Source: Oculina patagonica (taxonomy: Eukaryota). Taken from it: a stretch of 64,000 bases of DNA. Below are positions 1-64,000 of this stretch, piece by piece (positions within the stretch are counted from its first letter, which is position 1; the number at the start of each line of letters is the position of its first letter). Position numbers and translations under genes: made by a program. The notes beneath the pieces are model-generated. The model was not told where the DNA came from. It was given only the letters and a program-made list of their open reading frames with translations, and made no database searches. The DNA lies in contig NC_135765.1 in assembly GCF_052425735.1 (NCBI RefSeq), forward strand, positions 19,902,001 to 19,966,000, read 5' to 3'.

Positions 1-1501
1 GAATAAAATCTCCATGACTGTTACATTTATCTATCAAACTTCAGAATAAGGGGTTCTCTATCCCTGCAAATTATTTCTTGTGATTTTGCCTCGCAATGAA
101 TACAGGATACTACTACCGTATATTCATTAGTCTAGTCCCCCACGCAGTTAATTCACTCCTCCCCGCCAATGGCGTTTGTGGGGATGAGTGAAACACAATC
201 GTCCCTAAAAGCGACTGCATGTATTTTTTTATATACCAGAAAACAGTTGTTACAGGAACCAGTGTCTCCAGAGGAAGAGTGCAGCCTGGATCCACCCAAC
301 ATACCTTGGTTGCAAAGAATGTATTAGAAACTTTAACTGGAATGACTGGAGTTTTATTTGACGCAGAAGTATCTGTAGTATTTATAAGGTTATTTCTACA
401 GCTTGCCTGTTTTCTGGCATGTCAGTAATAACCTTGTATTACCTTTAGTTTTTTCGTACCTTCGATAACCTTACATATACAGTAATAGTATCATTACGTG
501 TTCTATAAAGAAATTAAATACCTACCGTATTTCCTTTTTTAAGGGCCCACTCTCCAATAAGCCCCCCTTCTCTAACGAGCGCTTCTTCAAATTAATAATG
601 AAATATGAAAAAAATACACCCACCTCCTAAAGTAAAAAATTTAAAATAAAAGTATGAGGTGAGAGAAAGACGTATTTTACTGGTTTTATGCTTATAACGA
701 AATTTTACAAAATTATAGTCGGTTTAATCGTGGACGTCGACAAAAAAATGTTTAATTTTATTTAAAAAAGGCCCTGGGCATGTAGCTGAGGAAGCACAGT
801 ATCATTGTAATATTTGCCTGGAGATAACAATTGTTGAAAGTGACAACTTTGAACATTTTAAAAATCTAGTTTATTAAAGCATCAAAGCATTAGAATTTTA
901 AATACCTGTACATGTGTATATAACACCGGGAAATGAGCTGTTTCCTTATTTGATATCTTGGCAAAAGGGCGTGCAAGTTTGTTTATTGCTCAATTTTCAA
1001 AAGAAAGCAAGGCCAATGCCGTTTGTGTTTCATGTTAGTCTCGTAGTCAGAGTTAGAATTTTTTCCACATACAATGTTTCAAACAGTATTTATGATCTTT
1101 AAAGTAAATCATATATCATTGTTACTGTTAAAGACAAAATAATAATAACAAGGTAATAATTATTTGTACAATATGTGTAATAAATGCCTTTTTACGGTAA
1201 GGAAGAAATATGTAGTAATCAGAATATAGAAACAAATCAAGTGAGGCAATTCTAGAATGAATTTATTTTTTTAACAATGAAGTTTGGCTTTCTAGAAAGT
1301 AACGTTATTTAGTGGCCTAAGGGGCCTGTCCAAATAAATCAAATAGAATATGTTCTTACCTTTGTCATTGTGTTTTTTGGAGTAGGTCTATTGTCATACC
1401 ACACCGTAACTATCACCAGCCGATTTATTGGGTCATTATTATTTAACCAAAAAAAAAAATCATAAAAAAAAAAAAAACACCCCCCCTTTTTTTTTCCCCT
1501 T

Positions 1502-1534
<33 letters not shown>

Positions 1535-1547
1535 CCCCCCCGGCCAA

Positions 1548-1700
1548 NNNNNNNNNNNNNNNNNNNNNNNNNNNNNNNNNNNNNNNNNNNNNNNNNNNNN
1601 NNNNNNNNNNNNNNNNNNNNNNNNNNNNNNNNNNNNNNNNNNNNNNNNNNNNNNNNNNNNNNNNNNNNNNNNNNNNNNNNNNNNNNNNNNNNNNNNNNNN
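1548..1700. other. Assembly gap (N run) preceded by low-quality homopolymer sequence
   Basis: Ns; homopolymer runs at 1445-1545. Confidence 0.99.
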
Positions 1701-2016
1701 TAGAACTCAAACGAAAGGTGTAAAGTTTGTTAGACTCTTTTTCTTTCAGTATTGACTAGCTTGCCACCTTCAGAAGTTTGAAGTTATATTTGGTTGCCGT
1801 CAGTGTCCGGACCAAGGACTTAGTTAGGAAAATTACTTAGAAATTTTAATTCGTTACTTTGATGGAAATTCAAGCGGTCAATCAAATTTTTTGCACTAGT
1901 TGAAAGAATATTTCCTATACACCAATTCTACCAAAAATTACCTCTTTTAGCGTGCTCACCTCGGATTAGACAGGAATGTAAACCAGTTTAATAATTTGAG
2001 GCGCCATGAACAAATA

Positions 2017-2208
2017 CAGTCAACTCTCTCTAAAACGGACACCTTCGGGACCGCCTACAGCTGTCCTTCTTAGAGAGGTGTCCGTCTTAAAGGGAGTTTA
2101 GTTACAGTAAAATGACTGAAAAACGGCAGGGACGGGACCAACACCAGGTGTCCCTCTAAGAGAGTTGTCCGTCTTATAGAGGTGTCCGTTAAGAGAGAGA
2201 GTTGACTG
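2017..2208. mobile_element. Tc1/mariner-type MITE
   Basis: TIR CAGTCAACTCTCTCT / AGAGAGAGTTGACTG, TA on both flanks, internal GTGTCC repeats. Confidence 0.85.
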
Positions 2209-3088
2209 TAAACATCGCCAAAACAAACTTCACCTATCTTCACGTCGACTTCAAATTCTCGACTTCACTGCCAGTAGGAAAGCCTTCGAGCGAGGTTAAG
2301 ACAGCAAACAGATCAAGGAATCTTTGGAAAGTTTAGGTTTTATTAAAAAAAATTGTTTCCTTTCGGAAAAATGCACGATAAACTCCCTCCCTGGTGGAAA
2401 TTTGTCCTCCCTGGTCCCTGGTGATTATCTGAAAAATCCCTGGTCAGTTTTATTTCTCCCCGGTGAAGAATTTTGTTTACCTGGTCAGGAAAAAATCAAC
2501 CAAAACCTTTATAAACAGAAGAAAACGACGCGCGGCAAAAAGATAATTTATTGACTATAACTTGATGTAAATATAGCAAAAAGTAATTGTTAACTTTTTT
2601 TCTATTGTTTTTGTCGCTTGTTCTGCTGTCATGCAGGTCACTAAAGAGACAAAAGCAGATCTGTTTCCTTTTCTGTATGTAATACGAGCTTGTGAATGAT
2701 TCAGAGCGATTTGAACAGGCGCGCGGCTCAAAATTGTGCACGATTACCCCGCTAAGTGTATTGCATACAAAAAGTAAGTAATCAACCTGGTGGATTTTTG
2801 ACTTCCCTGGTCGATTTTGTGTTGAAAACCTGGTGGAAAATCAGGTGTCACCAGGTCTGTTACAGAGGGGTGTCTTGAAGAACGTTACGATCGCCCCTAA
2901 AAACGACTGCGTCGGAGGATACTCCTCGATTCCTGTTGCGTAAGGTCTCTATTGCTCGACACACGAGTGAAAATAACCTACAACAGCCGTAACATGGAGT
3001 ATGATAATAAATTGCTGTAAACAGGACTAGATATAAAACACACTATGCGATATACAAACGAATAAGCAAGCGGAAAAGAAAACACATA

Positions 3089-3564
3089 CCGTATTCATTC
3101 GATTAAGCGCCCAACCTTGCATGTGCGCCCACCTCGAATAAGCGCCCACCCTGTAGGCGAAAAGTTAATAAGCGCCCAACCTCGAAAAGTCGAATTAGCG
3201 CCCACCCTGTAGCCCGGCCCTGTAGGTAAGAAAAGTTTATAAGAGCCTAGTCTGCGAACAGGCTTTCGGGAGCGATCGAACGTACGGCGCGAAGCACCGG
3301 CGACGAGGCGCGAAGCGCCGTTCCCTTTTCATTTTTGCTCCGCCCGTTGAGCACTACGGAAAGCCTGTTCGCAGGCTAATAAGAGCCCGGCGGGCCAGCC
3401 TCGAATAAGCGCCCACCCTCCACCTCCCTCAGAAAAATACCCTGAAGTGCACAAGAGGAGTGTTGATTATTATTGAAATTGCGATTGAAATTGACTATGA
3501 GCGCCCACTCTCAAGGTCCAAAAAATTTAATAAGCGCCCAGGGCGCTTAATCGAATAAATACGG
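3089..3564. mobile_element. CCGTA-terminated Tc1/mariner(pogo)-like MITE; second family member at 37168-37601
   Basis: TIR CCGTATT(C/T)ATTCGATTAAGCGCCC, TA TSD, internal AATAAGCGCCC repeats. Confidence 0.85.
3248..3378. mobile_element. 131-bp MITE nested in the previous element, with a 9-bp TSD (AcademH-like ends)
   Basis: TIR TAG(T/C)CTGCGAACAGGCTT; ATAAGAGCC duplicated at 3239-3247 and 3379-3387. Confidence 0.8.
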
Positions 3565-4650
3565 TATAAATGTTTTAAAATACCGAGTAAACTATTGTTG
3601 TATACGTTGTCCCGCTTCTCCGGCATGCTGTGGAACTGGCGAATCGAAGCGGCAGAGACTAAAATTGCTAATATTTCGTGTTCATTTATTGTTTGTTCCA
3701 AATTTTAAAGCTTTATAAAATTTGAACATTTTTTATCTCGACTACACTAAAAATCAGAGAAATCGGTTAAGGTTTTCATGCCCAAAAGTCGATTTAAAAA
3801 ATAGCACCTCTGCTCCTTGAAATACCCGCGGGCCACCTTTAAGTTTGAATTGTGTATCGTGGGTATTTGGCACAGACATACGTGTGTAAGTATTTAGTTA
3901 TGACATATCAGTCTGGAATAATTAACTTACATGTCAAGAAAAATCCAGTACTGAGTTGCCGTGTTATGGACTTTTGTTTAAGAGCGTACTGGTGTTAGTG
4001 TTTTAAATGAGCTTAGGTTTAAAATTTTAACGAGTTAGGTTACGTAAGGTTTGTTACATAACACATCCCAGTGCGGAATTTTAAATAGACAAGTACCACG
4101 CATGTTTGTTTTATGGAATTGAATATCTCTGTAGGTTTAGTGTGTATTATAAAACATATTAAAAGCTCGCCGGTCGGCCGTTTTTATCCACGGAGTTTAG
4201 TATTTGATCCACGTTTAGACACATCAACGTGGGATATCACATCAACGTGGCAGCCACCAGAATGCATCGCAAACTTGAACACATTGGTGTATGTGCGCGC
4301 GTTAATAATGCATAAAATTCTGCGAAGTGCACTAGTTAGGAATTATCTTAAAACCAATCACAATCAATCTTTCAACGAGTTTCTCGGGAAACGAGTGTGA
4401 AATGTTTCGGTCCGGCCAAATCCTAGCGCGCGCGATGTAATACGAAAGAACCATTCTACCACCACTTCACTGTCGGCTATCTTTGCATGGCTTGCGAAAA
4501 GTCGAGCCAGAAAATCACCTTAGGAAACAAGGCAAGCATATTAAGCTAAAATAATTGCCAAATCGTAAAATATAAATTAAACAGACACTAGAACATTGTA
4601 CTCTCCCTTACAATCGATCTTGATCGTCATAATGAGAAATTTATTAACAG

Positions 4651-4666
4651 TTAATGACGTCATTAA
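4651..4666. promoter_or_regulatory. Perfect 16-bp palindrome containing a CRE (TGACGTCA) upstream of the SLC4 ATG; TATAAA at 4571
   Basis: TTAATGACGTCATTAA read directly; function is not shown. Confidence 0.3.
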
Positions 4667-4745
4667 TGCCTGTGGTGAATCCGTCTTGTGTTAAAAAGGA
4701 TGACAGGGCAAAGGTATCTATTAAGGACACGTACAGTGCCTTAAC

Positions 4746-5296
4746 ATGGACTCCCTCCACAGTCCAACAGATAGTCATTCTATTCATTCCTTACACGAGG
4801 GATTTGTGGAACTAGAGGAACTCGTCAGTTGTGATAACGAACTAGTTTGGAAAGAACGAGCGCGATGGATTAAACTTGAAGAAGATGTTGAAGAAAGCGC
4901 AGATCGATGGGGAAAACCACACATTCCTTGTCTGACATATCGAAGCCTAAGAGAAGTTGAAACAAATCTTCAAAATGGAGTATTCTTGTTGGATCTTCAG
5001 AGAGATAATTTGCCTTCCATTTGCGAGGCAATAATCGACGAAATCAAATTGCTGAAAAAGCTAGGAGACGAAGAATGCAATGCAGTTAAAACAGTTTTGT
5101 TAACAAGACATGAGCATCAACATCAAAATAAAGTTGGAAAGCATCGAGCAAAAAATATTGCCAGGCGTCTTTCAAGGATCATGCCTCAAGGTCAACGCCC
5201 CAGACAGCCGACAGCCACCCATGATGCTCTGTTACAAATTTTTTCTGAAGATGCACCCATCCCAAGAACCAAACACGAAGATGCAAGTGACCCCAT
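4746..5296 (+). CDS. SLC4: SLC4 exon 1 (N-terminal cytoplasmic domain)
   Basis: First in-frame ATG at 4746, with an in-frame TAA at 4722. Best donor is AT|gtatgt at 5297; the exact 3' boundary is uncertain because of the phase conflict. Confidence 0.85.
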
Positions 5297-8200
5297 GTAT
5301 GTGAAACTTAATTTTAGTCCCTTGGATGATTTCATATAGTTTTATTAAATTCCATCAATGTGCGTTTCTCGGGCAATTGCAATGCTTGTTATCACAGTGA
5401 AACTAACATTTTTTCGCGAATCATCGCTGATTTTTTTAATCAAAAAAAGTAATAATAATAATAATAAGAAGAATAAGAATGAGAATTATATTAGTTATCA
5501 ACTTTATTTATAGAGGGTGGTACGTGACAGTAAAATTGACTGAAAAACTAGTGGCCCTCGATGCAAAAATTACAATGATCAAAGTTAAAAATATCCTAAA
5601 ACTAGGAGTTGCTAATAGCAAGTAAAGTGCTGCGAAGTAAGTTATAAGAATAATAATTATTTAACAGTAGGAACGGAACGGAAGGTCATAGGAATGTTTT
5701 GGATTTTCACATCTTCAGATGTGAAAGATATGATTTTTCTCAGCAAGCGAAATACTGGTAATTAACTTTGTTTACTGATAGAACTAGTAATAACTGAATA
5801 TTTGGGGAGTGCGTTCGGCAGGGAGGGGTGATGAAGGAGGGTGGAGGGTAAGGGAGTGCAAGGAGTGGCAAGTACAATATTATGTTTTCAAATTCTCTTT
5901 ATATTTGAGGTCTGTTTGCGATGTGCAAACTAAAATCAAAAGTCCATGCAAAAAAAGTGAACAACATTGCTCCGTACTGTTGAAACCTTACAAAGGTTAC
6001 ACTCAATTATAATTATGAAATCGTTCGTTGTCCCATTTATACTTTCGGCGTTAATTACTTTTGATTACTGTATATGTTGTTATGACACCATTAATTGAAA
6101 TTGTTTACAGCCTAGCAGTATCGGTTTAATAGGCTTCTTTCGATATATTAAAATTCAGCATGGTAGCGAGGCCTAGACAAAAGAAATGAATAAACATGCT
6201 TGTAAAATTTCTTTTGTTTGTGTCCTTTAGGCCTCGCTACCAAGCTGAATTTAATATATCGAAAGAGGTCTATTAATTACTTTCTTAAATCTTTTCACGT
6301 GAGAACGAGGCCATCTGTGCCAAAATATCAGTGCTTTGAACTACAAAGTTCTCTCAAATGACTTTTTCAAAACACAACTTGAACAATACCAATGCTTCAA
6401 ACAACAAAGTTCTCTGAAATGAATTAAATTACGCTACAGTAACAAAGTCACGAGCGCGCGAACAAACACATTCGAACACGAACACGCACATTTAAACAAA
6501 GTATAAACGGAAAATCGGATTGCAAATTGAAAATTAAACGGTATGATTTAATGTACGCAACAGAAACGGGCGCGCACGCGCCGCTGAAATTTAAGTTATC
6601 AACTACCGCCGCTGATCACGCAACAGCGTGTTGTTAAAATCATCTCCAACGAAATAGTTGAATCGAGTGTGACTCGCATATAAAGCGCCCAGGCCCCACA
6701 CGGACAGTCATAAATAGTGTGCTGGCTACGCTAAGGCTTCGCAGCAATAACTGAATCAATTCTAGCGATGTTAGGTGGCTCTGAAACCGCTCCCGGGAAA
6801 TTAAGTGTTTAAAATTTTAATAAATACAGCTCATTTCGTTTTTAGAATTTAAGCTTGCCGCTTCGGAAAAATCAACGGTGACTAATAGAGACAATAGAGT
6901 GTTTATGTCTCGGACCTACAGATGTCCTTGGAAATTAAATGTTCTTAAAAGCTAGTCTCAATTTGTCTCATCAATTTGTCTCATCTTTGTCTCAATTTCA
7001 GGCCGCTGGTTAGTATCAAAGGCAAACCAGCATTGTTGCCACCTCTTGAAAGAGATGCTGACTCAAGTCAATCAGCAGCAGGATTTCAATGTGACTGTTA
7101 ACAACTATCATTCTGCAGACGACAACGTAGAACAATTAAAAGATCACAACGAGAGGTCTGATATACGAGGAAAAATTCCTGAAAATGCTCAAGCCACCAC
7201 TGTTTTAGTTGGAGCTCATAATGACTTGTCCTGTATAATCAGTGCATTTATAAGGCTTGCTAGTGGCTGTGATCTGGGTAACTTTGCTGAAGTGAGAATA
7301 CCAGTGCGATTCATGTTTGTACTGCTAGGGCCTGGAGATGACACAATGGACTATCACGAAGTTGGACGCTCAATTTCAACCTTGATGTCTGATAAAATTT
7401 TTCTGGAGTCTGCTTATCAAGCAAAGGTAAATGAACTGAAACATTCCGGTTTTTCATCTTGCCTATGCAATTCAAGGGCATAATTTCAGAAAGGTGGTGA
7501 AAGAAATGGCTACCTGATGGGGTGCTTGTCCAAATATATATATATATATTTTTTAAATATCTAATGGTATGGAAATCTGGAATCTTTTGGGGAAAATCTG
7601 GACTTAGGCGTCACACGATTTCATTTTTGTCATATGCATGTTGTCTTGATCTGATCTCTTTTGATCCTTTCACTGTTTAATGTTTTCACCCAACGGATAC
7701 CAACTCCAGTAGAACACATCGAACAATTACTATTTTCGGGGATTTTCAGGTTGCACATAACATGCTATCGAGTTTACATTAACTATCCGCACTACCCACT
7801 CCACCTTGGCAATAATTCTAATAACAGCGTGATCAGGTCTCACAGCTATTTCAAAATTTCAGTGTATTAGTTTTTAAACAAACAATTGTGTTGCAGCAAT
7901 CAAGACGTTATAACGCTGACGTTTTCAAATGTTGTGTAGATGTCCCAGTAACTGCCAAACGAAGAAAGTTAAAACGGCTAAGATCGACCAAACTGTATGA
8001 TAGTTCAATGTGTACCCAAAGAGAACACTGAACACTTATGAGCTCGATGAGGCGATAGTTTACCGACCTCTAGCCAGCGGACACTAATTTATTAATCTGC
8101 CCACGGAGAGAGCTCAATGAGTAAAATTGACGAAATCATAAGCAAAAACTTCAAAAAATAAACACTTTCACTGAATAAAAACACTATCAAATTACGGTAA

Positions 8201-11200
8201 AACAATTTAACGGCTCGCTCGCGGTTTCTATCAGCTTTTGATATTTGCTCTTCAACTATCAGCTGATAAAAACCTCAAGCTTGTCGTCTAATTGTTGATC
8301 AGACCACCACTGCTAGCCAATCAGATTGCCAGTTTATCTAATAGTGGTCACTGCAATACTTTAATTATGGGTTAGAGACTGTTGTGAGTGTTTTGTTGAT
8401 AAATACACGCACGCGCTGGCCGCACAATGAACGAGAAATTTTCAATACTGCACGAGGCGTAGCCGAGTGCAGTATTGAAAATTTTGAGTTCATTGTGAGG
8501 CCAGCAAGTGCGTGTATTTGTTAACAAAACACGAACGAACAGACTCTAACCCTTTTAATATACAATCTGAGTACACTGCATCGAACTGCAAGCGATCATC
8601 GACTTAACGAACTTCAAACAACAAACTTAATGTTTAAAAATAAGAAGTGTAGTAGTACATAATTACACGGGATTACATAAATAATATAAAAATCACAAAT
8701 TAGCCGTACAGAAATAAAACTTAAAATGGTTCATAAAATCGTTCATCAGCTGTGGTCGTTCATAAATACAGTCAGCGAGAAACTTGTTCAATGCAAGTCG
8801 ATGGCTTTCACAATCAAGCAACTACAAGCAAGTCAATCGCACACAAAAATGTATTTATTGAGCTGCAGTTTACCTTTGAACATGAAAGCGCTTCAAGTTG
8901 TTATCCTCTTCGATTTTGTTTGGTATTGGATCGTTGATAATTTGAGGAAAATACTTTTCTTCCACTTCTACAAGCTTTGAAGCTGAAGACACCTTCAATA
9001 ATGCACGATTTTCGTGCATTATTGTCAATACTGCACTGTCTGAGTTTGCTGACGACAGGTAAAGCAAAATCACGTGATCTATTTTAACCAATGGCGCGCG
9101 TGGATTTTGGACAGTGAACGAAGATTGTACATTATTATTCAACAAATGCGCGCGCTGCCCAAATATGGTCAAAATGTGATTGTTATCTGTCATCCGTACA
9201 TGACAGATATCCTGCGATATACGTAGGTTGTCAAGATTCGCCCGAAATCTTAGAAATGCTGCACAACCACAGTTTTTCCTAGCTACAAAATGTATTTTGT
9301 TGACAATTTGTTGAATAATAAAACAATTATCCTGCTCAATCTTGCGGAATATCGTCTGATTTTAGCCAACTCGGCCTACGGCCTCGTCGGCTAAGTATCA
9401 GGCGATATTCCGCGCGATTTCGCAGAATAATTGTTAATTAGAGTGTTCTGTCGAGGAACTATCGGCTAATTAATATACAATCTTCGTTCACTGTCCAAAA
9501 TCCACGCGCGCAATTGGTTAAAATAGATCACGTGATTTTGCTTTACCTGTCGTCAGCAAACTCAGACAGTGCAGTATTGACAATAATGCCGATATTTTCC
9601 GAGACAAAAACACTCTATCGTTTTTATTGTTCACCATTACGTTTTCTCCCGCGCGCCTATCCTATAAAGAGCATCTTAAATTATTTTTTTTTTCTTTTTA
9701 CTCTTTGAGGATAAAAGGCTTAATTCTGTTAACTGAAAGCCAAACTAATAGTCCAGTCATTTTACTAAAAATAATGGGTCAACCTGCAACTAATTGCAAC
9801 AGAAGAAATTCCAACGGTTTTTGACTGAGAAACTTATCGTTAATATCATATCAAAAGTCCCAGAAAATCCCGGCAGGGCAAGTCATTGAAAAATGGGTGT
9901 TTTTAGAAGCTCCGAGACACGCTTTTAGAGATGCACGGAAACGAGGCTGAATAAAGCTTTTCCAAAAAAAGCGCGTGTTTATATCTTAAAAGTCAAAAAT
10001 ACAACAAAATTTGAAATGATATCTCAATTGGAAGGTTTTCTTATTTTAGAAATCAAGTTAATTTGTGATATTTCATCAATACACAGCTTTAATTTTATGT
10101 CTATTTTAGTTGCTTGCCGCGTAAAAAAGTCGCAACCCTAGCCTGTGTATGGAACTGAATAACATTAAGTAAAGTTGGCTTTTTATCTGGAGCGATTTTT
10201 TATTTTTTTATTTTTTAATGAAACTAGTTGAAATGTTTAAACCTTTCTTCAAAAATAGTGATACAATTTAAGGAAGCTTAATTTTCGTGTAGAAAGAGAA
10301 ATAAAAGCGTGAGTTTTTAACTCGGAGGCGTGTATGAGACTCACACCCAAGGCGGGTGAGTTCGCAGGTATAGTGTGCTGTGTTTGACGCCTGCAGAAAT
10401 TTTAATCTCCATCGAACAAAATGGTTTAAGAACTTCAATGTTCTGTGCTCCGACCAGGTAAGTGTATTCTGAGTTCTCTTCAAGAGTAGTTTTTTCTTTC
10501 AAAATGGAGAAGTTTCCGTGTGACACTGAACCCTCGAGACAAGAGAGACTGTGCTAGACACATGTTCTGAAAGGGGGATTCTTGGGCTGAAGTGGAACAG
10601 GCGAGAATTTTAAATGTCTATGATTTGCCGGCCGCCGGTGCTGTTTACCATCAGCCATGCAGCGTCAACTTCTGGACCGAAAAACAAATGCCAAAAGTAT
10701 TCAGTGCGTCAGATCAGCTGGATAGTAAGAAAAGAAAAAAAGGAAGCTTTTATCAACGTGGCGAACTTTCATAATTACTGTCATGGATCTAATGGAGGAA
10801 TTTCTTGGTGACTCAGCTACTGCCGCATATAGCCACACCCATATGAAGGCAAGACTTCAGGAACACTTTGGCGATCAGATTATTATAACCGAGATCAACG
10901 AAAGCCAAATGTTGTAACATTTAGAAGTACTGCATCAGCTATTCTGCACGAATTTCACTCACAGCAAAACGAAGTTGATTTGGTTTCGGAAAAATAAAGT
11001 ATTATCAGAACTCGGCTGCCTCAAGGTTGATTAAGAATGAGATCAAACTGCTTAAAACATCTAACGAAGTCTTCCTTTCGATCGAAACAGAAGCTGAGGA
11101 AAACGTTGACTTCCTTCCAGCCACGTTAAAGACGTTTTTGGAGGGTATTCTGGTTGGTAAAGATAACGTGAAGTTAGCATCAATTGGACAGGCTATTGTT

Positions 11201-14200
11201 CAGATGGCGCGACCTAGAGTGATTCTTGCGCCTTTACAAGTTGGTTTAGCAGTGCAGCTTCATCACAACTTCGCATCGAGATTTCTAATAGACACCCTTC
11301 ATCGCCATGGCTTCTTTTCTTCGTACCAAGAGGTACAGCTGTTTAATAAAAATGCTGCATTGAACCAGGGAACTGATATGCCAGATTATGACGGAGAGTT
11401 TGCTCAGTACATAGCTGACAATGTGGACCATAATCTACGTATCCTTGACGGTAACGACACCTTTCATGGCATGGGCATGATTTGTATCATCACTCCTGGC
11501 ACTAACCGAAAAAGAAGCGTCCCGAGACGAAAGTTAAGTCCTCAAGACATCTCAGCAGCTGGAAACGTTGGCCTACGCCCGCCATCTGAGCCAAGGCAAT
11601 CACAAGTGGAAATAAAGTACAATGACGTAGTTGTTGCAAGAGAAGTAGATCCACAGCGAATTTGGACATACTTTGGAAGACGTTTCTGCTGTTTAGCACC
11701 ACACGCCCAGCATGGGCTGGAATGATGCAAGCTGTCCATCGGGGTAACCATCAGGGGAAGTCATCAATAACACTTCTATCGATGATCGACCTGAACCCAA
11801 GTGAAGTCACATGTATTTCCTCCACTCTGAAAACATTCGCGGCGCCACAACATCGCTAACCCCATTAAGATTTCGATGATAGCGACGATGACGGTGATTG
11901 ACACAAGAGCTGGAAGAAACTGTGAAATTCATTTTCATTTAACAAACGATGTTCTTTTAGAATATTTCACCATTGTGAAAGATATATTTATTTGTTGGCT
12001 CGCTTGCAAATTTTTGTGCGATCCATAAAAGGATAATAAACTATCGCAACTACCATTTTTGGTGTAGACCGATTCGCTCCACGATTGAAAATTTAAATAT
12101 TATGAGATTTATTTTGCTTATTGAATACTTTTTGATTAATTTTTCCTCCGGATAAAAGTTTTCAAGCATATTTAAAGTATATTTCATGGTTTTTGGATAA
12201 AATAAATGAAATTCTGGCCATAAACAAGCATAATAACAGAACTTCTGTTTTTGAGCCTCGTTTTCATGTTACGCAAAAGCACGACTTAGAATCCGTTAAA
12301 TTTTCGAGATGTTCCCATGCATAGATCCTTTGGGACTTTTAGTATGTTGATCTTGAGACTAATTCGAAATGATTTGCGGTTGTTGCAATTAGTTGCAGGT
12401 CCAACCACAAAATGATTGGACTATAACAAACGAAACAAAACCAGACAAGAAACTCACTAAATGCAGTGAATTTAGTGGAGTTTCTCTGTCTGTAGGCCCG
12501 CTTCTTCATCGGGCGGGCCGGCACTTGGCTGATAATGACTCTCCGCGGACAAACACTATCGCACCACGTGGTCAATTTGAACCAATAAGAATCGCAGATA
12601 ATTTAGTGGTGAACTACAATTGCTGATAGTGTACGCTAGCTCAGCCAATCAGTGTGTATTTGCATTAGTATACTAGTAGAAATCTAATTAACACAAGCTC
12701 AAATACCCCTAAGACAGCTTGCTTGAATGTTACATGTAATAGCATTCATGTGTGTCGACCTTCCGGAACTCGACCAATGAATACATCGAGGATATTACAC
12801 GTTGGCTCGAAGATATGAATTTTATGTTCTCGTGGCAAAAACGATATCTCACGAGGGAGCGTAGAGACATCGCTTTTGCCACGAGAACATTAAATTCATA
12901 TCTTCGAGCCAACGTGTAATGTTCTTTTTATTATATGGAGACCAGATGAAGTTGATGTTGCCGAATTTATTTCATTGTTTTCGAATGATCGAGCCAGTTT
13001 TACAAATCAGCGTTCGTCTTCATAGAAAATACAAAGCACCCGTGCCCGGGATATAGAAACACTAACTGAATTCCAATCGATCAAACAAAATACTTGTCAA
13101 CTAAATTACACATAAGAACTGAAAACATCACTGATTTTGACTTGAATGCGGCAAAGTGTTGACGGCCGATAGTTATCAACCGCTTTTGTTTTCTTCTTTA
13201 CAACATCTTCACTTGTGAAATTCCTTGCGAAGAATTCCCTCTAAAAGCCTTGAAATCGTCAAGGTTCCCATTATGGTGTTCTCGTTCTTAACTTTTTTGG
13301 AAAACTTATTCTTTTTCATTACTTAGTAAAACAAATTAAACCTTGTGTCGGTGCTTGCTAACAACAAACGACACGAGAATCGTGGCGTCAATGAGTTAAG
13401 CCCAGGCCAAACGAGGATGTTGATGAGGGTTCAAACTTTCACCCGTGGCATGAAACTCTCATCGACTTTGAACGTGCTCAAATTTTTCATGAGAGTCGAT
13501 GAGAGTTTGACAGACTCTCGTTCTCGTTTGGCCCGAGTTGGTGATAGTAGATGAGACTTGACGTTAACTCTCATGAGAGTTGATTCTCATCAACTCTCAT
13601 CCTCGTTTGGCCCGGGCTTTAGGCAATGAGCGATATGCCACTCGCAAGAGTGTCCTTCGTACGGAACATACACCACTCGGGTCCCGGGTGGAGTGGCGTA
13701 TGGAATCTACGAGTGGTTTAGTTCCCAGTAAGACATTCTCCTCCATATAATAATGAGAGTTTTGTTCATGTTCGTTTCAGAGTCGACAGGATTTATTGGA
13801 ATCCCTTGCCAGCTTTATGGGTGACAGTCTTATTATCCCTCCAGGAGAATGGGACCGAAATCTGCTCAATCAAACAGTGCCAATCTTAGCCAATCAGGCC
13901 AAAGAGCTAGCTTTTAGGAGACGACGAGGTGGAATTAGAAGTAAAGATGTAGAAAAAGAAACATTCCGTGAGGCGATTCAAGAAAACGATATGTTTGATG
14001 ATCCCCTTTCAAGGACGGGCAAGTTTTGCGGTGGGCTTGTACGTGATGTCAGGAGGCGGTTCCCCTTCTACCTCAGCGATTTTAAAGATGCCTTAGATGT
14101 TCATTGTTTGCCAACAATAATCTTTGTGTACTTTGCTTGCCTTGCTCCAGCCATCACTTTCGGAGGTTTGCTGAGTGAAAAAACCAACGCCTGGATGGGA

Positions 14201-15646
14201 GTTTCAGAAATGATATTGGCAACAGCATTATCTGGAGTTCTGTTTTCGCTGTTTGCAGGGCAGCCACTCATCATAATTGGGGCTACGGGTCCACTTCTTG
14301 TGTTTGAAAAGAGTACATTTCAACTAAGCGAGAGTTTTGAAATTGAGTTCCTTCCTTGGCGAGCGTGGGTCGGAATATGGGTGATGGTTATATGCTTTAT
14401 TATTGTTGCACTTGAGGGATGCTTTCTGATCAATTACTTTACACGTTTTACAGAAGAAATATTTGCCTTAATGATATCCATTATTTTTCTATACGACGCG
14501 TTTTACTACGTGGGACACGTTTTTCAAGCGTACCCCTTAAACGCCGGTGTCACAACTAGTTTGTTGGTTCCTTCGAACTCGACTGATAACGAGGCGGTAA
14601 ATTACATCAAAAATCACACAACAGCTAACACAGCCCTGTTTTCCACAGTCTTGATGCTAGGAACGTTTTCTGTTGCCTATTTTTTGAGAAAGTTGCGTCA
14701 CAGTCATTTTTTTGGGCCGAGGACTCGACGTACTGTCAGTGATTTTGGAGTTTTTATTGCCATTGTTGCTATGGTGACGGTTGATTGGCTGACAGCGGGT
14801 GTGTACACGCAGAAGTTGTCGGTTCCTGATGGGCTTTCCGTTACTTCACCCAACAGACACAGCTGGCTTATTAACCCAATGGGAGTTGCACAAACCATGT
14901 CTGCCGGTGCTATCTTTGCAGCTCTTGTTCCAGCAATTCTTGTAAGCATCTTGATCTTCATGGAGATCGAGTTTACTGGCATTATTCTGGACAAAAAAGA
15001 CCATAAATTGAAGAAAGGCATGGGCTACAACTTGGATCTCTTTGTTCTAGGACTGTTGGTTGGACTGTGCTCTATTCTGGGTCTGCCCTGGATGTGCGCC
15101 ACTCCTGTTCACACGCTGTCTCATTTCCACGCCTTAACAGTGATTAGTACAAACCACGCTCCCGGGGATCATCCTCATCTGATAGAAGTAAAAGAACAAC
15201 GTCTCACAAACATTGTGATCCACCTTCTGATTGGCTTCACGGTTCTTCTTTCACCAGTAATGCGTCTTATACCCATCGCGGTTCTCTTTGGAGTATTTAT
15301 CTTCCTTGGAGTGTCCTCTTTATCACATATTCAGCTGGTTGAACGAGTAAAGCTTCTTTTCATTCCATCTGCTCACCATCCAGATGAAAAATTTGTCACG
15401 AACGTTAAAACGAGCAAGATGCACATGTTTACTATTGTTCAAGTGTGTTGTGTATGTGCGCTGGTTGCCATGAAGCTCACTGCTGTCGCACCAGCTTTCC
15501 CATTCTTTATAATCTGCATGATTCCACTTCGAAAGCTTTTAGAGCGGTTTTTCTCAACCGAAGAACTGGAGGCCTTAGACACTGAAGTAGAAGATGTATA
15601 TGACAGTGATCTGGATGAATATGATTCAATTCATATCCCTATCTAA
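4746..15646 (+). CDS. SLC4: SLC4 (Band 3/anion exchanger family) bicarbonate transporter, 3 exons: 4746-~5296, 7002-7426, 13781-15646; probable scleractinian SLC4-gamma type
   Basis: Cytoplasmic-domain motifs FVELEEL, WKERARWIKLEEDVEE..RWGKPH (exon 1) and GKIP..A.ATTVLVG, PVRFMFVLLGP, YHEVGRSISTLMSD (exon 2). Membrane-domain motifs FACLAPAITFGGLL, GQPLIIIGATGP, RFTEEIF, EQRLT, VLFGVFIFLG (exon 3). The exon2/3 junction AAG|gtaaat...tttcag|AGT is in frame (AYQAK|SRQDLL). The gamma assignment is inference. Confidence 0.93.
6126..6276. mobile_element. Palindromic MITE in SLC4 intron 1
   Basis: ~50-bp arms (TTAATAGG..TCTTTCGATATATTAAA..TCAGC..GGTAGCGAGGCCTA) in inverted orientation. Confidence 0.75.
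7002..7426 (+). CDS. SLC4: SLC4 exon 2 (cytoplasmic domain, second half)
   Basis: Acceptor tttcag at 7000-7001 and donor AAG|gtaaat at 7427. ORF 7046-7483 carries Band-3 motifs. Confidence 0.85.
8369..8552. repeat. Long imperfect palindrome centred on CGAGGCGTAGCCGAG (Crypton-like element end)
   Basis: ~85-bp arms read directly. Related palindromes at 9322-9435, 12794-12920, 26019-26165, 27421-27517, 47569-47698 and 60592-60697. Confidence 0.75.
9016..9589. repeat. ~115-bp near-identical inverted repeat pair (9016-9130 / 9476-9589)
   Basis: The opposite-strand ORFs 8870-9193 and 9514-9708 share VKIDHVILLYLSSANSDSAVLTIM. Confidence 0.85.
10560..11850 (+). mobile_element. Decayed large DNA-transposon ORF (Academ-like transposase relic) in SLC4 intron 2
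   Basis: Frameshifted fragments DLPAAGAVYHQPC, PLQVGLAVQLHH.FASRFLIDTLH..GF.SSY.EV, ADNVDHN.RILDG.DTFHGMGMI, PAWAGMMQ, MIDLNPS. Superfamily assigned from motif recall. Confidence 0.65.
13399..13618. mobile_element. PIF/Harbinger-type MITE
   Basis: TIR AGCCC(A/G)GGCCAAACGAGGATG; TTA TSD at 13396-98 and 13619-21. Confidence 0.8.
13781..15646 (+). CDS. SLC4: SLC4 exon 3 (entire transmembrane HCO3- cotransporter domain and C-tail)
   Basis: Acceptor ttcgtttcag at 13780, then an uninterrupted 621-codon frame with many hydrophobic segments, ending DEYDSIHIPI*. Confidence 0.95.
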   Translation, partial: SRQDLLESLASFMGDSLIIPPGEWDRNLLNQTVPILANQAKELAFRRRRGGIRSKDVEKETFREAIQENDMFDDPLSRTGKFCGGLVRDVRRRFPFYLSDFKDALDVHCLPTIIFVYFACLAPAITFGGLLSEKTNAWMGVSEMILATALSGVLFSLFAGQPLIIIGATGPLLVFEKSTFQLSESFEIEFLPWRAWVGIWVMVICFIIVALEGCFLINYFTRFTEEIFALMISIIFLYDAFYYVGHVFQAYPLNAGVTTSLLVPSNSTDNEAVNYIKNHTTANTALFSTVLMLGTFSVAYFLRKLRHSHFFGPRTRRTVSDFGVFIAIVAMVTVDWLTAGVYTQKLSVPDGLSVTSPNRHSWLINPMGVAQTMSAGAIFAALVPAILVSILIFMEIEFTGIILDKKDHKLKKGMGYNLDLFVLGLLVGLCSILGLPWMCATPVHTLSHFHALTVISTNHAPGDHPHLIEVKEQRLTNIVIHLLIGFTVLLSPVMRLIPIAVLFGVFIFLGVSSLSHIQLVERVKLLFIPSAHHPDEKFVTNVKTSKMHMFTIVQVCCVCALVAMKLTAVAPAFPFFIICMIPLRKLLERFFSTEELEALDTEVEDVYDSDLDEYDSIHIPI

Positions 15647-16184
15647 ACTACAGGAATATTTAGGCATCTTTCGACCAATAACTTTAACTTACAGAATAGG
15701 AGTCATAATAGATAAAACCGAACGATTATATATTTTATATAGACAGGAAGACAAAACATTGTTGGTGAAGACGAAATGCCCTTCTTAAGCTTACCTTGTT
15801 ATTGTCCAGTTGTGTTGCCTTTTGTAGACACGTTTCCTAGGGTCCTCCCTTTATACGTGTACAAAAATCTTAATACGTGTACATTAAATGGAGAAAGTTC
15901 AGCCATATCTTTTACGTGTACGTACGAATCGTAGTTACACTATTGCAGCAACACCATTTTCATTAACTTTAACATTTATTTTTTCGTTGTGCTGACTTGA
16001 AAAACGAAACGATAAAAAGGCACCGCCGTGTACAAACAAACCACCCCGTCCGCGTAACATAATTCCCATTGAACTTAAATGTTCTAGTTAGTTCAGTATA
16101 TTGAGGAGGCCCTGTTAGGGGTTTTTGGGGTAAGGGACAACGGGAAAAATAGTTTAAGGATAAGGGATAACAGGATTAGTTTAA

Positions 16185-16980
16185 GGGCCCACTGACGGAT
16201 TTCTCGCGCGTTGCTAAGGTGCTAAAAGAGCGCGCGCTGTATTGCGTGTACGGGTTACTCACGCTATCTGTACGCGCCAGATTTGCAAAAAAATTTCCTT
16301 TCGAGCACTTCTTCAAACTCGCCAAATAAGATGAAACAATAAGAACTACCGAAAAACTTCCTGACTAATAGTTGACTTCACATCTGAGAATCAGTCAGAT
16401 TAAATTGAACCAGAAAAAGCAGTTTTTTTACACATGCAAATAATCTCAAAAGCGTACGCGTACAACTAGCGCGCGTCAGCGCGCGCACTGTTCTCTTGTC
16501 AGATGAATTACGCATGCGTTAACAAAATGATTTCCGGTTTGCAGAAAATATCTAAATACTTGGCGGTCTTTAATTTGATTCACTTTTTTTCGACGTTATA
16601 TTTTTCCGACCTGGGTCGGGAACATAACTAAGTATTCATTTGCTTAAATCATTTTTAATAAAAATTTTATGGACAAATCAATATTTTAAATCTCTCTAAA
16701 AAAATTATTTTCCATAATGAAATGAAACCCATACTTACCAAGATACAAAAACAAATAAAGATCATGACACCATGAATAATTTTCTGATAACATGCAAAAC
16801 ATCAAAAAGTTTAGACTTTTTCTTTATTGGTCACGTGATCATGGGCGTGGCCCGATGACGTCATATTTACGTTATGGACTGAGTAAAAGATTCAACAATA
16901 ACTAAACAAGAAAAATTGCTAAAACTATATAACCGTGAATGTCCCTAGCAACGAGTCCAAATATATACGTCAGTGGGCCC
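16185..16980. mobile_element. Non-autonomous TTAA-TSD element (Kolobok-like)
   Basis: TTAA|GGGCCCACTGACG...CGTCAGTGGGCCC|TTAA. Confidence 0.8.
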
Positions 16981-17452
16981 TTAAGGAATAATAGAAAACA
17001 AGCCCTGTGACGTCCAGGCTCTGTTTTTATCACACTCAACTTGTCTTTTTTACACTTTTGCTTAATTTTTTTTACACCCTTGATCAGTTATCGGTCGTAA
17101 CGAGTTATTTCAAGCAACACTTTGAACTCAAGAGCACCGCTTTTGTCCTAGATGGCCTGGGGTGAGAGACCAAATTGATTTACTTGATTTCGAGCTGCCT
17201 CGTACAGAAGTGGTCCCCTTCTTTCTTTGTTTACCATCGTTCGACCACCCCCCCCCCCAAAAAAAGCTCGTTTGGTCTCGCCATGGGTATTTTGGCTCGA
17301 CTACGTCTCGCCAAAATACGAGCCATGGCTCGACCAAACTCGCCTGATATGCCGCCGAAGCGTTCCAAAAAGGTACGATTAGGTATAAATATCATCCTTT
17401 TTTCCTCTGAAATCCAAACATTCATATATTTCCAAAACGCGTGAGGCTGGTA

Positions 17453-17730
17453 TCAGCTGGACTGAGGCAAAGAAACTCTGGACATTTTCCCAAAAGTGTT
17501 TTGTTGTCGAACATTCCCAAAAAAGATGGATAAGTGTTTCCTACTCTGTTTTGCACAGATAACAGTTTCTGAAATAACAATTTTAGGTAAAAAGGAGTTC
17601 GTTGCTTTACGTCTGCGGAGGAATTTGAACTGAAAGTTTCTTAATTTAGTACTAAGTGTGCACAATCTTGGTAGTAAATAAATCGCAGTCCAGCTCAAAT
17701 CCTCCACAACATCAAGTTTGCAATCCCTTA
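17453..17730 (-). mobile_element. L1/Tx1-like LINE fragment (zinc-finger zf-RVT region)
   Basis: STKLRNFQFKFL...ATNSFL.KI, then frameshifted HLFWEC-like sequence; similar to the C-terminus of ORF 44047-45756. Confidence 0.65.
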
Positions 17731-18238
17731 CCCATTTTTCTCGACTTTTTTGAGGGCGAGTAGATTTTTTGTTTATTATAATTATGAGCGGAGCTCCCAC
17801 GGCGCCGCGAGCGGAGCATCCATAGGCAGGCAAATGGTATCCTATCGAACCGAGAAATTTTGGTTGTCACACGAACTAGGCCTGGGGTCGAGGTTGCCCG
17901 CCCGTGGCTAAAGAAAAGTAAGGAAATTACAAACAGCAAATAAAGCTCGCAAGGCAAGACAAAATGTACACAAGGGGTAAAATTACACAGCAAAATATCT
18001 GAGAGGTTTATTATCCTGAGAGGTTAAATATCTGAGAGGTTTATTATCCAACTGCTCTATTTTGTTAGTCTGTATTCATGTGTGAGTGTATCGAAGCCTT
18101 TACACCAAAAAATTGGCTGTCGTTCGATCGCTACACGGTTATATTATTCAATTTATCGGTCTCAGGTCGCATTTTTCGTAACCGTAAAACGCGCAATTGA
18201 CGTTATGTTCTATCGACTGGATGATGTGGACGTTTCAG

Positions 18239-18670
18239 TAAGGATGGGCCGATACTCGATACCAAATATTCGATACACCGATATTTTGACAATTTTGAAA
18301 AGTATCGATACTTTCGAAAAATATCGCACTTTCGATACGTTTTCGATACTGCACACGTGACCTGAGCCTGCGGTCTTCTGGTCAGCACGTGAGGTTTGAA
18401 AATGCGATTTTGCTCAAAGAAATATTGATGTTCTTGTCAATATTTGAATTTTTCTTGCCTTGACTTGATGTCCACACATTGCTGATGCAACAGTGAACCG
18501 AAAAGACCAAAATCAACATTCTTGGCTAACATTTATAACGCCAGGTCTGTCCTTTGTATGGTCACGTGACAAACCAATGACGTCAGGACGGAAATTACGT
18601 CATAATATCGATATCGAGAAAAAAGGCAAATATCGTATCGTTTTGAAAAACCTGTATCGACCCATCCTTA
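18239..18670. mobile_element. hAT-type MITE
   Basis: TIR TAAGGATGGG.CGATAC; 8-bp TSD CGTTTCAG at 18231-38 and 18671-78; internal ATCGATA repeats. Confidence 0.88.
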
Positions 18671-18861
18671 CGTTTCAGTTTGATCTAAACGATTTTATGT
18701 TATGAAAACGCGGGAAAATTTGTTGCGCGGTGTTCACTGTGTAGGCTGAATGAAACCGCAAGCATTTCTTACTGAAATATTTCTCGCACGATGTCCTCAA
18801 ATGTCATATTTATCCCGTGAAATTGTGGAAAACGAAAAAGGTTTACGAGGAGACCCAAAAT

Positions 18862-19530
18862 AATTCAGCTCATAATTTGACCTGGGCTCACCAAATGTGG
18901 GCCTGTAACAAAATCGCGCCAAAGCATTCATAAATGCCTGCAAGCGTTTCTCCCTCAGGAGGTGAACAATTTGCACCCGTTTTCAAGTCGTTTGCCCACA
19001 AAAAAAATTCAGCTCATAATTTAACCTGGGCTCACCAAATGTGGGCCTGTAACAAAATCGCGCCAAAGCATTCATTAATGCCTGCAAACGTTTCTCCCCC
19101 AGGAGGAAAATAGTTTTCACCCGTTTTCAAGTCGTTTCGTCAGGAAAAAAAAATTCAGCTCATAACTTGACCTGGGCTCACCAATTGTCGGCCTGTAACA
19201 AAATCGCGCTAAAGCGTTTATAAATAGCTGCAAACGTTTCTCCCCCAGGAGGAATACAGTTTGCAGCCGTCTTAAAGTCGTTTGCTCACGAAAAAAAATT
19301 CAGCTCATAACTTGACCTGGGCTCACCTTATGTCGGCCTGTAGCAAAATCGCGTCAAAGCGTTCATAAATGCCTGCAAACGTTTCTCCCTCAGGAGGTGA
19401 ACAATTTGCACCCGTTTTAAAGTCGTTTGCTCACGAAAAAAAAATTAATCTGATAACTTGACCTGCGATCATTGCCTGTAGCAAAATCGCGCCAGAACGT
19501 TCAGAAAGGCCTGTAAGCGTTTCTCCTCCA
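18862..19530. repeat. Tandem array, 144-146-bp unit, ~4.6 copies
   Basis: Units start at about 18862, 19006, 19152, 19297 and 19443 (AATTCAGCTCATAA.TTGACCTGGGCTCACC...). Confidence 0.9.
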
Positions 19531-19546
19531 GGAAGAAACCAGCGAC

Positions 19547-22500
19547 TCAAAAGAGTCGACTTGTGGACTCCGGTTTGCCATGCCTTCGGACCATCCTGGA
19601 AAATGCGTTCAGGAAACTTGCTGTATCCAACGAAAAGACTACCTCCAAATGAACTGCTCTTGAACTCGCACAAGTAAAGAGACACAAATAACGCTTCGCA
19701 GACACTTTTCTTGTCAGCTTGACAACGAATGGACCAGCAAAATCGACTCCGCAATGGGCGAAACATCGCACTGATGTTCCCAGCCTGACATCTGGTAGGA
19801 GTGCCATGATTTGTTCACCTCTGCGTTTTCTTTGAAGCTTACAGAAGTTGCACTCTCGTTCCCATCGCTTGATTTCTTCTCTGCCATTGACAATGCAGAA
19901 TTTTTGTCGTAGCTCAGCAAGAGTATATGTGCAACGACGAACTTCGAAATGTTATGTTTCTTCGGTAATATAACCGGGTGCTTAGCATCATAAGGTAAAC
20001 TGGACAACTCTAGTCTACCACCCACACGCAAGATTCCATCACTGTCCAAAAACGGTGACAATCTCCAAAGTTGGCTACTTTTAGAGACAGTTCCTCCTCC
20101 TTTCAAATCATCAGCTCTTCCGAAAAGTTCCTATTTGAGCTTTGCGAACCCAGTACTTCTCTGCATTCTCGATTTCCTCTGGTTCTAGGGTTTCTTTCAG
20201 GTAAGCGTTTGGCCCGATATTTTTCACCTGGTTATCACTTGACATATTTCTCTGCTCTTTCTGTAGTCCTGCTGTCTTACACTTGGATATAAATCGCAGG
20301 ACATACGCGGTGATTCTTAATTATCTGAGCCAGGACAAAAACCTCTCGGCATCAAGCAATGGAAGCGATTTCTTGCTTTAAAACGTGAGATTGATTTTCA
20401 ACAATTCTTGTTTGCCTTCTTTAGTGCAATCAGTCTGACCAGGTCGGCTTTCCGAGGGCCAGGATTCCTCCCCCTCGTGTAAGAAGGCAGGTCCCTGAAA
20501 CCAGCGGCTCTCAGCTGACAAATCTGTAAGGTCAAGACCCCTCGTTGTGTCATCAGCAGGGTTTTCTTCACTTGGCACGTGCCGCCATTGTGTTGGGCGT
20601 GATTTTCGCTGAATTTCTGCTACTCGATTAGCAACAAACGATTTCAGTCGTCTTGAATGACCTCTGATCCAGTAGATCACATCCATGCTGTCAGTCCACA
20701 TGGTGTGTTCACTTAGCGGTATTTCTAGTTTCTCAGAGACCGTTTGAGCTAGTCGCACTCCAAGCACCGCCGCCATTAATTTAAGGCGCGGGACGCTCAC
20801 AGCTTTGATCGGTGCTACTCTTGCTTTGGCTGTTACTAGGGCGGCGGAAATGTGACCACTCACAAGTGTGTATCTGGCGTAGCTGACTGCAGCATAAGAT
20901 AGTCTGGAAGCGTCGACGAACGTATGAAGCGATACTCATTCTACTTCCTCGTCGTGTCGAAAGCAACGTAGTATTTTCACCTTTGGAGCTTCGGGTAGAG
21001 TGGACTGCTGAGTGGACGCTTTCAAGTCGTCAGGAAACTCTTCATCCCAGTCAAGGCCTCCTAACCAAGATTCTTGCAGTGCCATCTTCGCTCTGATAGT
21101 GTATGGGGCTAGGAACTGGAGCGGATCAAACAGTGTGGCAATACGACTCAACAGTCCTCGTTTCATTCCATTTAACGCCTAATGTTTTGACACTCGGCAG
21201 CTCTGATTCGTCGAACTTCACCCCAGTTGCTCGATCGTTCTCTGGAATCCCTTCTAGCACTTTCATTCGATTACTACACCACTTTTGTGCATGGAAACTG
21301 GCGTCACTCAGGAGTTTAGTTAAGTCCTCACGCACGAGAATAGCATCTGTTTCTGAATCCATAATGTCATCCATGTACATATCTTGAATCATAACCTGAG
21401 CTGCTGTTGGGTACTTGTCTACAAAGTCTTGGGCGTGACTGCGAACTACGAACTGAGCAAGGTAAGGGGATGCTCTGTCTTCAAACACTAGGCGAACTGC
21501 TTCATAAACATCAACAGGCTTTGACACATCCAGGTACCTCCATAACAGTCTGTGATATCTGCGGTCTTTTTCAGCGAGTTTTTTTTTCAGCAACAGGTTT
21601 CTGTCGAAAACAAAGTAGAATCTCCAGAACATCTCTCTGAAGCTTTGGTCCCGTAAGCATCGCGTCATTCAACGACGCTCCTTTGCATTTCGCAGCCGAG
21701 TCAAATACACCCTGCGAGCAGATCCCCTTCTTTTTCCACTGATATATGAGAAGAAGGGGCTCTGAAGTTGTGTATTTTTTTTTTGGGGGGGTTTTTTTTC
21801 GGGGGGGCTTTTCCCCCCGGGGGCTTTTTTTTTTTTTCTACCGTTTTTTTAAAAAAAACACCCCACAAAAAGAAGCCAACCCCCAACCCCCCCGGAAACT
21901 TTCTACTTTCCAAATCTCAACCGTAGGGAAGTTAAAAGAGGCTCTGCTCGCAGGGTGAGTCAAATACTATGCGTACTTTTGTGGTCTCTCTATACTCTCG
22001 GATGACTGGGAAGTGAGGAAGATACCAGCTTGGACCGTCATTCACAACTTCAGTCTCTACCTTTCGGATATAGTCCTTGTCAATGTTCGCGTTCATTGCT
22101 TCCTTGTAACGTTGTGCAAACTCCGGCTTTTTGAGTAGGCTCTTTTCAAGCGAGTACAGACGTTTTTCTGCCTCTTCTCTGTTATCAGGTACAGAGGGTA
22201 ATTCTTCCTTCCACGGAATTGCGACCTTTCGTCTTGACTTAATTGGTTAACATCTAAATTTCGAACTCCGAGAGAGTCAATCTCCCACATTTCTCGCAAT
22301 TGTTCATCAAGGCGTGTCTCACTTAAGGTCTGCGTTCGGAAGGTTCTGGCAAAAGTATTTCTCTTAGCTGAAGGCAGGGCGGGAAAACGTCCAAACACGA
22401 GTCCACCCCGAGGGCGTTTTCCTTGCCACCGGTGCTCCAATTGGCCCATAGCACTCTGACAAGGCTAAGGACAATTCGGGATGGTCTGACCCAATAAGAA

Positions 22501-22570
22501 TGCCAATCGTTTTCCTGCCAGGGATTTTATCGACAAATGCTAGAGCCTTTTGATGCGGGTGGAAGGACCA
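19547..22570 (-). mobile_element. Degenerate BEL/Pao LTR-retrotransposon pol (RT-RNase H-integrase)
   Basis: Frameshifted ORFs with YMDD (RT), KARVAP..SVPRL.L and WTDS (Pao RNase H), LSPFLD.DG.LRVGGRL, GVDFAGPF, LFTC...RAVHLE (integrase). No LTRs identified. Confidence 0.9.
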
Positions 22571-23777
22571 AAAAATTTGTGTTACAATGACAACGACTCC
22601 GATTGACTAATTCGAAATGAAACGACTCAATAACTTCTATTCGAACGACCTTTTCGTATCCACCAGCGATAAACGAATGCAAAAGACTCTAAAACTAAAG
22701 TCAAAGTTCCGTAGGATAAAAAAATAATTATTCCCTATGAGGTGCGGCTTAAACAAACATTCACCGCAACACATTCTTTATTCACAAGGCTTGATAAATT
22801 TTTATTTCACTTGAAGAAGGGGGCCATTATATGACCGTGATTATCTATCAAATCCCACCAGCCCCCCCCTCCCCTCCATAAAAAATGAACCCTCCCTTAT
22901 ACATAGCAAAGGTGACACTAGTGGGTTAACAAAAGTGCGTAAACTTTCATCAACTCTTGTACACAAGAGAAAAACAAAACGTAAAAAAATAACAGTGAAA
23001 CCCAGAGAATTCTGAATGAAGTGATCCCAGTAACCTACTACATGTAGTACTTCAAAAATATGATGTCTGCACAAACGGAAAATGCCGTCCCAAGGAAAAA
23101 ACAAAACAAGGCCATAACAACAATAATAAAGAGTAAGAACGACACTTAAATTATGACTAACATGGATACTTTATTTCTCATTTACAATGAAAAAGAAAGG
23201 AAAAGAAACATAGACATGAAATGAAACGGTTTTTTAAGCTGATCTGTGCCTTTAATTCTTATATTGTTCCAAATATAAAATTGGCCACCGTGTGTCTAGA
23301 TAACAGTATTTGAATTTGACAACTGTAGCTGTTCCAATTACGCAAAAAAGCAATCAGAAATAAGAATTTTGTTTCGCAAACAACTTGGGCTGAAACGCGA
23401 GAAAAGCCATAAAGATTATTAAGGCTACGCCGGCAGATCCGTCCGAGTTTTTTTTGTTTACTTCTCAGTTATGACAAAATAGTTTTAAAATTAATTGTAA
23501 CACCACTTTTTTGAAAACAGCATCTACACAACAGCTTATATGCGCACTTTTTCCCCCACAGATACAGTTGGTTTTTTTTACATTTTACATACCTCTACTT
23601 AAATGGCTAAAGGATCCCTTAGCATAGTTTGGATTAGAACACTGCAAAAATACATTCTTTCAAGTGATATATATATATATGTCCTAAAGACGACACTTGT
23701 ATGCAGACAAGTAATCCTTTTTTTTTTGCATAGAGTACGTATGTTTGTCTTGGCCTTATTGCTCTGATAATGCAACA

Positions 23778-23924
23778 TCAGGCCTCAGATGCTATTAGCT
23801 GTGGATTGATTGCAACACTCTTTGTACAGTTATCAGTCTTAAAAATACCAATTAGTCGATCAGCCAACTCAAACATATTATTCCGTAAGCTGATGATAAT
23901 AAACTGAGCATTCTTTGTCCTCTC
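23778..23924 (-). CDS. SMC4: SMC4 last exon ([14 protein letters not shown]...IASEA*)
   Basis: ttttag acceptor; TGA at 23778-23780. Confidence 0.95.
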   Translation of the reverse strand, partial: ERTKNAQFIIISLRNNMFELADRLIGIFKTDNCTKSVAINPQLIASEA

Positions 23925-26900
23925 CTAAAAGAAATAAAAGAGATTAAGTAGCAATGTCAAAAAAAAAAAAAAAAAAAAAGTTAGTCAATGTTACTTTTTA
24001 TGTAAAAAACCCTCTAAAGTTGTATCTTTGGTAAAATTAAACCAATGACCCAGTGCATTTTATTTTGTATTGTCTTTGCATGCTTCTTTACAATGAAAAA
24101 GCCTAAAATAACTACAAACTAAAACAGATCAGTTTCTGGACTACAAACATTGTGGAAGTCATGGATTTATAACCCTATATTTCTTAATATTTGGCACATT
24201 GCACATTAGCTAGCAATCATCTCTATCACTATACCATTTCAAACTATGCACAACTGCCATGTTGAACTTGATTTAGTGCAGGTGAACCTAGTCCTAGAGG
24301 CAGCATTATAATATGAACACCTCCTTAGCAAGGTCCTGTCCCTATACATTTTCCTAAACAATAAAACCCCTATGGGCAGTTGTGCAACACTGACAACGTA
24401 TGGACACCGTCAATATTCAATGACCTCTAAAACCAAACAAAACTCTGGAAATACATAATCCATTGCTCAAATTGTTAATAATGAGATACAGGTATGCATT
24501 TGTCAATACTGACATGGTCAAAACCATAAAACTTGAAATTATTTGAAAAACCTTAACTACAATGTAGAACTTTTCATTGTCTGTACTAGGGATTAACAAC
24601 TCGTACCCTTATAAAGTATACTGACCTTGATATAGTTTGCCACAATAGACACATTCCTAAAGTCAAGAGCAGCATCAATTTCATCCATCACATACAGAGG
24701 TGTTGGTTTGTAGTGATGAAGAGCAAATACCTACATAACAATTGAGAAAGAAATGGCATTAACAATTCTGTAGTACACCCAAAACAATTATTTTGTGATT
24801 GGTCGAAAGAACCATGAATTAACCAAAATTGCCCTCTGTACCCATGCATCTTTCAAATGGAAATGTGCACAATTAAATAACTTATCTTATTTTGACTATT
24901 GATTAATTGATTTCGATGGATCGGTCATGCCAGTTATTTCAGCATCTGTAGTAATTGTTTGAAGATGACTGGGAAACAAACTTAAGATTTGCAGCTGTTA
25001 TTTGGGACATCACACAATACCTCTTCGCACAAAAACCCACTTTAACATAAACTGGATATAGTACACCTGTCACAATATCGATCAGGTTTTTAAAAATTTA
25101 AACTCTTTTCAATTTTATTCTTGTGGGTGCCAAATTTAAATTAAAAATCACAAATTGACTCAAATACAAGCTACACAGAGAACAAAACAAGGATGAGACA
25201 ATTGTGTGAGTTTACTTACAAATCATAACAAACAACCGCACTCATCCTTAAAATGCAATAGATTGCTCCTGCATTATGCTTGGATACCCACAAACAATGT
25301 TTTCAAGTTGAGGCTCAGGTGGACAAAATACAAAATATAAAACTGTCCACACAAGCCTTGCCTAGAAACTATTGTTTGCAGGTATCCAAGCGAAATGCTG
25401 GTAAGGTCTATTATTATACATTAGAATTCTTTTGAAACATGTGATTGGTTGAGAGCATTCAGCCAATATACAGTAGCATGTGAACTCAACATGATAACCC
25501 AGTATCTGCTGAGAAACCACGAGAGGGGAGGACGAAAAAGAGACGACGGGCCCAGAGACAAGACCACAGAGAGAGAAACCAAGGAGGCCAGAAAGCAAAA
25601 GAAAGCAGATGGAGGAGGGACAGCGCCACCAGCCAACCGCCCAACAGAGCGCGCGACACAGGGGACGGAGCCCAGAACGCCAGCCAGCACGAAGAAAGAC
25701 CAGTCCCGGTGAAATGGCTAATGGGTTATCATGTTGAGTTCAAAGTCCACCTAGTTTCCAAGTCCCTCGTCCGTGTAGTGCTGTCAAACTTTTGAAAATA
25801 TGGCTGAGCGATTCGCCTCCGTTTCCGAAAAGGAATTGAAAGTTTTGATCGAGAATAAAGATTCTAAAAACACCAAGTGTAAAAATTCTGAATGATTATT
25901 TGAGGGAGAAGAACCTGGAGGAACCTCAAGATAAAACCGCTTTGGCCAATGTTCAGACTAAGTTTTAAGCCGGCGCTAGAAAAAAACTGATGGCAAATTG
26001 TTTGAAAACGTATAATAAAACAATTACTGAATTCGGTTTTCGCATATTGTGAATATCAAAACCTCGTGTCTGTGTTATCTGCCTCAGTCTTCGGCTTCGG
26101 CAGATAACATAGACCTCAGTTTTGATAATTCATGATATCATGCTCAACCTCATCCAATAATTGCTTATTATCTGCTAGTGAATTGATTGTCCTCTCACCA
26201 AAGCCAGTGAACTTAGAGTCTTCTCTCCTCCTGATAAGTTAGAGATGTTTTTCCAGCTTTTCTTTGGTGGCCTCACACTAAAATTCAAAACAGAACATGT
26301 ATTCCAAATAGAATTTGTCCAGAGTTGTCTTGAAAGCAAAATTTGAAGTCTGTAAAATATGTTTAGATTTCTTTATCAGACTAGACATACTAGTTCCTTT
26401 GAAATAACTTATGGCAACCACAAGTGGCAAGGTGAAACTCATTTAACTACATTTTCTTTAAAGTACCAGTAATATATATATATTTCTTTAGAGTAATATA
26501 AAACCCTTGAATTAAAGGGGCTGGTTATTTACTTGTTTAAATGCTGGATATTGGCTGCGGTCACATCTACGACGTAACTAAAGTTTAACTATAGTTAGTC
26601 TCAAGTTACGTGACGTCATACCTAACTATTATAGTTAGTGCTTTCGGTCGTCTTAGCGGTCACACCAATGCAGTTAACTATAATTAGTTCTGATTAGCTT
26701 TTGAATAATTCTGAATTTAAATTAGTTCGTGACAGCCCTTGTTGTTGATCTTTGTCTAGTTGTTCCTCTATTTTTTCTATTTTTATAGTTTGGGTGAACA
26801 GAGAAGCGGTCACATTGCTGAAATAGCTAACTATAGTTAACGATGTCTTAACTATAGTTAGTAGTCTAGATGTGACCGCAGCCATTGTGTGTCTCACAGT

Positions 26901-29900
26901 GTTATGAAACAATAAATAGTAAAAACAAAGCAGAATTTATCGGCTGATAGAAAATAATCAATTACTGTTCTTTTTGTATCTGATTCCTGCATATTATGTG
27001 GCAAGCTGACGGCCAACAACACCAGAACCTGCCTCGGTCACAGTTATCTTCTATGTTATAGGAAAAACAAAACTTAACTAAAAACACATGTTCAACAGCA
27101 AATACATGTAAGTAGCTACCTGAAAACAATTCCTTCAGAAAAAGGATCAAGGCTATCCACCAACTCCAATTCAGCATCACCACCAAGCGTAATCATCTAG
27201 TAAACAGAATAAACAACCATGTAAGTAAGGCAGCCCTCAATACCGCAATTTGCAATTGTAAAAATCATCCTCTCAAAATAATTATTTTTTCTTTTAATCC
27301 TCATAACAGAGTTGGATAACTTTTCAATGTTGCTGCACGGACAAAGACGTCCAGTTAGAAACATGCATGTGTATACATGTATGGTATAATTTGGATTTTT
27401 CCGTTTTTTATGTTTATTTAACAACTATTCACTGAAGTGGAGGTCGCTAATGGTGGATACTTACCTCTAGAGGTAAATATCAACCACTAGCCACTACATT
27501 GAGGTGAATAGTTGTTTTAGTTGTTTGCTTTAAACGTGATATTGACAGAAACATTAATTTTCTGATCTGAAAGTTCTATAAATTGCTTTTATCCACATCA
27601 AAAATGCTATAATCCCACCACTCTCGGTTTTTGGAAAATTCTTTAGCATGCTAGTTTAAGTGTGCCCTCACACACTTAGCATGTTGTGCTATCTTGCACG
27701 CTAAGCATGTTGTGTTATTTTACACACTAAGTGTTTTATCGCACGCTGCATTGTTCGTATTTGCACACCTTATTTTTATACGAAAAAATGGAGTTTCCTA
27801 GTGAAGTGTGTTCTTGAACACGCTTTGCGCTTGCTAAAACCAATTTCTTTTGTTTAAAGGTGAAAGCGTGCCGTGATCGTGAGCGTGCTATCAACTTTTT
27901 CCCTGTTGCCGTGGAAAGTCACATATATATATTATTTAGTAGAAAGGAGATCAAACGCTTATTACAGCAAAAGAAGATCCAAGTTATCTTACTTCGATGG
28001 ACCCAGAATAGCAATTAAATACTGTAACAGGAATGTGGACTTTGTTCCGGACTATTATGCAACTGGTTTTAAATGTTTAAGTTGTGATTTCAAGGCCAGA
28101 AATTTAATGGGAGCCGTTTGTAAAATATTAAACAACAGCATAACATTTTTTCGGTGAATCTTTCCGTTTATGAATCACAACTTGACAGAATTTTCTTACT
28201 CTCAAAATCCCGGAAAAGTGTGACACCATTCTAGACACCCTATAAAAAATGCTTGAAAAGGTGACCTCATCAATAGAGTGTTTTTCGGTTAATTAGATGC
28301 TGTTGGCTTTGTAAGTGTTTTTTAAATGATTAACATGCTAAAATACGGTTTAACATAGAAATGACTACGGAAAATACCCGTAACAAAGGACATGATGAGC
28401 CTTAAGTCCTTAGCAACTGAAAACAGTCCTCTGGATCCCGCAGATTGTTTTTTTTTACTCCTCTATCTCAGTGTGTAGTCCAGAAGCTTGAAGCATTCCA
28501 TTGTAATGTTCAATATCCCTGCCATTAATCATTTCTGTTCAACTAATTGTGCAGACTTTTTTTTAGTGCAAATGTGTCACAGTCCTGAAATATGCATGGA
28601 AGTGTGCACATGTATATAATAAAAAGTTCTATTTTGGTCATTAAAAAGCTTCAGAGAAGACTTGACGTGGAGTGCTGCACAGGACTCCATCTGTGTCAGG
28701 AAAATCTGTGATCCAATCTCAACAAATGTCAAAAGAACAATCCAGCCCCTTGAAATAAACGGGAATGCCTCCAAACAGCCGCTTCATATTAGATAATGTA
28801 CACAAAAGTGTTAAAACTCTTAGCTGGTAAAACAGCAAATCACATGCGATGATAGCTTCCGAGTCACTCCATTGCAACTTGACCGTGTGAATTTTTGAAC
28901 TTCTGGTTACTTGTGGCTTGTTTCCTTTTTTCTATTCATGTTTTTCTTGTATACCTTAAAATTCTCAACTAAAAAATTTCTTAAAGCCCATGTCAATTAA
29001 ACTTGCAATTAAAGTTTCAGCCTCTAATTTGGAGGAAAAAGCTACGGCTATATGACAGGGTATACTTATTTTGCCCATGAACACACCGCTTGTATGGAAA
29101 TCATTATAGCATAGTTCACCTGATACATTTCTTTCAGCTTAGTAGTGATCACAGAAAAACCTGCCATGAACTCATCAAGGCGCTGTTTACGCATGGCCTC
29201 GTGCTCTTTTCTTTTCTGATCGCGCTCTGATGTCACTTCATCAAGTTCCTTCACTCGTGCCAGATAAGCTTCTTCCTGCAAAAAACAATAGAAATGCGTG
29301 ATTTTACATAGCTTCCATGGAAAACCATCCTCAACTTTTACTGGCTTGTAAAACATTCCTTACAGTAGGGAATCAATAGAATTTAATTCTTTTATGAATG
29401 AACACTCAGTGGGTCCTTGGTCAGCCCTGTTTTTTTAATCCTTTCTGCTTATCGAGTAATAATTTTCTTTATTAACCATACAATCCATACATACATAACT
29501 TTATTTAATCTCGGGTTGATGAGGGTTGTTGGGCCACTAGCAAATACAAAAATTGCTAATTTGCCGACAAACTAAAATAAATAAAACTATTACAAGATAA
29601 ACAAAGTAAGAATATAAGGGGAAAAAAAGAGAACCTATCCAATAAACTTAGCTAAGAATATTGGCCCTTAGTCTTTTTTATGGACTTCTCTAGGCTCAAT
29701 CTCGATAGGCACGATTGGTCCATGGGCCAATATTCTATCACTACAGCCCTTGATCCTGAAATAATAGAAGATTCAAATTCTTAACATGTATACAAAATAC
29801 CTTTTTACGATATTCTGCAATAGCTGCCATGTTAGGCTTCATCTGTTTAAGTTTCTCCTCCAGAACAGTGATTTCATACTGGAAAGAAGACTGTGTTAGT

Positions 29901-32900
29901 AATCTTATACCAAATGAGATACGTAGAACAGGGTGGGCACCATGGCTGTGTAAACTCTTATAAAACACAATTTCAAGTGCACTTTTATAATAAATATTTA
30001 AGAGTGAATTTTTTCAAAGTTTAACAAAATTGCACTAAGTAACTCACTTGTGCTTATAATAATATTTATTCCAAATCATGTAATTAATTGTAATAGTTAT
30101 CAAAAAAGTATAATTTCACTTTTGGACTCAAATACAATGCCTGCACTGTTTGGGATTAATTGACATGCTCCCTGCCAATCAGTGTACAGAAATTATACAA
30201 TCAAACACATTCTACTGTTGCAAAAACATGTTTTGTGTAAGAAATAAACATCACATCAAACCTTACAAGATGTGCCTTGTCTACTTTTAAGCTTAACTTA
30301 TATTTTATATGAAAACTTGTAGAGTTTTGCATTTACTGGTACTTTTGAAAATCAAAAGAACTTGTCTTAAGAACTGGTGATGACAATAATATTTTTTAAA
30401 AATATTCTTATACATTACCATAACAGTTTCTTTATCAATACCCTCCAGTTCATCACGTGTTAGAGTTGGTAGGCTCTCTTCTGGTTCTGCATCAGCTGAT
30501 GAAGTCAATGACTGCAGTGACAACTTACTCAACTATGGACAAACAAAAGTTTAGAATATAAGCAGCAAGTTTGAGCTCACCTACACTTGAATAAAAATCT
30601 AATTGTGAACTGTCAAGGCTGTGCTCTAAGAAAAATTACAAGGAGCCCAAAGGCTCCGAACTATGAGATCCAGGGTGCCCAGCATAAAGCTTATATGAAA
30701 GAAATAAGATTATCTGGTCACCCAAAGACAAAAGTTAGTTGCCTCAGGCACCCGGGCACCTTTAGAGCACAGCCTTTGAACTCTGCATCAAAAATCTTAA
30801 TTTTCCTTTACAAACCATTTGAATGTGCTGTCTGGTCAAAATTTGTTTTTTCTAAAATATTTTTTTTAATATTTTCAGACCTTAAAAGTTGTAGTTTTAT
30901 AGAAAGGCAGCAAAAGGAAAGAGACGGAATAAAATTAAATGACCAAAAAATCTATATTGATTGTATTTTATTAAAATACCGTAATATAAAAAATGACCCT
31001 TATTTCTTTGATATGAAACTACCATATTTTGGTCAGTTACAGTTTAGTTTAAAATGAAGTCAATATGGGAAGTCTGCAAGGTGTAATATTTTATTAATGG
31101 TGAATTTGATTTGTTCTTGCCCATTCCATTCTGGTTAAATGTAATTTTAAAAAACATGAAAAAGTCCTTGCAGGATCTGGGCTAAGTTTTTCAAACAAAC
31201 TGTACAAAAATGTTAACAGCATTACCAAGCAATGTTTCTGAAACATAAAGGGACCTAAACCTAAACTGGATGCTTGTTCATTGCAGATTTCCCAACTTCC
31301 ACCACTGATCCATTGACGTGGCTCATAACGGTTTAAAGATTCCCATCTTTGGCATTCTATCAGAGCTAAACCAATAATTTTAATGAATTACTTGAAGGTT
31401 GCTGTGGAAAATGTCAAAAAAGTTAACATCTACCCAATATCTACGACCTTTTGAGACTAATAACTTACATGTATAAACTTCTTGGTGAAAGTGTTTGTTT
31501 TTTATATATATATTTTGGTCTTATCAGTAAAGATGGGCCAATACTATTTTTTAAATGATATGAAACTGGCCCTTCTCTGTGATATTGATATATCAATACT
31601 GATACTTTGATGCCATTGGCTTACCTGGATGTTGAGATTTGTTTGACCAAACAAAGGACAGTTTGGAACTGTAAATGTTGATCATTGATGTTTTTCTTTT
31701 TCAGTTGCATGAACAAGGTATAGACATCAAGTCAAAGAAGTGGAAGAATTTAATTTATTGACAAAAATATTGTTAAATTTAATTATAAACATCAGGTGCT
31801 GACCAGGAGACCACAGGTTCAGATCATGAGCAGTATTGAAAATGAATTGAAAGAATCGATATTTTTCTATTTTGCATATCAGCCCATCCTTACAAATCTG
31901 CACAAAAATCATTCTTTGACTTGCAAATTTTTAACATTCACAAAGTGGCTCTGAACTCAACCAACATTTTTTTTTTCAAAATTCATAGAAATGTTCCTTT
32001 TGTCCATTAGACAAAAATGTGTCACAAATAAAAACTTTCAACAAGCAAGCAACCAAAATTATTAGACTCAATCTTTTTCAGGTTGCTATGGCAACATTTT
32101 GACGTCAATTTAGTCAGACCCTGTTAATCAGTAATATTGTTGGGCTAGCAGTATAAAGTAAACAAAATTCCAAAGACAGGAAGATCTAAGGACCCCCTGA
32201 TCCTCTCTATCTCTACTACAACATTCTATAACCATTAATTCACTGCACATCTACAGATCAGTGGAAAGAGATCATGCCTTTAATTGCTCATAGGATTGAA
32301 CAACTACATTTAGCGTGACAACATACCTCTTTTTGCCAATGTTTGACTTTCTGTTGATTCTCTTTCAAAACCGTCTCATATTTCTCAACCTCGTGTTTTA
32401 TGTCCACCTCTTGACTCTTCAGTTTAGTCTCTTCCTGCTCAAGTTCTGTTAATTCCTTTCTTAAACCCTCCAAAGATTCTTCCATTGCTGACATTTCTTG
32501 CTGTATAGTTACATAAAAGACAAGCTACTTAAATGAAACTGGATTTGAATAATGTAGTAATGGTCACCAGAAAACAGAAACAATAAAGATAAAATACAGC
32601 ACAAAGGTTTCCTTTATGCTGTATTTTTTATTGCAGCATTACTCAAGCAAAACATTTAAACTTGAATAAATACAACTTTTAAACTTGTATGGATGTCCCG
32701 AACATTGGCTTGTGGAAGCCTATGTTCGGCTTGACATATCAGTCACAATGTGAATATATTGGTTAACAGCCCTGGGGGTGGGGGGGACTCGCATATGAAA
32801 GTGACGGGGATGCTCGTCGCTCGCTTAGAGGTGTAAATTTTGGATTTTTGGTATTGCTTAGGGTGTTTCGGGCAAAAGACCAAAGAATATTTTAAGCCAT

Positions 32901-35900
32901 AATGGTCTCGTTTAGGGTTACACACGAAGAAATATACAAATATAAATTCTATTCTTAGTTTTTTGGGTATCTTTTAGGGGTCAAGAAAAGCTTGAGCCAC
33001 ACCCAGATTGGTCTCTTTTAAGTTTTTTTTTTTTTTCAAAATTTCCGACGAGCATCCCTGTCCATTTCATATAGGAGTCCCCCCGCCCCGGGGTTAACAA
33101 AGGATCGACGTGCTGGTCATTTCTCAACCAAGAGTCACTAGTGTGGTTCTATGCGTGGACCATGATACTGTTGGTGGTGCATTGGTCGCGTATCAGTTGC
33201 ATATTGGGCAACTGTCGGTTGTGTATCATTGATCGATATATCAACCTTAATGTTGGGCTATAGATATGTATAACCCTTTATTGCTGACCTGTGCCTTTTC
33301 ATAGTCTTCTAGCACTTTAGTAGCTTTTTCCTCCAGTGTCTTAAACTCCTCCTGTAAATTATTTGGTAAAAAATAAAGTTCAGCTGCTGGTTAGGAAAGA
33401 GAAATTAACATACTGTATGCAAATGTACTCTTGCCTGAGCAAACAGGTCACATGAATGCAAACCACAGTGAGGGTTTCACAAGTTCTCCCAGATTCAATT
33501 GTGTTTGCTTTATAGGTAATAAGTAAATCTTTATTTGCATTATTTTATATATAAAAAACAAAACAAAACATTTTCGGTAATCTGGGTAGTGTAAGGATGA
33601 AAATCTCACACATTTGACTTTATAGGACAAGTATATCAAGTATATCAAAATAACTAGGACTCAAACAGCTCTTGAGCCACAACTGAATATTTTTTCACCA
33701 AGTTTTACATTAAGTTTCCATACCTTAAAAATAAATGAGCAGCAAAACATTTCTTTGATGCAATTAAAAAAGCAGAGGAAACATGCGTGACAATTGCAGA
33801 TAATTGGCGGTTTAATAGAACCCACAATGTCTATTACATTGATATAGGATGTATTTGTCAATTGGCGGTTCGAATAGAAGCACAATGTCTATTACATTGA
33901 TATAGGATGTATTTGTCTCGCATGACTGAGCATGTCGGATTAGCTAACTCGAGGTGTCAGGATGTGGCACGAGATGTTGTGATTTCAAATCCCAGAGGGG
34001 TCAGTTTTTTTCCCTTTTTTACCCCATAGCACTAATTAATAAACGGCACGCAAACGCATGCAGAGGCGATGACGTTTGCCAAGGGGGTCTTAAAAATTTT
34101 TCAGGAAATTAATTTGTCAAAAAATTAATGTCAATAAAAGTAGCTGACAACTTCAGTTAATGCAGTTTAGCATGGTAGAAAAAGGGACATGTAAACAGGG
34201 TATCAGTGCTATTTTTTTGGTGCAAGAACCAATTTTATCCGAGCCGTGCCACAAATTTTCTGCCGTGTAAATGGGCCTTCAATGTCCACTTTTTGGCAGT
34301 TGATTACTTTCTACATGTTATTGTCAGCCACATTATTTTTGTTTCTTTGCTTCTTGTTTTTCTTGTAAAGGCTGCTTTTATACAGCTGCCTTGCTACACC
34401 CTTTCTACTATTATATCTGCTGGTCAGCAGAGCTGCAAAAAATGTTTACAGATGATGGACTAACCAAACATGTGTGTGAAGCTGGGCTAGCCACTAATTA
34501 CAAACTTCCTGAATTAAAAATTCAGTCATAAAATAATGCAAGACGTTAAATAGCCAACCATCTAGGCACATGTACCCAGGAAGAGACCAGCTTGTGAGAG
34601 TTGTTGATGTTTGAGTTGGAGACAAGATTCTCAACCGACCAATTACAGTTTCCCGTGGAATCGCAGACCGATAAGGCCGGATATTTGAACAGTGACTTAA
34701 ATGATTTAACATCTTGTAAAGTTACTCTGGAAAGTTGCTTCTTTCTGCCAAATTTAATAACTTAATGCAATTTTTTAGCTTGATAAAGAAAGAGTTCTCT
34801 GTATCATCACAGGCAGATCACCCTATGTGTTCGTGGTTAATAATTGTTGACATAAGGTTATGTTGAAATCAATGGCGCATATAGAAGATATATAGAGAAA
34901 CATTACGTCGGCTTCGATTTACTACAAAATATAAAATTTACTCTAAATGATTTAATAAAAGTTAAGATGAAATGCTGAATGTGTCTTGTTTTTTTGCTGC
35001 CCCGAGCCCTTAAAGACGTTTATTTTGCGAGATCATTTAGCGACTGGTAAAAGAGAGAGAGAAGAGAGAACAAGGCAGGCAGCTTTACTGGCCAAATTAA
35101 GTTAAGAAAATTAAGACAGTTAAGAAAACAAAAAACAGGTAAGAAAATTAGGGCGTGCGTTTGATGTTTGACAGATGTGACAAATTTTCTTTTGTTATTC
35201 GCATGTTTCAAATTCCTTTGATCCAGAATTTTGCACTGATCATATGGAGAAAGCTACTTTTGAGACTTCGGGATCGCTTTTCTCGAAAAAATTGGAAGTG
35301 TTAAGCTCTAATTCGGCACAAGGACAGAGAAATATCTAGTCGATCAGATGCCGGTGTTTTTGAGGCGAGAATTTTGATGGTTTAGCGTCAGTTCCAGCTT
35401 GAATTAGACAAGGTCGCGACCGCCGGCGGTAAAGCTGCCTGCCTTGTTCTCTCTTCTCTCTCTTTTACCGGTCGCTAAATGATCTCGCAAAATAAACGTC
35501 TTAAAGGGCTCGGGGCGGCAAAAAAACACAACACAAGACACATTCAGCATTTCATCTTAACTTTTGTTGAATCATTTAGAGTAAATTTTATATTTTGTAG
35601 TAAATCGAAACCAACGTAATGTTTCTCTATATATCTTCACGGATAACCTTATGTCAACAATTATTAACCACGAACACATAGGATGGTCTGCTTGTGGTAT
35701 CATGATCTGAAATAGGACAACAAGCAAACTAAATTAATGCTAAATAATGCTTAAATATTGTGAATTGATAATACTTTGCCTAAATATCTCACCTCGAGCT
35801 TCTGGATATTGGCACTGTTTTCTTCAATTTCATTATGAAGTGATTTCACATTTTCTTCTGCTTTTTTTGTGTTCCTAAATGTTTGAAGGATTAGAACATT

Positions 35901-38900
35901 GGGTTAATATTTTGCACTCATCTTCATATTACAAAAGTGTTTTGCACTGTACCTGTGACACGTTTTGATAGCAACATTTGCTTTAGTGATATGTGCTACA
36001 ACATCATCCATGGCTTTAGTCAATACATCAACACGATCCTTACAATTAAAATAAAAGAAATACATTGAATTTAATCAATAACTATTTCTCATCCTACATG
36101 TATATACTAGTAGATATCAGCATTAACAATATCTCTATCAACAGACTTATGTCAAAATGAAAATTAATAAAGGAAGCATAAAGGAACTTAATAAGCAGGA
36201 GTTCTTGTTTATTTGTAAGGGATGGACTAGTTCCAATGCTGTGGGATACCACCTTTTATATTAAAACCCACATGTTTTTGAACTTTTAGGTTTTAATATT
36301 TCAGATTTTATTTGACGTGTAGGCAAAAGATGCAAAACTCAAACAGCCGGCCAAATAAACAGGCTAAAGACATTGACAAACATGGGCAACAAAGAGAACT
36401 GAGAAAAGGGGGGCTGGAAGCTTAGAGTAGCATTCATTCAAGTGGCTGTGCATGTCTGGTGTGTTTTATTGTTTCTGTTTATCATGTAGAATATTCTCGT
36501 TACTTTCTACTCTTGACGTCCTTCCTTGAAGCCAAAAAAGTTTTTATGTTATCGTTGGAAAACCCTGAAAAGGAGACCATGATCAATTACAGGTGTATTG
36601 GCCTGTTTAAGCACCGATTTTGCACCAAAAACGGATCATGTTTTTTTATTAGCTCTGTCAGAATGCAACCAATATTCACAATGAACAGTTCTGTGGAAAG
36701 GTCAATCCTAGCTGTATCAGCTGCTTATCACAATAAACGGCATGCAGTGCATGCAGAGGCGATGACATTTAAATAAATATCTTTAATATTTTTATAAAAT
36801 TTGTTAAAAAAATAACGTACACTAAATAACATGACAACTTCTGTATTGAATGACTGTTCATCAAAATCGAAACAAAAGTTGTGTTATCTCTTTGCGTGAC
36901 ATCTCGTATAAGCCTGAAATATGATAAATCTCTTGAAGGACCGAAGTCAAACGCGGCCTCGTAATTGTTTTAAACAGAAAAAATTGCAGAAGAAGTCTGT
37001 TTACTGAATCTGATAGAACTTGCCAAATATAATTTGACTCTTTCGTTTATATTTTGTATAAGTCCTTTCTAACTTTCAAGGAGTATTTTGCTTTGTGTTC
37101 TTTACGGTGATTTCTTGTCCTAAACTTTTCGTTACTCGAAAGGACTATGGGGATGAGAATGCAGATACCGTATTTATTCGATTAAGCGCCCAACCTCAAA
37201 TACGCGCCCTCCTCGAATAAGCGCTCACCCTAAAGGTAGGAAAAGTTAATAAGAGCCCAGCCTCGAATAAGCGCCCACCTCCCACCCCACAAAAAACTGA
37301 AGTTCACAAGAGGAGCATTGATTATTGAAAATGACTAAGTACTACTAAGAAGACTTCCCCCATGACCGAGGTTTCTTGGTATTTTACAAAAACGTTCAAT
37401 GTGAACAGCTAAAATTCTGCTTTGGTACATCTTTACCTTTTGCTATTATTTATTGTTTTGTTACAAAAATAAACTTACTATTCGCTGAAAATCGCGAAAA
37501 TTTAATAAGCACCCAGCCGAAAGGGCCCCCTCAAATAAGCGCCCACTCTCAATGTCCAAAAATTAAATAAGCGCCCAGGGCGCTTAATTGAATAAATACG
37601 GTATACGTGTCGCATGTGTTTAGTTACCAATCCTCAACCTCAAAAACTCGTCGCTGAGAAGAACCTGGGGACGAGGATAATTCTCACACCAAACTAGGGC
37701 CACAGCATAAGGCGATTTGTCATCGCCTAAAAATGCACTGACAGGCAAACTGATGACGTCACAAGTGGTTAAATGACCATGCCTCCAAATAGCACCTAAA
37801 TGCACCTTTGGGAGGAAAGGGAGTATCGTAACCTGTAACACATGTTCATTCAATGTTACGGGTAAAGATGACGATTGATGATACATATTGCACAAGTATA
37901 CAGAGCGAAATTTTACACCTGTTAACGTCAATGTAATGGCTGCTAAAAAATTAATGACAGCCCAGATGAGTATCTGCATACACTAGATTTCCATATACTA
38001 TATGTCATGTCAATTGTTCTAGACAAACAGGCCAAATTATACAAGAAACCTTTAAATAGGGTTCTATTTTAATATCAATGTTTGATTAGCCACAGGTATG
38101 AAGAATTTATGTCAATGCTGTAATAAACTATATCGCAATGAAGGTTTAAGGGACCCAAAGACAAGCTGGAAATATTCATTCTGTTTTTGCACCATATTGA
38201 AGGTCTTGTTTTTTTTTACTCTATTTGTTAAGCTAGACTTACCTGCTGTGTCTTTAGCTTAGCACCACCTATCTCCATTATTTGCTTGTGAAGTCTAAGA
38301 AAATACAAATATATCAATAGTAAAAACTATGCAAGCTATTAGTTATTAAAGAAACTGTTATAACCACATCAGTAGGCAAGTGAAATGTTTACTTACCAGT
38401 AAGTATTACTAAAAGTCAGTGAAAGGCAAATGTTTTTGTCACTTTGGTGACCTTCATTGGTTAAAATGGGCATTGGAACCGATGAAGATCACCAAAGTGA
38501 CATACACACATACATACATACATAGACTTATTTCCTCGATTAGAGAGCAAAATAATATATAATAATATTGAGCAATATCTTCGAGAAAACTTTTTGCATT
38601 TAAATTTTTTTATCAGCATCAACTCAATTTAGTAGTCAATTACATCATGCCTGATTATGACCACAGTTTATTTACTCAACCATGTAACACCTTACTTTTA
38701 TTGAAAATTATTTGGATATATCATAAAGAGTTGTGATTTCTTTAAGTTTATGTAACAAAAAAGGAGGTCACCATGCCTGTTTAATAGAAAACAACCATTT
38801 ATTTTCCTGCCAAGCTTTTCCTGAAGGAAACCCCGTAATGTTTTGTGCACCCGCTAAATGATGCAAAAAATTATGCACAGCAAGAATATATACGCAATCA

Positions 38901-41900
38901 CCTTAATCTATGATGCTGTAACTTAGTAGCTGTTCGTTCATACCTCATTTTGACATGTCAACTGCATGTCCATAGATTTTGACATTGCCATAGCATCCAC
39001 ATAATTACTTGCAGGTTGGGCCAAACTTCGACTGTTTTGCCATGTATATTTTTCACTTTTTTATCACATGCCATTAGCATTTGGGCTTGATTTTGTATTA
39101 ATTTCTGCCATTATCTGACTTGCTAATCCAAGATTGCAGATCTAATGACATTTTAACTCCTACCCTACTATGACAACATAAACAACAAAAATAGTGCCAT
39201 GTTGGTAGTTAGTTTATGTTCATGTACGCTAGAGAATTAGAGAAGGTAATAAAGTTGTTATCATAATCATCATTATTATAGTAGAGCAAGCTAAGGCCTT
39301 CTACTAAGTGTACATTAATTTTGCTGTGAATCTTTAAGTGCCTATGATGTAAAAATACTTATTATAGGAATACATGAACCAACCAATAATTTTAACAACG
39401 CGAACAAAATTTACGCGTAAGTTCTGGTTAGATGCTTATAGTAAACATGTTTACATAAAAAAAATTAACACAATTTTTTGAAATTGGCGTTAATAACATG
39501 TATCGTTAACTTCCTATGATAAGGTAAGTGCTGCTTATTTGAAAGGCTTTTCAAAATAAAAAGAAATGGCATTTTCCTTTTTTGAGATATTAAACAAGGA
39601 ATGTGATAACGTCATAAATCGTTCTACTTCAAGATACATCACAAAATCAAGGATGTCTCCACAGGGAAAACAGGTAAAAGATGACAGCACGCTCACGGCA
39701 CACTTCCACTTCATAACAAAAGAAATTGGTTTTAGCAGGCTTAAAGCATGTTCAAGAACAAACTTCATTTGGAAACCCCCTTTGTTTCGCTTTAACAATA
39801 AGGTGTGCACATACGAAAAATGAAGTCAAACAAAGAAGCGTGTTAAGGTTCGAAAACAAAAGCTAGCGTGCGACAACACACCAGTGCGTAAAATATCACA
39901 ACACGCTTAGCGTGCAAGACAGCACAACAGGCTAAGCGTGTGAGGGCACACTTTAACTGGCATGCTAAAGAATTTTTCAATCACCATCACGGTTAACAGC
40001 TTTCCGAATTTCATTGTAGATTGACCTTGCTTAATGTGTCATGATAAGCACGCTAATCTAAACAAAAGGTTTAGCTTGTTAGAATAACTGAAACAAAAGC
40101 CTATGTGTCCATCTTTGTCGTACAAATAAAATATGCGCATAAAGTGTGTCTTAGGACACACTAAGCGTGCTATGTTAGCGTGTTGTGAGCGTGCTATCAC
40201 CTTTTACCCTGTTTTCCCGTGGAGGGTCACATACAGGAGTGATATTTTTTAAACTTGACATCAGCAGTGACCTTTGTCAAAGATGCAGGTTGGCTCACGA
40301 AATTCAAAAGTGGGAACGTCATTTGTTATTAAAATAGGTGTCATAGCAAAACTGTTACCAAGGCAATGGCACAACAGGTGTCAATTACAGTCTTTTGTGT
40401 TGGACAGTACTAATGCCAAGTTTGAAGAACACTGCTTCAATATCTTTAAAGGTATTCTTGATTCAGTGCTTTACCTTTTAGTAGAACGATTTAAATGACA
40501 TCATCATATGCATAATACAAAAATCTTAATGTCTCTAAAATGAAAGACGATATTTTAAAATGGATAATGCCATTCTTCTTTATTTTGGAGAGCCTTTTAA
40601 ATAAGCAGCAACTATTTATTTAATTTCATAGGCACTTTCATTTCATTTAAGGTCTCCTGGGCAGGTTTAGTAAGTTTATAACAAACAACTTGCTTGACTT
40701 AGACAACAGTGTTATTAAACTTACTTCTGAACTTCTGTTTCAATTTTGGTTGATGCTGCAACTGCTGCCTGCCATTCTGTAAAGGGATAAGGAACAACTT
40801 TAGCACCTAAGGTACATGGCCTACTAATGAACGTAGTACCTCTGCCCTTCAAGAGCCTAATGTAAATCATTCCATGAATGTTCCAATGCAGTAATTTCTA
40901 CTTGTACTCAAGGGTTTTTTGTGCTTTTATCATCGTCCAAAAAAAGAAAAGATGTAAAATAGACGGCTGAAGAAGATAAACATGCAAAAAAAGTAATAGG
41001 GTGTCCTTGTTAACTACCAATAAATCAGTTATTGCTACGGAAGGTTTTTAACTGTCATTCTTTGGAAACCAAATTAAGACGTTGTCACGGCCATATTTTA
41101 GAAGTCATGTGACCAGAACAGAGAAAAAAGCATATACTGTATTGGAAAATTAAAACCAGTGCCAGTAGATAAAGAACATCCACATGCTTAATATGATGTA
41201 CTTTTTGGGGGTGAAAATTGCATTATTACAAAAGTTATGACCAAAGAAAGAGACTATGTTAAATCTCAGATTCCTAAAACCATTATAAGTTTTTATAAAA
41301 AAAAAAAAAAAAAAAAAAAGGGCGCAAACCAACAAAGAAAGGAAAAAGAAAAAGAAAAAGAAAAAAAAAAGTTATGATCTAAGAAACAGCCATATTATAT
41401 TTTACAGACTTGGTTCAATATGCTCTTTGCAGCTAGGGTCACATGACCAAATTTCTACAAAAATTGTATATTATGGGTTATCACTTAAAGAATGCCAAAA
41501 AAAGGCGAAAAAAGGAAATATTGGCCAAGTTTAAGGCCCTTAGCATTAAAGGATGAGATTTTATGAAAAAAAATTATAATGATTAAATTTTATGGAAAAT
41601 GTTGCAAGAGGGCAAGACCTTGGGCAAAATCTCACCCTTTGATGCAAGGGGCCTCAAACTTGGCCATTTTTCTATTTTCCTTATGCTCTTTACATTTCTG
41701 GCATTTTTTAAGTGATGGCCCACAATTTTATGAAACTTAGTCATGTGATGGCCTAGCTGCAAGTATTGGCAGAGTATCGACAAAGAGTCAGACTGAGTGT
41801 AGTAAGAGTGATCTACATGTACATGTATCAGATCCCAGAGTAAAGATGTTAGGACTATAGTGCGTCATTTCAATTCAAACTGCAATTTAACCCAAGATAA

Positions 41901-44900
41901 ATTCTTATTAAAACTTATTTATTTCTTGCCTTTTTCGTGAGTTTTAACCAAGTCTTCAAGTTGCTTGAGCCTGGCCTTATCAGGAGTACTCTCCTTGACT
42001 TGTTTTTCTAAATGCACTACTTGCTGCTTTAATGTCTCCTCTTGTTCATCCAGAGCCTAACAGCAAAAAGATTATAAGTACTTACAACACAGTCATACAT
42101 GTTGCATTCATTATATTCATCTGAATAAAGGTAAAATTATCTCTCTCATGAAATAAAAATATTAAAATGCTTCAGGGCTTTAAACAATGGCCGAAATTAT
42201 AATAGAGGCAAGATTGCCCATCTAGATGTAGGGGTGTAACCATACATCAAACTATCGATGTATCGCGATTGGGAGTGCTCCGATAGTGATGCATCAATGG
42301 CAAATTCAACTATCGATAACAATCGCGATAGTTTCAGGCCAAACAGTCCAGTACTGTAATCATTTCCACTTCTTTCTTGTGATTGCTTTGGAAAAAAACA
42401 GTTGCTTTGTACCGGATGCCATTTTGAAACAGGCATCCCAGGAAACCTTGCGAAAATATAAAAACCAGTTCCTCTCATGTGGAAACTTTGTCAAACATAG
42501 GCACGCTAAGCGTGCAGGAGTTATTTTTTCAATTTATGGGGTGGCTTGGGGTGAAACTGGGTGATTGTCCTGTTGGGATGGTTTATGTCATGGGTTGAGC
42601 TACCGTAGTTATTCGGTTATAAGGCGCACTCGGTTATAAGACGCACCCCAAACTTGGCAACATTGTTATGCCAAGTTTACAAACTGAAAATTCTCCAAAC
42701 ACACTCGGTTATAAGACGCACCATGAGTTGGAGAGTTAAACAGATGTAGTGATCAATCTAAGGACAGTTTTTTCTTACAAAATTTGAATGTTTGAATGTT
42801 GTTCATACTCCTTGGCACAATCTTCGAGTAAAGAGGTAACATTTCCTGCTAAAAAAGACGTAAATCCACTTGAGCAAAACATCTTTCCTTCGTTCATGCT
42901 TTGAACTTAGCTGCTTAGCAACCTGGCAGATGTGTTGTTACCAGTGACCACTGAGTTTGTAGCTTTGTTACCAAGTTATCAAGCATGCTTCGTATCGCTA
43001 CGAACTTTGTTTATCGAGTGTTTTTCAAAGATTCTCAAGCTTTTTTGGTGTTTTCCTTGTCTTCTAAAGTCATTTTCCACTTTCCACGCTTAGAAAGGTT
43101 TGTTTCAAATGAGTATGCTTGATTTTCTTTGTCTAATTTCAACAAAATGCTGGCATATACAGGTGTTACTAAAACTCGTTTTATATACGCGATAATAAAC
43201 TTTGCGTTTAAACTTAATGTTTCTTATATCTTTAATACTGTAAAAGTCAATAACCAACATTTAGTGTTTTCATTTCTCTTGTTTTAACTGTAAGTTCCAG
43301 TAAAATGGCGGTCATAAGATTTTGTTGGGCGAAAATACTCGGCTATAAGACGCACCCCAATTATGGCATGAACTTCCCACAGAAAAACAGATTTTTCTCG
43401 AAAAAACCGTGCGCCTTATAACCGAATAACTACGAGTATTTGTGAATGGCGGCCCACAGAGTCACTTTTTTGCACAAAATTTGCTTGCAAACAAAATAAT
43501 TTTTACGTGCATTTTGATACATCAGTCAGAACTGTTTTATTCAATACGTAAATTTCATCATTTAAGTGAAAAACAAGAACTAATTTAATTATCAAAACGG
43601 CACGAAATGGCACGTTCTTATTCTGTTTAAAGCGGTTATTTTGTTGCTAGCTTTGTAGCAACCATAACATGAAACTTTTTTTTTTTTTTTTTTTTTTTTT
43701 AATAGTTTATTGCAAACAAAAAAAGAAAAAAAAAAAAAAAACAGCTACATACATGTACAATGTGTCTGAGCTTTAAAAACAATACGGTACTTATTTACAG
43801 TGCTTGCTTATGTTAATTCTTTATCAGCTAAAATTCCTGTCCTTTCAAACATTACATTATTTACAGATGCAAAAGCTATACATTTAAGGAGAATAAGTAG
43901 ACAAAACAGAAAAAGCGAGGTAAACAAAAAAACTTCGTGACGAGTACAAAGACTAATTACGGACAAAAGGAAGCAGAAAGATAATAATAAAATAAAATAA
44001 ATAGATAAAATAAAGTGCCTTACAAAATTTCACCTAAAAAAAAGCCTTAGAGTTGAATTTGAGACTTTGAGCTGCTTTTTTCGATAGATATTTTATCTTT
44101 TAGAAGGGCTAGAAAGGTTTTGAAGTGGTAGTGTTGTTCATCTCTCGAGGCAGTGTAGATATAATATTTAGCAATGAGTACACAGAGGTTTAAGCCAAGT
44201 CGTAAAGGAAAGTTAGTTGTAAAACCATAGATAATGTTTTTCTCGTGTAGCTCAATGGAATCGTCATTTTTGACGTTCCACCACGTAGCAAACGTATTCC
44301 AGAAAGTCTGTACATTCGGACAAGATACAAAAAGATGTCTCAGGGTTTGCGTTTGCGTGCATAGGTGGCATTTATCATGGTCCTTGATTTTATCTCTGTA
44401 AAGGGTTGAATTGGTTGGTAAAATATGGTGAATAATTTTGAATTGGAAGATAGCAAGTCGAGTGTCTTTTGTTACTTTAAAAGGAATATCGTAGATAGCG
44501 CGTATTGTGCTATCGTCCAGACTCAATTGCCTCAATCTTCTTTCTGCGGTCGGGGTTTCAAACTTTTTGTTTATGAGAATTTTGGTAGCCACTTTGCATG
44601 ACAATTTACCGATATCTATTTTCTGGTTATGATCTGATTTGCGCTGCGCTTCGTCAGCAGAGCTTTTAAGTGAACGGATCCAGCTAGCGGGTATGGCATT
44701 ACATAAGCCACAGTACTTGAGAAATGTTGTTTTGATTTGGAATTTAGTGTAAAAATCATTAAATGTTAAGAAGTTGTTTCCACAGAAAATATCTTTGATT
44801 CGGACGACCCCCGATTTGTGCCATTTTCTATAATACACGGAGAAGCCTTCAATTTTGATAAAAGAGTTGTTCCATATGATTTCATTAAGTATTTGTTCTT

Positions 44901-47900
44901 TTGTTTCTGGAGAGTGTTGGTTAATAGTCTGCCAGATGTAAAGGACGTCTTTATAAAAGTCAATTGGAATATCTATTTTAAGCGATTTTAGGTCATAGTT
45001 GCATTCAAATAGAAAAGGTCCTCCTAAGTGCTTTATAAACGATAACGGTATGTGACTCCAGCATGCGTTATTTTTACTTTCATGTAATCTTCGTATCCAG
45101 GAGACTTTCAATGCTTTGTTTATGGTGTCAAAGTCCGGTAAATCTAAACCACCTTTTGTCTTTGGTCCTATCATTGTCGTGTGCTTGATTTTAGCAGGTT
45201 TACTGTTCCAAACAAAATCGGAAATGGTTTGCTTTACTAAGGCTGGGAAGTTTGGCGGAAAAGACAGCATTGATGTGTTATAGATGAGTTTGGATAGTCC
45301 GAGGGTTTTGAGTATAGTTATTCGGCCATACAAAGTGAGGTTTCTTGGAAGCCATATGTTGAGTATGCTTTTCATTGAACCTAATTTTTGTTCAAAGTTT
45401 TTCTTGTAAGAGACTTCCTCGTTGTAGGTAAAGTCAATTCCAAGGGAATTTATCGGTTTTGAAGGCCAAGCAATATCTAAGGGAGCTTCAGAGTTATGTC
45501 TGAGAGCACCTAGCCACATTCCTTCGGTTTTAGTTTTGTTTACCTCTAGTCCTGAAGAACGCTGAAAGGCGTTCAGTATCTCAAACATGAAACTTTTGTT
45601 TGTTACAGAATACTTTTGGCATTTTGCCAAACACTGTAACATGATACTGTTGTTTTTCCTCACTTTTGTAACATGATACCTTTGTTTTTTGAAAACGAAT
45701 GAACATGATACTTTTGTTTTTCTTGAAAAAGCCATGTCTCCATTTAACCCGCTCAATAGTCATTGAACGAAAAGTACTGTAATAACCAAAGTAATAAACA
45801 AATAAAATCTAAAACCACTCTATTTCGGGAAAGTTCTTTAAAGCTCAGTACACCTGGAGTATTTGTTACCTGTCAGAACTGTTCAACAAAAATTTTGGTT
45901 CACTCAAACGTAAATTTTATTCAACAAACAAGAACTAATTGAGTTATCAAATGGTCACGGAATGGCACGCTCTTATTTTGTTTTTGCTATCGATTGTAGT
46001 TGCTTTTAACAGCAAAGTTAATACTTATACCGGTTCATTAAATGTTTGAACAAGATGTTTTAAAGGTATAAACACAAACGACACTTCTGAATTGGTAAAT
46101 TGAGCAAGACGCTCAAGAGACTAATTAAATTAATTGCAGTTTTATTTAATGCCACGGAGTCTCCAGTAATATAAATTAATTAAATTAGGAATCTATAGAA
46201 GATTCCTTTCCATTTCTTCGACTCTTTGTAAGTGATAAAATCATACCCACAGTATTAACAACATAATGACAACATTAATCTTTAAATCTGCTGTGTGCAA
46301 ATGCTTTATGTAATTTTTTACCACGGTCAGGAAAGCCAGCCTCTTCAAAACGAACACTCGAATAAGACGAATAACAAGTTTGTGTTGGGCCTTTTGCTGA
46401 TGGCGTGTGCATTGTAAGCAGAGTGAGTGTTACGGGAAACATGTTTTTAATCCAGGGTTAATTCACAACTCACCATCCACCTCCTACAAATCTAAAATCT
46501 CGACGAAACGCCACTACAACTGTGTCAGATTGCTTCCCCATAAACACATGTGTGAAGAAAAATCTGATTGGTGTGACAAACAAACAAAAGACTGAGCCAC
46601 TGACTGACTACAGGCCCATCACGCCGAAAGAGATGAAAAATACCATCGTCTCAGATAGAGATGGACAGCAGCGCCAGAGCTTTCTCAAGACATGCTACAG
46701 ACACTAACCGGTGTTTGTCTCTGACTAATTTCTAGTATGTGTTTTAATGGTTTTTATTCACCCTTTGAGCTTCAGATTTTTTAAAAATTTTTAGTTATCA
46801 ATTATTGATTGTTATATACAGTGTCAATGATCATTAAGTTAATTGGAGTTCTGTACAGAAAGGGAAATATCAATTACCAGAATTCACTCCTAGCTGTCCC
46901 ATTACTTATGGGTATATAGCAAGTACAACAGAAATTTTAAATTTTACAATCTAGATTTCACGGACTACAAAACAATGCAAGAACCTTGATCTCCATGTTA
47001 TTTTTCTGTAACTGGAGCTCTGCAGTTGACAGTTCCTTTTTTAGGTCATCCACTATCTCTTCAAGTCTCTTTTTTGATTCTCTATGTTCCTGTGGTAACA
47101 ATAACAAACTTTGTTTCACCACGAATTTAAAGTAGCAAGATTGCTAATATCTTCAATAAAATAAATAAATAAACAAAAAAAGATGAGAATGGAATAATAA
47201 CAAATTATAATATGTACAATTACATAATTAATAACAACTATTTACAGAAGGGACAGCAGTCAGTGTCAAATTCTAAATTACGAATTGTTGATTTGAAAGC
47301 TTCAACTATGGGCAGTGACCTGGTGGTATTGGGGAGGGAGTTCCATAGAAGATTTATACTGTGGGTTTTATAACTTAACATTCTATTCTGGGGCCAGCCC
47401 ATTAAGAGACTTACAGTAGACTCCACAGGGAAATTGAAAAAGGTTCAAGTTATTGGGAGTTTTAGTTATTGGAAGTTGAGAACAAATGACTGGAAACAAG
47501 GAAGAAAACAGTCTTTACTGTTTTTCTATTTATGCAGACACTGTACATTTCAATGAAATTTATATATGTTATTTGCCGGTCGGAGGCCCATATAGGAAAA
47601 AAACTGTAAAAAAACACGAGGCCGAACGCCCAGGGCCGTGCTCAAGACCAAGGGTACAGTTTTTCCCCATACGAACCAACCTTGGCCAGCAAATAACGTT
47701 TTTATTTTTTTCCTACTTTATTTTGTGTGGTAAAGAAACCTAGAAATAATGTGTCGCAAACTCTTTGTTTGTATACGCGCGCACTCAACTTCAATGTTGA
47801 GTCGATCGATTGGTTAGCAAGAGTGAGGAATGCTGTTTGCTATTTAAATCCGAATAAAATAACCTCACTAAAATTGAAAAGTACGTGCTCCAAAAAGGTT

Positions 47901-50900
47901 CAGCATATTGAATTTACACTGCAGAGAGTCAAGAAAAGCAAATGAAGTGATGAATATAGCACAAAACTAAAGGCTAACTTTATAAATCAATTTCGGCTTT
48001 CCGATAAAAATTAATGTTTTGAAAACCTTGAAAGAAACTCTGCTCGCCGGGTGTAAAGCCTATTTATCTGAAAAGCAGTTTCTAAAGCTATACACACTTT
48101 TGTTTAACAAGTTAATAATCTCTGCGTTGATTCCCAGCAGAATTTTTATTCTGATCTGAAACTGTACAAAAGTGAAACTGAATGAAATGCTTCCTTTAAG
48201 TCGTCTACTTATGGCACAATATTGCGATAATTAATTTGACCGTTTCCAATCAAAGAATTCATTTTCTTGAATGACAGCAAGTTGTGTTTTGTTTTTAATT
48301 AGCAAAAAGTGACAGATAAACAAAGCAGTTTAACTGGTAAATGGAGTCTGAGAGAACTTATTATTATTTTTTCTTTTTGAACTTTATTTCTTAGGATTAT
48401 TATTTTTCTTTTGTTTTTCTCTTGAAGATACTTGTTTCTGTTTTTTCTGTGTTTGCCCTTGAGCACAAATAAATAATTATAATCACTTTACCTGCTCTCA
48501 GCATATCAAAATGGAGTAATTTAATTGTCATTCAATGGAGTAAATTAATTATTGTCATTGCTTGTTAAATTCAATTTTTTTTACAAAACTAGCACAAACA
48601 CATACACAGTGGTCGTAAATGAATTAAATGCATTTTGAACTTTGACACTTGTCAAGTGAAAACATCAAGGACTACCAATCGGCATGGTATCTTGTACCTC
48701 AGCTGCCTTGGTCTCTTTCTCCAAGGTTTTCTCCATTGCTTCAAGCTGATCAGGATTTACATCTGATATAATGGAAGAACCCATTCTTCCCTTGACAACC
48801 TTGTTTCCGCCTCCACTCATTGTGCCTTTAAATGAAAAACAAATAAACTTAAGTTTTGCCAAATTAATAGTCTATATTAATTTAAAAAAAAAAAACAAGA
48901 ATGGTCTGAATAAAATACATAATTTAAATTATAAATGCTTGCTAACACCTTTTTATAGTAGGACATGATGATGACAACATTTCAAGACAAATAGTTCATG
49001 TACCATACAAGTATGTCATATTTTTATTTGGGCAATTCCATGTCATGGACGTTACAATTCAGACTAATTTTTAGAACTTTAAACTTGCATTGTCTAAGGA
49101 TGAAAACAAGTTTTGAAACTTTTCATTGATGTACAAGTCTGTGCACCCACCTTAGTGTGTTAATTTGATTACTTCTTTTTTCCAGTTGACTTATTTGTGC
49201 CAGAGAAATATTGAGAAAAACGACTCTCGTGGACGTTACATAAAAATCAACCACGTAATTTAGTGCATTAGCATTACTTTAAAATTCCTGTGAACTTTCA
49301 AGCATTTTCAAAATATCTTCTCCATGTCAATGTAGTTTAGTGATTGTGTTAACTGAAAATTTTGTTTTCACCTCCATTATCTTTCACAGTTTTTCTTGGA
49401 GACTAAAAATGTAACGTCATGGACGTTACAAAAATTGTCATGGATGTTACACTATGTGAATTCTTCTTCAAGTTTACCAAATAAATTAACTTTTTTCAAT
49501 TGTTGGGCTCTATCATTTGTAGTAAAACAATATTTCTTGGCAGTTGGAAATGAAATTATCTTGCTAGTTAATTTAAAACCTGTGGAATGCTCATTTAAAT
49601 TTTTGAGGACATTTCACGGTCCTTACATGACATATAAACCTGCATTTTCAGCAAATCTCTTTCCACAAGCTTGCTGTTTATCAACCCAAATCTGTCTTTT
49701 GGAAAAAACTGCCCACTGCTATACCGCCTAAATATTTTTCCAAAGACTGATAAAGTTTTGCCTTTTTTTCAACATTTTTACAAAAAGTGTAACATCCATG
49801 ATATGGCATCCATGACCAACTTAAACTGCACTTAGTTAAAAAATGTAACAGTTTACCAGAGTTTTGTTATCATCAAAATGTTCATTTTTGATAAGTAAAA
49901 AAGCAGCAGAAATTTTTTAAGAATCCTTCAAATAATAACTTAAGGAGAGAAAAAGAAATGCACAAAATTTCATGGACGTTACGTAACATCCCATGACAGA
50001 ACTTCACATCGCTGTTGCTATTTTTTAAAAATATTTTGGATGAAGTCTTTATCAGTTATTTATCAACACAAATGAGGGAATATTCCTAATATAATTGTTT
50101 GAATTCATAAGCATTTTGAAAGTATGATTTTTGTAAGTTAAAAATGTGCATCACAGACATTGTAAATTATTAAGAAGGTAAACCCCTACTTTGGGGACCT
50201 CCCCTAGAAACACTGTTGTCACAGACAAAGTAAAAGTTGTTTTTTTTGTATACTATAACATGTCTACAATGCAGCACAGGTAATTATTCCATCTGAAATA
50301 TCTTTTGAAAAACCTTGATTTTTACACCTCTCATGTGGAATTGCCCATTTATAAAATAATTAAGATAGTACACACACTCTCATTAGTCGATAGGTGAGTT
50401 TAGATGAGAGTATGTAAATACGCTTGTGACATCACACTTTTTGTGTTTGTGTTGTTTTTCCAGTGGGAAAACAGTGGGCAACTACAACCCAAGACAATTC
50501 TGCTGGGAAGGTCGCCAAGTTTTCGCTCCCCCTCCCCCCTCATTCAATGTTGAAGTATACCTAGAGACTTCAATCACAGCATATTGTCTATCATAATGTT
50601 CAGTAATACTTCAACATTGATATGGGGGAGAGGGGGCCCATACACCTTGTGTACGTACCTATAGATCAAATTTATCAAAAACTTGTTGAAATCAAAGCGA
50701 TCATGTGTAACCTTCCCAAGGACTAATGTCTTGGGTTGTAGTTAAATCGAAATTTGGGTTTATTTGACCTTAGTAGTTTTTTAAAACAATTTTTTAAGCC
50801 TTGTAAACAGTTATTATAACAACATTGATTTATTACAATACCGTACCTGCTTGATCAATGAGTTCTCCTTGTAATGTCACCACACGCCATCTTTTAGTTC

Positions 50901-53900
50901 CCTGATAAAGTAATTTTTTTTTTTTCAATTTAGTAAGCTTGCTGCATACTGTTCACTGCATGGTTTATATTGACCCATGGCTTGTACTACAGTTGTAATT
51001 ATGAATTTCCAAAGAAAACACTGAATGTTACTGTAAAAAAGGTATCATCCCTCCCTACCTGCAACAAAGAACAACTGACTGAACAAAATGAAAGGAATGA
51101 AAAAAAAAAGGGTTTTACTGTAAGCTTGTTTCATGTACCCTGACATGGCAAATCCCTATGCTTAAGCAATACATGCAAGGGGTTTTACCTGATAGGCAAT
51201 GTTTGTGGCTTGTTTTAGATCATCAGCAACAAGTGTGTTTCTTAGAGCAAAGAAGAAAGCAGTGCGAATTTGATCATCCTTCACATGGACCAGGTCATAT
51301 AGGCGTGGTACATTCTCTGGCCTAGTAAGCAAATCATAAAAAAGTGTCAAAGTTGTTAACTTTTCAGAAAATGACACACCTAAGGACATCAATTGCACTG
51401 ACTCAATATCACACATGGCTTAACTAAGCTTGGCAAAAGTAATTAAGTTTCACTAAAGTAGGCCAAAAACTGATGTTTACTACAAAATACTACTAAATTA
51501 AACATAGAGTTTGTCCTTTTCATGGGGCTGGTATGTTCACCCCACCAATTCCAACCTGTCATTGATTTGCTGTAAATGATGGTCTTTGTATCTCTATTGT
51601 ACAAGACTGCAAACTGTTTGCTGTAGCCATTTTTACTGACAACAGTAAGGAGTTGCAGTTAAAAGCTGTGCCAAGCTAGCTTTTCTTGTCCTGTCTTATA
51701 AGAAATAAACCTCCTTCCACATAAAAAAAAATATAAAAATGTTTAAAACAGATCTAAAAATATAAAACGACACTCTAAATTTTCGATCGCCTTCTGCGGT
51801 CTTCTTCAGAGAATGATGGATTTTTGCAAGGTTTGCAGAATGCTAATAAGCTACATCGACGTTATTGTTCGTTGCCCCCCTGGGGAGCAACAAGCGATGC
51901 GTAAACCCTTGGGAAAGGCGTTCTTTCGTTTATACTGTTTTTGTCAAGGAAAGAATGTAAGGATTCCAGAAACAGCCTTTTGTTCTTGCTCCTTACACCT
52001 GTTTCAAGAATTTCGGCGTAACTTGGATGTATGTCGTGGCTGATTTCTGCATGATGTTTAATCGCGGAGTTTATATTTTCGTTTGTACCGGGCTTGTGTT
52101 CGCCCCCCCCTCGATTTCCGGTTTCTTTTGCTTTCCCCAACATATGCAAATGCCCATGTCCTGCAAGTCACTTTGTATACGATGCCTTTCAACTGATCTT
52201 TGTCCGGTCGGTCCTTCTGGGCTTTTTGAAGAGATTTCCTAACGTTCATACTGGTTTAAACGCTGTCTTGATGTTTTCGTGACTCAAAATCCATCCAACA
52301 CTCCTTTCACATACGGAATGGACGTGTATGCTTTTGGATTCTCCTGGGTTCTTGGTTGCGTGTTTGTTTTGTTTGATTTGCCAGCTGACTTGATGAAGCT
52401 CTCAGAGATAACCGTTAGCTTTTAAGTCATTAAAAAATATGTGTGGACCAGAAGGTAATTCCTTTGATCTACTCTCCATGGTTTGTTTTCTTAGCTTGGG
52501 ACATTACAAAGACCCTTTACAATGACCTAGCTATTCTGTCTTTAGTTTGTCCTTTCTCATTGCCCTGCACCTGCTAAGTCTTGTCATGGTCCACCTGGTC
52601 ATGTGGTGGATCAAACAACCTTATTATTATTACTAATAATTGCTAAACTTACGTTTGGATTTTTGAGGATGCATCCTTCTTCCATTTCTCCACCTGCACA
52701 AGCGAGGAAAGGAAACTTTCGTTTTCAATTATTGGGGCTACATTTTTTGGAATTGCTTTTAAGGCATATTCAGGGTTGGAAACTAAAATTTCGGAGCACT
52801 CGCCATCTGGGAATGTGACCTCCAAAATGCACTCACCCAGTCTCCTCCATTAAAGAAAGGAAAATTTAGCCCCCCTTCCCCCACAAATAATAATACAGTA
52901 TATAGCTTAAATTATTAATCATGTTCCATACTCATTGTGCCACTGTGGTGGTCGATTGCAATACAGACTGCAATCTATTTCTTCAATAAAAAAAAAAACG
53001 CCAAAAATGGACCTAACTCCACAATAAAACCATGAGCATGCTTACTTCAAAAGTTGAAACACAAACCTTTTTTAATTTGATACATCTTCCCAAATTCCTG
53101 TAGTTTGCAAGCAAAATGTCAAAATTGTACAGAAAAAGGGGCGGGAAAATCGGGATAAAGCCATTTTGTCACGTTTTGCGGCTCAGTGGACGAATTAGTG
53201 TGTTTATGACCAGAGGTATTACTTTGTACAAGTACGTCCATCATGTAACAATCACCAAACAGAAGCCATTTTTGTCTGTTTACGAACTCGAACGCAGCTT
53301 TGTTGGACATTACAAAATGTTGGTAAGCTATCGGCTTATGAACAGTGCAGATTATTTTGAAGTGAAAAGTAAAAGTTACACATATTTTGGATAATATATT
53401 CCGGATATGAAAATCATCCTTGCTTAACGCCCACAGCTCGCAAGTGGAGGTTAGGTGCCCAAGGGGCCTGGGGCTGCAATCACAATCACACCTCCAAGGT
53501 GCCAGAACCCCCAACTGGCCTGCCCAAACCCGCAACCCAGCCACGAGCCCCCCACATCAGGCCCCCAAACCCAAGCACTCGTCACAATCAAAACCAAATG
53601 GCTTAGTGGAAGAAAACTAAACACTAGGTCCCAGTAAATGGCCCGGTCTCAGGGAAGGGAGGGAACGCTGAGAAATCCACAACAAACTAAAACTACACCA
53701 CGCCAAATAAACAAACAAAAAACACAAGCACATGGGATGGCTAAGAATATACCAAAGGGAGACACCGCTGGACGGGACTCGGCCCCAGTGCTCCAGCAAC
53801 CATAAGAACACCACCAAATGCTACAAACAGATGCCAGAAACGCTAAACGCTACAAACAAACGCCAGAAACACTAGAAACACGCTAATGACCAGGCTCTTG

Positions 53901-56900
53901 CTCCTTGTGGTTAACTATGTTAAAATACATTTAACTGTACTATTAAAATGTACTGTATTGTAAGTTCCAGATTTCAGTTTTCAAATAATTCCCAAATTGG
54001 GTTCACCTTATGCAGTATGATTCCTATAGCGACAGACTGGATTTTACACTTGTGTTCAGAGTCAGCTTAACGTGGTCTCTAAGCTTTTCCGTTATAGCTC
54101 TTGAACTATTTCATTCTACCTGACTTGTGTTTTACATGTGTATGAGAGGTATGAGAGGAGTTTGGCATCCTTGAGAACTAATGTTTTTAAATCACGACCG
54201 TCTCATTTACTCAAGACCTCACGGCAACAAAATTAGTTTTCATTTGACAAAAATGAAAATTAAGTTGCATATTGAACTTCTAATTTTTAGTTGGTAATAA
54301 CTTCAGAAAAGCATTTTATTCAATCCACGATGGGAAACAGAAATTTCTGAAAGTAAGCTACCGTAAAAACCCGCAGATAAGCCGCACCTTTTTCCAAAAT
54401 TTCGCTCGAAAGCGGGGTGCGGCCTGGGAAAGGTGCCGTTCTAACTGTGTAATTATGGAAAAATGTAAATAATATAACATAAAACTACAAGAGAGTACCG
54501 ATGCTGGCAGTTTGACAGCTCCAAAACTGTTTCAGTGTCGACTGCCCAAACTAACAGTAATGATACGACCCGAGACACGAGTAAGATGCCATGTTCTCTC
54601 ATGCACTGATGGAAAATTTCGAACTGATACGAAACCCAGCAACAAGTTTATCCCAAAGATGGCCCCAAATCCTGCGAATGATAGCCACGAAACCGAACGC
54701 CCCATCGCCATCTTGTTTTGCTTGTTCCCGCCCCCCACGCGCCGGCCGACGTCGGCCGAGTTCTGTTGTTGTGACACAAATGGCTCGTGACTCACTTGTT
54801 CCACTCAAAACCCACGAGGCGGGTGCGGACTGCGGGTGCGGTATACGGGGTGTTTACGGTACTTGTGTACCTTGTCAAGGCCAATAAACGTAGCAGCCCC
54901 AATGTTATTATGCTTGAGGAAGGTAATACACTTCTGAGCAGTGTCAATACTGTCACACACAATGTTGTCCAGTGCTCCACATGCTGTACTTATAGCTACA
55001 TCATATTTATCATCTATGGCACCAAGGTCTCCCTGAAAAGAAAATATGAACTTCGCTGAAACCATGGTTAACACTTAATTTTCTTGGGTTTGGATACTGC
55101 AAATGACACAACTTCAGACTTAAAAGAGTACCCTTCCTTTGGGTGACATAAAAAGGACCAGAAGGGGGCAAAAGGGGGGCTTTTCTGAGAGAAGGGAACA
55201 ATCTTGCAATTGGAAACCTGGAACAGCCACCTGTGGTTATTTTGATGTAAGAGCAAGCTGGTAAGTTTAAGAAACTTGAAAGAATAATTACATGTAGAGA
55301 AAGAAGCTGAAGTACATGTAAATGTAACTAGAATGAAGTAACAATACCAAGCAACCATGCAGAATACCTTGAACATCTTTATACCTCAAAAAGTAGTTCA
55401 AAATAAGCCACCCATCAAAATTTTTAATTCCAACTCATGTGATGCCAAAACTTTCATGTCACAGGCAATTAATCTCATCATCTTTGCAGCCACACTGAAG
55501 TGGGCATGTAACAATGGACTGTCACTATAGCACTTACCAGACGACCAAAAATTCCTTGAATCTTTCCTGATGCCTTTTGCTGCATGAGAGCCTCCAACAC
55601 TCTGCCCCTGAAAATTCAACAACAGACACTCCAGTTTCAATTCTGTCATACTAGAACAATAAAAAAAAACCCTCCAAATTCCTAAACAGTCCAAGTACGT
55701 TACTTTCATAAATAGCATGAGGACAAGAAAATGACCTCAACTTATTCAGCCATGATTGAAAATTTGTTTGATATCATTATTGTAGCAGCAACTAACAGAG
55801 ATTTAATTTGTAGTACTGACCTATCAAAGTATATGTGCTGAAAAGTGCTGGAAACTGTTGTGAGCCTCCTTAAAGATGCTAATTTTAGCAACCTGTACTG
55901 TAAGAACTTTTATAACATAGCTAGCAGAGTCACGCAATCAAATTCAGTATATGCAAGCGTGCTCAAAATCCCAATGGCACACGCTGATAACGTAATTGAC
56001 TTGTGAAAATTTCACTGTGAAAAACTCACACGCTGTGTTTTGGGAAAGCTATGAAATCTTATCTTTTATTGAATCCCTTCAATAGGTTTTCAAGGATAAG
56101 AGCTTCAAGGTAAGCTGTTGAGCAAAAGGGAAAATAAATTCGATTCTGCTGTCAATCTTGTGTGCTCTTAACGCACGAGTCTCGAAGGACAAAACACTTT
56201 TTTTTCACTTCCCTAACATTAAAGAAGCCACCAACCAGGAATTACAACAGATCGATGGAATTAAAACTACAATGGACACCAAAAGTGTTGAGACAGTTGG
56301 CACTTTTGAGTACCTTGGACAAATTTTACCCCTCACCCCTTCAATATTACCCCCTCCCCCCAAATCAATGTTGGATTTGCTATCTGCAAGACTTGCCTCG
56401 TTTGTGTACAACATTGAAATGGGGGGGGGGAGGGGGAGTGGTTCTAAAGTGGTAGCAGATAAAAGGTGGAAAAACAGGAATTTTAAATTAGTATTAATTT
56501 CATCCAACTGTCTCAAGGACTTTTGACGCTCATTGTCTGAAAGGGAAATCTAGCTTTTTGCAATAATTATAACTGCAAATTAAGAATCCATGGCAATACA
56601 ATGTTTCGTTTTAACTAGTTGCGTGACACCGTCACACAAGGCGATCGTAGGTGCTAAAATGTGCGAAAATAATCGGTGGAAAGTGATATATATTCGATAT
56701 TTGTACACTGTCCATTGTTCACAATTATTTAATCCATTGTCTTGTGCATACTTGCAATAATTCTGGAAATTCCGCCTTTATCTAGAGACTTCACGGTATC
56801 AGAGATGCGTCCTCAAAACTGATCAAAGGTTATGAAAGTTATATGTTCTTCTTTAGTGCATCGTCATGTAAATAGATTTACCATGTTAAAAATATTTCTT

Positions 56901-59900
56901 CTTTAGCTAAGAGATATGCAATGCACTCAAGGCGTACGAGTACACGGGATGCAACCTGGCACTGTCGAGTTACAGTGTTCCAAATGCCGCAGAGCTCATT
57001 TGATTTGGCCTACAATTTGGGTTAACTTTTTTTTATTTTTGTTTTGACGATCCGAGTTGATCCAAGTTGATCCGACCTGGACTGGTCCGATTTGATCTGA
57101 TATGATCTGGTCCAGTCCAAGTTGATCCATTCCGAGTTTTGTACCTGCCTCATGACAAGGCAACAGTGTAAGTCAATTTTATTCATAAACTATTCATAGT
57201 CTTAGAATACTGTGGCTAATATATTGCATTGCTTTAAAATGGGTTATGGCAGAATACATCAATAAAATAAACAAGAAAAAATAACCTTACTGTAGGAAAC
57301 AAATTTTCTCAAACTTATTTTGATTTCAGCATGGACTGTGGCTGGCCAAAGCCATTACAGTACATTTGATTTGCAGCCAAAATGCTTGATTCTACAACAC
57401 CCATCACTTATAAAGCACGTAATATGCCATCCGTAGGAGAAAAATGCATTGCCAAAAGACAAAATTAAAAGTATCTTGTAGAAAGGTGGAGCCAAAATAG
57501 TACTTGTATTAGAAACCAACCTGCTATGTGAAGCTTGAAGGGAACTTCTTGCTTCCTCAACTTTTGTTCTTATGCTACGAAGCTGAAAAAGAAATTGAAA
57601 ACTGACGATACGCTGAATGATAAATGATAATTATTATACCCATCACCTTGCAGGAAAATTCTTGAACTGTTTGTAGTGGGTATAATTATATTGTACTTGA
57701 ACAGGTTTACGTTAAGCCATGCGCTCCTGAACAGGAACAGTCATTCCCCAGAGGCAACACCCATTTTGGTCAGCTGCAAAAATAAGGACTTCTGTGTGTT
57801 TATTTTGCTTGAAAGTCTACAATTCACCGCCTTCCAGTCATTTTTGGGAGACTCAGAGTTTATTCCATGCACTCAAATTTGATCAACTGACAATCATAAC
57901 ATGAACTCTGCACATGCACGCTCAAAAACTTGGAACCAGCCAGAGGTTGGTATTCCTGGCGCTTACCAAAAGAATGGAGTGTGACTGACAGGGTTTTCAA
58001 AATAAGCCAGTGCCAGAGTTGTGCCGTTGCTTTATTATATGTCATTGGTAACTCTGGTCATAGCAATTGATCAGCTCATGACAAACAAGCTCAACATCAC
58101 AGCCACCTACTCTTCCAGTGATGATGCCTACTTTCAAACATTTTGAAACCCTCAATCTGTCACTTATTGCAATATCTATCACACAATCAGAATTATTGAT
58201 AAAAGCCCACTAATACCTCATCAGAAGCTTTCTTTTCTCCTTGCACAGCTTTAACCAAATCGGCTTCTGCTTTTGTTAACCTGTTCTTTAATTCCGGAAC
58301 TTCATCTTGTAATGACTGTATTTCACTGCAAAAAAATAAGTAAAAAACACAAAACATCACATTTACTATTACTACTTAATTGTAATTGGTGGTGATCACT
58401 GATGCATTACCAAATTAAATATAACATTAACACAACATAATATTTGAAAGTTTTTCTACAGCAGTAGTACAAGGTAGGGCACAGGTGGTTTGTCCACATC
58501 CATCACATCATGTGGACAAGCCATTTTGCCATTTATTTAAAAATTTATTTCTTTGTAGGTCTTTATTTTTCTATGTGAGTGATTAACTATAGTTCCATCA
58601 ACATTCAAACTGTCATGTAATTATCTTTTCCACCTACCAAAGTTAATATTAAGGCCGATTTACATGGTATGATTTTCTTGCGACATGCCTATGACACTGG
58701 CTTACGACACAAATTGTGTCGTGTAAATCAAACCTACAACTCGCTGACGACGATCGTAGGCGTGTTGTAAGATTGTCGCATGTGACAACATCGTACCGTG
58801 TAAATCGACCTTTACACAGCCTAAGAAATGAATTTCTTAAAATAAATTTGCATTGGGTTATTCCAGAAAAAATCCACACACCCCGACGGATGGGGTCGTT
58901 TTTTAACCCCCCTCTCACCTGGATTTCTTGAAGCACAAGACCCTCCCTCCTGTCTGGATTTCCAAGACCAAAGACCCCCCCATCCCGCCTGGATTTCCAG
59001 AAAAAATTATTATGCTTAAATTTAATTAAATTTTAATAGAAAATATGCACAATCACGTCTAGAAGATGTTCTTGTTTAATTTCTAAAGCATCAGCTAATA
59101 TTAAGCTAAGAATTCTATCGTGTGGAACTAAAAGAAGAAAGGAGCAAAAATACAAAAAAGTGAACGCGTGTTTACATTCTTAGCTCATTAAAATCAGTTG
59201 CTCTTTATTCTACACTGCGCTAGATATGGTCCTAAAGTAATACGATTAGTAAAAAATATGATAAAAGAGTCAAATAGTCATTCCTCTTTGCCTGCTTTTA
59301 GAGACATAAGGTCAGTCCTGTCCACTGAAGATCGAGAACTTCTAAATCAAAATCTTTCGAATAACAAAAGTCTAAACTTCATTATTGCGCTGGGTCTGGG
59401 TACGAGTAGAAATGTGCCAGGTGAGTAAAAATGTGTCAAGCGTTTCACGATCTTCGTTGCAACAACGTTGTGAGATCTTGTGACAGGTTCTCTTTAATTT
59501 TGTATCTTGTTTTAACGTTTTCTGCTATAAAAGGACCTGAAGGAACTTAGATTATCATTTATGTCAGGTGAGAAATATATGAACAAAAATATAATCTACT
59601 TTTTCAGGATCTGACGGCGCTGAAGTGTCACCAAACTAAACGTTTGAAGCGCTTGAATAATCGGTTGAAATGAAGTTGAAGTTCAACCCCCCCACCCGCC
59701 TGGATTTCCAGAGCCTTTTACCCCTCCCCCCTCCTGTGAGAATTTCCAGAATCCCATCAGTCGGGGGTGTGTGGATTTTTTCTGGAACAACCTATTTATT
59801 ACATAATTGTAACAAATGTAACTATATCACATTAGGTAATTCAATTATTGAATTTAACTGAATGGGTAAAAAAGAGTTCTCTTTATATGGTTTTGCTTTT

Positions 59901-62900
59901 CAAATATTGTAACCTGCCTATTCATTACAAAAGTAATCTGATGGGAAGGCAATTGAACAAAAGTCATCAAATAATTATTTGCTGTGAAATTCACAAGGCC
60001 CCATTTGTTCAAAGTGTTGATTATGCAACCCCTCAAGTAAACAAGTGTTGAACTAAGGTCAGGTTCATAGCTTACATAGTTTTGTAAGAAAGCACTTCAC
60101 TGGCTGACTTAGAACACGAGTACAGTACATTGGGGTATAAATTATTTGCATGCCCTTTTCATCTACATGTATCTGGTATTCTGGTATTTATTTACTTGGT
60201 ACCTTTTTCTATGTGTTCTGGTTTCCAAAACCTTTTCCAAGTTGTTTTTAGCATCTTTGAGCTGGTTCAAAGCTGTTTCATACTGACTTTTATAAAGGTC
60301 TACCTCACTCTTTGCCACATCCATCTAAAAAGTCATATGTAAGGCCATGTTACCCACTTGTTACCCAATTAAGATGACAACGAAAATAGAAAAAAAATCA
60401 ATGCCACTCATGAACAATGGTAGTAAGTACCAGTAATATGTGTCTCACAGAACTTTCAGGGTTGGGTGCATTTTGGGGTGTAATAGGAAGAGGTTTTCAT
60501 TCTGGTAACATTTTGTATTTATAGTATATATTTTTTCTGGCTAGTGGATATGTTTACATGGTGTAAAGCATCTGACCACTGAGGAAATACTTAACAATTA
60601 TTCCACGAGCCCGCGTTGGATACGACGAGGTGGTAAATAGCCAACGAGAGTTGGCTATAACGACTCGTATCCAACAAGGGCAAATGGAATAATTGTTTTA
60701 TTAAATTCTTCTCAAGTTTAAATCGACTGGACATTTCATTTTGATGTAAACAAAGTGATAGTATGAGGAGGCGCGAAATTTCTGGCGCGGTGTTCACTTC
60801 TTGAGTTGAATGAAACACACGAGGAAAGCGAGCGAGACAGTTTTCTTCCCAAGATTTTCCTCGAAGCTTTTCTGGAAACTACAAGTCTCGTGCAAGTCGA
60901 ACAAAGCAAGTGTTTACATTGTACTTCTTTACGGCTCCACAGCTGTCATCAAGACTGCTATATTTTTTGAAGCGAAATTGAGCTCAAAGTGGAACATGTT
61001 TGTTGAAGTGTAAAAGGACAAAACCAAGATTGAAAGGTAACAAACTTAACTGAAGTGCTGAGCCTAGTTTTATGACGTACACTGAATGAAACTGTGTCAG
61101 TTTGCCGTTTTTTCGTAAATTATTTGCTGCTTTTCTACTTTATTCACTCGCTCTTGTTGTGCGTTTAAAAGTATTAATTAAACTTTTCGCACCTATCCTT
61201 TTGTTTTGCTTAGTTAAATTTACTATGGCATTTCTGTGGATTTTGTAGGCACCGCTAATTATTTCTTGTTCATAAAGCTCGCCAAATTTGCTGTTTAAAA
61301 CCATTTTTTTTGATGGAACTGTCGCTTCCCGCAGAAAAAATTTACGCTAAGCGGCAATCATTTCCCATATAAGGTCAAACATAGGTATATGAGCTGAAAA
61401 CCGGGATTCAGTAAACCAATCAAAAAGCTAGAAATGCAATATCCGAGGTTGAGAATTTAATAATTTATGGCAAGTAGCGCCGCTGTGTCGATGAAAGCGA
61501 ATCCATGTAAATCTTGCAGAAAAATACGGAAAGTTTGGCAAAAACTAAAAGAAATGCTAAAAATACGGCTCTGTAAGGAAAGAACTTCAAGATGGGGAGT
61601 TCTTGAAAGTTAAGTGAACTTGCCTGAATGATTTGGCAGGCCGATAACATGGTTGAATGAAAAGTCTCATCGTTGTGAAGTTTTGCTGGATAATTAGGAA
61701 TCATAGCACAAGAAGCGGATCTAGCGAGGTCGGTAGCAATGGTATGCCTTAATTGTACGGTGAATTGTTCAGATAGCGATCTAAACTAGTTCAGTTTCCT
61801 CTACTTTCATTTCCTCCGTCTTTGTAATGTGCTTCAAGTGTAGAATAAATCTTAAATTGACATCAAATTCTGCTTTGATTTTCTGACAAATATCTCCATT
61901 ATTTCTCTTCCCGAAGCCCATTTTGAATGAAAAAAGTTCACGACTATTATTGTCAGTGTAGCAGTAAAATTTTTACGCTGTTGTTAGAACACCTCAGAGA
62001 AAATACATTTTAAGCGTCATTTTAATCAGATTTGACGGCAAAAGGACGGCAACTGATCGGCCATGTAAAGTTTGAATTTAAGCTTAAAGATCAACAGTTT
62101 GTAGCAAATAGTTTTGTGTGCGTTTACGTATATATTTTTTTCTAATAAAGACTGTCTTAAAGGAAATTTTATTGTTGTAATTGAATGCAAAAATTACTTG
62201 AAAAATGTTTACTGCGTTTTTGTTGCATATTTTTTCGTTCGCTTGAGCTCCCTCCAGGAGCTCGTCTAGCTCACGATCATTGAGGCAGGCAAAGCGCTGT
62301 GGTTCTTCTTTCTTTTGCTTTTTTTTTTTCTCGGGCTCATATGGGAAGAGAAAGCCGGAGCACATTTCAAAATTTGATATTGTTTTCCATTTCTTTAATA
62401 TTTCTACACTTCACAGTTTTTTTTTTAATTGTGCCAGGAAACACAGAAAGCGTGACGTCACAACCGTGTTTACATACTCTCATCTAAACTCACCTATCGA
62501 CCAATGAGAGCGTGCGTACTATCTTAATTATTTTATAACTGGTAGTATATAGTGCTATACACACCTTTGACTTGGCTTCATTGACAACCTTGTTTAATCC
62601 CAATAATTCTCTTTCCTTTGCCTGCAAAAAAATGAAAACTTGTTATAATACAAAGCAGTTGGATTAGAACATATACTTAAAAATAGTTGTACGAAAAAAA
62701 ATTATTTATTTATGTACTCTTTTTGGGAATGTCTTGACTTACAAGCAAATACAAATATTTATCCCCCTCTCCCCCTGTCAATGTTGTTTCATGGCATTTG
62801 CAATTCACCATGCTCTGTTTTTACAACCAGGGTCCGAAATTAACTTTTTTATGCGGGCGCCAAGTGGCGACTCAACTTCTTTTAATGGTCGCCAGATGGA

Positions 62901-64000
62901 AAAATCTGGTCGCCAAAAAGTGTCCGTAAATTCTTTCCTTCATAGTGAAAGTCGAGAGCACAAAGTGTTTAAATACGCTTCTTTGCTTTGGTGGTTCTTC
63001 TGTTTGCAGTAGTCCAGTGTCAGACAAAATATGTTGGTAAGCTAATGGTTGGCTAAACTGAGCCAAGTTTGTTTCTTTTCCCCATAACCTGCTACGGCGT
63101 TAAAACCAGCAAATGTTTTATGTGATTCCTTTTTGTGTCTGACATTGTCCTTTACTGATTCCTTTAGCAGCTGTCACAACAAAACCCTCAGGTGGCGATC
63201 CACTGCCTCCCTATCCATTTAGTAGTTCAGTGCCATGATTCTTTGTTTAAAGGATTTGGTTATCTAAGCATGTTGCTTACATAGACACTTCATCACTTTT
63301 CTGTTGGCAAACATTGCAAGATAAGGACAACAGCTCAGCCCGTGTGGCAGCACCTTGATTTCCACAAAACTGGTCAAGCTGTTCAAGTATCTTTTCCACC
63401 CATGATTCAGGACAGAAACAAACAAGTTTGGTCTTTTCTTCACCTTGAAGCGACTTATGAATCTGCTCCACGATCAATTCATGCAAATAAAGATTTTTTA
63501 AAATTATGCTGTTGACCTCACACAGCCACACATGATGTGCAAGGCTGATTTTAAAGAATGAGAATTGTAGATGGGTAAGGTATTGAACTATCAATGTCTG
63601 CAGAGATGCAGGACTTAAACACACCATTTATTTTTTTCTTCTTACTATCTAGAACACAACTCTCAAAATGAAAAACTGAAAACAAAAGGCTTCTGTTTGA
63701 CAGTATCAAATACTTGACTATCATCTATGTGATCATGAAATCTATTGAGGTGACTTGATAGGGTCTAAGTCCAGTCTGAATTCACTTTGCTACACAGACA
63801 TTGAAATTAATATTGCCTTATTAATTTTTAGCCATTTAAAAAAAAAAAAAATAGCTACTGGTAACCTAAAATTCAGAATCATGGTAATTGGGCATTTTCT
63901 ACTTTAAAGCATAAACAGAGAAGCAAAATGAACAAATGTCTACAGCAGGTGCACATGTATTAGTATTTTCTTAGCACTGTTCAATTCTCTCACCTCCTTT
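23778..64000 (-). CDS. SMC4: Structural maintenance of chromosomes protein 4 (condensin), 3' portion; the 5' exons lie beyond the window end
   Basis: Spliced by hand: 25 full exons total 2436 nt (811 aa + stop) with consistent phases. Hinge motifs [33 protein letters not shown]; signature [13 protein letters not shown]; Walker B/D-loop [11 protein letters not shown]; C-terminus [14 protein letters not shown]. Confidence 0.96.
24626..24730 (-). CDS. SMC4: SMC4 exon ([35 protein letters not shown])
   Basis: ag/gt bounded; Walker B motif. Confidence 0.95.
25800..26165 (+). mobile_element. Crypton-like (tyrosine-recombinase/DUF3504-type) relic with a terminal palindrome
   Basis: Manual translation [26 protein letters not shown] / [11 protein letters not shown]...ALANV.TKF*AGARK.DG, followed by the palindrome 26019-26165. 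Confidence 0.55.
26199..26277 (-). CDS. SMC4: SMC4 exon ([26 protein letters not shown])
   Basis: ag/gt bounded; ABC signature motif. Confidence 0.95.
26553..26883. mobile_element. PIF/Harbinger-type MITE with internal TAACTATAGTTA palindromes
   Basis: TIR GGCTGCGGTCACATCTA; 3-bp TSD ATT. Confidence 0.8.
27120..27196 (-). CDS. SMC4: SMC4 exon ([25 protein letters not shown])
   Basis: ag/gt bounded; SMC4-typical motif. Confidence 0.95.
29120..29275 (-). CDS. SMC4: SMC4 exon (EEAYLARV...RLDEFMAGF...LKEMYQ)
   Basis: ag/gt bounded, phase 0/0. Confidence 0.93.
29801..29878 (-). CDS. SMC4: SMC4 exon ([26 protein letters not shown])
   Basis: ag/gt bounded; conserved PN..AI.EY. Confidence 0.93.
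30419..30532 (-). CDS. SMC4: SMC4 exon (LSKLSLQ...DKETVM)
   Basis: ag/gt bounded, phase 0/0. Confidence 0.88.
30614..30776. mobile_element. hAT-like MITE
   Basis: TIR AAGGCTGTGCTCTAA; flanks TGAACTGT/TGAACTCT. Confidence 0.6.
32327..32500 (-). CDS. SMC4: SMC4 coiled-coil exon (QEMSAMEE...KVKHWQKE)
   Basis: ag/gt bounded, phase 0/0. Confidence 0.9.
32770..33092. mobile_element. MITE with G/C-rich termini
   Basis: TIR CCC.GGGG..GGGGGGACTC.CATATGAAA...GATGCTCGTCG; flanks GTTAACAG/GTTAACAA. Confidence 0.7.
33289..33351 (-). CDS. SMC4: SMC4 exon ([21 protein letters not shown])
   Basis: ag/gt bounded. Confidence 0.88.
33802..33917. repeat. 58-bp tandem duplication
   Basis: AATTGGCGGTT...CACAATGTCTATTACATTGATATAGGATGTATTTGTC occurs twice. 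Confidence 0.8.
34808..35696. mobile_element. Foldback element with ~270-bp TIRs and a 7-bp TSD (P-superfamily/Galileo-like)
   Basis: CAC...GTG termini; GTATCAT at 34801-07 and 35697-703; arms ~34808-35087 and 35430-35696. Confidence 0.82.
35793..35874 (-). CDS. SMC4: SMC4 exon (NTKKAEEN...IQKLE)
   Basis: ag/gt bounded, phase 2/0. Confidence 0.88.
35953..36038 (-). CDS. SMC4: SMC4 exon (DRVDVLTK...[12 protein letters not shown])
   Basis: ag/gt bounded; 78-bp intron follows. Confidence 0.88.
37168..37601. mobile_element. CCGTA-terminated MITE (same family as 3089-3564)
   Basis: Same TIR and TA TSD. Confidence 0.85.
38243..38294 (-). CDS. SMC4: SMC4 exon ([17 protein letters not shown])
   Basis: ag/gt bounded; conserved I.EIGG. 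Confidence 0.9.
40725..40776 (-). CDS. SMC4: SMC4 exon ([16 protein letters not shown])
   Basis: ag/gt bounded, phase 1/2. Confidence 0.85.
41930..42056 (-). CDS. SMC4: SMC4 exon (ALDEQEE...VKTHEK), followed by a GC donor
   Basis: ttag acceptor; AAG|gcaaga donor gives the required phase 1. Confidence 0.85.
42603..43436. mobile_element. CCGTA-terminated non-autonomous Tc1/mariner-like element
   Basis: TIR CGTAGTTATTCGGTTATAAGGCGCAC; TA flanks. Confidence 0.78.
43680..45583 (-). mobile_element. 5'-truncated L1/Tx1-clade LINE with intact residual ORF2 (RT C-terminal part + zf-RVT), poly(A) tail and 14-bp TSD
   Basis: ORF motifs [33 protein letters not shown]...TLRHLFVSC; AATAAA at 43706-11; poly(T) on the + strand at 43680-43700; TSD AACATGAAACTTTT at 43666-79 and 45584-97. 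Confidence 0.92.
46985..47089 (-). CDS. SMC4: SMC4 exon (EHRESKK...NNMEIK)
   Basis: ag/gt bounded, phase 0/0. Confidence 0.87.
47155..47400 (-). mobile_element. 3' end of a CR1/L2-like LINE
   Basis: LWNSLP...AFKSTI C-terminal motif followed by a (TTTAT)n-like tail. Confidence 0.55.
48698..48825 (-). CDS. SMC4: SMC4 exon ([18 protein letters not shown]...)
   Basis: ag/gt bounded; hinge glycine motif. Confidence 0.93.
49030..50346. mobile_element. Non-autonomous DNA transposon with a 4-bp TSD (Sola2-like)
   Basis: ATTT|GGGCAATTCCA...TGGAATTGCCC|ATTT; internal CATGGACGTTAC repeats. Confidence 0.72.
50480..50743. mobile_element. MITE; related copy at ~56265-56535
   Basis: TIR AACTACAACCCAAGACA; internal inverted CCCCCTCCCCC..TCAATGTTG blocks. 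Confidence 0.65.
50847..50901 (-). CDS. SMC4: SMC4 exon ([18 protein letters not shown])
   Basis: ag/gt bounded; hinge motif. Confidence 0.93.
51189..51321 (-). CDS. SMC4: SMC4 exon ([11 protein letters not shown]...ATNIAYQ)
   Basis: ag/gt bounded; hinge motif. Confidence 0.93.
51771..51815 (-). ncRNA. Minimal type-I hammerhead ribozyme motif at the Penelope-like element end
   Basis: - strand: CATTCT-CTGAAGA-A-GACCGC-agaag-GCGATC-GAAA-AT-TT-AGAGTG (stem I, core, stem II, palindromic remnant of stem III). Confidence 0.65.
51771..52440 (-). mobile_element. Penelope-like retroelement 3' fragment (RT thumb + GIY-YIG endonuclease)
   Basis: Frameshifted [19 protein letters not shown]....YVGESKR, HHA...[15 protein letters not shown]. 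Confidence 0.85.
52653..52693 (-). CDS. SMC4: SMC4 small exon ([13 protein letters not shown])
   Basis: gcag acceptor and gtaagt donor; supplies the required phase 0/2. Confidence 0.82.
54361..54859. mobile_element. CCGTA-terminated MITE next to an SMC4 splice donor
   Basis: TA|CCGTAAA.ACCC....TA..CCGCACC / GGTGCGGTATACGGGGTGTTTACGG|TA. Confidence 0.72.
54871..55032 (-). CDS. SMC4: SMC4 exon ([18 protein letters not shown]...ATFIGLDK)
   Basis: ag/gt bounded; hinge motif. Confidence 0.95.
55538..55607 (-). CDS. SMC4: SMC4 exon ([23 protein letters not shown])
   Basis: ag/gt bounded. Confidence 0.92.
57521..57582 (-). CDS. SMC4: SMC4 exon ([20 protein letters not shown])
   Basis: ag/gt bounded. 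Confidence 0.9.
58217..58325 (-). CDS. SMC4: SMC4 exon ([11 protein letters not shown]...KKASDE)
   Basis: ag/gt bounded, phase 2/0. Confidence 0.87.
58652..58811. mobile_element. PIF/Harbinger-type MITE
   Basis: TIR AGG(C/T)CGATTTACA(T/C)GGTA; TTA TSD. Confidence 0.78.
58855..59793. mobile_element. Non-autonomous DNA transposon (Sola2-like ends)
   Basis: ~40-bp TIR GGTT.TTCCAGAAAAAATCCACAC.CCCCGAC.GATGGG; subterminal CCTGGATTTCC repeats. Confidence 0.7.
60203..60324 (-). CDS. SMC4: SMC4 exon ([11 protein letters not shown]...RTHRK)
   Basis: ag/gt bounded; MDVA.SE.D.Y motif. Confidence 0.9.
60591..62537. mobile_element. Adjacent Crypton-like non-autonomous elements
   Basis: Palindrome 60592-60697; - strand [14 protein letters not shown]...AVNIFQ (62195-62300); end 62455-62537 recurs inverted at 50350-50435; 60720-60820 resembles 18210-18760. 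Confidence 0.5.
62565..62621 (-). CDS. SMC4: SMC4 exon ([19 protein letters not shown])
   Basis: ag/gt bounded. Confidence 0.9.
63994..64000 (-). CDS. SMC4: 3' tip of the next upstream SMC4 exon (..KE)
   Basis: AAGGAG|gtgag donor at the window edge; phase 0 fits. Confidence 0.6.

Follow-up and report, generated by a model that had tools for sequence, protein, structure and literature searches.

A three-exon SLC4 gene of the stony coral Oculina patagonica is very likely SLC4-alpha and not the calcification paralog SLC4-gamma

A gene for a bicarbonate transporter of the SLC4 family, divided into three coding exons, lies in a 64,000-nt stretch of the Oculina patagonica genome (contig NC_135765.1; the window) and raises the questions of which SLC4 paralog it represents and how it came to have so few introns. 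The initial annotation took it for SLC4-gamma, the paralog restricted to stony corals that is implicated in supplying bicarbonate to the skeleton, and derived it from an intron-rich anion exchanger (AE)-type paralog via an mRNA intermediate or massive intron loss. The evidence presented here indicates that the gene is very likely the ortholog of coral SLC4-alpha in the AE branch of the family, and that it probably went through an ancient loss of introns, with later introns in its 5' half.

The gene has the domain order of the SLC4 family, a Band 3 cytoplasmic domain followed by an HCO3_cotransp membrane domain. In Pfam, Band_3_cyto (PF07565) was matched by positions 4746-5294 (E = 2.8e-37) and 7004-7426 (E = 3.3e-33), and HCO3_cotransp (PF00955) by positions 13781-15643 (E = 3.6e-197). 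The joint 5296|7002, with GT..AG borders, is present in spliced contigs of two public RNA runs (X1, 2530 nt; X2, 2405 nt), and past position 7426 these contigs run on with letters matching 13781 onward, which gives the joint 7426|13781. Exon 2 is present only once in the genome; hence the spliced contigs derive from RNA, and the gene is transcribed and spliced in O. patagonica. The three-exon structure proposed earlier from the sequence, with its exon of 1866 bp, agrees exactly with these joints, which give coding exons of 551, 425 and 1866 bp, and the joints together with the PF00955 match confirm that the whole membrane domain is encoded by the last exon. The features are listed in Table 1. 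Repeats in intron 1 match many unrelated contigs, with a high multi-contig depth at ~5550-6750, and intron 2 includes a 232-aa open reading frame at 11027-11725 that has no Pfam hit.

Table 1. Features of the SLC4 gene in the window (positions are those of the window)
Feature	Position	Strand	Remarks
5' untranslated leader	4675..4745	+	as far as RNA contigs reach; contig X1 starts at 4675
14-codon upstream open reading frame	4700-4744	+	inside the 5' leader, read from the sequence
Coding exon 1, 551 nt	4746..5296	+	begins at the start codon and encodes the first half of the Band 3 cytoplasmic domain; exon end in phase 2
Intron 1, 1705 nt, phase 2	5297..7001	+	in variable linker; GT..AG joint in RNA contigs X1 and X2
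Coding exon 2, 425 nt as assembled, 424 nt in transcripts	7002..7426	+	second half of the cytoplasmic domain
TTT run, TT in contigs X1, X2 and X5	7084..7086	+	shifts the spliced frame of the assembly
Intron 2, 6354 nt, phase 0	7427..13780	+	between ...AYQAK and SRQDLL...
Coding exon 3, 1866 nt	13781..15646	+	end of the cytoplasmic domain, whole membrane domain and C-terminal tail; stop codon TAA 15644-15646
Glu codon at the human AE1 E681 position (TM8)	14963..14965	+	from alignment
His codon at the AE1 R730 / AE3 R1052 position	15110..15112	+	from alignment

In the assembly the spliced reading frame is broken, because the lengths of exons 1 and 2 (551 + 425 nt) do not sum to a multiple of 3. 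One T of the run at 7084-7086 is missing in all three contigs that cover position 7084; thus, an extra T in the assembly, absent from transcripts of this species, breaks the frame of exon 2. As assembled, the frame stops at a TAA at 7099-7101 (codon 217), and the version with TT is open for 946 codons, so that the frame of ~945 codons reported previously holds for the transcripts and not for the assembled letters. When the assembled letters were searched by eye for donor and acceptor sites of intron 1 that keep the frame, no pair fitted, because of the extra T; the junction observed in RNA is itself canonical. The one-base frameshift probably explains the absence of a full-length protein model for this gene and merits flagging to annotators.

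Whether the extra T is a slip of the assembly or a null allele that the sequenced colony really carries, i.e. a pseudogenised haplotype, bears on the same run, and the null allele is a serious possibility that falls somewhat short of an even chance. Exon 2 of the window and the X1 and X2 transcripts disagree at five other sites, so that the assembled copy is a distinct haplotype. Full-length annotated proteins of the Oculina genome were found for beta and gamma and none was found for alpha, and one dead allele might be tolerated if the gene is silent in adults, as it is in Stylophora. However, the three contigs with TT come from two labelled organisms, SLC4-alpha is under strong long-term constraint (dN/dS = 0.07 in exon 3 in comparison with Stylophora alpha), and exon 3 is open in both assembled haplotypes. 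The haplotig C1290 (12,265 bases, ~99% identical) ends within intron 2 and so does not include exon 2. One base too many or too few in a homopolymer is the commonest assembly error.

Among named proteins, the closest is Stylophora pistillata "solute carrier family 4 member alpha" (AJQ31788.1), with 84% identity. In the phylogenetic tree, which was built without the epsilon-type paralog on contig C14 (too divergent to tile with tblastn), starred branches join the window protein with Stylophora alpha, a Montipora sequence and Nematostella XP_032226913, apart from beta, gamma and delta. The Nematostella protein is thus an alpha ortholog from outside the stony corals, and its gene has the same intron sites. 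SLC4-alpha has also been reported in the corallimorph Rhodactis (Lin et al. 2017, PMC5604590). The exon numbers published for SLC4-alpha, beta and gamma are 3, 12 and 14, respectively, and beta and gamma share a scaffold (Zoccola et al. 2015, Sci Rep 5:9983, PMC4650655), and the three coding exons found here, one of them carrying the membrane domain, match the alpha entry in Table 1 of that study. The three-exon layout of SLC4-alpha is therefore already known since 2015, and the gene itself is an ordinary and largely known one. What is added here is that its introns appear not to be inherited from the family ancestor, that it is transcribed in this species, and that its anion site is changed clade-wide.

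The identification as SLC4-gamma, for which the sole support is that the gene is an AE-branch SLC4 gene in a stony coral, can be given almost no credence. SLC4-gamma does share family, branch and domain order with the window gene, but it is restricted to stony corals, whereas alpha occurs in anemones too, and the window protein falls inside the anemone-containing alpha clade and not in the sister clade of coral beta, which contains corals only. A clade of the window protein with gamma was rejected by the AU test (p = 3.2e-53). In the literature, SLC4-gamma has 14 exons and is always linked to beta (PMC4650655, PMC10268325), whereas the window gene has three and is not linked to beta; gamma further retains the anion-site Arg, which is His in alpha. 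The gamma candidate was thus refuted by tree, linkage and exon count, and the SLC4-alpha gene is not the calcification paralog.

The actual SLC4-gamma of the Oculina genome (P0129) adjoins beta (P0130) in a tandem on contig C11 at 22.67-22.725 Mb; SLC4-alpha is on contig C8. The beta gene has 15 coding exons, and gamma, which encodes 1015 aa, has 14 mapped exons and an ATG-bearing exon, making 15 coding exons as well; the beta and gamma labels of the two Oculina genes are based on tree shape, tandem linkage, protein length and exon number. The membrane domain is split into at least 6 pieces in the paralog on C12 and at least 9 in that on C14. The contrast between the intron poverty of this gene and its paralogs is thus borne out. 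Formation of the skeleton depends on gamma, as its knock-out by CRISPR has shown (Tinoco et al. 2023, PNAS 120:e2216144120). The correction matters, as the mislabel is a tempting one: with the window locus taken as "the calcification transporter", the wrong gene would be studied.

Several features are common to Oculina and Stylophora SLC4-alpha. Their identity over the membrane exon is 84% without gaps, the last exon has 1866 nt in both, both genes have three coding exons with the two introns at identical sites and in identical phases, and both have an upstream ATG at -46 and His at the position of AE1 R730. They differ in the length of the introns (1705 and 6354 nt in Oculina, 684 and 305 nt in Stylophora), of exon 1 (longer by 57 nt in Oculina) and of exon 2 (longer by 9-10 nt), and in the 1-nt frameshift of the Oculina assembly. 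Moreover, RNA of Oculina alpha is present in two public runs, whereas Stylophora alpha was undetected in adult tissue (PMC4650655).

The layout of three blocks with a single membrane-domain exon extends across the alpha clade, from robust and complex stony corals to Nematostella and deeper lineages. The coding exons measure 494/415/1866 nt in Stylophora and 506/361/1571/256 nt in Nematostella, and the same layout was found at the loci L048, L050, L052 and L053. The phase of intron 1 is the same in Stylophora and Nematostella, and the site of intron 2 is the same in these two and at L048 and L050; thus, the introns of alpha occupy alpha-specific sites, and this conservation extends from Oculina to Nematostella and to deeper lineages. 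When intron positions were mapped on the alignment, alpha had none of the 11 positions common to beta and gamma. Two of the 11, LMSD[Q/E]| and K|[A/V]R, occur also in the NBC-type (delta) paralog on C12 and are therefore ancestral. Intron 2 of alpha lies 10 codons from an ancestral site, in a stretch that is gap-free in the alignment, and the novelty of intron 1, which lies in an unalignable linker, would be indicated by its phase only.

These positions suggest that an intron-rich AE-type ancestor would have lost all of its introns, most simply when a processed mRNA was retroposed to an unlinked site, and that the 5' half would then have acquired new introns before the diversification of the hexacorals. 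The origin proposed in the initial annotation, retrogene-like and from an intron-rich AE-type gene, hence stands for alpha, which shares none of the 11 introns, and falls for gamma; of the two fates that it allowed for the introns, retention or later gain, the alpha-specific sites favour the latter. As in a retrogene, the site is away from the putative parental locus (C8 as against C11). The coding sequence is interrupted by two introns (three in Nematostella), all of them alpha-specific, which is compatible with later gain. Because the event would predate the coral-anemone split, marks of retroposition are expected to have been erased, and a poly(A) remnant or a target-site duplication is not expected to survive for more than 500 My. 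No published retrogene claim for a cnidarian SLC4 gene was found in a literature search; the non-ancestral introns of alpha give the retroposition idea a testable basis.

Intron-regaining retrogenes are known from other animals, and SLC4-alpha resembles amphioxus SYCP1 (PMC5803294) in the loss of all parental intron positions, the position unlinked to its paralogs and the location of the new introns in the 5' part. It would differ from retrogenes of the SYCP1 type in being far older, in having no surviving insertion hallmarks, and in that the beta-type parent was retained and not replaced; its mRNA intermediate is a putative one.

The same pattern could also be produced by reverse-transcriptase-mediated or stepwise loss of introns in place. 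In that case the layout would have arisen without a retroposed copy, by recombination with partial cDNA or by successive single losses, and the two 5' introns would be old, having slid or having been lost in the other paralogs; such a history is regarded as unlikely. The 5' half holds both of the introns that survive, which fits cDNA-mediated loss with its bias towards the 3' end, but beta/gamma introns within the region of alpha exon 1 (before FVELE and in LEKG) have been lost too, so that loss was not confined to the 3' side. Intron 2 has the phase of the ancestral intron 30 nt upstream, yet a slide of 30 nt within a gap-free conserved stretch corresponds to no known mode of intron movement. 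The phase of intron 1 differs from those of the nearest beta/gamma introns, and the alpha gene shows no linkage to either of these paralogs.

The neighbourhood of the gene bears on this question for the more recent past. COG8/Dor1 adjoins alpha downstream, on the opposite strand, in Stylophora, in Nematostella and at L050, which shows that the locus has been stable since the hexacoral ancestor and is silent on earlier times. In Oculina, COG8/Dor1 is on the contig of alpha in the same orientation as in these relatives, but 745 kb away, and no neighbours common to the Stylophora or Nematostella loci and the window were found by tblastx within its 64 kb. An SMC-hinge gene occupies about 51195-55032 of the window on the minus strand.

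SLC4-alpha was matched over its full length by the structures of human AE3, AE2 and AE1, and its membrane domain is 46% identical to that of human AE3 (8y85; E = 1.5e-179). Like human AE1-3 (SLC4A1-3; structures 4yzf, 8gv8 and 8y85), to which it is ~46% identical throughout the membrane domain, it has a glutamate in TM8 at the position of AE1 E681 and an acidic tail with an LDEYD motif. The TM8 sequence is FMEIEF in alpha, whereas the Na+-coupled paralog on C12 has FMDQQI, with Asp at that position. Because alpha keeps the AE-type glutamate, we infer that it would be a Na+-independent carrier of anions or bicarbonate.

The second residue characteristic of AE1-3, the anion-site Arg (AE1 R730), is replaced. 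Of the 18 alpha-clade sequences aligned, 17 have His at this position and one (P0095) has Leu. In Oculina alpha the His is residue 769, and Pro stands two residues ahead of it. Among the aligned AE-type sequences outside the clade (20 in number, comprising coral beta and gamma, Dendronephthya, and medusozoan and bilaterian AEs), 19 have Arg and Hydra P0155 has Met. As judged from this substitution, the substrate range or the pH dependence of alpha probably differs from that of classical Cl-/HCO3- exchangers. Combined with the intron data, it leads to a tentative proposal, made with less than even confidence, that alpha is a retrogene of a beta-type exchanger which arose before corals and anemones split and acquired introns later, and that the titratable His may turn it into a carrier that is gated by pH or has another selectivity. 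If so, alpha would be no ordinary Cl-/HCO3- exchanger and might serve in early stages of life. Alpha further differs from human AE1-3 in its shorter N-terminal domain and in its 3 exons, as compared with about 20 in human AE genes.

The gene lies on the forward strand as three open blocks, which were located by ORF listing and Pfam, and no further SLC4 pieces were found in the 64-kb window. One contig in each of two public sequencing runs, X1 and X2, joins 4675-5296 to 7002-7426 across a GT..AG intron, and past 7426 the letters of these contigs are identical to 13781 onward. Exon 2 is present in a single copy in the genome; hence, RNA, not a processed copy in the DNA, is the source of the spliced contigs. 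They reproduce exactly the exon model of the initial annotation, with coding exons of 551, 425 and 1866 nt and the entire membrane domain inside one exon. The transcribed leader carries a 14-codon upstream ORF (4700-4744) that ends 1 nt 5' of the start codon; an upstream ATG is present in Stylophora alpha too, at -46, but there it overlaps the start. The introns measure 1705 and 6354 nt, as compared with 684 and 305 nt in Stylophora. Intron 1 includes repeats (5550-6750) matched by many unrelated, deeply covered contigs, and intron 2 a 232-aa ORF (11027-11725) with no Pfam match, possibly a transposon remnant.

Coordinates of the SLC4 blocks and of related features
Feature	Position	Strand	Remarks
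Band_3_cyto	4746-5294	+	Pfam
Band_3_cyto	7004-7426	+	Pfam
HCO3_cotransp	13781-15643	+	Pfam, E 3.6e-197
SMC hinge domain exons	51195-55032	-	
Beta/gamma tandem pair	G000:C11:22669819-22724911	both forward	P0130 then P0129, ~19 kb between coding regions

Among named proteins, exon 3 is closest to Stylophora pistillata AJQ31788.1 (84% identity, gap-free), which was submitted under the name "solute carrier family 4 member alpha"; Nematostella XP_032226913 (60%) comes next. Four other SLC4 loci were found in the genome: two in tandem on contig C11 and single loci on C12 and C14. The C11 pair matches at about 100% the O. patagonica proteins P0130 (beta-type, 1201 aa, 15 coding exons) and P0129 (gamma-type, 1015 aa, 14 exons plus one ATG-bearing exon). 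A maximum-likelihood tree was built from 43 sequences and rooted on the C12 paralog, which is NBC-type. In it, a clade with starred support joins the window gene to Nematostella XP_032226913, Stylophora alpha, Montipora and two unnamed lineages. P0129 belonged to a clade made up of corals alone, whose sister group was the P0130-type clade of corals; Nematostella "band 3" branched outside the two. This arrangement of beta and gamma is the one already published (PMC4650655, PMC5604590, PMC10268325). Constraining the window gene into the gamma clade cost 576 log-likelihood units (AU p = 3.2e-53). The SLC4-gamma identity initially assigned is ruled out by this cost and by the placement in a clade that also holds an anemone protein. 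The gene is the already described SLC4-alpha. Zoccola et al. (2015, Table 1; PMC4650655) list 3 exons for SpiSLC4-alpha, 12 for beta and 14 for gamma, and place the latter two on a single scaffold; Acropora gamma has 14 exons, and linkage of gamma to beta holds in nearly all corals (Tinoco et al. 2023, PMC10268325). Stylophora SLC26-gamma, with 3 exons versus 17-18 in its paralogs (PMC4650655, Table 1), is a possible second example in corals of a bicarbonate-transporter paralog poor in introns.

The three-block layout is shared widely. Coding exons are 494, 415 and 1866 nt in Stylophora alpha and 506, 361, 1571 and 256 nt in Nematostella alpha, and these three blocks recur in four database contigs (L048, L050, L052 and L053), whose identity with the window is 72% to 46%. 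Intron 2 lies at one codon boundary, between ...AY.A. and ..DLL..., in the window, Stylophora, Nematostella, L048 and L050, and intron 1 is in phase 2 in the first three. A third intron in Nematostella alpha (L032:14645-23156), 8.5 kb long and in phase 2, lies close to the membrane domain's 3' end; it is absent from corals, and within it a 163-aa gene is called on the other strand. Metagenome contigs from ENA, JGI and Tara (L048, L049, L051-L054) form two deeper alpha-like clades with three-block layout, 53-55% and 44-48% identical. The Dendronephthya (octocoral) gene, weakly placed beside the alpha clade, is multi-exon and retains the AE arginine.

Within the region alignable with alpha, beta and gamma have 11 intron positions in common, and alpha has none of them. 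Two of the 11, after LMSD[Q/E] and between K and [A/V]R in the membrane domain, also occur in the NBC-type C12 paralog and are therefore older than the AE/NBC split. Alpha intron 2 lies 10 codons downstream of the LMSD[Q/E] position, within a gap-free conserved stretch, and the phase of alpha intron 1 is unlike that of the nearest beta/gamma introns. Alpha and beta/gamma are on separate contigs. It is reasonable to regard this pattern as that expected from retroposition followed by intron gain: the processed mRNA of an AE-type gene rich in introns would have been copied to a new site, and the retroposed alpha would have gained its introns later. The retrogene-like origin first proposed for gamma is reasonable, but it applies to alpha. 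Loss of the same introns in place, with no retroposed copy, is a less likely alternative. Insertion hallmarks are not to be expected at the age of alpha, and a literature search found no published statement of a retrogene origin for this gene.

The membrane domain aligned end to end with the human AE3, AE2 and AE1 structures. The TM8 glutamate (AE1 E681; 14963-14965) is retained, versus Asp in the Na+-coupled paralog. The anion-site arginine (AE1 R730, AE3 R1052) is replaced by His (15110-15112), as in 17 of 18 aligned alpha-clade sequences, the other having Leu. Arg occupies this position in 19 of 20 aligned AE-type sequences from outside the clade, which include coral beta and gamma, Dendronephthya, and AEs of medusozoans and bilaterians; the exception is Hydra, with Met. 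The deeper alpha-like clades have His at this site, with Leu in one sequence. Alpha is predicted from these residues to carry anions independently of Na+, with a changed selectivity or pH dependence, and the present evidence does not link it to calcification. Stylophora alpha was not detected in adult tissue or ESTs (PMC4650655), whereas spliced Oculina alpha RNA occurs in two runs.

The unbroken frame initially assumed was not borne out. Exons 1 and 2 (551+425 nt) together are not divisible by three, and the window reads TTT at 7084-7086, giving a stop at codon 217 (TAA, 7099-7101) in the spliced frame as assembled. Every contig covering 7084 (X1, X2 and X5, the last unspliced and from a second labelled organism) has one T fewer, and with TT the spliced frame runs to 946 codons. 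The sole other assembled haplotype, C1290 (~99% identical), ends within intron 2 and so is uninformative on this point. The extra T may be an assembly slip or a real null allele. A dN/dS of 0.07 for exon 3 against Stylophora, at near-saturated dS, points to strong long-term constraint. C1290 is an unplaced contig of 12,265 bases that corresponds, in reverse orientation, to 12549-25499; it has no counterpart to most of 16186-19551, and through it exon 3 is present twice in the assembly.

In Stylophora, Nematostella and L050, the gene 3' of alpha is COG8/Dor1, encoded on the other strand; in this genome it is on the same contig as alpha, 745 kb downstream. The hinge exons are consistent with the neighbouring SMC gene noted initially. 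A run of 153 N at 1548-1700 marks an assembly gap or masked stretch.

What the first reader, a model, noticed from the sequence alone, without database searches (positions are those of the whole stretch)
14480..15130. Chimeric substrate pocket: AE-type TM8 glutamate but histidine in place of the anion-binding arginine
Seen: TM10 reads PWMCATPVHT, with His at 15110-15112. Human AE1 has PWLSATTVR730S, NBCe1-type transporters have a hydrophobic residue there, and the H+/OH- conducting SLC4A11 has His (PWIHAAYPHS). TM8 ILIFMEIEFT keeps the AE1 E681 equivalent (14963) and adds a second Glu two residues later. TM5 IFLYDAFYYVGH has the NBC-like Asp but lacks the KxxK DIDS-reactive lysines. The TM5-6 loop is short, has two N-glycosylation sequons (NST, NHT) and lacks the NBC cysteine cluster. 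Inference: the transport mode may be neither classical Cl-/HCO3- exchange nor Na+/HCO3- cotransport; it could be pH-gated or proton-linked, which would matter at a calcifying front.
Basis: partly seen in the sequence, partly recalled or inferred. Interest (0 to 1): 0.72.

Follow-up and report, generated by a model that had tools for sequence, protein, structure and literature searches.

The report
Cnidarian SLC4-alpha: His replaces anion-binding Arg
This is the coral's SLC4-alpha bicarbonate-transporter gene, not the calcification paralogue: a transcribed, strongly conserved anion-exchanger-like gene in which the arginine that holds the anion in human AE1-3 is a histidine in almost all cnidarian members sampled, suggesting an untested pH-dependent transport mode.

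Summary
ORF 13796-15646 (+) encodes a whole SLC4 membrane domain. Gapless alignments put His439 (15110-15112) on AE1 R730 and Glu390 (14963) on AE1 E681.

The calcification context does not hold. The gene is the orthologue of Stylophora SLC4-alpha, not SLC4-gamma. The beta/gamma tandem pair lies on another contig, and both keep Arg.

The His sits in a well-supported clade (UFBoot 99) of hexacorals (including Nematostella), octocorals and hydrozoans. That clade is sister to coral beta/gamma inside the AE clade. Exceptions are a scyphozoan with Asn and one unnamed sequence with Leu.

The gene is functional. dN/dS is 0.076, and a spliced mRNA contig confirms the exon-3 acceptor.

Only two pocket residues separate alpha from every Arg-type relative: R730 to His and T728 to Pro. 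The second TM8 Glu, the TM3 Thr and the missing DIDS lysines are shared with coral beta/gamma. The TM5 Asp occurs only in anthozoans.

The Glu/His central pair matches human BTR1/SLC4A11 by convergence. My best reading is a Na+-independent anion transporter with a titratable site, pH-gated or H+-coupled. This is inferred, not shown. I found no paper that notes the substitution.

The parts
4746..5286 (+). Coding exon 1 of SLC4-alpha (start ATG at 4746), first half of the Band 3 cytoplasmic domain. The 3' end is a best guess.
   Evidence: Pfam PF07565 E 2.6e-37 on ORF 4746-5336. tblastn of Stylophora, Montipora and Nematostella alpha proteins. The phase-1 donor at 5287 pairs with the acceptor before 7002, but this junction is not confirmed by reads.
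7002..7426 (+). Coding exon 2, second half of the Band 3 cytoplasmic domain. The 5' end is a best guess. The donor is AAG|GTAAAT after 7426.
   Evidence: Pfam PF07565 E 1.9e-33. Orthologue HSPs end at 7426. Splice-site inspection.
13781..15646 (+). Coding exon 3: linker plus the entire 14-helix SLC4 membrane domain and C-terminus in one exon. Stop codon at 15644-15646.
   Evidence: Pfam PF00955 E 3.5e-197. PDB hits AE3 592 bits, AE2 577, AE1 525, NBCn1 460, BTR1 219. Acceptor TTTCAG ends at 13780. An mRNA contig in run X1 starts its match at 13779 with 1044 nt lying elsewhere.
15110..15112 (+). His439 (CAC), at the position of AE1 R730 / AE2 R1060 / AE3 R1052 / BTR1 H724, in the first turn of half-helix TM10.
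   Evidence: Gapless phmmer coordinates. The AF2 model helix starts at Pro437. Invariant in 49 alpha sequences.
15104..15106 (+). Pro437, at the position of AE1 T728. The second alpha-specific pocket change.
   Evidence: Pro in all alpha-clade sequences; Thr in coral beta/gamma, mollusc and vertebrate AEs and in Na-coupled SLC4s.
14963..14971 (+). TM8 Glu390-Ile-Glu392. Glu390 is the AE1 E681 equivalent. Glu392 replaces the vertebrate Gln683.
   Evidence: The second Glu is shared with coral beta/gamma and Trichoplax.
14495..14497 (+). TM5 Asp234 (AE1 E535 position). The K539 and K542 equivalents are Tyr238 and His241.
   Evidence: Asp in hexacoral and octocoral alpha (Tyr in Stylophora); Glu in hydrozoan alpha.
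14576..14620 (+). Two N-glycosylation sequons (NST at 14576-14584, NHT at 14612-14620) in the short TM5-6 extracellular loop.
   Evidence: Sequence. The loop has pLDDT below 50 in the model. Zoccola et al. predicted one glycosylated Asn in this loop of SpiSLC4-alpha.
15473..15475 (+). Lys560, equivalent of AE1 K851 (TM13). It is the only one of AE1's four cavity-lining positive residues (K539, K542, R730, K851) that is kept.
   Evidence: The four AE1 residues are named in PMC8191340.
14699..14701 (+). His302, an alpha-clade-specific invariant His (Asn or Thr in Arg-type relatives), in the cytoplasmic stretch after TM6.
15326..15328 (+). His511, an alpha-clade-specific invariant His (Gly in Arg-type relatives), in the SLSxIQL loop.

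Best explanation
The finding lies in exon 3 of the SLC4-alpha gene of a stony coral.

Shown:
- The gene has three coding exons. Two encode the Band 3 cytoplasmic domain and one encodes the whole membrane domain.
- It is transcribed and spliced, and it evolves under strong purifying selection.
- It belongs to a cnidarian-wide sister lineage of coral SLC4-beta/gamma inside the AE (TM8-Glu) clade.
- At the base of that lineage the central site changed at two residues. The anion-anchoring Arg (AE1 R730) became His, and the residue two before it (AE1 T728) became Pro.
- The rest of site S1 stayed AE-like: Glu390, Thr394, Ile227, Phe231, the TM3 and TM10 half-helix ends and Lys560.

Inferred:
- The protein is still a Na+-independent elevator-type anion (HCO3-/Cl-) transporter.
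- Its only positive side chain at the central site is now titratable near physiological pH and sits next to Glu390.
- Anion binding, and therefore turnover, should depend on protonation of His439. This gives either acid-activated, alkali-silenced anion exchange, or co-transport of H+ with the anion.
- Its role is general cnidarian acid-base physiology, possibly restricted to a life stage or cell type. It is not skeleton formation.
For: Identity
- Best named hit is S. pistillata A0A0G2SJ98, 84% identical over the membrane domain.
- Its Asn569 and Lys868 match the paper's SpiSLC4-alpha Asn577 and Lys876 with a constant offset of 8.
- This genome has five SLC4 loci. The tandem pair on C11 (beta/gamma) keeps TVRS. 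C12 has FMDQQ and TVLS (delta). C14 has ALPHS (epsilon).

Phylogeny
- IQ-TREE gives the alpha clade UFBoot 99, alpha plus beta/gamma 100, and places them inside the AE clade at 98.
- Alpha-clade members are named Nematostella, Montipora, Stylophora, Paramuricea (octocoral), Clytia (hydrozoan) and Rhopilema (scyphozoan).

Functionality
- dN/dS is 0.076 at dS 0.87. Synonymous sites are saturated against more distant orthologues while dN stays at 0.11-0.37.
- The same three-part gene architecture is found in four other genomes.
- A 2530-nt contig at depth 50 in run X1 matches from the predicted acceptor onward, with its first 1044 nt lying elsewhere.

Pocket
- Alpha-specific invariant residues are L177, H302, P437, H439 and H511.
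- The AF2 model (pLDDT 80.7) matches inward-facing AE2 at TM 0.87-0.96, and TM10 starts at Pro437.

Literature
- The Arg/Glu versus hydrophobic/Asp dichotomy is in PMC13263692. So is BTR1's central His as a candidate H+ site that could bind anions when protonated.
- R730C abolishes or strongly reduces AE1 anion exchange.
Against: - No transport measurement exists for any SLC4-alpha.
- The pKa of His439 was not computed, because the tools give no model coordinates.
- A His paired with Glu390 could stay protonated over the whole physiological range. The protein would then behave as an ordinary exchanger.
- Rhopilema (Asn) and one unnamed relative (Leu) have lost even the His. A positive or titratable side chain is therefore not indispensable in this lineage.
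- Expression was seen in one study's runs only. Two poly-A runs of a sister species gave no reads on exon 3. Adult Stylophora shows none.
Confidence: 0.45

Rival explanations
1. It is an ordinary electroneutral Cl-/HCO3- exchanger. His439, held protonated by the neighbouring Glu390 and the helix dipoles, simply substitutes for Arg, and the transport mode is unchanged.
For: Site S1 is otherwise AE-like. The protein sits in the AE clade. The model superposes on AE2. The review notes that a protonated central His could bind anions as the Arg does.
Against: The Arg is invariant in 141 sampled Glu/Arg-type sequences, including coral beta/gamma. R730C cripples AE1. The change is fixed together with T728 to Pro and kept across most cnidarian classes, which suggests a selected functional shift rather than a neutral swap.
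Confidence: 0.2
2. It is a BTR1/SLC4A11-like electrogenic H+ (OH-) pathway, possibly stimulated by NH3. It would have arisen by convergence inside the AE clade and would no longer carry bicarbonate.
For: It has the same central Glu/His pair as BTR1 (E675/H724), where E675Q abolishes and H724A lowers the H+ current. Three of AE1's four cavity-lining positive residues are lost.
Against: It lacks BTR1's other signature residues: H719 is Cys here, P723 is Val, TM3 LTTAP is GATGP, and BTR1 has no TM8 Thr whereas alpha keeps Thr394. It scores only 219 bits against BTR1 versus 592 against AE3. The genome already has a BTR1-type gene on C14.
Confidence: 0.12
3. It is a cation-coupled anion transporter. 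With the Arg gone, a Na+ or K+ ion anchors the anion at Glu390, as Na+ does at the TM8 Asp of NBCe1, NDCBE and AE4.
For: Loss of the TM10 Arg is the main difference between Na-independent and Na-dependent SLC4s. The TM8-TM10 segment scores as high against NBCn1/NDCBE (98 bits) as against AE3 (97). Anthozoan alpha has the NBCe1-type TM5 Asp.
Against: All cation-dependent members have Asp, not Glu, on TM8, and Asp to Glu severely impairs NBCe1. Alpha has FMEIE, not FMDQQ. His is not the hydrophobic Leu or Ile of Na-coupled members.
Confidence: 0.1
4. It is the calcification-specific transporter at the calcifying front (SLC4-gamma or a functional equivalent), as the first-stage notes assumed.
For: The organism is a stony coral, and SLC4 transporters are required for skeleton formation.
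Against: Orthology is to SLC4-alpha. Gamma is elsewhere in this genome and has Arg. Alpha with His occurs in anemones, octocorals and hydrozoans. Alpha was not detected in adult Stylophora tissue, whereas gamma marks calicoblasts.
Confidence: 0.03
5. It is a non-transporting relic or pseudogene, or a retrogene, whose pocket has decayed.
For: The membrane domain has no introns, and alpha was undetected in adult Stylophora.
Against: dN/dS is 0.076. ORFs are intact in more than 45 orthologue clusters. The three-exon architecture with introns is conserved in five genomes. A spliced transcript exists. Site S1 is otherwise intact.
Confidence: 0.03

Closest known systems
Stylophora pistillata SLC4-alpha (UniProt A0A0G2SJ98; Zoccola et al. 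2015, PMC4650655)
   Same: It is the orthologue. The membrane domain is 84% identical, with the same TPVH motif and FMEIEF TM8. It has a glycosylation sequon in the same loop and the K851-equivalent Lys. It shows the same two-domain organisation (Band_3_cyto plus HCO3_cotransp), and the window's three exons cover its whole length by tblastn.
   Different: Stylophora has Tyr at the TM5 Asp position. The paper describes alpha only as an AE-like paralogue that is not expressed in adults. I found no mention of 'arginine', 'histidine', 'R730' or 'E681' in its text.
Vertebrate anion exchangers AE1-3 (SLC4A1-3); structures 4YZF, 8GV9, 8Y85
   Same: They are the closest solved relatives (592-525 bits) with the same fold (TM-score up to 0.96). 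They share the TM8 Glu, Thr685, the Ile528/Phe532 plug, Lys851 and His734. Alpha falls in the same clade in the tree.
   Different: The central Arg is His and T728 is Pro. K539 and K542 are absent. TM3 has ATGP instead of FSGP, and Q683 is Glu. The last three differences are general to cnidarian AE-like proteins. The TM5-6 loop is shorter.
Human BTR1 / SLC4A11 (structures 7X1G, 7X1I; Lu et al. 2023, PMC10547724)
   Same: It has the same central pair, a TM8 Glu (E675) plus a central His (H724) at the Arg position, with a Pro close to the His.
   Different: It is only a distant relative (219 bits, 28-29% identity). Alpha lacks H719, has the Pro at -2 rather than -1, has GATGP rather than LTTAP on TM3, and keeps the TM8 Thr. 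The resemblance is convergent. This genome has its own BTR1-type gene (ALPHS) on contig C14.
Coral SLC4-beta and SLC4-gamma (Tinoco et al. 2023, PMC10268325)
   Same: They form the sister lineage (UFBoot 100). They share TM3 GATGP, the TM8 E-x-E motif and the lack of the K539 lysine.
   Different: Beta and gamma keep Thr-Val-Arg on TM10 and Glu on TM5. Their membrane domains are split into many exons, and they lie in tandem on another contig. Gamma is restricted to stony corals and is needed for skeleton formation, whereas alpha is found across Cnidaria.

Membership tests
SLC4 bicarbonate-transporter family | HCO3_cotransp membrane domain (PF00955) preceded by the Band 3 cytoplasmic domain (PF07565) | tested here: met
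   PF00955 E 3.5e-197. PF07565 E 2.6e-37 and 1.9e-33 on exons 1 and 2. The 7+7 fold matches AE2 at TM 0.87-0.96.
Cnidarian SLC4-alpha subfamily | Orthology to SpiSLC4-alpha, with monophyly apart from beta/gamma, delta and epsilon | tested here: met
   The best named hit is the Stylophora protein, whose Asn and Lys positions match the published alpha numbering with an offset of 8. Clade UFBoot is 99-100. It is the only SLC4 gene on its contig.
Na+-independent anion exchangers (AE1-3 type) | Central Glu on TM8 (AE1 E681) | tested here: met
   Glu390 aligns to E681/E1011/E1003.
Na+-independent anion exchangers (AE1-3 type) | Central Arg on TM10 (AE1 R730) that binds the anion | tested here: not met
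   His439 is at that position. Arg is invariant in 141 Glu/Arg-type sequences sampled.
Na+-independent anion exchangers (AE1-3 type) | Electroneutral, DIDS-sensitive Cl-/HCO3- exchange | not testable with these tools
   This needs flux or pH assays. The covalent DIDS lysine K539 is absent (Tyr238), while the K851 equivalent is present.
Na+-coupled SLC4 (NBCe, NBCn, NDCBE, AE4) | Central Asp on TM8 (FMDQQ) and a hydrophobic residue at the R730 position | tested here: not met
   Alpha has FMEIE and His. This genome's delta gene (C12) shows the FMDQQ and TVLS signature.
BTR1 / SLC4A11 | TM8 Glu plus central His | tested here: met
   Glu390 and His439. phmmer coordinates 658-756 are consistent with E675/H724. 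The literature equates H724 with the AE Arg.
BTR1 / SLC4A11 | Other BTR1-only signature residues (H719, P723, TM3 LTTAP) and overall sequence relatedness | tested here: not met
   Cys434 is at the H719 position and Val438 at P723, and TM3 is GATGP. The score is 219 bits against BTR1 versus 592 against AE3.
Coral SLC4-gamma (calcification paralogue) | Tandem or near-tandem with SLC4-beta, restricted to stony corals, nearest relative beta | tested here: not met
   The window holds a single SLC4 gene. The beta/gamma pair is on C11, about 28 kb apart. The alpha clade includes anemone, octocoral and hydrozoan members.

The most novel reading that the evidence does not exclude
SLC4-alpha is an ancient class of SLC4 transporter, older than the split of Anthozoa and Medusozoa. 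In it an AE-type protein convergently acquired the Glu/His core of BTR1. It would work as a proton-titrated or proton-coupled anion transporter: acid-gated Cl-/HCO3- exchange, or H+-anion co-transport. That mode is not represented among the characterised AE1-3, Na-coupled or BTR1 types. It would also be a natural R730H experiment on the SLC4 mechanism.
Probability: 0.35. Interest if true: 0.65.

Novelty: new variant of a known kind. Interest (0 to 1): 0.5.

Why it matters
Current SLC4 reviews sort the mammalian family by two central residues:
- Arg plus Glu gives Na-independent exchange.
- A hydrophobic residue plus Asp gives Na-coupled transport.
- His plus Glu is seen only in the odd H+/OH- transporter BTR1.

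Here an AE-clade lineage carries His plus Glu and has been kept under strong constraint across most cnidarian classes. It therefore offers a natural test of what the central Arg does, and of whether a titratable residue there makes an SLC4 pH-gated or proton-coupled.

For coral biology the result is a correction. This locus is not the calcification transporter. Coral acid-base models should treat SLC4-alpha as an uncharacterised transporter that is probably not a classical one.

Arg was also lost independently in nematode and other invertebrate AE-like lineages. The mammal-based classification is therefore incomplete.

Tried and rejected
- Retrogene or pseudogene reading. Rejected: the gene has three coding exons with canonical splice sites, five genomes share the architecture, a spliced transcript exists, and dN/dS is 0.076.
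Rejected on paralogue mapping in the window's own genome and on the tree.
- 'Chimeric' NBC-like features. TM3 Thr and the second TM8 Glu turned out to be shared with coral beta/gamma (the Thr also with mollusc AEs, the Glu also with Trichoplax). The TM5 Asp is limited to anthozoans.
- The protein-atlas search on an octocoral and a hydrozoan member gave only generic SLC4 clusters and no useful taxonomy. Names came from the listing of cluster members instead.
- A full MAFFT alignment of all 376 proteins timed out. It was replaced by hmmalign to a query-numbered profile.
- Literature searches for functional or expression data on SLC4-alpha found only its naming and presence or absence.
- The exon 1/exon 2 junction could not be fixed. 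Read laying is limited to 6 kb and one call, so only the exon-3 acceptor was tested.
- The life stage or tissue of the expressing runs is unknown, because run and organism names are coded.
- No side-chain geometry or pKa could be obtained, because the structure tools return no coordinates.
Full report
**What is in the sequence**

Window 13796-15646 (+) is one 616-codon open frame. It matches the SLC4 membrane-domain profile PF00955 at E 3.5e-197. Against solved structures it scores best on human AE3 (592 bits), AE2 (577) and AE1 (525). NBCn1 (460) and NBCe1 (453) follow, and BTR1/SLC4A11 is far behind (219).

- TM10 is PWMCATPVHT, with CAC at 15110-15112 (residue 439).
- TM8 is FMEIEF, with Glu390 at 14963 and Glu392 at 14969.
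- TM5 is LYDAFYYVGH, with Asp234 at 14495.
- The sequons NST (14576) and NHT (14612) lie in a short, Cys-free loop.

**Does the His align to R730?**

Yes. phmmer of residues 370-470 gives gapless matches to AE1 664-761, AE2 995-1091, AE3 987-1083 and NBCe1 738-834.

By arithmetic, Glu390 falls on E681/E1011/E1003/D754 and His439 falls on R730/R1060/R1052. These are the residues that the 2026 JBC review (PMC13263692) tabulates as site S1. The match to BTR1 (658-756) is consistent with E675 and H724. [quoted passage not shown]

An AlphaFold2 model of the membrane domain has mean pLDDT 80.7 and pTM 0.83. It starts half-helix TM10 at Pro437, so His439 is in its first turn, as R730 is in AE1. The model superposes on inward-facing AE2 (8GV9, 8JNI) at TM-scores of 0.87-0.96.

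**Which gene is it?**

The gene has three coding exons.
- Exon 1 starts at ATG 4746. Together with exon 2, which ends at 7426 before GTAAAT, it encodes the Band 3 cytoplasmic domain (PF07565, E 2.6e-37 and 1.9e-33).
- Exon 3 starts at 13781, after TTTCAG. It carries the linker, all membrane helices and the C-terminus.
- The exon 1/2 junction is unresolved. My best guess is 5286|7002, phase 1.

A Pfam search of the window's own genome finds five SLC4 loci:
- This one on C8, plus a 99.8% identical haplotype contig, C1290.
- A tandem pair on C11 about 28 kb apart. One copy has ETELTG and AATVRS, the other ETEMTG and ADTVRS.
- One on C12 with FMDQQ and TVLS.
- One on C14 with ALPHS.

These correspond to alpha, beta/gamma, delta (Na-coupled type) and epsilon (BTR1 type) of Zoccola et al. 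2015.

The best named relative is S. pistillata A0A0G2SJ98 (84% identity). Its sequon Asn569 and its Lys868 equal the paper's SpiSLC4-alpha Asn577 and Lys876 minus 8. The window gene is therefore SLC4-alpha. It is not SLC4-gamma, as the scan's other note on this locus (s1-274318) supposed, and it is not a retrogene.

**How old and how conserved is the His?**

TPVH, or a close variant, is present in three groups:
- All 29 hexacoral clusters retrieved, including Montipora and Nematostella.
- Eight clusters of about 54% identity, with SPIHS.
- Eleven clusters of about 46% identity, with CPVHS.

Cluster membership names the second group as octocoral (Paramuricea clavata) and the third as hydrozoan (Clytia hemisphaerica XP_066933245.1). 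A scyphozoan relative (Rhopilema esculentum) has Asn, and one unnamed sequence has Leu.

An LG+G4 IQ-TREE of 91 membrane domains was rooted on Na-coupled SLC4s. It gives:
- the alpha clade UFBoot 99;
- alpha plus coral beta/gamma UFBoot 100;
- the enclosing TM8-Glu (AE) clade UFBoot 98.

The sister lineage and all other nearby outgroups carry Arg. Arg to His is therefore one event at the base of a pan-cnidarian lineage that predates the Anthozoa-Medusozoa split.

**Is the gene functional?**

Orthologous loci from four other assemblies keep the same layout of two Band_3_cyto ORFs followed by a one-exon membrane domain.

Nei-Gojobori dN/dS between the window and the closest of these is 0.076 at dS 0.87. 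Against the others, synonymous sites are saturated while dN is 0.11-0.37. The His codon is CAC or CAT.

In run X1 a 2530-nt contig of word depth about 50 matches 13779-15264 with its last 1486 nt. Its first 1044 nt lie elsewhere, which is roughly the length of exons 1 and 2 plus a short leader. There is no comparable coverage of the adjoining intron apart from repeats. That is a spliced mRNA using the predicted acceptor.

Expression is not universal:
- A second species' run shows depth of about 4.
- Two poly-A raw-read runs show no reads on the exon.
- Zoccola et al. did not detect alpha in adult Stylophora or its ESTs.

**What exactly differs in the pocket?**

I compared 49 alpha sequences with coral beta/gamma, mollusc and vertebrate AEs and Na-coupled members, column by column.

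Five positions are invariant in alpha and different in all Arg-type relatives: Leu177, His302, Pro437, His439 and His511. Two of them are in site S1: R730 to His and T728 to Pro.

The remaining S1 and cavity residues are unchanged: Ile227 (I528), Phe231 (F532), Glu390, Thr394, Val438, His443 (H734) and Lys560 (K851).

- The TM3 Thr (GATGP) is the invertebrate norm. Only vertebrate AEs have FSGP.
- The second TM8 Glu is shared with coral beta/gamma and Trichoplax.
- The K539 lysine is also missing from beta and gamma, as Zoccola et al. noted.
- The TM5 Asp, which matches NBCe1 D555, is anthozoan-only. It is Tyr in Stylophora and Glu in hydrozoans.

**Mechanistic reading**

The literature supplies three anchors.
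- In AE1-3 the Arg head group and the TM10 backbone bind the anion. R730C abolishes or strongly lowers exchange.
- In Na-coupled members a Na+ ion bound to the TM8 Asp replaces the Arg. Asp to Glu is poorly tolerated.
- In BTR1 the Glu/His pair serves H+/OH- transport. E675Q abolishes and H724A lowers the current. The review notes that a protonated central His could bind anions in the AE manner.

Alpha combines an AE scaffold and AE-type Glu with the BTR1-type His. The most economical inference is a Na+-independent anion transporter whose central positive charge titrates near physiological pH. It would be pH-gated or H+-coupled. I put this at about 0.45.

The rivals are:
- an ordinary exchanger with a permanently protonated His (0.2);
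- a BTR1-like H+ pathway (0.12);
- cation coupling (0.1);
- a calcification-specific role (0.03);
- a dead gene (0.03).

None of these can be decided without transport assays or pKa calculations.

**Comparison and novelty**

SLC4-alpha is a named but uncharacterised cnidarian paralogue. It is mentioned in PMC4650655 and PMC5604590. Term searches of PMC4650655 and of the SLC4-gamma paper PMC10268325 found no mention of its central residues.

Lu et al. 2023 describe H719, P723 and H724 as conserved only among BTR1 orthologues, in a comparison with human family members. The present data show an independent AE-clade lineage with the same central His. This is a new variant of a known kind.

It is of moderate interest for SLC4 mechanism and for cnidarian acid-base physiology. 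It lacks the calcification relevance that motivated the original score.

Noticed in passing
Proteins P0215, P0275, P0307, P0319, P0336, P0373 (nematode clade, e.g. Bursaphelenchus); P0256, P0258, P0267, P0287, P0289; P0294: The central Arg has been lost independently in other AE-clade (TM8-Glu) lineages. It is Gln in a nematode clade (UFBoot 100), Pro or Thr in an unnamed clade, and Gln in P0294. The mammal-based Arg/Glu rule for AE-type proteins is therefore not general.
   Followed up: partly
P0241 (Rhopilema esculentum XP_065056470.1) and P0073: Inside the alpha clade the His is replaced by Asn in a scyphozoan and by Leu in an unnamed sequence that groups with the hydrozoan sequences. Pro437 is kept in both.
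   Followed up: partly
window 14699-14701 and 15326-15328: Two further His residues (His302 after TM6, His511 in the SLSxIQL loop) are invariant in hexacoral, octocoral and hydrozoan alpha. They are Asn/Thr and Gly in all Arg-type relatives. They might contribute to pH sensing outside the pocket.
   Followed up: no
window 7427-13780 (intron 2): This intron is 6.3 kb here, but the corresponding gap between ORFs is only about 0.2-0.7 kb in the orthologous loci L023, L026, L027 and L028. It holds a 232-codon ORF (11027-11725) with no Pfam hit. It also holds short elements at about 12400-12800 and 13400-13700 that reach word depths of several hundred in the two contig-based runs laid (X1, X5), so they are probably transposable elements.
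   Followed up: partly
G000:C1290 (12,265 bp contig): This is a second copy of the alpha membrane-domain exon. It is 99.8% identical at the protein level (one Met/Ile difference) and is most simply an unmerged haplotype contig. The His is present.
   Followed up: partly
window 19714-21668 (-) and 44047-45756 (-): Retroelement remnants: a Pao/BEL retrotransposon peptidase domain (PF05380, E 7e-14) at 20378-20863, and a 569-codon ORF with a zf-RVT domain (PF13966) at 44047-45756.
   Followed up: no
window 1548-1700: An assembly gap or masked run of 153 N, flanked by poly-A/T and low-GC sequence.
   Followed up: no
L026:13473-13649: About 1.6 kb downstream of the alpha gene in another coral assembly, a 58-codon ORF has a weak PF00955 hit. 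It may be a fragmentary SLC4 duplicate.
   Followed up: no
P0218-P0231 (e.g. Polystyrenella longa, Planctomycetota): Bacterial proteins of about 680 aa combine Band_3_cyto, a PTS EIIA-2 domain and the SLC4 membrane domain. Most have TM8 Asp with the TM10 Arg (TVRS).
   Followed up: no
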